NCBI GenBank assembly: GCA_032718475.1
Contig: JAUCBJ010003552.1
Location: 1-55,281, forward strand
Source: Nemertoderma westbladi
Lineage: Eukaryota > Animalia > Xenacoelomorpha
Reading direction: 5' to 3'
DNA length: 55,281 nt
The notes under the pieces: model-generated
Told to the model about the DNA's origin: nothing
Database searches by the model: none
What the model saw: only the letters and a program-made list of their open reading frames with translations
In this document: in pieces, positions 1-55,281 of the stretch
Layout of the letters: every line of letters begins with the position of its first letter
Position numbering within the stretch: position 1 is the first letter of the stretch
Made by a program: the position numbers and the translations under genes

Positions 1-2310
1 ATTCACTGTAACAGCAACATCAGTAGGAAGAAACAGGTTGGTATCTAATCTACCAAACACATTCACTGTAACAGCAACAACAGTAGGAAGAAACAGGTAG
101 GTATCTAATCTACCAAACACATTCACTGTAACAGCAACATCAGTAGGAGGAAACAGGTTGGTATCTAATCTACCAAACACATTCACTGTAACAGTAACAT
201 CAGTAGGAAGAAACAGGTTGGTATCTAATCTACCAAATACATTCACTGTAACAGCAACAACAGTAGGAAGAAACAGGTAGGTATCTAATCTACCAAACAC
301 ATTCACTGTAACAGCAACATCAGTAGGAGGAAACAGGTTGGTATCTAATCTACCAAAAACATTCACTGTAACAGCAACATCAGTAGGAAGAAACAGGTTG
401 GTATCTAATCTACCAAATACATTCACTGTAACAGCAACAACAGTAGGAAGAAACAGGTAGGTATCTAATCTACCAAACACATTCACTGTAACAGCAACAT
501 CAGTAGGAGGAAACAGGTTGGTATCTAATCTACCAAACACATTCACTGTAACAGCAACATCAGTAGGAGGAAACAGGTTGGTATCTAATCTACCAAACAC
601 ATTCACTGTAACAGCAACAACAGTAGGAAGAAACAGGTTGGTATCTAATCTACCAAATACATTCACTGTAACAGCAACAACAGTAGGAAGAAACAGGTAG
701 GTATCTAATCTACCAAACACATTCACTGTAACAGCAACATCAGTAGGAGGAAACAGGTTGGTATCTAATCTACCAAATACATTCACTGTAACAGCAACAT
801 CAGTAGGAGGAAACAGGTTGGTATCTAATCTACCAAACACATTCACTGTAACAGTAACACCAGTAGGAAGAAACAGGTTGGTATCTAATCTACCAAACAC
901 ATTCACTATAACAGTAACATCAGTAGAAAGAAACAAGGTTGGTATCTAATCTACCAAATGTAACAACATCAGTAGGAGGAAACAGGTTGGTATCTAATCT
1001 ACCAAATACATTCACTGTAACAGCAACATCAGTAGGAGGAAACAGGTTGGTATCTAATCTACCAAACACATTCACTGTAACAGTAACACCAGTAGGAAGA
1101 AACAGGTTGGTATCTAATCTACCAAACACATTCACTATAACAGTAACATCAGTAGAAAGAAACAAGGTTGGTATCTAATCTACCAAATGTAACAACATCA
1201 GTAGGCGGAAACAGGTTGGTATCTAATCTACCAAACACATTCACTGTAACAGCAACATCAGTAGGAAGAAACAGGTTGGTATCTAATCTACCCAACACAT
1301 TCACTGTAACAGCAACACCAGTAGGAAGAAACAGGTTGGTATCTAATCTACCAAACACATTCACTGTAACAGCAACATCAGTAGGATGAAACAGGTTGGT
1401 ATCTAATCTACCAAACACATTCACTGTAACAGCAACAACAGTAGGAAGAAACAGGTAGGTATCTAATCTACCAAACACATTCACTGTAACAGCAACATCA
1501 GTAGGAGGAAACAGGTTGGTATCTAATCTACCAAATACATTCACTGTAACAGCAACAACAGTAGGAAGAAACAGGTAGGTATCTAATCTACCAAACACAT
1601 TCACTGTAACAGCAACATCAGTAGGAGGAAACAGGTTGGTATCTAATCTACCAAACACATTCACTGTAACAGCAACAACAGTAGGAAGAAATAGGTAGGT
1701 ATCTAATCTACCAAACACATTCACTGTAACAGCAACATCAGTAGGAGGAAACAGGTTGGTATCTAATCTACCAAACACATTCACTGTAACAGCAACAACA
1801 GTAGGAAGAAACAGGTAGGTATCTAATCTACCAAATGTAACAACATCAGTAGGAGGAAACAGGTTGGTATCTAATCTACCAAACACATTCACTGTAACAG
1901 CAACAACAGTAGGAAGAAATAGGTAGGTATCTAATCTACCAAACACATTCACTGTAACAGCAACATCAGTAGGAGGAAACAGGTTGGTATCTAATCTACC
2001 AAACACATTCACTGTAACAGCAACATCAGTAGGAGGAAACAGGTTGGTATCTAATCTACCAAACACATTCACTATAACAGTAACATCAGTAGGATGAAAC
2101 AGGTTGGTATCTAATCTACCAAACACATTCACTATAACAGCAACATCAGTAGGAGGAAACAGGTTGGTATCTAATCTACCAAACACATTCACTGTAACAG
2201 CAACATCAGTAGGAGGAAACAGGTTGGTATCTAATCTACCAAACACATTCACTATAACAGTAACATCAGTAGGAGGAAACTATGAAAAACATTCACTGTA
2301 ACAGCAACAT
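1..2310. repeat. 60-bp minisatellite (ATTCACTGTAACAGCAACATCAGTAGGAGGAAACAGGTTGGTATCTAATCTACCAAACAC), about 38 units, runs off the window start
   Basis: Successive 60-nt lines are near-identical; occasional 48-bp units and 1-bp insertion variants near 937 and 1165. Confidence 0.98.
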
Positions 2311-2569
2311 TAACATCTAAATTTTTAAAATACCAACATTAGAAGTATATCCATCAAAGGTAAATCTGATCTCAACAATGATTTCAAAAGTAATCCCATG
2401 GGCTTGAAGTATCGTGAGCTTGCATATGGTCTTAACTCAGTAAAATTCCTTGAAGAAGTCTATGGAAATATCAGCCTAAAAAATGCCTGTCCTTACCTAT
2501 TGAATCCTTATACTGTGAACTGGGAACTCTACTTTTAACTGGGACGCTGATTCTCATGGAATACATTTC

Positions 2570-3545
2570 TAATTTTCCAGATCATTGCTACTCGTAGTTT
2601 TCGTCGCTATATGGAATTTTGGACCTATAAGCACCAAATTTTGTACCCATCACCAAAAGATACAAGTTTGAGATGTTCAGTGCTGCTTTTAATTATTCCA
2701 TCGGATTCAGTACCCTCAAACACCCGTATAAAGCTAGAAATGAGATTATACGATTAATCTGCTTATTTTCAAAATATAGTACTGGCGGGCTCAAAACTTT
2801 TACCCACAGCCGAAAAATGCACTTTTGACAACTCTAATGTAATTTTTACTTATTCCATTGAATTCTGAACTCTCACAAACCAGTATAATATAAGTAGCAA
2901 GGTGACCCAATCATTTGATATATTTTCTTATTTTCAGAATTTGGTGCTAGCACAAATTTTGCACCCACTATTGGAAAACACAAGTTTGAAATGTCTTGTT
3001 AGATAATTATTTATTCCATTGAATTTAGAACCGCCATAAACCTCTAAAATGCGAGAAAAAGTTTTCATAATCAATTGAACTATTGAATGGAATTTTAAAA
3101 TTTCATGTTGCTTACAAATTTTGCACACAGCACCGAAAAATACAAATTTGATGTGCCTGGTGAAAGTCGTATATATTCCATTGAAATCAGAACCACAAAA
3201 CCTCTATTACGAAAATAACAGGTTCAAACAATCAATTTACCAAATTTACACTTCCGAAATTTGGTGCTAGCCCCAAAATTTGGCACTGAAAACAACAAGT
3301 TGGAAATTTCTAGCACATTTTATATGTATTCCATCTAATTGCGAACTCCATAAAACCGGTGTAATTCAAAAATAGAGATGTTACAAACCCTATTTCATAA
3401 AATTAAATTTTCAAAAATGTATCAAAAAAGTGTCAAAAGTAGTGTTTACAAATTGTGCTATAACTCGAAAACTTACCATAATTTTAAAAAACCGTTTTCA
3501 ATATTAGGAAGTCAATAGATTTTTAGGAGAAGTAGTAAAATTTCA
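2570..3545. mobile_element. Non-coding element built from about 6 degenerate ~180-bp subrepeats; probable non-autonomous DNA transposon
   Basis: Recurrent motifs AATTTTGCACC, ACAAGTTTG, TATTCCATTGAA, AAACCTCTA at regular spacing; no ORF; termini unresolved. Confidence 0.5.
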
Positions 3546-3858
3546 GATTCCCAACAGCATTCCCAATTACATGAATGCTTCAGTAGAAGAGCATTATTCT
3601 TTTTCCTAGCTCTCGGCTAACTCTAGTATACACTAGCTTTGACTTTCCCAGCTATAGTGATAGTAAGCAACCTTGGGAGTTAATGCGCTGTCTTACGAGT
3701 AAAGGCCAAGAGATTAGAATTCAGGTTGCCTCTATTGGTTCATTCTTCTTAACTTTATAAAATAACTCAACCCTTATTTAAAGTTTTAAAAATTATGACT
3801 TAGTCGACCAATTTTCCAAAGTATATTATAAAAACATATAATTTCTTGAATAAATAAA

Positions 3859-4008
3859 CCTAATAGTAATAAATATTGTGGGGTAAATACATTTATAATA
3901 CTAATATAATTATTATGGATAAATAGTCCTAATACTAATATAATTGTTATGGATAAATAGTCCTAATACTAATATAATTGTTTTGGATAAATAGCCCTAA
4001 TACTATTA
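3859..4008. repeat. About 4 copies of a ~34-bp AT-rich tandem repeat (CCTAATACTAATATAATTGTTATGGATAAATAGT)
   Basis: Direct repeats immediately 3' of the minus-strand zinc-finger ORF. Confidence 0.8.
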
Positions 4009-4033
4009 TGAAAGGAACTCAAACAAACAAATG

Positions 4034-4956
4034 TTAATAGCGTCGTCCTGCGCGGGCATATACTGAACGAGAGTTTTTTATCATAGGTCTTCGCAAATTA
4101 GTAAAAGCTGGTTGATTTACTTTACTTTCATCTTCCTCATTACCCAACTGTTTCTTAATTTTATTCAATTGCTCATTAATTTTCAGTAATTTGCTTTTAT
4201 TTCCCAGAACCTGTCTTAATATCTCTTCTCTATTTTCCTCATTTTCTTCTAAATGTTTAATAAATTTCTGTAATTTAATTTTACTTCCTAGAACTTGGGT
4301 CAATGTCGCCTCTTTATTTTCTTCATTTTCCTTCAAATGTTTAATAATTTTCCGCAATTGATTCTTATTTCCAAGTAATTGCCTCTTTATTTCCTCATTA
4401 TCATCATTTTCATCCTCTTCTCCACTTTCCTGATCTTCACTTTCTTCACCCTCTTTCTGACCTTCACATTCTTCATCCTCTTCCCCGCCTTCACTTTCTT
4501 CATCCTCTTCCTGTTCTTCACTTTCTTCATCCTCTTCCTGTTCTTCACTTTCTTCATCCTCTTCCTGATCTTCCTGATATTCACTTTTTCGTTCTCAACT
4601 TCACTCTCTTCAACTTCATCCTGACCCTCACTATTTTCATTCTCCATATCATCATCCTCTTCTTCTCCATCTTTCTCACTCAAATTTTCCTCATTTTCTA
4701 GGGGTAACTGTTTTTGTATCCCTTTCAAAATATTCATAACCTTATGAAATTTACTTTCCATTGTCTGTTTTATATTTAATATATCACGCTCATCTCTCTT
4801 TTTCTTTTCATCTTCACTAAAAATATCTTCGGATTTTTTAAATTTTTTTGGTAATGGAGCCATTAGTTTTTCCTTTCTATGTGTTTCCATATGACGAGAT
4901 AAATTGTCTTGTCTCATTTCTTTATTACAAACCAAACAACTTTCATGTCTATGCAT
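4034..4956 (-). CDS. Intronless C2H2-like zinc finger + acidic tract + 24-aa repeat protein, one frameshift; probable Polinton-borne gene
   Basis: N-terminal CLVCNKEMRQDNLSRHMETH. Adding one base in the T5 run at 4585-4589 converts the basic tail of ORF 4387..4956 into a Glu/Asp tract that reads in frame into ORF 4034..4357 (three QxLGxKxxLxKxxxxL repeats). Confidence 0.7.
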
Positions 4957-5795
4957 TATATAGCAATGTCAATTGATAATATTGAATTTTAGCAGATGAT
5001 TTTACAAAATTTTTAGCGGTAGACAGGGGAACTTCAGCCTACTCTATGTCTCCGCAAAAGATATGGCCTATGCCGTAGTAGATGCCTACCGAGTTTAAAC
5101 CTATTCGGAATGAAAATAGCGTTAGAGAAGATGTTAATTTTCAGATCATACGCCCTCTAGCGGCAGACTATGGAACTGCAGACGGCTGGATATAGGTATG
5201 AGTAATTAGTAATCAGAGCTGTCACGGGGTGGGGCGGGGCGCTTGGATACAACTATTATTAATAAGCTGTTGCTTGTTTAAAGCTAATTGGGGGTCAAAG
5301 GTCAAAGGTCAACGATAAAGCTGTCTGGATATAGATAAGAGTAATTAGTTACCAGTAAGGGAGCTGTATACCCTATGGCTAAGTATGGCTAAGAAATCAA
5401 TGTATAAAGTAAAATAAAATACAAATAATTAATTAAATTAAATTGAATATAAATAAACCGCGGTGTCACTTATGACACCCTTTGCTCCTCTCGGTGACAG
5501 TTGGACCCAACTGATGACCCATTGTGTGTCAGGGCGCTAATCAGTCTGATTAATTAGGATAATCAATTAAACCCTAATTAGAAGTCATAAGACACCTATT
5601 AGGGTTTAATTGTACTAATTAATTGATGCCACCTATCAATTAGGGTCTAATTAGCCTAATTGGGAGGTGTCACCCAGACAATCTGGCGCCAATGACACCC
5701 AATGACACCCATAGGGTGATAATTGGGTGTCATATGACACCCAATGGGTGTCAGTTGGGTCCAAGTGTCACCGAGCCGTGCAAACCCCTACTACT

Positions 5796-8652
5796 GTCAC
5801 CCACACTTGGTTAAACATGCCCTCTATATCGCATGTGAAGGTGTGTTTCCCACTTCTAAACCTTAACAGAACCTCTACCCCCGAGTTGTAGATATTCGGG
5901 CCTTCCAGTAGGTAATCGTTTAGGCTCTTGCCATTCGTCTTGGCAGAAGCGTCGACCACCATCCTTAACTTGCCCGTCTTAGGGTCTAGGGCCACATGAA
6001 GTGGTAAATAGTCCTGTTGGTGTTTGGCTCGTCCACCGGTAGCTCCACAGCCCATCCTCGATCCACGTACTTCTTGATGGTCTTATGGATGTAGTCGTTG
6101 TTTTCAGGGCTCCATCTAAGCATTTGCTTTAATTTTCGAAGCCTGGTCATGACCATCCTCTTGTTGTCTGGTAGGGGCACCTTCGGTTCCTTACATACCA
6201 TCCCTGTGGTATATCGCCCCCCTTCACACTTCATCAACTTCCTGACGCTCTCCTGCGCCTGCTTGTCCTCCACCGAGGTTCCACCCCGGTCTCCTTTAAC
6301 CCTTCGAAGTCCTGCCATAGCAGCCTCTTGAGTTGCTCCTCTGCTCCTTCGTCCTTCAATTCCCTCATTGTTCCCGCGAACATGCACTTTGAGGATTCGG
6401 ACACGCTAAACGGGATCCTCATCTTTATTGGACCACTAGGTGTCCATGGTGTCAGGATGGCCACTGGATCTCGCTGTCGGTCATTGCCGAAAACAGTCTG
6501 TAGCCTCTTATGGGCCATTGGTCAATCCATGCTGACAATAATAGAAACCTTCGGAAGGTCCAGTTCAGGCGCGGAGAAGTCAATGTGGTCCAGGTACCAA
6601 TATTGTTCAATCTCGATCTTTGTAGGTCGCCTGGCGTTGATGTTGACTCTATGATCTCTATGTTCCATAGTCGCATCCTGATGATATTGCTGCTATCTCG
6701 CATCATCCCATCCTCATCGTCATGAACTCATCCTTGCTGGATATCATGGTCACCGCCATCTTACTTGGCTTCGTCTTTATTCCTATCTTTTCGGCCACCC
6801 ATGTCTTCGTTAATGTGAATGCTGCTCCACTATCGACTAGCATCAGTGTCGTTACTGATAGCCCGTCTTCTCCTATTATTCTCACTGATACCACTCCGAG
6901 TAGCACTGTTCCCTTCCTCCTAATTCCCATGGTGCTCGTCGCCATTGTCTGGCCTCCAGTCCCATCAGTCTCGGCATATTTGTTCGGTGGTTCCTGGCAT
7001 TCGTCCTTTCTGTGTCCTCCTACTGCGCATCGATGACATAGTCAATTTTTACCGGTGTAGGCTATTCGATCTTGCGTAAGCAACGCCTGCCAATGTTTAC
7101 AGTTTATGGTCTTATGTGTGCCGAACCTATGCAATTGGCATTTGTACTCAGGATTGTAGCATTCCTTATATAGCGCTTCACGTATTACGCTTAGATTCAT
7201 ATCTAGCGGTTTAGTGTTTTGGTTAATTGGACTCGGCCTACAGGGGGTATTAGGTTTGTATCTGTTCGTGTTGTTACTTTGTTTCTGTCCCTACCACGGT
7301 GTGGCTTTACTCCCAGCTCCCTGCGGACTTGTAGTCCCCTGTGTGGCCACATACGGTAGCGACTGCCTCACCTTAGGAAATGCGTTCGCCGCACTATGTT
7401 CGGGTTTAGGTCAGCTGTTTCCTTCTTTGGTACCTTGCCTAGACTGTCCTCACTATAGACTGGATCCGTTATTAACTCTGCCTCATAGTTAAGGAAGTTC
7501 GACATCACCTCCAACCCTGGCTCCGCACCTTTCTTCTCTCGAGTGAAGAAAGCAATCTTTCTCCATTTGTTTCTTAGCCAAATCGGTAGTGCCTGCGCTA
7601 TCGTGGTGATGTTGTTCGATGCATTGAGTTCGTAAGGTGCATCCAGAGTCTTTAAGACTATTAGCACCTTTTCTACTTTGTTAGCGAAAGTCTTGATGCT
7701 AACAGGGTTATCTACAAGTCCACCTTTATTCCGCCGTTATTCCCCTTAAGGTTTGTCATATAATCTTCGCAGGATGGCCAAATTCCCTGTACAGGGCTCT
7801 CCACGCGGTTGTGAATCCTCTTTCAATACCTTGGTATTGCCTCACGAGGTCGTAGGCTGGCCCCCCTGTAAAGACTTGTAGATATTTAAGGCACTCCGCC
7901 TGTGTAAGATATTTTGTCAAAATCTCGTTGATGTACATCCTCCGGAACTGTAGATATTCTTCCGGCTTGCTACCATTATACTTAAAAGGCTCCATGGGTG
8001 GCAGCTCAATTCTAGTTTTCAGTTGCCAGTGTTGCCATTCCCATCACTTGAACTTCCAACGCGCTCGACGGTAGGGATGCAGGCTCCCTCGTTGTTAGCT
8101 GTGTTTCGCCTCTCGGGTTCGTCGACTTTTCCTGAGCGGGATATATCATCGGGGGTTGCGGTCCCCTCCATATCTCTGTGTCACACAATCTATTTGGATC
8201 TGAGGGGGTCGGGTTTTTCAATTTTGGTTGTGTGTATTGCGGATACAGTAATGGCGGAATGTCACCCTGCCCCCCCCCCCCCCCCCCACCCCACCCCCAC
8301 CGATGTTATAAGTGTATGTATTGTATCCCTGCATATTATAGTCATACTGGTGTGCAGGTACTGGTATAGGCCTATCAGGTTCCTGCCTACTCACCGGTAT
8401 GTATGCCACGACCTCAGTGTCCAATCCTGGTATTTGCGCTACCCTATCGCCTACACTATCTCTCCCAGCATGGCCTATAGTATGTGCAGGAAGACCTACA
8501 GTATGTCCTGCAGACTGCCTGTGTCCCTCCGGATCGAAGTTTAATCTTCTCGAATATTCCGAGAACTCCACCCCGCGACTACCATATCGTCGATCGGCAG
8601 CTACGTTCCGACGGGAAATTTCCCTCTGATCCCTTCCTCCATGGGGCTTCTG

Positions 8653-8685
<33 letters not shown>

Positions 8686-9345
8686 CCCGCCACTTCTCAC
8701 TTTGCCCCTTTCGCCCCCCTGCCCGTGTTCCCCTCCAGTCAACACGATACTTCTATTCTCCCCGTGTTCATTCGCCCACTCTTCTCCCTGCGCAACCGCA
8801 CGGCCTTGTAGGCCCCCGCTAGGCGAATTACCTGTTTCCCCAACGTTTGTATTAATTATACCGCCACTAGCCTCACCCTGTTGATTTGTTATATTATTAC
8901 TTGCATTATTTTGATTAATTTCACTGGAATTATTTATAACATTATTATTTACTGTACCCGTGTTATTATTTAAATTATTTTGATTATCTGGCGCACCAAT
9001 ATTTACATTATTATTAATCAAAACATTATCCCCCCCCCCCCCCCCCCCGTCCAGCGTCCATCCGGTCACACCAGTTATGGGTCTGTCGTCCAGTACCTGT
9101 AAGTGGGGTGTTAACAAAGGTTTCCATCACCCCTGGTTCCTCATAAATACTTCCCGAACCAGCCTCGCTCTTTGATAAACCCATTTTTGCCAGTTCTCGG
9201 CGCTTTTGCTTCGCCTGATACTGCATTAACCCCCTCAACCGGGCGTGCATGTCATCCCTCATTCTTTTACCCGCCCCCTCTCTCTCTCTGTCCTCTCTAA
9301 CACTCTGGTCGGCTAACTCTGCCTCTCTCACCTCTCGCTCTCTAC
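5796..9345 (-). mobile_element. Decayed BEL/Pao LTR retrotransposon internal region (gag, protease, partial RT)
   Basis: Gag pieces (EPFKYNGS..YLQFRRMY; AQALPIWLRNKW; LCHRCAVGGHRKDEC), protease LMLVDSGAAFTL, WTPSGP, RT KLRMVVDASAKTNGKSLNDYLLEGPN..LLRFR..CDIEGMFNQV; several frameshifts and stops; no LTR found. Confidence 0.92.
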
Positions 9346-9349
9346 GTCA

Positions 9350-9915
9350 TCAACAGTTGTGATGTGATGGGGTCCAGCCCAGCCTGTCGATGTGTATATG
9401 TGCTCTGCGCAGTGGAGACAGACGCTGTGCTACACGAAATGCCCCTCCAGCCTTGCGACCACAGAGGGTGGGTGCTGGAGTATGAACCTGTTGAATCCTG
9501 TTGAATGGTGAACCGGCGAATCCAGCATTACCAGCCAGCCACCTAGGCGTAGCTTATCGAATTGTTTTAAACTGCAGGGGGACGTGCAGTGACTGAGCCG
9601 CAGCCTGCGCAAAGGATGTAGATGGAGGCGGTGGATGGAGTGGTTGGGCAACAGGGTGAGTGCTTTAGGATGCCTTATGTAGATCATCCTTCAGTCGCAG
9701 CAAATCCTGTTGAGAAGTAACCACGCACCCGAGACTAGCGGTATACAAAGACTGCAATCACCAACATCTTATCCAGAATTAACTTTTCATCTTCATTGGA
9801 CACACTCTTTTTCTGTTTAATCACTTATACAAGTTTTAAAATGTCAATCTGACAACTAAGGTATTCATCTGCATTGGTCAATGTAAGATATATCATATAC
9901 CCAAATGCAGTAGTT
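9350..9915 (-). mobile_element. Possible highly decayed non-LTR retrotransposon fragment
   Basis: GC-richer, coding-like, stop-interrupted; weak resemblance to LINE post-RT sequence (EYLSCQID, HIDRLGW). Confidence 0.25.
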
Positions 9916-9923
9916 CAGTAAGC

Positions 9924-10190
9924 AAAAAGTAAAGTAAAAGTATATTTTCTTCGGCCACTAACTAAACAAGGGATTACGCACAAAGTCTGACGACTTATAT
10001 CCAGTGCGCTCCCCCCAGAACTTTACTCCCAAGACGAAACTTAGATACCACTTAAGGATGCAAGGCAGAGATGCGCCCTGGCTGGTCCCTTTAAAGTATT
10101 CGTGCTGAAATGAAAACTGCCGTGGCCCATGTGAGGATCAAACCCAAGACCTACGGGAGATGTGAATTCACTGCAACCACTACACCAAGG
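9924..10190 (-). mobile_element. Degenerate tRNA-derived SINE
   Basis: Minus strand has A box TGGTGTAGTGG (10187-10177) and B box GGTTTGATCC (10144-10135), a body GCCAGGGCGCATCTCTGCCTTGCATCC similar to the SINE at 28563, and an (ACTTT)n tail. Confidence 0.6.
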
Positions 10191-10407
10191 TGGAACCTAA
10201 GCAGTACAGTACAAATAATTGGCTGCTTGGCAGATAACTAAATACTCTTTTTAATAAACTTATAGTTTACAGAAACTATTACTATACTGATCATAAGTAT
10301 ATTATATAATCTTGAACAAACTACAAAGTTGGCCAAGTTAATAGCAAATTGTTATGGTACAATATTTATTATTTGAAATTAAATAAAAATAATAGTTTGT
10401 GACTTAC

Positions 10408-10573
10408 TAAAGTATTCATCTATGTTTTTGACGAATGGGTCCAGGTATATCAGTGGAGAGGGATAAGTGTCGCCCATCATAACTAAAGGTTTCTCCTGTT
10501 TGTTGGGGTAAACCAATGAACAATAAACTCCATTTGTTAATAATAAACTGATAATTACAATTGTGGCAAACAT
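10408..10573 (-). CDS. Candidate first coding exon of an unknown secreted protein
   Basis: ATG at 10573, signal-peptide-like MFATIVIISLLLTNGVYC, 55 codons + 1 nt ending at a consensus GTAAGT donor (10407-10402). Downstream exons not found. Confidence 0.45.
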
Positions 10574-12179
10574 TCTCCCCACTATTTGATGCCTTTGAGC
10601 AATTACAACGTGTTAGTGTTTAATGATCATAATAATATTATACTCTCCAAATTATCAAAAATATACAAAATCAAAATTATAATAATATAGCAAGTATTGT
10701 AGTGCAGCAAGTTAATGTAAAACAGCAGCGATCTAAGCAGTAAAACAGTGAGCTGTAATGCAACAAAATAATGTATTTCATACAGTAATTCAAAACGGAA
10801 TTGACAGACACCCTTGTATAAAACACACACCACCACCATAGCATTACGTAATTATTTGCATGGGATAATTGCAGGATAGGACATGGCCCTATCCTTTAAA
10901 TGCCATGTAAACAAGACCCAAGTATTTTAAGTTCTCTGTGAGCTAACTCTGATTCGTATGGTTTAAAAATAGGGTCCTGCTAAAACTTGCTAAAAGTTTA
11001 TAGTTTAAATTACATTTTAGATATTGGCCTACCCAACAATATTAATTAATTATAAATATAAGTTATGAAACATTACGGCATTGAACCTAATCCGAAATGA
11101 CCTGTGGATTAAATAAATCGCTGGACGTTTTTGCAGAATTCATTTATGTGGGGATTGTTTGAGTGCCCTGGCCTAATTGCTGCGCGCTAGATTACGTTGT
11201 CACGACACAAGCGGATAGTAAATAAGTAACCAGGGTTGGTAGGTTGAGGGAGAAGTTGGCTGGCCGAGGCAGCCAATGTAAAACTACCTGGATAATGAGA
11301 ATGCTAAAACCTCGGAGCCGGAAATGGGAAACACTAGATATAAATGAGTCGTAACGGCTTCTATGAATCGATTCATGAATTAATAAATATTTTTTAAAAT
11401 AATATTCAGAAGGATTTCACAATGGCAGCATTTTCCTATTTGCAGAGCTGTCAATGCGCTGTTTGCTTCGAACCTTGAATATCCACTAAATATGTTGACG
11501 TTAGCCCATCACACCACCCCACCAGTTTTGTGTTAGGTTCGGAAGGCCGTAAAGCATTGCTATCGATGTAATTCGTTAAATAATATATCATTTTACACAT
11601 CCCAGGAAATAAAGTTAATTGGATTGGGTGCAATCTTTTTCCGCGTTCAACATTCGCTCGCGTCCAATCTCGTCAGGTAATTATCAATTAAGAGAATAGA
11701 GCAGGTTACATCAGTGCAATTCTAAGCAAAATAATAAACTGATACCAAAAGCACAGTTAATTTCGACCTAATTATTTATCGGGCGAAGTTGCTAACGTGA
11801 AGATTGCACGAGGAACAAGATTTCTCGTAGGAGAAGTTTGCTCATACAGTTCATTGGTATTATATGGCCTTCTCAATATTTTCCTACCAGTGAATAACTA
11901 ACTACTGTACCTGGAAGTAACATACTGTGTGTAGGCTTAGAAACTTTTAGTCTAATCAAAAGTGCAATAATAAATCACCTAAGGACATGCATGCATAATA
12001 AAAAACAGTGTAAACTAAATATCTAACATACTGAATTGCCGGCCTCCATAAGATCCCGCTCCGTCTCGGTTTCGGAGAAGGAACGGGTGTGGGGGGTGAT
12101 GACCCTGAAATGTACTAGGGCTTCAAAAAATTCTTAGGAACTAATTAATTTCTATGCTACTCTCCTGTGGGAATTGTTT

Positions 12180-12500
12180 ATTGTTTAATCATTATTATTA
12201 TTCTTAAATGTGACTATATATATTAATTTAATCATATAAATCATATTATTATTAATATTATATTATTATTATTATTATTAATATATAAAATATATTATAT
12301 TATATATTATATTATATTAATGAATAAAATATATATTAATATTATATATATATTATTAATATATATTTACTTAGAATAAAAAAAAATATATATTATCTCT
12401 TTAATAAATTCAGTAAATAAGTTTATAAACTGGTTATTTCAATATTAATTCCAATAACTCCAATATAGATACCAAATAAAACCAATATCATCAATAATTA
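12180..12500. repeat. Extremely AT-rich low-complexity tract
   Basis: Almost entirely (ATT)n/(AT)n-like sequence. Confidence 0.8.
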
Positions 12501-14080
12501 TAATTGTCTAACAAGTGCGCACCTGTGAGAAAAGTGCCAATTCTCAAGTACATGACATTTGAATCTCATTCCAAGTGGCGGTGTATTCATCCATATATAG
12601 AATTAGGAATCCATTGATTCATTCATCAAGCGATTGGGCACATCTCAACTAACAAGTAACGAATTGGAAAGGTTTCTACAAATATCATCAATTATTTGCC
12701 AAAAAATATTACATGATTATGGGAATATGTGCTTCCAATGCATTGCACATTATTATGTATGCCTCCTACATCACTGCAGGTTATAAGCACTAGGGCCAAA
12801 CACAATACATAGACCGACAATTGAGTAATTAATTAATAATTAAAGACCAATAATAAAAGGCAATTAATATAGATTCTACGTCTCAAAACATTACCATGTC
12901 GAGAATACATATTTATCATATAATTAAGCTTGTGCAATTACATAAGCATTGCACAATGCTGGCATACTCTTATCAAATAACTTATATAAATAACTCTAAA
13001 TAAGTTATATAATAGTAGGAGATCATCATCTTCAAGATCAAGTATAAATTTGCTCCCACTACTCCTATAATCTGATCAGATCACGGAGTACAACTTCATA
13101 TCCATAGATGCTGACGGTTTTGACGCACCTAATAATGAAGACTCAGTCGCACGACTTTCTGACTACCGAGATCTTCAAGGGTGGTGGTATGAGATGGCAT
13201 CGTCATTTCTTCTCATCATTGCTCTTTTGTATATTTTCAACAGTCAATCTTGTTATTACAGTAAAACCTATCCACGAAAATCTCACGTCATATTTGATTA
13301 CTTGTTTGCTGTTCATTTGTAGTTGGTAAATTATTGATCGCAAATCTGCTTTTACGAATAAACTACTGATGTTCCTTGATTGACAGTTCCTATATTTTCA
13401 TTGATTCGCAACAAACACCATGTGACCTCTTCAAATGTAAAATGCTTGTAAAAGTAGGTATTTAATTAGTTTCGTTCAATTACAGGCATAATAATTTATA
13501 ACATTCAAAACTGGAACGTTTAAATATAATTGGTTTATTCATTTTTGGTTAGAACGTATTTTTTATATATACCAGTAAACAGCGTACACATACATGTATA
13601 TAAAAGTTCAGCTATTTTCTTTAATACAATGTAATTGCAGTATTTAATATTTAATGACCTGTATTGTAGCACTTTGAGGTTTCCGAATATTTCTTTCACA
13701 AATTAAAGTAGCCAGAACAATCTACTTGGCCGAAATGTACTATCACATTAAGTATTATTCCAAACTTTAACTTTACGAAAGGACTGCATTTTATGAAAAA
13801 CATTAAAAATTGTAATCGTTGGAGCATAAAAGTAGAACAAGTTTGCACTTAATAATAAAATTTACAATACCATATGAGGTTAATACAGCTTTATTTTGCG
13901 CTATTACCGGCAAGGCTAAGGGGGGGGGGGGGGGGGGATAAATAATTTTCACTGGTGACCCCCTATTTTTTAAATTGTGTAACAGCCCTTCAGGTTTAAC
14001 TGTCAGCGCCTAAACAGACTCACCATCCTATTTTAGGCGAATTATAAAACATTGACCACCCGATATGACGAATAGCTAGA

Positions 14081-14232
14081 TACTGCTACGACTATAATAG
14101 CTTGCCCCATTGAGATGCTATGCAGGTTTAACAAAATTATTTTTGCCACCACTGCGTTTATCTACAAAATTGCACTGCCACAACTCCCTAGTATCACAAC
14201 TCACTTTCGCGAGATTATCCACATCTTTAAGG
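14081..14232 (-). mobile_element. Short diverged 3' fragment of the RTE-like LINE family
   Basis: TTATCTACAAAATTGCACTGCCACAACTCCCTA aligns with TTATCGACAAAATTGCACAGCCACAACTCCCTA at about 29578-29610; decayed (TAC)n tail near 14081. Confidence 0.6.
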
Positions 14233-14601
14233 GTAGTGACCTTTCAGACGTGTCTTAGAGATAAGTCAAATACACCGAGAGTTGGATGAGGTGATATTTT
14301 TTTTTTATGAGGCTAACTAATCATTATACAAGATTGAAAATGTCCCAATGGGATATTTCCTGGGTTACCAAATCTCCTTTCTAACACCTTTCATTGTTTA
14401 ACCTTCTCAACATGTATTTGTACATCATGTTGCCGTTGTGCATAAGAACTATGTAATTGTGACTGATTTTAATGCCATTGATTCTTCTCTGCCATATTGG
14501 GTCTTTCTAGGTCCACTATCCATTCTCCTATGATGGGGTATCTAATTGTGCCAGCTCCTGAACCATGAGCTATGGTTACTATATATATCCATTGCTCTGC
14601 A

Positions 14602-15826
14602 TGTAAAAGCCTTTGCGGAATTGCCCCGTTATTTTTATTATCTTTTACATTAAAATACTCTGTAGTTGATTTAATAAGTGTAAGAGACCGTATTATTGCT
14701 GTATCGGTGTTTTTAGAGGATCTAAGACCTATTTCCTCCGTATGTGTACTGTGAAAGGCATATTTTATGATTCTATGGCAATTCGTGACGCAAAGGGGTG
14801 ATAGCTACTCTTGAACAGTAGTTACTATGACTACGGTTAACAGCTGACATTCATACGTGTTGATTTCCTTTGTTCTACGGCGTCTCTCAGTTCAGTCAGC
14901 CAATTAGAGCGTTTTTGTGGCTCCTTGTACAGAAAATTTCCGAGAAATGACGCAATGCCTATGTGCAGTGTTTACATTCAGTCCTGAGCCAAAGAAAGAA
15001 CGGCTTGGAAGTATTTTGTGCTTTACAGTTTTTAGTCTTACACTAGTAGGTTTAATTATAAAGGGCATATATCCTTTAACTACCTAAAGACTCTGATGAC
15101 TGATCATACATGCTGACTGCTGAAACATTGCAAACTCATAACAATCAGTGTTTTCATTGTTGTTTTATACTGCTATTTACCGTCAGTTCTTCATAATATG
15201 GTTGATGAATTATTATATTTGGAATAACGAACCCCGAAACCCAATATTCTTGATTTACCGAAGGTAAGAGAGAAAGGTTACCAATAACGATTGTGACTTA
15301 TGTTAAAGTGGTTTGAAGTGAATCTAATGTTATTTGATAGACCCTACATGAGTCAGCCTGTGTTCCTTTTATATGTGACTAAAATCAGTGAGGATTGGCA
15401 GATTAGTGTGCAGTATTGTGCAGCATTGTGTATGAGTGAGTCTGTTAAAGAAGCAATTCCTAAAGAATGCGCCATATATGTGAATTATAATTAAGCCATA
15501 TCGTTGTGAGTAGTTTAAGTCATAACTCTGTTTATATAGATAAAGCGCCACGTCCTAAAGGAACTGTTAATATTCCCGAAGGTAAATAATATTGTCAGAG
15601 ATTATATAATACTGTCAGTCGAATAATACATTAGGCTTACATAGCAACAAAATTAAACCGTCGAACCCAATCTCCCGGGAATATCCAGCGGGTGAATGGT
15701 CGCGCACGGATTGGTTTCGACTAGTGTAGTGAATCAAATACTTGTCATAGACTAAAAACCGATTTAATATCTAGAAGACATCTTAATTTGGTGGGTTAAA
15801 CTGCCAAAGGTCTGAAAGCGCGAACA
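14602..15826 (+). repeat. 5' LTR
   Basis: TGTAAAAG...GCGAACA; matches 25765-26989 except at 14617, 15255 and 15534 by eye. Contains CCAAT, two TGACGCAA and an Inr-like TCAGT near 14979. Confidence 0.97.
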
Positions 15827-15847
15827 TTAAAGGATATAGCTTCTTTG
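15827..15847 (+). promoter_or_regulatory. Non-canonical primer-binding site complementary to the element's own LTR
   Basis: TTAAAGGATATA (15827-15838) lacks the TGG of a tRNA PBS and is the exact reverse complement of TATATCCTTTAA at 15068-15079 and 26231-26242. Confidence 0.6.
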
Positions 15848-16074
15848 TTGCAGTAAGCAATAAAGTTGAAAGTACCGGTCAACCGGTACATCTGTAGGTC
15901 AGTAGGCCCAACTGCCAGAACCGGTACCAGTAGGCCTGACTACCTAACCACTCGGACCGGTACCTACAGCAGTACAGGTACAGCAGTATTATTCGATTTT
16001 GATAGTTGTATACCGGTAGGTCTTAGTACTTAATCAGGGAACGGCCGCCCTGATTTTTTATTGAGATTTTACTT

Positions 16075-16710
16075 ATTTCTGTCAAGTTTTATTTATTTGT
16101 AGGCCAGTATTGAACAGAAGGCGTGTAAGCCTGATCAGATTGTACAGACGATTTGTAGGCTGAGCTGTTGTCTGATTGCTGTTAAGTCCGAACGAATTGC
16201 AGTGTGTGTAGAGCACTTGTCCGATTAAGTACGGTTAGGAAGTAGGGGCAGCCAATGCGGTAGGGTAAACCCCCAACTAAAGAATAAGTCGCACTACTGG
16301 GTTAGAGCGCATACTCCCTAATCATTTCGGAGTCTGCATGTCCTGTGGTTTATTTAGGCTTGAGAGTAGTCTGCCATCGTTTAGTCTGTACTTTGTTTGT
16401 GTAAGTCTGTACGGGTAGCGTATAATTTTATTTAAATAATTTGTAGGCTGGATAGTTGTCTGGCTGTTATTAAGTCTGAACGGATTGCCGCGTGTGTAGA
16501 TCATCTGTCCGATTAAGTACGATTAGGCAGTAGGGGCAGCGAACGCTGTAAGGTAAACCCCCAACTAAAGAATAAGTCGCACTACTGGGTTAGAGCGCAT
16601 ACTCCCTAATCATTTCGGAGTCTGCATATACCGTAGTTTGTTTAGGCTTGATAGTAGTCTGTCAGTGTTCTGTCTGTATTTTGTTTGAGTAGTTTGTACG
16701 CGTAGCGTAA
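16075..16710 (+). repeat. ~288-bp tandem duplication in the 5' leader of the BEL element
   Basis: GTAAACCCCCAACTAAAGAATAAGTCGCACTACTGGGTTAGAGCGCATACTCCCTAATCATTTCGGAGTCTGCAT occurs identically near 16265 and 16553. Confidence 0.9.
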
Positions 16711-18042
16711 TATTTATTATTCAGAGTTTATGCAATTATTCGCAACATTCAAGTCCCCAAGTTTGTTCCTACAGTAATTGTGTTTGTTATACATACCGCT
16801 ATAGTTAAATTAACCTCGGTACTACACGGGCTGCTTGGCGTAGGTAAAGACTGGTGATTTTGTGCATCGGTCACTCCAGCAGATGCCGTGGTTCTTTTAG
16901 CTGTTCAAGTATATTTAATTACTGATTATCTGTTGTACAAGTACTCGTACCTAATTTAGGGTTTAGTGTACAGTGCTTTCCGAGAATAATTAGTGTAGGC
17001 ATTATATTTGTGTTGTAAAGTGGTTGATAGGCACATTCGATTAGCTCTATTAACTTCTAGGTAGGAACACTCCGTGATACATAACGTAGAACCTATAGCG
17101 ATACGGCTATAGGTCGTCAGGCGGTGGTATTTTCCTATCTAGACAACGCAGTGTATTTACTACTACTTATTATTTCAAATACCGTAATACCCCGTCCGCT
17201 GTAATAATCAGTTTTCTAACCCTTTGTTAGGCTGGTTTGTAGACTTCTTGTAAAATTACCCTAAAAATTCGTATTTTGTGTTTTTTGTAAATTTTTGTGT
17301 TTATTTAGAGATTGTAATCTCAACCCGAATTGTACGTAATTTGTAGTATAAGTAACTTAGGTAAATTAGTAATATTTGTTTTAGTGTCCTATAAGTAACA
17401 CTTCACTGAAAGCGCACCGCTTTGTGTAGTGATTACTCCCCAGAAATAATAATATTTATTTCAAACATTGACAAAACCCATTAAAACGGGTATATATATA
17501 TTATAAATCAAATCTAACGATTTATAAATAGTAGGCCTACCATACAACCATTAGGTCCCAATATCAGTTGGATTACTGCTCAAATAACGGTAATAAAGTA
17601 AGTAAAGTAACAAAGTAACCCTAAAGTAACAGAAATTCAATTATTTGAAATAATTGATATACCGGTATTTACGATAGGCCTATTATCTTTATTTCTATAA
17701 ATCTAGGCTGAAATTATACCGGTACTTGTAATTAATTCTATTTCAGAATTATATATCCTACAAACTGTAAGCTGTATACCGGTATTCCGATAGGCCTATT
17801 ATATATTTATATATATTTGTGCTAAAATTATACCGGTATTCTGTGATAAACCTAGTCTGTAATAATACTTATATAGTTATATATACTATAAGTATACCGG
17901 TATTCTAATATATTATATATATATCACGCTACACTGAGTAGCAGTAACGGTAATTAATTACTAGGCTAGCAGTTCATACTGAGTTACTAGACTTGCTTAG
18001 ACTGTAATATAGCAGTAGGCATTCAACTGTACATACCTAGTC

Positions 18043-21000
18043 ATGTCTGATACTAAGCAGAACCTGTCAGACAGTTTATTAGATGTAACTATCTGCGACT
18101 CAGATAGAGACGTACAACCGTCTGGTCGTAAATCCAGTTCACCTCCCACTGTGAGGAAGGTCATCCCTCCAGTAGTAATAACAGAACCTAGGCTGGTCCA
18201 ACATCGTAGGTCTATCATAGGCACTCGAGCTCAGGTCAAGCGGGACCAAAAGGCAGCGGAACAGCAACAACCCACTAGTCAAGAACTTATTCCTCAGCGG
18301 CCCAGCAGCTCCAGTAGTGAGGATACTGTAGAGCTGACACCCGAGAGCGGAGCAGAGATGACGGATGCGGTTTATACGGATCCCCTTCTCATCCTTCCTG
18401 CAGCCGTGCTCGCTGGGTTATTGATCGCGGTGGAAGAACACCAGATCGATTGGGCGAGAAGTCAACGGTCAACTAGAGATAACTACGCGGGATACACTAG
18501 TGAAGAACTGAAGTCTATTGTCGAGTCGCAATGGAACTTCCCCGGACCCGGACTCCCGTTTGATTTATCAGAAGCTGCCTGGGAAGACATACACCGGATG
18601 GGAGTAGCCAAGGAAACCATCGATCCAGCTGTATGGAAGAGGTCCGCAGCCGGATACGCACAGGGATTCTTCAGCTCTATGGAGCGAATAGAAAAGCAAC
18701 TTTTTCAACAACCTCAAGGACCTCAAGAGCAGGGATCGCTGCTTTATCAAGTTAGAGAAAGAGTTCTGCGGATTAGGCTAATCTTATCCGCCTTTGAGGA
18801 GGCTTCTAAAAGAAGACAAGACACGTCGTTGCAAGTTGCCGTGAAGACTTGGTTTCAACGGGTGAGTCGCCAGGTTCAAGGAGCAGCTCAGTGGAAAGCT
18901 CAGTTGGAGGAGCGCTCAACCCATGGAGAATCAACAGACGCTACTTTTTCCCAAGTGGAAAGTGAAGCGACGGCAGAGAAACCACATAAGAAGGATGCCA
19001 TTGATATCTATCTGTCAGACTATCAGCGTTTTGTGGGAGATGAAGAGTTGAGGAGAAGGCTAGAGGGACTTAGCCCTAATAGCGAAGGAGCCAAACTTGT
19101 GTTAGATGCGATTGATGTGGATAGGTTAGCGGCGAACCAAGCTAAATTCGATGAACAACTCCGCATCGTTAGAGAACAAGAAGAACAAGTAAAGAAAAAA
19201 CGTATAGAAGACAGAAAGGCCGCAGCAAAAGCAGAGGCAGAGGCAAAAGCGGCAGCAGCAGAAGCAGCGGCAGAGGCAAAAGCAGCAGAAGCAGCGGCAG
19301 AGGTAAAAGCGGCAGCGGCAGAGGCAAAAGCGGCAGCAGCAGAAGCAGAACGGAAAGCGGCTGAAGAGATCGCCCAACTGGAGTTGGAAACGCTTCAAGA
19401 GAAGCAAGACGACTTCAGTAAACAGTTAACAGCTAGTAATATGCGGATGATGAATCGATCTACTCCCAAAAGACAGGGATATACATCATCTGAAGAAGGC
19501 GATACCACCGATACTGAGGGCAAAGGAAATAGATCTCGTCTAAGCAGACACAAAAGAACATTCCACCGGCAGAAATTGCCTGATTTGCCTCCAGCTGTTA
19601 GAAGGCAACTAAATAACACCAAAGTAGGTAGTACAGAGCCCGCAGACCAAATAATTAAAATAGAAAGACTCCCTACGATAGTAGATGAGCCTGAAATAAT
19701 TAGGCCTGTTCTTGAAATCACCCCTTCGGTGATAGACGCACATGTGCTCCCTGAAACTACCTCTAAATTCCCTCTGCATAGCACTAAGCTACCTGTGCCC
19801 CGCAGAACTGCCCAAGAGACAGTTCAGGTCCTGGACCCCGAGCGAAATATTCACAATTTGTCGCCCGTTGTCCCTCGTCCGCCCGCTACAACGTTGGCGA
19901 CTCCCGCTTCGGCGGTCGAATGGGTGGACGAGAGACGGCGGGGGATGGATATCCTGCTCGGACAGATGCAGGAGACTGTCCAGCAGTTCAAGGGCACAGT
20001 AAGGGAAAGTAGGCTAGAGTTGCAAGAAGTGCAGCAAAGTATCGCGCTAGAGCGCGATAAATTAGTAAACACACAAAAGGGTATACCACCACCCTCTGTA
20101 ACAATGTGTCAACCTGTTAGTTCTGAAGTATTGCATGCGCAAGGTGTGGAGCCTACACGCATATACACTGCTAGCGAAGTAGAAACTCCTATAGTGAACC
20201 CTCTAAAGGGTAATTATAGACCTGTTGATAATGATATTCCCTATAGAACTGATCATAATCCGAGAAATTTATATACTGATAACTCGATATTAAATAGCAC
20301 GATGGCCCAAGAAAGTTTTACGCGTCAAATGGCTAGAACCGAAGCCCGACAAGCGGTAAAGGTTGGAGAGATCGTCAAGTTTAATGGAGATGAGATGAAA
20401 TGGTTACCTTTTAATGAATATTACAAAGATAACATACAGAACTCTGTACTATCTAATGGAGAAAAACTTAGATACCTCATCGAGTGCTTGGAAGGATCTC
20501 CCAAGTTAATGGCATTAAAGTTTATTGGACATCCAGACGGATTAAGACAAGTTTGGGATACACTAAACATCAGGTATGGTAATAGGAATAATATCGCTGG
20601 GTACTTGTATGCCAAGTTAGTAGCGCCCCGAAAGTTTATTAGTAGCGGAATTATCGAGTTTTCCGATGAGATCCAGGAGATCTGCAGACAATTAGATTGG
20701 CTAGGTAAGTCTCATGAGTATCAGAACACTATGGTTATTAGAGCAGTGGCTTCTACTTTACCGAAAGGTGGAGTAGGTACACGCTGGGATAAGAAAGTGT
20801 TATATATGATGGAACAACAACGGCGAGACCCTACCATGGCTGATCTCATGTCATTCCTAGATGGAGAAGTGAAATTACAGCTCCTGAAACAGTCTAGGGA
20901 GAAAACACCGGAAAACAAGGTAAGTGAAAAACCCGTCTCTAGGAGAAAAATAACACCAGTATGTTATACCGACGACGGTGAAAGCCAAACTTCTCAAGGA

Positions 21001-22950
21001 GGGGACAGCGGGAAAGACACTGACAGATCTTATGTCAATAAAATGCCTAAAGATCAGGTAAGTAAATCCAAGTCTCGACCCAATGACAGAAGGGAACCGG
21101 TACAAAAAACCCCTCCTACGTCTCCTAAAGGAATTCAGGTGAGAAAGCCCGAGGAAAGAACAAGTGTGCACCACATAGCACAGGTTAAAGTAAGTAACAT
21201 CAAGCCGAAATGTGTGCTGTGCGACGGGCCCCACCGTTTAAATGCGTGTGATAAATTCCTGAGGAAATCACTCGAGGATAGACGTGAAGTCATGTGGGAT
21301 AAGCGGTTGTGTTATAATTGCCTCAGACGAGGACACCAACGGCGAACCTGTAACTCCGACGCAAGGTGTGCAAAGTGCGGCGCAAATCATCATATCTTGT
21401 TGCACACGGAATTCGAACGAAACAGCCCGAGTCAGGTAAGTGAGTCCGAACTACATGTCCAATTCAGTGATGTGAACGACACTGATCAATCTGAGATGGA
21501 AGGATTCTATACGGACGAGTTCTCCGACCAAAACGAATCCTGTTACCTAATAAACACCACCGCAGTGTATCGAACACTCGTGTATGAGAAAGACACAGAC
21601 AGCGACCTTACCTTAACTACTTCCGATCAACAACCATCTTGGAAAGCGCCAACTTCCAATATAGGAATCCGAGAATTTCCTGTAGTCCAGTTACGGGTCC
21701 ACGGACCTCAGAAGAGCTATATAGTGAACGCCCTCCTGGACTCCGGTAGCACAGGAACATTCATCGATAGGGAACTAGCCGAAGTCATCTTTGCTGGACA
21801 ACCCAAGTTCCAAACCAAGCTAAACCTGTCAGGGATCATGCAGGTTTGGAATTCTACTGTAGCTGCCGACTATTATATATGTGAGTTGTCCACCCCCCAG
21901 GACGAACTAGGAGAACATAGCATCAGGTCAGTGAAAATGGTGGCTATAAAGAACTTCGCTACTACTCAAGCAGACCTTTATAATTGGGACGAGGATGAGA
22001 GCATCCAACATCTTAACATACCTCGATTCCAGACTGATTATCCTGGAGTGCAAATACTCATCGGCCAAAACGCGCATGAGGCGCTGGAGACATTAGAGAA
22101 ACGACCTGCTCAACCGCAACCACTTCAGCCCTATGCGGTAAGAACTAGAGTAGGTTGGTACCTTACTGGACCTTCCCGTAGAACGCTCAGAGAAAGACTG
22201 CTTCAAGATTGCGTCTGCCAGCGGAGTAAATGGGAAGATGATACTAGTGAGGGAGACGACCCAACTGAGGGAACACCATACTCCTCAGATAATGACGATA
22301 TTAGCTCCAATTTAGATCAATGGAGATATTGTCCCAAGAAGTTTAATCCAACGGACATCGCTTCCAGAGGAGTAACTCCTCAAGAACTGACAGATACTAC
22401 AGACCGGTTAGGTGAACCCGACTTCCTGAGTAAGGAGGATGAATGGCCTCCCCATCTTACTCCGACTGAGATTAGACCAGCCAAGGGAGCGGAGAAAGTT
22501 AAACCTAAAACCCGGGCGGGTGGATCGGAGTTATTTGAACCCGGGATAGATCTGTCGGTATTACATGTTGCCAGGGACGACGCCGTGGATCTGGGCCTCC
22601 CCTCCGCGAGTGGATCCTTCATGAAGATCAGAGAGAGCGATTGGAGCTCTGGAACATCAGACGTCTCGCAGGGACTCTCACCTCTCCTGCAGAGAGCGAC
22701 GGACCACTATAGCTCCTGGAATCGGCTTTGTGACGCCGTCATATACTTTGAGCGATGTTTCTATCGTCACTATTCCAGGACGAAGAGGAAACCTGGAATT
22801 GTATTCAGGATGCAGCAACTCAATCACCCAGTCGGTCGTTTGTGTTTATCGGAAGGGAATGGAGGACTCTCCGGAAACTGTGGAAGGCAAGATTCTCTTC
22901 CCACGACCACCTCCCTAATCCTTCAAACATCTAGGGACTCCATAACGTAG
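18043..22950 (+). CDS. BEL/Pao Gag-protease polyprotein with RT and integrase core deleted in frame (1635 aa)
   Basis: BEL Gag core (IVKFNGDEMKWLPF..KLRYLIECLEG), three Cys/His knuckles (CVLCDGPHRLNAC, CYNCLRRGHQRRTC, CAKCGANHHILLH), protease ALLDSGS, PYAVRTRVGWYLTGP, then directly the RNase H tail WRYCPKKFNPTDIASRG, YSSWNRL and the terminal HPVGRLCL. No YVDD or DDE motifs. Confidence 0.93.
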   Translation: MSDTKQNLSDSLLDVTICDSDRDVQPSGRKSSSPPTVRKVIPPVVITEPRLVQHRRSIIGTRAQVKRDQKAAEQQQPTSQELIPQRPSSSSSEDTVELTPESGAEMTDAVYTDPLLILPAAVLAGLLIAVEEHQIDWARSQRSTRDNYAGYTSEELKSIVESQWNFPGPGLPFDLSEAAWEDIHRMGVAKETIDPAVWKRSAAGYAQGFFSSMERIEKQLFQQPQGPQEQGSLLYQVRERVLRIRLILSAFEEASKRRQDTSLQVAVKTWFQRVSRQVQGAAQWKAQLEERSTHGESTDATFSQVESEATAEKPHKKDAIDIYLSDYQRFVGDEELRRRLEGLSPNSEGAKLVLDAIDVDRLAANQAKFDEQLRIVREQEEQVKKKRIEDRKAAAKAEAEAKAAAAEAAAEAKAAEAAAEVKAAAAEAKAAAAEAERKAAEEIAQLELETLQEKQDDFSKQLTASNMRMMNRSTPKRQGYTSSEEGDTTDTEGKGNRSRLSRHKRTFHRQKLPDLPPAVRRQLNNTKVGSTEPADQIIKIERLPTIVDEPEIIRPVLEITPSVIDAHVLPETTSKFPLHSTKLPVPRRTAQETVQVLDPERNIHNLSPVVPRPPATTLATPASAVEWVDERRRGMDILLGQMQETVQQFKGTVRESRLELQEVQQSIALERDKLVNTQKGIPPPSVTMCQPVSSEVLHAQGVEPTRIYTASEVETPIVNPLKGNYRPVDNDIPYRTDHNPRNLYTDNSILNSTMAQESFTRQMARTEARQAVKVGEIVKFNGDEMKWLPFNEYYKDNIQNSVLSNGEKLRYLIECLEGSPKLMALKFIGHPDGLRQVWDTLNIRYGNRNNIAGYLYAKLVAPRKFISSGIIEFSDEIQEICRQLDWLGKSHEYQNTMVIRAVASTLPKGGVGTRWDKKVLYMMEQQRRDPTMADLMSFLDGEVKLQLLKQSREKTPENKVSEKPVSRRKITPVCYTDDGESQTSQGGDSGKDTDRSYVNKMPKDQVSKSKSRPNDRREPVQKTPPTSPKGIQVRKPEERTSVHHIAQVKVSNIKPKCVLCDGPHRLNACDKFLRKSLEDRREVMWDKRLCYNCLRRGHQRRTCNSDARCAKCGANHHILLHTEFERNSPSQVSESELHVQFSDVNDTDQSEMEGFYTDEFSDQNESCYLINTTAVYRTLVYEKDTDSDLTLTTSDQQPSWKAPTSNIGIREFPVVQLRVHGPQKSYIVNALLDSGSTGTFIDRELAEVIFAGQPKFQTKLNLSGIMQVWNSTVAADYYICELSTPQDELGEHSIRSVKMVAIKNFATTQADLYNWDEDESIQHLNIPRFQTDYPGVQILIGQNAHEALETLEKRPAQPQPLQPYAVRTRVGWYLTGPSRRTLRERLLQDCVCQRSKWEDDTSEGDDPTEGTPYSSDNDDISSNLDQWRYCPKKFNPTDIASRGVTPQELTDTTDRLGEPDFLSKEDEWPPHLTPTEIRPAKGAEKVKPKTRAGGSELFEPGIDLSVLHVARDDAVDLGLPSASGSFMKIRESDWSSGTSDVSQGLSPLLQRATDHYSSWNRLCDAVIYFERCFYRHYSRTKRKPGIVFRMQQLNHPVGRLCLSEGNGGLSGNCGRQDSLPTTTSLILQTSRDSIT

Positions 22951-25764
22951 CAACATATGGAGTGGGTGTGTGACTCTATTATTTTATATTATTTTATTAT
23001 TTTTATATTTATGTATGTATTACTATGTAATTCTATTATAATCGTTTTCTTTAATTTTATTCAGTAGAATGTTATTTTAGCGATTATTTAGTAGATTAGT
23101 GCAATATATATTCGCGTTTATTACTTAATTACGTATATATTATATTTAATGCGACGGCAAGAAATAATTCTTTTCCTTCTTCCTTACTGTCCGTATTACA
23201 TTACAAATACGTAACTACAGTAAGATGAAATGTCCGTACTTATTAAAGTACAATAAAGCCACTACTATATTCAAGTATTATTGGTAGGCAGAGTATTAGG
23301 AATGCAAAGTTCAGATCCTCGTGTCTCGGCTAAACCAAGCTCTGGGTAGACCTTGGAAACGACTTGCCTCTTCACACTGACATTGCTTCGTGCGATATTG
23401 CTCTCATACCGTATATTAAATAATACATATAGTAGCGTGATGTCCCTTTAACAGTAGCGTATAACGCAAAATAAATCTGTTAAACCCTTTGACCATCTGT
23501 AATTCTAGTCGATTAAGATATCGCGGCACCCACCGATATACTTGAAAGACAAATTCTAGAATCAGTGGTTAACGTCCCCAGACAAGTTCTGGAATAAATC
23601 GGTGCCCATCTCAAATATTAATTAATTAATATTTGCAAAATCTAATAAATCAAAATCTGTAAAATTCAGATCCTTCAATAATTCTAGTCAATTAAGATAT
23701 CGTAGTATTTACCGATATTCTTAAAAAGACAATTGTCATAGAATTAAGGATCTTGTGTCCCCAGACATGTTCTGGAATCCAAATATGTCCATTTAATTAT
23801 CAAATAATAAAATTTCAGGGAATCAATTTAAATTCATGCCTTTTAATGAATTTAATAAATTGCCATTTTTACGCAATTTATAAAGTTCCCAAAATTCCAT
23901 TAATTAATAGATCAAGGGAGCGGAGATTTATCTTAGCATGCGTATGAGTGTGTGAAAGTCTCCCAAACATAGTCAATAGCCGATAAAATTCATAAAGTCA
24001 TGTATAAAACAGAACATTGACTATTAAAGAATTACTATTAAATAACATCCCAGATCTGTATGCATTGGAATCACCCTAATTCTACCGCTAGCTTTGCATA
24101 ATGTCACCATAGCAACAACCACGCTAGAATTAGAATTGAGTTAAAAGAACAATAGAAAGCTTGTCCCATTGAATAGCATAGGGAATAAATAGTGCACTGA
24201 TAGTATCCAAGGATACATAATAATACAGTGACATTCTGGAAGGCATTGACTAACGGACAAGTGACCCGAGTTTGTGTAATTTGTGACAAGTTGTGTGTGT
24301 GGTATTTGTGAGTTTATAGGTGAATGTTACTGCTAAGGTGTGTTTACAGTAGCTAGTCGCAATCGTAGAAGTAACCTAACTCTCCAAGGAAACCTGAAGT
24401 ACATCTAAGCCTTTGGGACGGACAGTTGAGTGACTTGTGCCGGTGGTCGTTGTCGTTGTGCGGCTACGTCGTTGGCGAAAGTACAGCGGCGACGACACAT
24501 CGGCGCTGAGGATCTCGTACTGTCCGGGGTTGATTGGGGTAGGCAGCGACGCCCGCTCGCCTAAATATAAACTCATTATAATATGGATAAACTCATATAT
24601 AGCAGATATGACGGAGTTGATAGAAGATGGTCTTGTCATCCTATCGATTTACACAATACGGACTATGTCGACTATATATCCTGCCCAGCGGAGTCGGAAC
24701 CATAAACAGAAATTCGAATGCGAAAATTCTATTCGAAATCGACTCGAAAGAAAAGACACTTAAGAAACAAATGGACGCGGTAACTCCAACGTATATTTGG
24801 AATTCTTGATAGAAGCATTGTAACAACGAATAAATATCACCCGCGTTTACCCTACCAGACGTGCGTCTTTGGTATTATTACGATAAATGCCCTAGACCCA
24901 ACTAATAAACGGAAAGACATAAACATCCACGTAAACCGAAACTTGTTGACGTATCACCTATGCTCACTCGGCTCGAACGATCCTGGAGTAAACCTACGAT
25001 CAGAGTCCCGGAATACTCGGTCAAACCTCCTCATTCCTTAGTTGGACCTCAAACCTGCGATCTTGGTAGTGTCGCGGATCCTCGCGGACTGTATTCACTG
25101 TTCAAAGATCTAGTGCTACCCTAACAATTAATCGGTAACACTCCGACAGTGATTTCTAGCTAGCCGCCCATCTTACCTAGCCGGATTGTGACGCGGACAC
25201 CTAATATCACTATCCAACCGTATGGTCGTCCACGTTTAACGCGATACAACCCCTCATCAAAGGGAAGGAGAGCGTTGTACGAAACGAGTTAAACGCTATT
25301 TTATAAAGATCAAAAGGGAAACCTGCGTTTGTTCAGATAAACGTAAGTTATAACAGTGAGTCCAATCGATAAACGAATTGGCCTTATCTCAATTCGATTG
25401 GGAAATCCAGAATCTCTAAGAAGTTATCGAACTTGGACGATCCTATTCTCTGCGAGAGTTTTTGGATGAACGTATCCAGCTACGAGCGGAGGAAAATCAG
25501 CTCGAGGAGAAGCATATCGAAACGGCAGATACCTCGACCACAATCCTACACCTTCTGATGCAATCATATTGCACCCTTCACCCAGGAGTTATGGCCCTCC
25601 TAGTAAAGTGGCTCCCCCCAAAGAGAAAAAGACTCTTGCTAGCCTCAAAAAACTGCGTAAACGCCGTCTGCGTAAGAAAGACTAACTGTTTAGAGTATCT
25701 TTATGTTTTTAGAAACTGTGATTTTTATATTTTATAGACTGAAAATCCCATTTTCTGGGAGCGG

Positions 25765-26989
25765 TGTAAAAGCCTTTGCTGAATTGCCCCGTTATTTTTA
25801 TTATCTTTTACATTAAAATACTCTGTAGTTGATTTAATAAGTGTAAGAGACCGTATTATTGCTGTATCGGTGTTTTTAGAGGATCTAAGACCTATTTCCT
25901 CCGTATGTGTACTGTGAAAGGCATATTTTATGATTCTATGGCAATTCGTGACGCAAAGGGGTGATAGCTACTCTTGAACAGTAGTTACTATGACTACGGT
26001 TAACAGCTGACATTCATACGTGTTGATTTCCTTTGTTCTACGGCGTCTCTCAGTTCAGTCAGCCAATTAGAGCGTTTTTGTGGCTCCTTGTACAGAAAAT
26101 TTCCGAGAAATGACGCAATGCCTATGTGCAGTGTTTACATTCAGTCCTGAGCCAAAGAAAGAACGGCTTGGAAGTATTTTGTGCTTTACAGTTTTTAGTC
26201 TTACACTAGTAGGTTTAATTATAAAGGGCATATATCCTTTAACTACCTAAAGACTCTGATGACTGATCATACATGCTGACTGCTGAAACATTGCAAACTC
26301 ATAACAATCAGTGTTTTCATTGTTGTTTTATACTGCTATTTACCGTCAGTTCTTCATAATATGGTTGATGAATTATTATATTTGGAATAACGAACCCCGA
26401 AACCCAATATTCTTGATATACCGAAGGTAAGAGAGAAAGGTTACCAATAACGATTGTGACTTATGTTAAAGTGGTTTGAAGTGAATCTAATGTTATTTGA
26501 TAGACCCTACATGAGTCAGCCTGTGTTCCTTTTATATGTGACTAAAATCAGTGAGGATTGGCAGATTAGTGTGCAGTATTGTGCAGCATTGTGTATGAGT
26601 GAGTCTGTTAAAGAAGCAATTCCTAAAGAATGCGCCATATATGTGAATTATAATTAAGCCATATCGTTGTGAGTAGTTTAAGTCATAACTCTGTTTGTAT
26701 AGATAAAGCGCCACGTCCTAAAGGAACTGTTAATATTCCCGAAGGTAAATAATATTGTCAGAGATTATATAATACTGTCAGTCGAATAATACATTAGGCT
26801 TACATAGCAACAAAATTAAACCGTCGAACCCAATCTCCCGGGAATATCCAGCGGGTGAATGGTCGCGCACGGATTGGTTTCGACTAGTGTAGTGAATCAA
26901 ATACTTGTCATAGACTAAAAACCGATTTAATATCTAGAAGACATCTTAATTTGGTGGGTTAAACTGCCAAAGGTCTGAAAGCGCGAACA
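25765..26989 (+). repeat. 3' LTR
   Basis: Copy of 14602-15826, followed by TSD CTGCA. Confidence 0.97.
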
Positions 26990-27098
26990 CTGCACTTGGT
27001 TTCAATTTTGTTGTTCGGTGTAATTTCCTCGTTGATTCTTATATGTTAGGTTTCTACAATATCGTTGTATCATTCCTAATAGGTTTGTTGATTTATCA

Positions 27099-28219
27099 TA
27101 CGGAACCCATTCTGATTTCCACGTAGCAGTCTCTCAATGGGATCCCTGATGCGATTTAATAGAATTCTATTGTATAGAACATTTGTGTCTACTGTTGACG
27201 GTGACACAGAACCATTTGAAATGTTATGGGGCGTCCTCCAGGGAGACACACTTGCACCATTCTTGTTCATAATTGTTGTTGACTATGTTCTACGCATGTC
27301 CTTAGATCATCATAATGATGATGGGGTGATGATAACTCCACCTACTGGCTCCAGAAGTCGAGGAAATCCTGCCAAGTACCTAACTGATCTAGACTTTGCT
27401 GATGACTTAGGAGTACTCTCAGAATCACTAGAGGGAGCCCAACGGCTCCTCAGCTCATTAGAACATGCTGCTTCTAGTGCTGGTCTTTTTATTAACTCCA
27501 GAAAGACCAAAATTTTGACAGTTAACTTTGAAAGTCCTCAGCAAGTCTCTGATCGGATGAGCATAATCTCAAAAGATGGTATGCTTGAGCATGTGGATGA
27601 CTTCTGTTACCTGGGATCATGGATCCGGAAGTCAGGTGAGGACCTTCGAATACGTAAGGGAAAGCCATGGGCAGCCTTGAATAGGCTTTCCAGGATTTGG
27701 AAGTCACGAAGAATTAATAGGAAACTTAAGGTCCGATTATTTAGAGCAGCAGTAGCTCCAGTACTGCTCTATGGGAGTCCATGCTGGGCTCTAACTGCTG
27801 AGGACACCAAATCTATGGATGGCACAGTCACAAGAATGCTACGCCGGGTTCATTGTGTCAAGTACAATGCACACAACCGGACACTATATAACATTGGAGG
27901 TGTCTCATTGGTTCCCCCAAGCTTGACACTAGAACAAAATCGCTTCCGCTTTGCAGGACATTGCTTTCGCCGTGAAGACCAGCCAGTGCATAATCTTGTA
28001 CTTTGGCAGCCTCATGGAGTGAATAAGCATGGTGGACAGCCCATGACTTTCTTGAGACGCATCTTAAAGGACACTGGCCTTGAAGATGCGGATGATCTAG
28101 CAAAAGTCATGGGTGATAGGGAGTTGTGGCGGTGCAATTTTGTCGATAAGCCGGCACAGCATTCTTAAAAATGCAGCTGCAATGCAGCATGCCGATCCTA
28201 GTAGTAGTAGTAGTAGTAG
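27099..28219 (+). mobile_element. 5'-truncated, 5'-inverted RTE-like LINE copy with an open RT C-terminal frame and (TAG)n tail
   Basis: GVLQGDTLAPFLF, DLDFADD, YLGSW, LLYG, FAGHCFR. 27099-27177 is inverted RT sequence (LYNRILLNRIRDPIERLLRGNQNGFR on the minus strand). Confidence 0.93.
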
Positions 28220-28562
28220 CAATATGGCTGTCGTAATTCTTTGTGCGTATTACAAATTCATCCATGTAGGATGGAATACCGAATCGATGAAGTACTGCAT
28301 AAACAGTTTTTAAACATTTCGCTGAATCAGGTATAACTCCTAAAGGTAATCAATCATGTAGGTTTCAGCAAAACGATTTGATAGTGTAAGTAAGAGTTTA
28401 GATTTGTCATCTAACTGTAATGAGCGGGTCGTTCTATTAACTATAGACAATGAGAGAAACCCATCACCAATTGCAATTACAGTTTAAATAATAAAAAGTG
28501 ATACAAATATTATTTTATATTTTAATTATATTTTAAGAATGCTGAAAAAGTGATACAAATAT

Positions 28563-28794
28563 AAGGGCGGGGTAGCTCAGTTGGTTGAGCGCCGGGCCTG
28601 CAATCTATTGGTTGTAGGTTCAGCCCCGCCAGGGTCCACTCAGCCTTTCATCCACTGGGGTCGATAAAATGAGTACCAGTTAAATAACTGGGAGCAAATC
28701 TTGGGATAGGAGTAGCGCCCACCCCTACCCTCGGGTAGCAGCTATCGAAAGAGGAGCCTTCGGGTCGCCTCCGGCTTCGGCCGACTGTTTGCTT
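28563..28794 (+). mobile_element. tRNA-derived SINE with a Nin/Deu-like central domain and 12-bp TSD
   Basis: A box TAGCTCAGTTGG, degenerate B box GGTTCAGCCCC, core GTCCACTCAGCCTTTCATCC..GTCGATAAAATGAGTACC; TSD TGATACAAATAT at 28551-28562 and 28795-28806. Confidence 0.88.
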
Positions 28795-29421
28795 TGATAC
28801 AAATATTGGAGGGAAATTCAAAACGTATTTACATGTGATTAATAATTGTTATTGCCTAGCCTAACTGGCCTACATACTTGCTACTTCAGTACTTGCTGCT
28901 GTACTACTGTTCTAATCCGCCATGGAGGGGAGACCAGCACCGTCCTCTAGCCCCAGGCCACTGCGCCACCTAACTGTAATTGATTATAGGCCCGTGCCAT
29001 ATCAGCTTTGTAAATATAGTGTAAACTAAATATAGTGCAAACTGAATATAGTGCAAACTTACCTTGTAACTTTTCAGAAATTTCATTGATTGACATGATT
29101 TAAAAATAATCATTGATTAAATATATGTTGACAGTGCATAGTCACCACATATTCTAATGCCGCCATCAGGTTCGGGTGCAATGACTAATGGTGTAGCCAA
29201 TTCGATAGTTTAATGTTTATCAGGGTACACAAGTAAACCATCATCAATATCGTGTTGTAATTTTTGTATTACTTCATCTTTATATGCATGTGGGGCAGAA
29301 TATGAATGAAGGAACTCAGGTCGAACATCATTATCTTTGAACTTAACTGAAGTTGGAGCCCCTTTGTAAAGTATTTGAGCCCCTGTAACAACATCCTTGT
29401 ATTGTTTCAGTAAATATTTAA

Positions 29422-30749
29422 GGGGGGGGGTAGCACCCCCAAATTGAACCTCACATTTTTGTATCTCTGGACCATAAAATTGGGTGAAAATTATTTTTTC
29501 TGCTATTAAACAACTACTACTACTACTAGGATCGGCATGCTGCATTGCAGCTGCATTTTTAAGAATGCTGTGCCGGCTTATCGACAAAATTGCACAGCCA
29601 CAACTCCCTATCACCCATGACATTTGCTAGATCATCCGCGTCTTCAAGGCCAGTGTCCTTTAAGATGCGTCTCAAGAAAGTCATGGGCTGTCCACCATGC
29701 TTATTCACTCCATGAGGCTGCCAAAGTACAAGATTATGCACTGGCTGGTCCTCACGGCGAAAGCAATGTCCTGTAAAGCGGAGGCGATTTTGTTCTAGTG
29801 TCAAGCTTGGGTGAACCAATGAGACACCTCCAATGTTATATAGTTGTGTGCATTGTACTTGACACAATGAACCCGGCGTAGCATTCTTGTGAATGTGCCA
29901 TCCAGAGATTTGGTGTCCTCAGCAGTTAGAGCCCAGCATGGACTCCCGTACAGGAAAATATTTTTAAAATTGGCCCCAAAATGGCTCCGTAATGGCCAAA
30001 AGGCCTTTTTGCGCCAAGGGCTATTTCTCCACCAATATTTGTTGAAATTTGTCGAAATTTGGATTATAAGTTCAGAAGAACCCTGCATCCAATTCTTCTT
30101 AACAAATTTTGCCTCAAATGCTCTGGAGCCTTTTTAGAACAAAAAGGCCCCAAAAAGGGCTTTTTTGGGCCTTTTTGATATAAAAAGGCTCCAGGGCATT
30201 TCCAACCAAATTTGTTAAGAAGAAGTATGGAGAAGGGTAATCTTAACAAGTGTACCAAATTTCAACTCATTTCAGTCAAAATTGGCGGAGAAATAGCCTT
30301 TTTCATGAAAAAACGTCGTTCTGAGATATGGGTGTTTAAAGTTTAAGGAACAATTTAAACCTTCCCGCTATTTTAGATAATACCAATTTTCTATGTTCGT
30401 CAATAACTTTGTCAAAAATGAATGAAATTCAACGAAATTTTTCATGCTTGCTAAACAGATAACTAGTAAAACAACGTTTTAGCAATTTTATGCATATCTA
30501 TACCGTGAGAGCCTTTTTTATGAAAAGGGCCCCGCACAATTGTAAAATATAGTGCTGCTCGAAGGCTTTACAAAAATCAGACTAGCTCTTACGTTTTGGG
30601 TAATAACTTGAGTTTGAGAAAAGATATGAGAAAACTGCTGTGCAGATTTGAAATCTCCATTAAATTCGGCACAAGATAGAATAAAAAAAGTTTTTTGTCA
30701 ATTTCCAAAATAGGGGGGTGCTACCCCCCCCCCCCCCCCCCCCCCCCCC
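29422..30749. mobile_element. TTAA-flanked MITE with GG-starting TIRs (Kolobok-like)
   Basis: TTAA-GGGGGGGGGTAGCACCCCC ... GGGGGTGCTACCCCCC-TTAA; the Gypsy sequence resumes on either side; second copy at 47289. Confidence 0.85.
29513..29950 (-). mobile_element. 3' fragment of the RTE-like LINE nested in the MITE
   Basis: Near-identical reverse complement of about 27770-28219, including the (TAG)n tail. Confidence 0.93.
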
Positions 30750-32274
30750 TTAAATCATTACTGTTTTCATTGAATTCAATTCATGTATGGTGAATAGTGG
30801 AATTAATCAGCATAAGAGGCATACAATAAGATCATTGGTTTAAGAGTTTGCTATCGTAACATTAACACATATCACATCTTTAATAGCTGTAGTCCCTTTA
30901 CAGTATCCCCTTAACTTTGTGGGACAGTTGTATAATTTCTCAGCAGCAAAGTGTTTCATAAAAACATTATAAGAATACTATGTTTTGCCCCATTGTCAAT
31001 TTCAATAGCTATACGTTTTACATTCAGTTTAACTTCCACTTTAATTGGATCAATATGAGGTAAATATGTACAGGAGTATCCACGTCAGGAGTCGAAACTG
31101 AGTGAGTATGTAATGTAACAACAAGGTTGAGAAATAAATAATTGAAATCCGGGTCCATCCTGCAGAAAGCCTATCACATTCTTTCTTCAAACATGCTCGT
31201 TCGTAGTGACCCTTTTTGAACAATATCGACAAACAGTGTCGGCAGAAGCATTGCAGCTTGTAATCTTATGACCATTACGTCCACATTGGTAACATACAAT
31301 ATTTTGTCCAGATTTCGAATAATTGTCTTTTCTATTTGGTTGACCTGTACGTCGCTGATTATTTTGAAAAGCTGAATGGTTAAATGACTGATCAAACTGT
31401 TTATATGATGATTTACCACGATAGTGTGATGTATTCAGACGTTGTACTTCCACTTCTGTATTACGTCCTCTCGTTGTCTGATGATTTTCCAAGTAATCTG
31501 TAGCAGTCACTAAAGCTTCTGGAAAAGTAACATTTTTTTTATGCATTAACTATGTAGCAACATTGTCTTCTTTCACCCGATACACGGCTTCATGAACAGC
31601 TCACAGCTGTTCATGAAGCCGTGAATCGAGTGCAGCCTCAAATTCACAAATCTTGGCAAATTAGCCTGTTTCGCATTTTCGCATTTTCCGAGCAAAATCT
31701 GTAATTGATTCACTAGGACCTTGTCCGCAACGATTAAATTTACGACGCTCTGCCTCTTTTTGATTTTCCCTTGCGGTGGTAGTTTGAAAGTGTATCAGCT
31801 AGCCGGGTGAATGGTTCTCCTGTAAGATCAATAGGAAACAATAGCTCTGTTAAGTGTTTCAATTGTAGGAAGGCCACAATTTTGAATAAACATATGTGTT
31901 TCAGCTTGCCTAATTTCATCTGGCGTCATGTCTGTACTATCCGGTTTTCGCCATACTGTAGTACGCAAAATGCTCCGAAACATAACTAAATTGTTATCCC
32001 ACCTATCTATATCCGGTTTAAATGGTTTACACACATTTGTGTATTTAACCCCGGTTGAATGATGGCATTAGCCTGTGCTATCACTCTATTGTAATATGAA
32101 TGGTGTAAAAGATATGAGTCTGGCTAAACACAATATCATATATCTGTAATGTATAGTTACCGGTATCATAATAATAATACAGATAGCAGTAGTCTCTAGG
32201 AACACCGAACACGGCATTATAACAATATATATAAAGACCTAGAAAGACCTAATGCAGTTCCTAACAGGTATTTT

Positions 32275-32510
32275 TCAGTATCCCAAAAAATCCATATGGT
32301 CATAAAATCAATTTGATTTCGAGGTGATTTTTCATTATTATCATATTTCAACTACTTGTTTTTTTGTGCCCCGGGCGACAATTACGAAAGATTTTCTCAA
32401 ATATTAATTATATTTGAGTTCTATATTCGTTATCAGAATCTAAAAAAACCGCTATTATATACTGCAAATAAATTAATTTTAGTGAACTTTAAAAAAAGTT
32501 ATGACACAAC
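32275..32510 (+). repeat. Dispersed repeat fragment; an inverted homologue lies at about 52735-52945
   Basis: GTCATAAAATCAATTTG..TTATTATCATATTT..ACTACTTG..GTGCCC and CTAAAAAAACCGC match the reverse complement of 52735-52945. Confidence 0.7.
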
Positions 32511-32807
32511 ATACTGGAGATGTGTGCCAGAAAGGGACCGCAGCACGAAAACTAAAAAAGCCATATAAATGACGTTTGCTCTGTTGGATAGCCCATTAAA
32601 TTTTAGGAAAAGTGACGAAATCTCGGTTTGAGTAATTGATTAAACATCAAAATGCCAATGTATAAATGCTTAGACAGATGCAGTATAATATTAATATAGG
32701 CCTACCATATACAACATTTTATTTTTTTATTGTAGCCTAATATTTGTAACATAAGTATACCTACATTTCTGTACAAAACGAAACGGGAAGAATTATAATT
32801 AATATAT

Positions 32808-33841
32808 ATGAATATGAATACCAGTACTTTAATCCTTGTTGTTATGGCTGCAACATTCATTAATATGATAATACCTGTGATGGATGGAAAAAAGGGTGGG
32901 GCAATTTTAACAGAAATATATTTGCTCCATCAAATGATCCTCCATTTACCTGGAATAGCCAAAGAAGAAGGTTTAAACTGTTCTTTCATTATTACATTTA
33001 TGTTTCGTTTAATAGTTACAGTATTCTGCATAATATAATTAATATTACTACAAATCACATTAAAATGAATTGTTGAGAATGACAATAGATTGAGGTAAAA
33101 GAGTTAAAATTATATAGACTAAAAATATAACTAAAAAGTTATTCCTATTGTTTAACTGTCACTTCCCCGATGTGGTGCTGTCACTTGCCCAATATGCCAC
33201 TTGTTCAATGAGTCACTTGCTTGTCCAATATGGCACTTGTTCAGAGTCACTTGCTTGCTCAATAAAAAATAAAACAAAAACTATGTTACTTCCCCAATAA
33301 GTTGCCAAATATCCCATAATTCTACAACATTTATTATATTCTTAAAATAAATGTCACCTATTCATAATTATTATGTTCTGGGAATTGAATTCACTCCAGA
33401 TTATTTTTGTTTAGATTAAAGCACAAGCAATATATTCTACAAACTTAATTTCACCACTTCCCAACAATGAAGACATGTTATCGCTCTCCCTTTCACACTT
33501 GTAGATTTAAACAGGGCAATAAAATATTCTGAGAATGTAAGGAAAGAAAACCGGGGTGGGGGGGGGGGGGGGGGGGCTGCCATGTTTTATTAAGATAGTG
33601 ATGTAATTGTCCTTTTAAACCCGTTGTTAAATAAAGAACACACGCCCCAACAAATCCCACTGCCCGTGTAACCCAACAACAATAACCACACCACCAGCAG
33701 CGACAAGACTTATACTTATTTCTTTACAGTGCCATTGGCTCGAACAATGTCCGTGAAAAACCTGAGAAAGAAGAAACACCATGTAATAATTATCGGGTTG
33801 ATGGTGCCGTTACTGTTCCCTATAGTGGATGTGAGAATTAA
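32808..33841 (+). CDS. Candidate two-exon small secreted prepropeptide gene (needs a 1-nt correction)
   Basis: Signal-peptide-like MNTSTLILVVMAATFINMIIPVMDG; donor AG/GT near 32970; acceptor TTTCTTTACAG at 33729. With one extra G near 32897 it reads ..FTWNSQRR/SAIGSNN..PCNNY..GCEN-stop. Confidence 0.3.
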
Positions 33842-34104
33842 CTGCAATCAATGGTCAAGGGACTTCAAGGGAAATTTCATCTCCGTCATTTACAAATTGA
33901 CCAGATTGTTATTCTTTTCTTTGTTAATGTTTCATATATAACGGCAAATTCTCAGGTGGAGGTGTTATATAGTGTTTTAGAGTACATTATACAAATATGT
34001 GCATTATACGTTATATACAAATTAACTATCAATGTATAAAATCGTAATTAAATTATAATATTAATGATATATCAATATTAACCATATTACCACTGGGGGG
34101 GTGT

Positions 34105-35330
34105 TTAGACCATTAGCAGCACTGGCGGGGGGTCGATTCGCCCCCCCCGCTGTATTTTTGTAACCATCCGATAAAATCCTACGAAATGGACTGTAGGTGA
34201 AAAAATTATCGAAGAACATTTTCAAATCCAAAAAAATGAAAATTTCATAACATATTAATTAATAATATAATAATAATTTTCATGAAAAATAGACGTAGTC
34301 GCAGGACAGAATATACATTTTTTTTATATTCTAAAATCTGATAGTGTGGCATTGTTGGCTAGCATTAGTAGGTTTTTCACTACGCTGAATCGAATGTGAT
34401 TAGATTCCATTTCCTAAAATTGAACTGGATGCTATTTTTTGTGCTCCTAAGAAGTGGGCGTGGCACTTCAAATTTTGAAAATACGATATTCGGAAAATTA
34501 CCCCCATCTTTTGATTTCAACGCGTTTTTATAGGTTTTCTGGACCATTGAATCGATTGAAAATATTATTGAAGCCTGAAGACTTAGTGGATCGTCCTTTT
34601 TGGACTACCAAAATTAGGGTGTGGCACTTCAAATATTGAAAAATACGAGATTCGGAAAATAAATCAAAGTTGAGATTTCAACGCACATTTATAGGTTTTC
34701 TGGACCGCTGAATCAATTGAAAGTATTATAGAATCCTGAAGACTTAGTGGTTCGACATTTTTGGCATTCATGACGTACCACTAAGACATGAAGCTTCAAT
34801 ATTACTTTCAATCGATTCAGCGGTCCAGATAACCTCTAAAAATGGGTTGAAATGAAAACCTTGTGGTATTTTCTGAATATCGTAATTATGAAAATTTGAA
34901 GTAAGCCTACTTGCTACGCCCTAATTTTGGTGCACCAAAAACGATGTACCATTAAGAATTGAGTCTTCTATATTACTTTCAATCGATTAAGCCAAATCGA
35001 AAACCTATAAAAATGCGTTGAAATCAAAACTTCGGAGTATTTAACGAATATTGCAATTTTGAAAATTTGAAGTGCCACGCCCTAATTTTAGTGCACCAAA
35101 AATGACGTACCACTTCCCTTACCTACTTATATAGAGTAGTAGAGTGCTCCATATGAATCAGAATCAATAAAAAAAGCCCCAACATAAAGAATTACTAACT
35201 CACAAATGACCTTGTAAAATTCGAAAATTTCAAAAAAATTTCTGCTGGGAATCAAATTTCGAGGTGGCACCCACATCGAAAAGTTGAAATCTAATTGCAA
35301 CGCCGTTTTTTGCAAAAGATGCTTTAAAAA
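34105..35330. mobile_element. Non-autonomous DNA element with two direct plus two inverted ~165-bp internal units
   Basis: TTTATAGGTTTTCTGGACC..GAATC.ATTGAAA..GAAGACTTAGTGG near 34525 and 34688; reverse complements near 34780-34840 and 34950-35015. Confidence 0.7.
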
Positions 35331-35359
35331 AAGATGATTTATTCGACATTCTTATTTTA

Positions 35360-35720
35360 TTCTTCTTAATTTATTCGCGAGAAATGATTAATATCGCGAG
35401 AAAATTATTAATCTCTTGAGATAAAAGATAAACTAGCAAAAAAAATATTTAACTCGCGAGTAAATTATTAATTTCGCGACATAAGTGATACAACTCGCGA
35501 GAAAATTATTTATCTCGTGTGATAAATGATAAAACTCGTGAGAAAATTACTAATTATCTTAGAATAATCATCTTCTGGTGAGTTTAATCATTTATATCGC
35601 GAAATTAATAATTTTCTCGCGAGTTTAATAATTTATCCCTCGAGTTTAGTAATTTTCTCGCGAGATTATTATTTTTTCACGAGATTAATCAGCCATCTCA
35701 CGAATAAATTCAGAAGAACT
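35360..35720. repeat. Foldback-type element of ~20-bp TCGCGAG subrepeats
   Basis: Ends TTCTTCTTAATTTATTCGCGAGA / TCTCACGAATAAATTCAGAAGAA are inverted; subrepeats switch orientation near 35565. Confidence 0.75.
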
Positions 35721-36959
35721 TAAGGAAGTATTTATTGACTTCTAATTGGCTGTTCCTTAAGGGGAGGGTACACCCCCCTCCCCCCACCCCGCCAGAATCA
35801 ATTCTTGTCGCAGGGCGCCAGAAACCTCAGTACAGTATATCGTATGACAACTATACAGTAGGGCGATCAGTTTATTAACTAGTCTTTGCAATAATATCCA
35901 CTTACATCCACAATACAGAGCAAGGAAGGAAACACAAGTTTGTGAGTAAAATGTGGAGGGTAACGCCCAATTTTAACCTACTGTATGTATCTACTGATAA
36001 CTTACTCTGAAAATCTTTTTGGCAGACTTACAAACATATTTATTTATAAACGGGCTCACGGGGCCCACCCACCCACAGCAATGGGTTATTGATATCTATA
36101 TTTACAACATAAAATAAATGTTTACTTTCATTCATGAAGTTTATTACATTCATTTCTAGTATCAAGTATTGAAAATAGCAATACCTAAACTGATAATCAA
36201 TCTGTTTCAACGATCCTGGCGCAATGGAAAAGTCAAAGGTAACAAATATGATTACCATTTTTCATATTTTTGATACCCATTATATTTATTTTAGTTATCG
36301 CGCATACATTATGCGCGCGGTGTCAGTCGGGCTGATGTAAATAATTATATATATCTACATTATTATATATTATATTATTTTATGTGTGAATTTCTGTTAC
36401 TTTTTTCTCACTAATGAACTTTTGATTTGAGAAATTATATTGATTATCAATAATGTCTGAGAATCTGTATTGAGTCTGTTAAAAATGAAAATTATTTCCA
36501 TCACTTTTAAATCATTATTTCAATTAAAACTGTAAAATACGAAAAAATACCGTGTCTTTTTTTAAGTTTGATATAATTTGATTAATTTTGAATGAAAATT
36601 AATAGAACAAGTTTGTTTATCAGGACGGGGGATAATTAGTTCACCATCCAAACTTTACCAAAATATTATTTACGCAATCAATATTCAATCCAGGGGATAA
36701 TCGGCGCAAATAACATCTGTTTAATACCTTTATAATAATAATTCTTGCCTAGGGGGGAATATGGGAGTCGCCCCCACCCCCCCCCCCCCCCCTCCCCCTA
36801 ACCCCGAAAATATAGATATATTTATGTGTTTATTTAAGTATTTATGTGTTTATAAAAATTATTAATATTTATTCATATATATTATATTTTATATATATTT
36901 GTAAGCATAAAATAATAAATAAATAAAATATTATTTTAAATAAACCTAGATCGACCTCA

Positions 36960-38700
36960 GAAAAAATTCATATATTACTTTATCACTAGTTTTCGATATA
37001 ATATGTATATCTTTTTCGAATATTGAGCTCACGTGTAATTACTTTGTCATTCAATATGACAACGTAATTACACGTGAGATCAATATTGCGTTTTTTCTTA
37101 CTATTTCTGCCAGAATTCCTAGTTTTGGAGCTCAGAAACATAGTAAATTGGTTTCTTCTTGTTATCGTTTTTGCGTTTTTTCTGTTCTAGTGCTTGTTTT
37201 TGCGTCATAATTAGAGTCTTTCCAAATTGTTCACACATCCTGAATATTCCACCCCATAGCAACAAATGCTGATCCATATTCGATTAAAGAATTAAATAAA
37301 TCATTAAATTGTGAACTGTTTCTAACCCCACTCCATACGGAATTATATTTTAGTTGTTTTGGTTGGCGTGCAGAGCAAATGTATTGGTGAACATCTCTTG
37401 GTTTACTGTACACCTTTGTTTGAATAAAACCTCTCATCAATGTAAATTGTAAGATCTAAATAGTTAACTGTTCTACCTCTCTCTTCTAATTTAAATTTTA
37501 TTTTTCCCGGTTTAACCGCGTTTAGACGCTCAATAAAACAATTGATTTCGTCGTCAGTGTGTGATAACGTCAGTCCGATTCCATCATCCAGAAACTGTTT
37601 ATATTCATCTAAAGGTTTAGGGGCATTTATAGCTGCAGTATCTATAAATTCAGCTCCGAATAGGTCTGTGTAAGGACAAGAATACGCAGGCCCCATAGCA
37701 GCTCCACCAATTTCTGTGTAATGTGCGTTGTTGAAAATACAATTATTGCTATTCAAGTAAATCTCTAAGGCTTCGACAATGCAAGGTATAGGGGGACAGT
37801 CTGGATGTAAAATATCTTTGTGTCGTTCAAGACTTTTCCTAACTGCTTCAATTCCCATGGTGTTATCTCCTGAAGGAAAGAAATTTGTTATATCAATACA
37901 TATAAATCTCGCGTCTTCTGAAAGAGGTGCTAAGCGTGTATTAATGTTATCTAACCACTTTAAAGTGTCCCTTGTGTCTTTAAGAAATGTGGGATGTTTC
38001 CTTGCCACATCCTTAATGTAATACTCAATAAGTTTTCATAAATTTTGAGTCGCAGTGCCGCATGCTGATAAAATATTTCTTAAGGGCCAGTCCGCTTTAT
38101 GAGTCTTTATGTTAGCAAAGGCCGTTCCTGGTTTTGCATTGTCATTCAGTAACCAATTTTCGGTTTTTTGGATTATTGGTACTTCGGATTTCCATTTGTC
38201 AACAAAGTGTTTAACAAGATATAAATACCTTATCGTCGGGTCCGCTTTATGTTTTTCAAATCTCTCATCGAGACTTTGTTCTACTTTGTTAATATAATCC
38301 GTTCTAACAAATCTTTGTGAACTTTTATCTTGTATTCGTAGAATGTGTTCACAACCCGTGTGTCGTTGCCTCCTAATAGAGTTCAGTGCTTCTCATTGTA
38401 GTTTTGTGAGATTATCCGCTGTGTACTTGTTTTGTGTGAAGATTTCATTGTATACATTAACAAAAAACTGTTCTAGAACAGTATTCTTTGTTTGTTAAGT
38501 GAAGAATTTTTTACCTTTCCATGGGACAACCTGTCTTGCCGCAGTATGTTATTAATGTTCATCAAGATTAGTCGTGGCTGTATCCAAGTGTGCTTGTTGT
38601 TCTCTGGCCTGTGGGTTTTCCGTTTTCTTTAAGATTTCATAGTATTTTTTCCTCGATTTGTTTACAAAGTCGTTGTAGTCCTTATGTGATTTATATAAAA
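36960..38700 (-). mobile_element. Decayed Penelope-like retroelement (RT; GIY-YIG not seen)
   Basis: DNLTK..ALNSI..IQDK, KTHKADWPLRNI, FLKDT, CIDITNFFP, GAAMGP, QFLDDG, IKFKLE..VNYLDLTI, TKVYSKP.D.HQY; frameshifts and stops. Confidence 0.9.
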
Positions 38701-39220
38701 CAATAGTCAATGTAGTCGGACATATTATATTATATATATATATATATTATTCATTTAGAAAAGATAATGTTGTTATTTTATGTTTTATATCATGTTATTG
38801 ATAAAAAAAAAGAAAGCGAAAAACACAGCTTTTTTCACTCATTTTTCTGTTTAGCGACATTCAAATAATCTGTCCAATTGTCCGATTGCCCGGGCTTATT
38901 TATTGTTTTGATTGTAAGATGTGTCTATCTATATATGTGTCTATATATGTGTCTATCTATGATGTACAAGTGCTGTACGGCCGTGAAAAATTATTGGTGA
39001 ATGAAAATGTATTTTTAAGGGGGGAGGGTAGAAATTGATATTCTTTGTTGAGGTTCAGATTAATGAAATCTACATAAAAACAATAAATCAGACCTTTTCG
39101 TTAAAATATTTCACAGGGTGGTGGGTGAGGGAGGGTGGTCAATATGACCACCCCCCCCCCCCCCCGATATTCGTACAGCATGTTATAGCTAATAGGTTTG
39201 TAAGTTAATTGGTTCTAATA

Positions 39221-42008
39221 GGTTTAACCCACGACCAATGGAGTCCTAAATACAGGACCGGATTATGCCCTTGGTCAAGAAAGCTTGCCACCTCCATGCA
39301 GCATAAAGGAGGTGCAACATGTGGCTGAATAGACCAGACCCTCTTCATATGGGGCAAATCTGGTCCTGTGACTGAGACCCCCTTCGTTCTGGGATGGGGA
39401 CGGACGCCATTGATCCTGGATTAAGGACCCATATACTCGGCTGACCAGGCAGATGGTTACCTACCAATGGCTGGACAGGAGTAGAGTGTTCTCATCACCA
39501 ATTTGAGATGAGAACATGAGATGGGATCAGCATGCATTCTTAACTTTCCTGGGTGACTTTAATGCAAGTCTGCATCAATCACCTACATCGCCCTGGTCTA
39601 TAGCGATAGTGTTAACAAAAATTCATTCCATCTTCAGTATTTCATCTCTAGAAATGGATTGTTTTCGGCTGGAACCCAGTTCAAGAAGCGAACTGGAAAA
39701 CCATGGACTCATAGTGGACCCAGTGGTCACAAGTCCCAGATAGACCATTTTCTGTTTCGTAGGAAATACAGGAGCTCTATACAAGACTGTATTGCTTTAA
39801 CACTTCGACCATTCTCCAGTGCTCATCGCCTCTTTGTGGCCAAGGTAAGACTTAGTCTGCGCATTAGCAGAACAATGAAATCTGCCTTGCCGCTGCATGA
39901 CTGCTCCTCTCTGTTGCAACAGCCCAGTGTGAGAAGCAGTTAAGTTAGCAGCTGCAGAAACTACTGACTACAAAATTCGGAAGTGCCGAAATCACCTCTT
40001 CTATAAGGCTCGGAAAGAGTCCCGACTCAAACAGACTACAGTGGCCAAGAATGCAGTTAAGGCTGCATCTAGGTCCCTGGACAGGCAGTGCTATGTTAAT
40101 CTAGAGGAGCTTATAAACCAAAAGGTTGACGCCATCAATGATGACGACGACATCAAGCAATCATCCCAGGCACGGAAATGTACCAACTTGCTGACTGGGA
40201 GGAAAAGCCAACCAACCACCAAGGTTAAGGAAAAATCATCAACCGATTGCCTCAATATGGTTGGAAGGCCTTCTTCGTAATAATAATCTCAACCTCCTAA
40301 TAATAACCGAGACTCCTCAATAATGACAGGGTATTGTCTGATAACTTTATAGAAGTAAAAACCGAGACTCCTAAATAATGACAGGGTATTGCCTGATAAC
40401 TTTATAGAAGTAAAAGTGTCAGAGTCTGTACTGCCGGATATTCCCATTGGCGATATCTTCTTTGCTGAACTGAAGGCTGCTGCAAAGAGCATTAAGAGTG
40501 CCAGTAGAGTAGATAGTCTCGCTCCTGAGGTCTTTAAAATACCTGAGTGTTTGAAGCTCATTTATCCCATCATAGTAGACATGTACAGAACGACAAGAGT
40601 CCCACAAGAAATGAAAACAAATAAGTTGGTGCCATTTCCCAAGAAGGGCAACCTAACACTCTATGGTTCTTTTCGGGGAATCTCATTGATCCCGATTGCT
40701 GCAAAGCTATACAATATAATTCTAATAAATCGTATCAGGGATTCCATTGAGAGACTGCTCCATGGAAATCAGAATGGGTTCCCGTAAAGGTCGTGGGACT
40801 ATGGAGCCCATTTTGCCACTTAGAAGGACAATTGAATAACTGTCATAAACTGACAAAAATGAAATTGTCATAAATGACAGATCGAGGAAAGAAAGAAAGA
40901 AAGTATCTTTATTAATTTCTTCAAGGCCTTTGATTCAGTCTCTCGCTCACGTATGTTCAGCATACTTTCATTATATGGGATTCCTGAAGAAATTAGTGCA
41001 GCAATCAGATCAGTATACGATGGTTCGACGACATTTATGTCTACTGTTGACGGTGACACAGAACCATTTGAAGTGTTATGGGGAGTCCTCCAGGAAGACA
41101 CACTTGCACCATTCTTATTCATAATTGAGGTTGACTATGTTCTACGCATGTCCTTAGATCATCATTATGATGATGGGGTGATGATAACTCCACCTATTGG
41201 TTCCAGAAATCGAGGAAATCCTGTCAAGTACCTAACTGATCTAGAATTTGCTGACGACTTAGGAGTACTCTCAGAATCATTAGAGGGAGCCCAACGGCTC
41301 CTCAGCCCATTAGAACAGGCTGCTTCTAATGTTGGCATTTTGGTATTTCTAAAAAGACCACAATTTTCAGAGTTAACTTTGAAAGTCCTCAGCATATCTC
41401 TGATCAGATGAGCATAAGCTGAAAGATGGTATGCTTGAGCATGTGGACGACTTCTGTTATCTAGGGTCCGGAAGTCAGGTGAGGCCCTTCGAATACGTAA
41501 GGGAAAGGCATGGGTAGCCTTTGAGGATTTGGAAGTCACACAGAATTCATCGGAAACTTAAGGTGCGATTATTTAGTGCAGCAGTAGTTCCAGTACTCCT
41601 CTATGGGAGACCATGCTGGGTTCTTACTGCTAAGGACACCAAATCTCTGGATGGCACATTCACAAGAATGCTACGCCGGTTTCATTGTGTCAAGTACAAT
41701 GCACACATCTCCAACCAGACACTATATAACATTGAAGGTGTCTCATTGGTTCCCCCAAGCTTGGCAATAGAACAAAGCTGCCTCCGCTTTACAGGACATT
41801 GTTTTCGCTGTGAGGACCAGCCAGTGCACAATCTTGTGCTTTGGCAGCCCCATGGAGAAAATAAGCATGGTGGACAGCCCATTAATTTCGTCCTAAAGGA
41901 CAATGGCCTTGATGATGCGGATAATCTCGAAAAAGTCATGATATAGGGAGTTGTGGTGTTGCAACTTTGTTGATAAGCCGGCACAGCATTCTTAATGCAA
42001 GCTGCATT
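39221..42008 (+). mobile_element. Near full-span, decayed RTE-like LINE (5' leader, partial APE endonuclease, RT)
   Basis: LGDFNA, QIDHFL, SAHR (from SDH), VPFPKKG, FRGISL, QNGF, DLEFADD; same family as 27099-28219; many frameshifts. Confidence 0.92.
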
Positions 42009-42790
42009 GGGCTTGCCAATAATTGTGGATTGCATGGTGTTGACAAAATGTTTTTGTTAAGCTGGCATAGCATATCAATGTACAGTTTCAATGTAGCAGA
42101 CCGATTATAGTAGTACACTCTGAATGTACTTTTCTCTACTAACCCGCACGTTAACATTCGTTTGATTATTTGGTTCCCCGAATGCTGCCTCTGTATATTC
42201 TCCTTTACAAACATGAACCTTTCTGCTACGGGACCTAATGCTCGTGGAACCTGTCGTCCCTGGTAACATATCGCGGTAGAACCTGAAGTGGCAGGTCTTG
42301 CTCCCCCATGGAATTTATTGTGACAAAATCAAATAGACAACCAAGACAACAAGTCAAGTAGAACCGAGCCTAAAATATTGAGTGATGATATTTTGTGTGA
42401 TGATGTTTAGTAATTGTAAATTTTGTCAAAATAATGACTATATTTAGTTCATAAATGATTGGATTTAGTAATAAATAATTTAATAATATTTGTAGTGATC
42501 AATTAATTTTTTGTTTGAATGATTTTAGTGATTATTTTTCGTGATTTTGGCTTTATAATTTCTGAAATCTCATTATTTTTAGTGAAAATTGTATTATTCG
42601 AAAGATAATGAAAAAAAATTGCATTAAATAAATAAGTAATAAATATATATTCAGCTCCAGCCAGATAAGAACCACGGTGTGATTGCCGACATGGCATTAG
42701 AGGCTGACTGTTAATGACGTATGGTCTATGAGACTGACCATACGTCATAGTAGGACCGGTACCTCCACCTTAAATCTTTAACTGTTTTAG

Positions 42791-44793
42791 AAGGAAGTCA
42801 AACTATTCGAAGGTGATGAGAATGAGGAAAGAGGAAACTGGAATCATCATATTGAGTATATACTATCGTTGCTGGGTTACGCCGTGGGTCTCGGGAATGT
42901 ATGGAGATTCCCATATCTAACATACGATCATGGCGGAGGTATGTGTGCTCATTCAATATTATAATATATAGTTAGCTCTATTAGCTCTCTAACTAATAAG
43001 TTTAGTTCAACTTCCAACATCTTGGAGGCGGTAGACCACCCCAACCAGAGCCGTATATCCCTCACAAATCTTGCTGGAAAACGGCGCCGCATGGCCGCCC
43101 AGCTCCTGTGTAATGGATATCATCACCAAATATGTCAGTCCCGCAACTGCTGGAGGCCAGCACTAACCTGCATCTGCGATTTGTGTCATAAACCAGCCGA
43201 CGATGTCTCGCACGTCTGGGACTGCAACTCGCTGAGGATTACCTCTTATACACCGCTAGAGCTTGCTTGCCACCTAAACTCATTGATTCCATCACAATAA
43301 TTACTCAACTTTTAATTATATTCCTACTTATTTACTAAACATTTTAATTTATTTTATCATTTAAATATAAGCAATAATTTGATCTACTTTAATTATTTAT
43401 TGTAGACGTAAAAAACTTACGTAAATAGTATACTTTACTGTATTATATTATTACAGATATTATTTAATTATGTGACGCGGTAGGGTAGGTATACCGTATT
43501 AATCGGAACCATGTTTTGGTAAAATAAACGGCTTCTAGTTTCATAATATATAATTAGGAGAGAGAATTAGGTATGTTTTTTAATTAATTATTCATATTAG
43601 TTTAAGAGCTCTGCTTCTGATAACAACATTAAGAGTGGCAGTTGGGTACATAACTTTTGTAAATTGCGATTTTATTTATCATGTACCTGTATGTATGTAT
43701 GTTATCAAGTATCTGTAACCTTGATAATTTATTTTTCAACGAAGCTTCTAAATCTAAAAATGGCGTATCAGTAAGTACCTTTAGGTTTGAGCTATGACAA
43801 TTATCATCTACAGTAGCTAGTCTTTTATTGCTTCTTTTATTGGTTTTATTGATTATAAATTCAATTGTTTTCTCGATAATTTTTGTTTCTTCATAATCAA
43901 GCTAAATGACTTTCCAATTTTTTAACAATTCTTCTGAAAATTTCTGTGAATGTCTGTCGAGTAACTGATCCGTAACTGATACCGTAACTAAACGATTAAA
44001 TGCAAATACTTTCTAAATAATTATTGTGGTATTTAAAAATTCCAGCTGCATTTCTAATACCTTATGTTATCATGTTGGTGTTTGCTGGAATCCCTTTGTT
44101 CTACATGGAGGTAATTCTGGGACAATATTCCAGCTGCGGACCTAGCACCTTATGGAGATGCACACCTGCGTTGAAGGGTAAGTACTATATTATATTGTCG
44201 AGAATGTAACTGTAAAATTGAAAACATAGACTTTCACCTCAACAAGATATTCGTATTACAGTATTACAGTACTAATGTATTGGTGAAATAAATTGATGAG
44301 GCACGAGCTCCCCATAACCACGGGAATTTCTTAAATACCGTATAGACTTCGGTTACCTGTAGTTATTTTACATAGTTAAAGTTAGAATGCCAAAATCTAT
44401 CGACGCCAGATGGTTCAATAATGGTAACCACACATTCAAATCTTACAGTAGTTCACCTCCCGTATAAAAAAACTAGAGCAGTATTATTATTAGGTTTATT
44501 GTTTTCTCCTAGTGATATTCCGCTATGTAGAATTATAATTTTATAATGTAATCCTAATGTTAACTCATTGTAATGAACAAACAATTTAATACTAAATATA
44601 TTTCCCATAGGAATCGCCGTTGCCCAGGTAATAATTTCCACACTGGTTGGTATCTACTACAACACCATCATAGCCTACACCGTCTTCTACTTTATCAGCT
44701 CGTTCTCATGGGAGCTTCCATGGATTGGGTGCCACCATTCCTGGAACACCAACGCCTGCGATTCTATATACAAGGCTATACATAACTGCACAG
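42791..44793 (+). CDS. SLC6 Na+/Cl- dependent amino-acid transporter (GlyT/PROT/ATB0,+ like); exons 42791-42938, 44046-44177, 44611-44793; partial
   Basis: Spliced reading [66 protein letters not shown]; all GT-AG with matching phases. Start exon and downstream exons not located; orthologue not assignable. Confidence 0.96.
43022..43300 (+). mobile_element. 3'-terminal Cys/His-knuckle fragment of a non-LTR retrotransposon in an SLC6 intron
   Basis: [26 protein letters not shown] fits the CCHC tail of LINE ORF2 proteins; AT-rich tail follows. Confidence 0.65.
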
Positions 44794-45150
44794 GTGATTA
44801 TTACCCATTAACAATTAACGTAAAATAAAAAAAACATGGCTACAAGATTATAATCAATATTTGTCAATAAGTAAACAAAATTTCATTTTTAAAGTTGGTG
44901 TGAAATCTGATAATTTGATATCTCTCATTGATTCGAAAAATATAGAACGGAAAAATACCTAAATTAAAGGTAGAGACGAAGAGAGATGTTATTACTAAAT
45001 AATCGAAAATCAACAAAACAAAGCCTACTAATATAGATTGTCTTGAATACTATTATTAATAAAAATATTAAAAGGAGGATTGTTAATGGTTCTTGAAATA
45101 AATAAATCGGAACTATAAATATTTGTTTTAGTTTTAATACCAATATGTTT

Positions 45151-45576
45151 CTATAGTTTTTCTATCTGAACCACCATGGGTTCCTTCTCCTGCCTGTCGA
45201 TTTTCTCTTTTATTTCCGTGTTGCCGAACTCGGACGATTGGTTTTTCTCCTTTTTCGGGAATCTGATGGGTTCGATGATGGGTCGACCCAACGGGAAGTA
45301 ACCCGATTGTATGACGTCATCATCACCTGACAGTGGTGGTAAACAGGGATAGCCAACAGTATCCAATCCGTATCTGTAAGGGATAAAGTTGGTACCGGTA
45401 CCGGTATGACATGATTGACCGCACAAAAGTGAAATACACTATGGCGAAATGCGAATGATCCAAAAAAAATGCCAACCTGCCACACTCGATCTTTCCAAGT
45501 TTGGTCCATGTTCTCAGTGTGTTGGAAAATGGGAAGCCGGCAAAAAAGGGAAGTTCACCACCGCCAGTGGACCTGT
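45151..45576 (-). CDS. Candidate last two exons (45576-45477, 45373-45151) of an unknown gene antisense to SLC6
   Basis: GC-richer island; AG/GT boundaries with compatible phase give ..RTWTKLGKIECGR/YGLDTVGYPCLPPL..VQIEKL-stop. Confidence 0.45.
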
Positions 45577-45654
45577 CTGTTTAAACGAACAGTTTCTTCT
45601 ATTGTTTGGAAAATGTTAGAATCGCTGTGAATATTCTTAAGAATAAAGCGTGAA

Positions 45655-46652
45655 GTTAGAGTTACCTTAATATTATACAGTTAGAGTTGCCTTAATATTA
45701 TACAGTTAGAGTTACCTTAATATTATACAGTTAGAGTTACCTTAATATTATACAGTTAGAGTTACCTTAATATTATACAGTTAGAGTTACCTTAATATTA
45801 TACAGTTAGAGTTACCTTAATATTATACAGTTAGAGTTACCTTAATATTATACAGTTAGAGTTACCTTAATATTATACAGTTAGAGTTACCTTAATATTA
45901 TACAGTTAGAGTTACCTTAATATTATACAGTTAGAGTTACCTTAATATTATACAGTTAGAGTTACCTTAATATTATACAGTTAGAGTTACCTTAATATTA
46001 TACAGTTAGAGTTGCCTTAATATTATACAGTTAGAGTTACCTTAATATTATACAGTTAGAGTTACCTTAATATTATACAGTTAGAGTTACCTTAATATTA
46101 TACAGTTAGAGTTGCCTTAATATTATACAGTTAGAGTTACCTTAATATTATACAGTTAGAGTTACCTTAATATTATACAGTTAGAGTTACCTTAATATTA
46201 TACAGTTAGAGTTACCTTAATATTATACAGTTAGAGTTACCTTAATATTATACAGTTAGAGTTACCTTAATATTATACAGTTAGAGTTACCTTAATATTA
46301 TACAGTTAGAGTTACCTTAATATTATACAGTTAGAGTTGCCTTAATATTATACAGTTAGAGTTACCTTAATATTATACAGTTAGAGTTACCTTAATATTA
46401 TACAGTTAGAGTTACCTTAATATTATACAGTTAGAGTTACCTTAATATTATACAGTTAGAGTTACCTTAATATTATACAGTTAGAGTTACCTTAATATTA
46501 TACAGTTAGAGTTACCTTAATATTATACAGTTAGAGTTACCTTAATATTATACAGTTAGAGTTACCTTAATATTATACAGTTAGAGTTACCTTAATATTA
46601 TACAGTTAGAGTTACCTTAATATTATACAGTTAGAGTTACCTTAATATTATA
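45655..46652. repeat. 25-bp minisatellite (TTAGAGTTACCTTAATATTATACAG), about 40 units
   Basis: Near-perfect array; only variant seen is TTGCC for TTACC in 4 units. Confidence 0.98.
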
Positions 46653-47288
46653 CCCGGCAAATTTTGATATAATTAAAAATTGGATGCGACTTTACCCAGA
46701 TTGGCCAGATATAGCAATGACAGGACTGTGTAATTTTGAATCATTCACCCAGTTCATTTCGTTTGGGTTAGGTTACCGGTATACAAATTTATGTAGAATT
46801 TCTATGAATAAAGATATGATCCGCAAGTATTCTTATCGAGAATTTTTGGATAATATAGAATCCAAAAAAGAAGGATAGATTAGGATTGATTGTGAATTAC
46901 TTTTGAGTTTCATGCTGCTAAATTGTCCCGAATAGTAATCAAACTAACCGTAAGTGGGGCGTGCTACGTTGGGTCAGCATGTGAGAAAATGGATTCATTG
47001 GTTGCCAAGGTAAACCCACAAGCCTCCCAGTAAATAAAGGTTCATGATTGGTCACCTGATTGCGAGCTGATTTCCTCCATTTTGCTCTTCGATTTTGAAA
47101 CCAAACCTAAATAATTTAAAAGTTGGTTGAAGGTCTAACTATGTACCACAATTCACGAGTTTCACTAGTAAAAAGCTGCCTTCTCAAGTATAAATTAAGA
47201 CAGTTTACAGAGAATTACGACAAGTAGGTGCAAAGTAACATAGAAAGATACGGGAGGGGAGAGGATATACAGCATACCGGTATTTTAA

Positions 47289-48052
47289 GGGGGGGGGGGG
47301 GGGGGTGGGGGGGGGGGGGTAGCACCCCCAAATTGAACATCACATTTTTGTGTCTCTCGACCTCTCTCGCCAAGGGCTATTTCTCCACCAATATTTGTTT
47401 AAATTGTCGAAATTTGGATTATAGGATTATTAACAAATTTTGCCTCAAATGCTCTGGAGCCTTTTTAGAACAAAAAGGCCCCCAAAAAGGGCTTTTTTGG
47501 GCCTTTTTGATATAAAAAGGCTCCAGGGCATTTCCAACCAAATTTGTTCAGAACAAGTATGGAGAAAGGTATTCTTAACAAGTGTACCAAATTTCAACTC
47601 ATTTCAGTTAAAATTGGCGGAGAAATAGCCTTTTGTCATGAAAATTTTGTCATTCTGAGATATGGGTGTTTAAAGTTTAAGGAACAATTCAAACCTTCCC
47701 GCTATTTTAGATAATACCAATTTTCTATGTTCAACAATAACTTTGTCAAAAATGAATGAAATCAAACGAAATTTTTCATGCTTTCTAAACAGATAACTAG
47801 TAAAACAACGTTTTAGCAATTTTATACATATCTGTACCGTGAGAGTCTTTTTAATGAAAAGGGCCCCGCACAATTGTAAAATATAGTGCAGCTCGAATGC
47901 TTTACAAAAATCAAACTAGCTCTTACGTTTTGGGTAATAACTTGAGTTTGAAAAAAAGATATGAAAAAACTGCTTGCAGATTTTAAATCTCAATTAAATT
48001 TGGCACATGATAGAATAAAAAAAACTTTTTTGTACATTTCCAAAATAGGGGG
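47289..48052. mobile_element. Second copy of the TTAA/Kolobok-like MITE, right TIR truncated
   Basis: TTAA-Gn-TAGCACCCCCAAATTGAAC; body matches 30012-30718. Confidence 0.88.
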
Positions 48053-48053
48053 C

Positions 48054-49829
48054 TCACCTGTATTATCTACTGTACATATTATGTATTACGTATATTACGT
48101 ATTATCTCTCACCTGTATTATCTCTCACCTGTATTATCTACATACTGTATTATCTCTCACCTGTATTATCTCTCACCTGTATTATCTCTCACCTGTATTA
48201 TCTCTCAACTTTATTATCTCTCAACTATATTATCTACATACTGTATTATCTCTCACCTTTATTATCTACATACTGTATTATCTCTCACCTTTATTATCTA
48301 CATGCTGTATTATCTCTCACCTTTATTATCTACATACTGTATTATCTACATACTGTATTATCTACATACTGTATTATCTACATCCTGTATTATCTACATA
48401 CTGTATTATCTACATACTGTATTATCTACATACTGTATTATCTACATACTGTATTATCTACATACTGTATTATCTACATACTGTATTATCTCTCACCTGT
48501 ATTATCTACATACTGTATTATCTCTCACCTGTATTATCTCTCACCTGTATTATCTCTCACCTGTATTATCTCTCACCTTTATTATCTACATGCTGTATTA
48601 TCTCTCACCTTTATTATCTACATGCTGTATTATCTCTCACCTTTATTATCTACATACTGTATTATCTACATACTGTATTATCTCTCACCTTTATTATCTA
48701 CATGCTGTATTATCTCTCACCTTTATTATCTACATACTGTATTATCTCTCACCTGTATTATCTACATACTGTATTATCTACATACTGTATTATCTACATA
48801 CTGTATTATCTACATACTGTATTATCTACATACTGTATTATCTACATACTGTATTATCTACATACTGTATTATCTACATCCTGTATTATCTCTCACCTGT
48901 ATTATCTACATACTGTATTATCTCTCACCTGTATTATCTATATACTGTATTATCTACATACTGTATTATCTCTCACCTGTATTATCTCTCACCTGTATTA
49001 TCTCTCACCTGTATTATCTACATCCTGTATTATCTACATACTGTATTATCTCTCACCTGTATTATCTCTCACCTGTATTATCTCTCACCTGTATTATCTC
49101 TCACCTGTATTATCTCTCACCTGTATTATCTCTCACCTGTATTATCTCTCACCTGTATTATCTCTCACCTGTATTATCTACATACTGTATTATCTCTCAC
49201 CTGTATTATCTACATACTGTATTATCTCTCACCTTTATTATCTACATACTGTATTATCTCTCACCTTTATTATCTACATGCTGTATTATCTCTCAACTTT
49301 ATTATCTACATACTGTATTATCTCTCACCTGTATTATCTCTCACCTGTATTATCTCTCACCTGTATTATCTACATACTGTATTATCTACATACTGTATTA
49401 TCTCTCACCTTTATTATCTACATGCTGTATTATCTCTCAACTTTATTATCTACATACTGTATTATCTCTCACCTGTATTATCTCTCACCTGTATTATCTC
49501 TCACCTGTATTATCTACATACTGTATTATCTACATCCTGTATTATCTACATACTGTATTATCTCTCATCTTTATTATCTCTCATCTTTATTATCTACATA
49601 CTGTATTATCTACATACTGTATTATCTCTCACCTTTATTATCTACATACTGTATTATCTCTCACCTGTATTATCTACATACTGTATTATCTACATCCTGT
49701 ATTATCTACATACTGTATTATCTCTCATCTTTATTATCTCTCATCTTTATTATCTACATGCTGTATTATCTACATACTGTATTATCTCTCACCTTTATTA
49801 TCTACATACTGTATTATCTACATACTGTA
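48054..49829. repeat. 16-bp minisatellite with interspersed variants (TGTATTATCTACATAC / TGTATTATCTCTCACC), roughly 108 units
   Basis: Direct inspection; further units at 51098-51113 and 54849-54896. Confidence 0.98.
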
Positions 49830-51097
49830 CTAGAAAGGCATTTCCTAAAGGAAATGCAACCACGAAGCTAAGGAAAATTAAACAAAGGGCCACAATTTGG
49901 TTTGTTGCTTAGCCTAGTGGTTTTTGCCAATAAATAACTTATATTCCCATGGAAACTAGAATTCTCTGGAACTGTTGGTTTTACCTTTGAAAAAAGATTC
50001 AGTCCAGATTGTGGTTCAGATAAAGATAACACATATCGAGTTTCAGAAAATATTGTAGTTTATGTCCAAATTACCGATTTTCTATCAAAATGCATCTGTT
50101 TGTAGTGGTTGTCATGGAAACTGAAAAATAGAACAATGTAATTCGGATGCAGAATAAGTCATATAGTGGGGGTAGGTGTTGGTCCCAAGTCTTAATAGTA
50201 TTAACTTGTGCTTCAAATTATCATTTTATAAATTTTAACATCTGTTTAGTCTTGTTGCTATGGTGACTGGAATTTCTAATTAACCTCGAACGGCTTGGAT
50301 ATGAACCTTATAGTTGAGTTGAGAAACCCCAAGTTTATATCTATTGCGGTTTTTCTACAAATAGAGTTATGAATATAGACTTGAATGATATAATCTGTAA
50401 TAAACTCCAGTTACCACGGTAACTAGATATTTCTGGAATGATTTGAGTTTCACTAAAAGTTCCAACTAGTGGTCCAGATAACACATACCCAGTTTTGTAA
50501 AATTTTATCGTGAAGTCTATGTCCAAATGAATAAGTTTTGAATAAAAACATCTGTTTTCAGCGGTTGTCATGGTAACTGAAAAATAGGACAATGTAATTC
50601 GGATGCAGAATAAGTTATATAGTGGGGGTAGGGGTTGGTCCCAAGTCATAACACCTTAACCTTAGGCTTCAAATTAACATTTTATAAATTTTAACACCTG
50701 TCTAGCCCGGTTGCCAAGGCAACTGGATTTTCTATTGAACCTCAATCGGCTCTGCTATGGACCTTATAGTTGTGTTGCGAAACCCCAAGTTTATATCTAT
50801 TATAGTTTTCCTACAAATAGAGTTATAAATATTGACTTGAAATACATAGACTTTTTTTGAAGTCCGTTGCCATGGAAACCAGATTTTTCCTGGATATGAG
50901 ACCCGGCCCAAAAGATGCGCCTCGTCGAGTAGTATATACATGCAAAATTTCAGGGTACTTTTAAAGGCTAGATTTGCCGGGGGTCAAAAAAAACCAAATC
51001 TGCTCCATACAAGTAAAATAGCCCACTATGAATAGACCATCTCAGCTAAGGAAAATCTTTCTTAGCGAAAGTAGTTGATTTTCCTTAGCTTCGTGGA
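49830..51097 (-). mobile_element. Non-autonomous Helitron-type element, copy 1 (1268 bp)
   Basis: Minus strand 5'-TC...CTAG-3' between host A and T; hairpin GCATTTCCT-AA-AGGAAATGC (49838-49857); 19-bp subterminal inverted repeats (49860-49878 / 51078-51096); no TSD. Confidence 0.85.
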
Positions 51098-52352
51098 TCT
51101 ACATATTGTATTACTAGAAAGGCATTTCCTAAAGGAAATGCAACCACGAATCTAAGGAAAATTAAACAAAGGGCCACAATTTGGTTTGTTGCTTAGCCTA
51201 GTTTAGTAGCATTTGCCAATAAATAACTTCTATTCCCATGGAAACTAGAGTTCTCTGGAACTGTTGGTTTTACCTTTGAAAAAAGATTCAGTCCAGATTG
51301 TGGTTCAGATAACACATTTACCGAGTTTCAGAAAAATATATTGTAGTTTATGTCCAAATTACCAATTTTCTATCAAAATGCATCTGTTTGCAGTGGTTGT
51401 CATGGAAACTGAAAAATAGAACAATGAAATTCGGATGCAGAATAAGTCATATAGTGGGGGTAGGGGTTGGTCCCAAGTCATAATACTATTAACTTGTGCT
51501 TCAAATTATCATTTTATAAATTTTAACATCTGTTTAGACTTGTTGCTATGGTAACTGTATTTTCTAATTAACCTCAAACGGCTTGGATATAGATCTTATA
51601 GATGAGTTGCAAAACCCCAAGTTTATATATATTACAGTTTTGCTACAAATAGAGTTATCAATATAGATTTGAATGATATAGAGTTTAATAAACTACAGTT
51701 ACCATGGTAACTAAATTTCTGCAATAATTTAAGTTTCACTAAAAGTTCCAACTAATGGTCCAGATAACACATACCCAGTTTTGTAAAATTTTATCGTGAA
51801 GTCTATGTCCAAATGAATAAGTTTTGAATAAAAACATATGTTTTCAGCGGTTGTCATGGAAACTGAAAAATAGAACAATGTAATTCGGACACAGAATAAG
51901 TTATATAGTGGGGGTAGGGGTTGGTCCCAAGTCCTAACACCTTAAACTTAGGCCTCAAATTAACATTTTATAAATTTTAACGTGTATGTATTATAGTATT
52001 CCTACAAATAGAGTTATAAATATTGACTTGAGATACATAGACTTTGTTCTAAGTCCGTTGCCATGGAAACCAGATTTTTCCTGGATATGAGACCCAGCCC
52101 AAAAGATGCGCCTCGACGAGTAGTATATACATGCAAAATTTCAGGGTACTTTTAAAGGCTAGTTTTTTCACCTATCAAAAAATTGAATTAAATTAAAATT
52201 AAAATTAAATAAGAAATTAAACAAATTAATATTATGGTAACACTACAAAGTAAATTCTGGAAAATAATTAAAGTTAAACAAATATTCTAATTTAGATTGA
52301 GGAATTGATTATAAATTGATTATAATTTTAATTCGAATAACTAAAACTAAAT

Positions 52353-52616
52353 ATGGAAGATCAAGGGACGTATTTCTATAAAGCAGTGAAGGAGGCTAAA
52401 GAGGAGGGTAGAAGACAGGGAAGAAGAACTGGGTATAGAGAGGGAGAGAAAAACGGATGGGTAAAAGGCATGGCGAAAGGGAGAGAATTGGGGTGGGAAT
52501 ACGGATTCAAGGTTGGGAGGAGACAGGGACGGATGGAAGGTAGATCGATAGAGAGGAAGAGAAGCGGAAGATCGATAGAGAGGAAGAGAAGCGGAAGACA
52601 AATTAATCGTAATTAG
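52353..52616 (+). CDS. Small intronless 87-aa ORF with 12 consecutive Gly-X3 repeats
   Basis: EGRRQGRRTGYREGEKNGWVKGMAKGRELGWEYGFKVGRRQGRMEG; sharp purine-rich island in AT-rich flanks; AATAAA near 52674. Confidence 0.5.
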   Translation: MEDQGTYFYKAVKEAKEEGRRQGRRTGYREGEKNGWVKGMAKGRELGWEYGFKVGRRQGRMEGRSIERKRSGRSIERKRSGRQINRN

Positions 52617-53639
52617 ACTCGTAATTAAATTGTAATTTTCTATTAACTATTTGTAATTTGTAAATTAAATCGTAATAAAATTCTAGAACTAGAAAAAATT
52701 AATTTTTGAACGGCGCGGTTTGGGATAATAAAAAGTTTTTTAAAAGTTTTAATAGCTCGATAAAATAATATATTTGCGGTATATGGCGGTTTTTTTAGAA
52801 GCTGATCACGATTTTAGAACTCAGATATAACATACAAGAAAATTTCTAGTATTTTTGAATGGGCCCCCAGGGCACGAAAAAAGCAAGTAGTGCAAATATG
52901 ATAATAAAAAATCACCACAAAATAAATTGATTTTATGACATTAGGGGATTGCCGGGATGCTGATCGGATTGCCGGGATGCTGATCGTGGATATATCATAT
53001 CCGATTCATTGCGGCATTTTCGGACATGTGCCAATTTGGCACGAAAAATACAAGTACCGGTAGCAGAAATTGATAAAAATTTAATGTTTACACTTCCATT
53101 TAATATTCTTAACAAGTTCTATCGTGATCAGCGACCTCGACACTATTGCTTCAGAATTATCAATCCAAACTCAACGTTCATTAGTTTGAAAATTTTTCAC
53201 TTGTACTTTTCGTCCTGGGGGAGCGAATAGTGCAACAAAATTATGGTTTCAATGTCAGAAAACATTTTTAACAAGAATAAAGAGATCAGCGACCTCGAAA
53301 ACCCTTATACCATAAATTTGTAATTTTTTAGTCAAGATCTAAAAAATTGACAACCCACCCAGAGCCAATTAGTAAAAATAGACCTAACCTGATAGGGTTA
53401 AGGCCCCCCAAGTATCCCCTCCCCCAGCCCCATAATGAATTTCTCCTGCATCTGGGCCAGGCCACTCAAACACCAAAACTCCCCCCAAGGTGCTGATTGA
53501 TCTCATTAGTAAACGTGGCTTTAGAAATTTCAAAAATACGTATATTTCACAAAAAATTATAAAGGGTAATGGTCATAAACAGACTCTTCAATAATAATAA
53601 GTGAATTTTCGGAGTGAATTCCAAAATAAATTTTACAAA

Positions 53640-53945
53640 GTGAACTTAGTTCCAATCGAGGCGAACTTAGTTCCAATCCCAGAATATCAAAACGAACTTA
53701 GTTCCAATGGATGCGAATTTAGTTCCAATGCATGCGAATTTAGTTCAAATGGAAGCGAATTTAGTTCCAATGGATGCGAATTTAGTTCCAATGGGTACGA
53801 ACTTTTTTCTCTAGTTATTGGAACTAAGTTCGCCTAAATTGGAAATAAATTCGCCAAAATTGGAACTAAATTCGTTTCCATTGGAACTAAATTCTTTTCC
53901 ATTGGAACTAACTTTGCATGAGGCTTCAATTGGAACTAAGTACGG
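53640..53945. repeat. Foldback array of ~21-bp units (GCGAATTTAGTTCCAATG), direct then inverted
   Basis: About 7 forward units 53640-53800; about 6 TTGGAACTAA units 53817-53940. Confidence 0.85.
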
Positions 53946-54896
53946 GGAATCGTAATTGCCAATTGCCAAATTATATTTTCCAATTGGCTGCAATATATTT
54001 ACTGTAAATCTAAAAGGTCATTTTATATATTTTGATAGGGCCACTGTTAATAAATTTAATGTAATTTAACTGTACAATATGAATATGAATATGAATATTT
54101 TTCTCCAAATAGAGTTATGAATATAGACTTGAATGATATATAACTTTAAAAAAACTACAGTTACCATGGTAACTAGATATTTCTGGAATGTTTTGAGTTT
54201 CACTAAAAGTTCCAACTAGTGGTCCAGATAACACATACCTAGTTTCGTAAAATTTTATCGTGAAGTCTATGTACAAATGAATAATTTTCGTATAAAAACA
54301 TCTGTTTTCAGCGGTTGTCAAGGTAACTGCAAAATAGAACAATCAAATTCGGACGCAGAATAAGTTATATAGTGGGGGTAGGGATTGGTCCCAAGTCATC
54401 ACACCTTAACCTTAGGCTTCAAATTAACATTTTAAAAATTTTAACATCTGTTTAGCCCGGTTGCCAAGGTAACTGGATTTTCTATTTAACCTCAATCGGC
54501 TCTGCTATGGACCTTATAGTTGTGTTGAGATACCCCAAGTTTATATCTATTATAGTTTTCCTACAAATAGAGTTACAAATATTGACTTGAAATACATAGA
54601 CTTTTTTCTAAGTCCGTTGCCATGGAAACCAGATTTTTCCTGGATATGAGACCCGGCCCAAAAGATGCGTCTCGCCGAGTAGTATATACATGCAAAATTT
54701 CAGGGTACTTTTAAAGGCTAGTTTTTTCACCTATCAAAAAAAAAACAAATCTGCCTCACACAAGTAAAATAGCCCACTATGAATAGACCATCTCAGCTAA
54801 GGAAAATCTTTCTTAGCGAAAGTAGTTGATTTTCCTTAGCTTCGTGGATCTCTCACCTGTATTATCTACATACTGTATTATCTACATACTGTATTA

Positions 54897-55281
54897 CGAG
54901 AAAGGCATTTCCTAAAGGAAATGCAACCACGAAGCTAAGGAAAATTAAACAAACGGCCACACTTTGGTTCGTTGCTTAGCTTCGTTTAGTAGCAATTGTA
55001 AATAATTAACTTCTATTCCCATGGAAACTAGAGTTCTCTGGAACTGTTGCTTTAACCTTTGAAAAAAAATTCAGTACAGATTGTGGTTCAGATAACACAT
55101 ATACTGAGTTTCAGAAAATATTGTAGTTTATTTCCAAATTACCGATTTTCTATCAAAATGCATCTGTTTGCAGTGGTTGTCATGGAAACTGAAAAATAGA
55201 ACAATGTAATTCGGCTGCAGAATAAGTCATACAGTGGGGGTAGGGGTTGGTCCCAAGTCATATTACAGTACTATTAACTTG
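54897..55281 (-). mobile_element. Helitron-type element copy 3, cut by the window end
   Basis: CGAGAAAGGCATTTCCTAAAGGAAATGCAACCACGAAGCTAAGGAAAAT matches copy 1 (terminal CTAG changed to CTCG on minus). Confidence 0.85.

Follow-up and report, generated by a model that had tools for sequence, protein, structure and literature searches.

How does an LTR retroelement start reverse transcription when the position of its primer binding site (PBS) carries no TGG and is the exact complement of part of its own LTR? One element in the window (by which we mean the whole 55,281-nt stretch of DNA analyzed here) raises this question for BEL/Pao, which in many animals ranks second in abundance among LTR superfamilies.

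A young, non-autonomous BEL/Pao element

By sequence comparison within the window, the LTR retroelement spans 14602-26989 (12.4 kb) on the plus strand. It has two 1225-bp LTRs with TG..CA ends (5′ LTR, 14602-15826; 3′ LTR, 25765-26989; offset 11163) that differ at only three positions (14617, 15255, and 15534). A 5-bp target-site duplication, CTGCA, flanks the element at 14597-14601 and 26990-26994. The PBS position (15827-15838) adjoins the CA end of the 5′ LTR. It is followed by a 2.2-kb leader containing a 288-bp tandem duplication (16151-16709) and by a 1635 amino acid open reading frame (18043-22950). A polypurine tract (PPT), GGGAGCGG, adjoins the 3′ LTR at 25757-25764.

The translation and profile searches identify the open reading frame as gag-protease with a long N-terminus. 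It contains a Gag DUF1759 domain (20380-20763; Pfam PF03564, E 2e-11, above the cut-off), and Cys/His knuckles and a DSG protease motif can be read off the translation. The Pfam profile search gave no match to Peptidase_A17. Of the Pao RNase H, protein alignment identified a short C-terminal remnant at about 22306-22449 (49 amino acids, 47% identity to P0031). The HMMER protein matches of the open reading frame are BEL/Pao polyproteins (25-37% identity); among the ten matches scanned, all have DUF1759 and nine have Peptidase_A17. The TG..CA LTRs, the short target duplication, and the PPT are also structural features of the BEL/Pao lineage. A first-pass annotation of this DNA had assigned the element to BEL/Pao, and the protein evidence (DUF1759, protease, the RNase H remnant, and the polyprotein matches) bears this out. 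It had missed that the element is non-autonomous: profile search and protein alignment found the reverse transcriptase (RT), the integrase, and most of RNase H to be missing. Since RT and integrase are absent, these enzymes are needed in trans. We conclude that the element is a young, non-autonomous member of the BEL/Pao lineage. An Rfam match to RT-19 at 22451-22546 scored far below the gathering score and was rejected.

The window contains other repeats. A second, broken BEL/Pao element lies on the minus strand at 5795-8004, possibly extending to about 9300. It has pieces of gag, protease, and RT with many stops and frame changes, and ends inside RT at about 5790. No LTR was found for this remnant, and an upstream scan made blind, with no LTR as an anchor, gave complements of at most 10 nt. 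A LINE-type RT fragment (PF00078) occurs in two copies that are 87% alike (27102-28184 and 40707-42009). The first begins 110 nt after the 3′ LTR of the BEL element, and there are inverted pieces at 29510-29955. A 210 amino acid frame on the minus strand (37403-38035) has no Pfam match; by eye, it resembles a fragment of a Penelope-type RT. Tandem arrays occupy 1-2280 (60 bp), 45654-46653 (25 bp), and 48113-49829 (16 bp).

The PBS position is complementary to the LTR

The sequence at the PBS position, TTAAAGGATATA (15827-15838), is the exact reverse complement of a 12-nt site in the 5′ LTR (15068-15079), the candidate self-primer end, and of its copy in the 3′ LTR (26231-26242). The perfect complementarity described in the first-pass annotation is therefore present in the sequence. 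Two further features that it recorded also hold: a TGG is lacking, with none within the 30 nt that follow the 5′ LTR, and a TATAAA (15057-15062) ends 17 nt before 15079. The PBS 12-mer is present once in the window and its complement twice. A match of at least 12 nt arose in 16 of 20,000 dinucleotide shuffles of the LTR when offsets of 0-3 were allowed. When 9,898 internal positions were tried as mock PBSs, the true PBS alone reached 12 nt. With offsets of 0-5 and splice joints allowed, 7 of 1,000 shuffles did as well (2 of 1,000 with stricter donors), and no splice joint in the window LTR yields a match longer than the contiguous 12 nt. There are no tRNA genes in the window, and Rfam returned nothing relevant in 14500-27100.

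A published screen for self-primers, as set out in the passages of PMC6317226 that describe it, looks for a complement of at least 10 nt located 0-5 nt from the LTR end. The window element, with 12 nt at offset 0, passes. The complementarity is a real feature; it fits a known type of mechanism, for which we found no description in this superfamily.

Predicted folding of the helix

When short pieces are co-folded alone they form a helix of 21 bp. The predicted fold in context has about 16 bp: the 12 bp, a one-base bulge, and a 4-nt extension in which 15063-15066 pairs with 15839-15842. The pairing of about 19 bp proposed in the first-pass annotation does not hold up, and an extended helix of about 19-21 bp was rejected, as a leader hairpin stacked directly behind the helix (15843-15865, probability 0.97-1.0) captures the 3′ partner. 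The helix has a probability of 0.94-1.0 in folds that start at 15050-15067 and of 0-0.28 in folds that start at or before 15045, and folding across a 750-nt loop is weak evidence in either direction. Rival hairpins are predicted on both sides of the pairing.

Position 15847 is an A in 91-100% of contig depth in four sequencing runs. This variant makes the local leader hairpin perfect too and so is no test of the long helix; it is compatible with both structures and does not discriminate between them.

Pairing partners in distant BEL/Pao relatives

Close relatives of the element were not found, either in viral contigs or in GTDB with the window open reading frame. Word-indexed protein searches gave two and one weak matches only, and a blastn search of the element against L001-L075 was empty. 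An autonomous, RT-bearing partner was likewise absent from the viral contig, GTDB, and protein search results. In a quick tree the window Gag-protease forms a long, unplaced branch (2.92; at most 27% identity).

We therefore compared distant relatives: 75 BEL/Pao loci from metagenomes (from the best 80 of 629 confirmed stretches) and eight from GTDB. Twelve families were counted, those in which the 3′ end of the LTR is fixed by comparison of two copies; loci lacking one end and duplicates were left out. For L017 the LTR end was set, after inspection of the sequence, where the two copies diverge; the BLAST-defined end gave no match. Six of the GTDB loci (L076, L077, L078, L080, L081, and L083) are BEL/Pao contigs within bacterial genome bins and are likely host contamination. 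One metagenome locus, L034 (1-15875), consists of three head-to-tail units of 6138 bp with common LTRs, 100% identical, and is either a tandem element or an assembled circle.

Ten of the 12 families have an 11-15-nt complement of their own LTR 0-5 nt after it, and none of the ten has a TGG. Each of these matches was reached by at most 5 of 1,000 shuffles. The two families that fail (L024 and L037) both have uncertain LTR ends. In nine of the ten, the partner pairs only across the joint of a predicted GT(A/G)AG..YAG intron of 76-451 nt within the LTR. The exception, L075, is contiguous and has offset 0, as in the window element. That the partner is, in most relatives, assembled across an intron had escaped the first-pass annotation. 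Because the complement exists only across the exon joint, the pairing would be made by RNA after splicing. One PBS is common to four of the ten families, which leaves about six independent types, and swapped PBS/LTR pairs reach 11 nt only within that four-family group. The 11-nt PBS common to L008, L009, L011, L014, and L018 holds a palindrome, TTCGAA, that could double as a dimerization signal and that resembles the tRNA T-loop.

The families L076 and L077, whose LTRs are about 85% alike, differ in two of the last three letters of exon 1 (TAA versus CAC). The letters in which their PBSs differ are precisely those that pair with these two (TTA versus GTG); the donor is common to both, and the flanks are identical. 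This suggests two compensatory changes and pairing at the RNA level. L008 and L018 show one further matched pair difference. Covariation between LTR and PBS, which the first-pass annotation had named as a check, is thus seen between distant families, outside the window's own.

We also scanned loci with at least 300 nt upstream while withholding the LTR ends. This blind scan, which includes duplicates and a few matches off the true LTR ends, found matches in 21 of 46 loci versus 53 of 920 shuffles. It added contiguous cases in L045 (15 nt), L042, and L049 (both 11 nt) as well as more joints, in L014, L048, L055, and L057; two others were located by eye (L033, 11 nt; L021, 13 nt). The contiguous L049 is sister to the intron-bearing L033 in a quick tree (SH-aLRT 99). 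The 5′ copy of L075 has, before the site, 144 unrelated nt that end in a pyrimidine tract and CAG; the 3′ copy does not (the copies are 88% alike, and the contig is possibly chimeric). Because of the sisterhood of L049 and L033 and the acceptor present in only one L075 copy, contiguous and intron-bearing forms appear to interconvert.

The letters of the window element from 15075 on resemble the exon 2 starts of the relatives, and it is likely an intron-less form of the intron-bearing layout. It differs from them in that 747 nt, versus 51-250 nt in the relatives, separate the site from the LTR end and in that its PBS starts with T, whereas their helices start with G or A. L080 (1562-3204) has a 1.6-kb LTR in which an 11-nt match to the PBS arises across the joint of a predicted intron of 1022 nt; this locus was excluded from the count as its LTR end is not fixed by a second copy.

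Transcription signals and variation within the family

Motif scans of the window LTR identified a TATA-like TATAAAG (15057-15063) located 11 nt before the pairing site. Upstream of the site there are initiator-like motifs that are candidate start sites (TCAGT motifs at 14887-14897, and others at 14978-14983 and 15032-15037), called with the Inr consensus. Downstream there is a candidate poly(A) signal, ATTAAA (15652-15657; 3′ LTR copy, 26815-26820). A poly(A)-type hexamer also occurs downstream of the site in all nine passing relatives for which these are listed, which places the site within R and not at the RNA end. Where relatives have a TATA box (L018, L075, L042, L076, and L077), it is 60-240 nt upstream of the site, and the window element departs from this spacing.

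The window LTR also has strong splice-site-like motifs flanking the pairing site, donors at 15264, 15582, 14680, and 14740 and acceptors at 15028, 15035, and 15539. The predicted donor at 15582 lies before the candidate poly(A) signal, and splicing from it could yield a gag mRNA that lacks the PBS.

Variation within the element's own family was assessed in four public sequencing runs compared as contigs, which cannot show RNA starts or ends. The family is large and diverse in the host. It is very abundant and diverse in organism A, with 14,416 contigs in X1 over 14602-16140 of the window; X5 (labeled organism B) has a 480-nt LTR piece with six differences. Summed depth in X1 is 670,502 at 15060 versus 40,513 at 15096, and in these contigs no part of the family's LTR varies more than the stretch that directly follows 15081. 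X4 has a loose end after 15080, and X5 a skip of 15081-15157. A one-base deletion variant at 15060 accounts for a few percent of depth. Neither 12-mer contains a variant among the 40 of 138 variants listed, which does not establish conservation. One contig of X5, a run that is RNA by guess only, spans from the PPT to past 15081. None of the X5 joints listed has GT..AG ends, and given the guessed status of the run we count this as no evidence.

A putative self-priming mechanism and its alternatives

We consider it probable that the element uses some form of self-priming. The idea is supported by the LTR-PBS complementarity that recurs, with different letters, in distant families; the PBS complement always lies within 5 nt of the LTR end, where the 3′ end of a primer must sit. 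Among the possible routes we lean slightly toward one like that of Tf1, in which a 5′ fragment cleaved from the element's own RNA would serve as primer. The RNA would start upstream of the pairing site, probably between about 14890 and 15065, and 15068-15079 would pair with 15827-15838 as in the predicted fold. A cut after 15079 would then yield the primer for minus-strand DNA. By analogy with Tf1, this cut may be made by RNase H, here supplied in trans by an intact partner element. RT would copy from 15826 back to 15080 and then transfer to the corresponding stretch of the 3′ LTR. With the primer also serving as template for the next PBS, the two sites would stay matched.

This route, which the first-pass annotation had proposed, fits best, with one change: the RNA's first ~11 nt are probably not what primes. 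In relatives with a clear TATA box, it lies 60-240 nt upstream of the site, which would make the primer a capped piece longer than the 11 nt of Tf1. Several points count against a 5′ piece in the window element. A promoter reading of TATAAAG at 15057 would take the site out of the 5′ end of the RNA, and the predicted helix falls to the low probabilities given above when folds start at or before 15045. Further counterpoints are the distance of the relatives, the departures of the window element from them in spacing and in the first PBS letter, the two families that fail, and the reduction of the ten passing families to about six types.

In most relatives the partner sequence would arise only once the LTR intron is spliced. 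Both LTRs keep the intron, so the primer would come from a spliced copy and the template from an unspliced one, most simply with the 5′ copy, the one near the cap, acting as primer. The part upstream of the cut, intron included, would be copied from the 3′ LTR, and both LTRs would thereby retain an intron whose removal the primer requires. Intron-less families would arise when a 3′ LTR is occasionally spliced. We give an even chance to the broader proposal that a wide BEL/Pao branch in aquatic animals self-primes, that in most of its families the spliceosome builds the primer from two LTR exons, that only spliced RNA replicates while the unspliced 3′ LTR passes the intron on, and that the window element is an intron-less descendant that has kept the pairing.

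It is unlikely that the 3′ LTR copy of the site does the priming. If TATAAAG is the promoter, transcription would start near 15087 (assuming a distance from TATA to start of ~30 nt), and the RNA would contain only the copy at 26231-26242. The first-pass annotation, which read TATAAA as a variant poly(A) signal, missed this possible TATA box and a start after the pairing site. The 3′ copy would pair with the PBS, circularizing the RNA or bridging an RNA dimer, and be cut there, with a second RNA as the intact template. The TATA-like motif is a good one, the motif scan found no other TATA upstream of 15057 in the LTR, and the block up to 15081 is common to more contigs than its flanks, as expected for a core promoter. 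However, variability in the LTR peaks in the presumed start region just after 15081, and initiator-like motifs lie upstream. Cutting the 3′ copy would also take R off that RNA, and with the 3′ copy as spliced primer it is less easy to see why both LTRs of intron-bearing relatives keep the intron.

We regard it as quite improbable that the pairing is real but structural (for folding, dimerization, packaging, or a switch) and that priming is done by a host RNA, for example a piece of a tRNA. Competing hairpins are predicted on either side, and one PBS of the relatives holds the palindrome that is like a tRNA T-loop. Against this, at least six unrelated PBSs each match their own LTR 0-5 nt from the LTR end, which no single host RNA class fits, and there is no TGG. 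The half-tRNA geometry of copia would not fit here either.

A chance match or a relic is very unlikely. The 12-mer is AT-rich, and with many elements screened a p of 0.001-0.007 will sometimes be met. The match could also represent the two termini of a DNA transposon that is flanked by TTAA and extends from 15827 to 26242, as TTAA followed by AGG resembles Kolobok-type ends. However, both LTRs contain the site, the target duplication borders the LTRs themselves, a transposase open reading frame is lacking, TTAAAGG is not enriched in the window (13 versus 14.3 expected), and relatives have the same layout. Lastly, the first-pass suggestion that the RNA is cleaved to end at 26242 and primes from its own 3′ end, with TATAAA (ending 17 nt before the end of the site) as the poly(A) signal and a ..TTTAA end that could merge with the tail, is hardly credible, given ATTAAA downstream at 15652, AATAAA or ATTAAA downstream in 9 of the 9 passing relatives listed, an exon 2 that runs past the site in spliced relatives, a poly(A) tail that would block the paired 3′ end, and a U5 that would be 747 nt long.

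Comparison with known systems and implications

The preferred reading, self-priming from a cut 5′ piece, has its model in Tf1. According to the account of priming in PMC7175516, the PBS is bound by the first 11 bases of Tf1 RNA, and cleavage by RNase H between bases 11 and 12 gives the primer. Passages in PMC5341516, PMC6317226, PMC6934838, and PMC3601003 describe self-priming in Tf1/sushi, and it is predicted there for the Tcn1 (gypsy) and the TAR and Houba/Osr-1 (copia) lineages of plants. As these sources portray Tf1 and Tf2 of Schizosaccharomyces pombe and the Tf1/sushi group, they share with the window element the lack of a tRNA PBS and 11-12 nt after the 5′ LTR that are complementary to a site in the LTR. 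Tf1/sushi elements have Ty3/gypsy chromovirus proteins, whereas the window element has a BEL/Pao Gag and is not a member. The element shows the same sequence criterion as the predicted self-primers Tcn1, TAR, and Houba; they belong to other superfamilies, gypsy for Tcn1 and copia for TAR and Houba, and the portions of PMC6317226 that cover them do not mention a splice-built partner.

ICTV describes Belpaoviridae as having an 18-nt PBS and priming by host tRNA-Arg or tRNA-Gly, with replication poorly understood (PMC8742986). The window element resembles this family (Semotivirus) in its Gag DUF1759, protease, Pao RNase H remnant, 1.2-kb TG..CA LTRs, and PPT. It is unlike the family in that the 18-nt tRNA-Arg/Gly PBS is absent, as it is in 10 of the 12 relatives, and in that the window copy has lost RT and integrase. 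Because no TGG follows the LTR, we class the element, on sequence criteria, as a non-autonomous derivative of the BEL/Pao lineage and not as a match to the ICTV Belpaoviridae profile. By the same kind of evidence, it would work like Tf1 and belongs by its proteins to BEL/Pao.

In the literature searched, with subscription papers and Repbase notes outside its scope, BEL/Pao elements are nowhere reported to self-prime or to use a primer built by splicing, in agreement with the first-pass annotation, which knew of no such report of self-priming. A term search of the main texts of PMC3118150, PMC554778, PMC6238403, PMC8556966, and PMC12440569 found neither PBS nor priming mentioned, and the text available from PMC8220671 and PMC5443660 had general passages only.

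If self-priming in BEL/Pao is true, this would be the third superfamily with the Tf1 trick. It would account for failed PBS searches in such elements and would mean that they are freed from control by tRNA supply and tRNA fragments. If the primer is indeed made by splicing, a link absent from the literature searched, retrotransposition in these families would be tied directly to host RNA processing.
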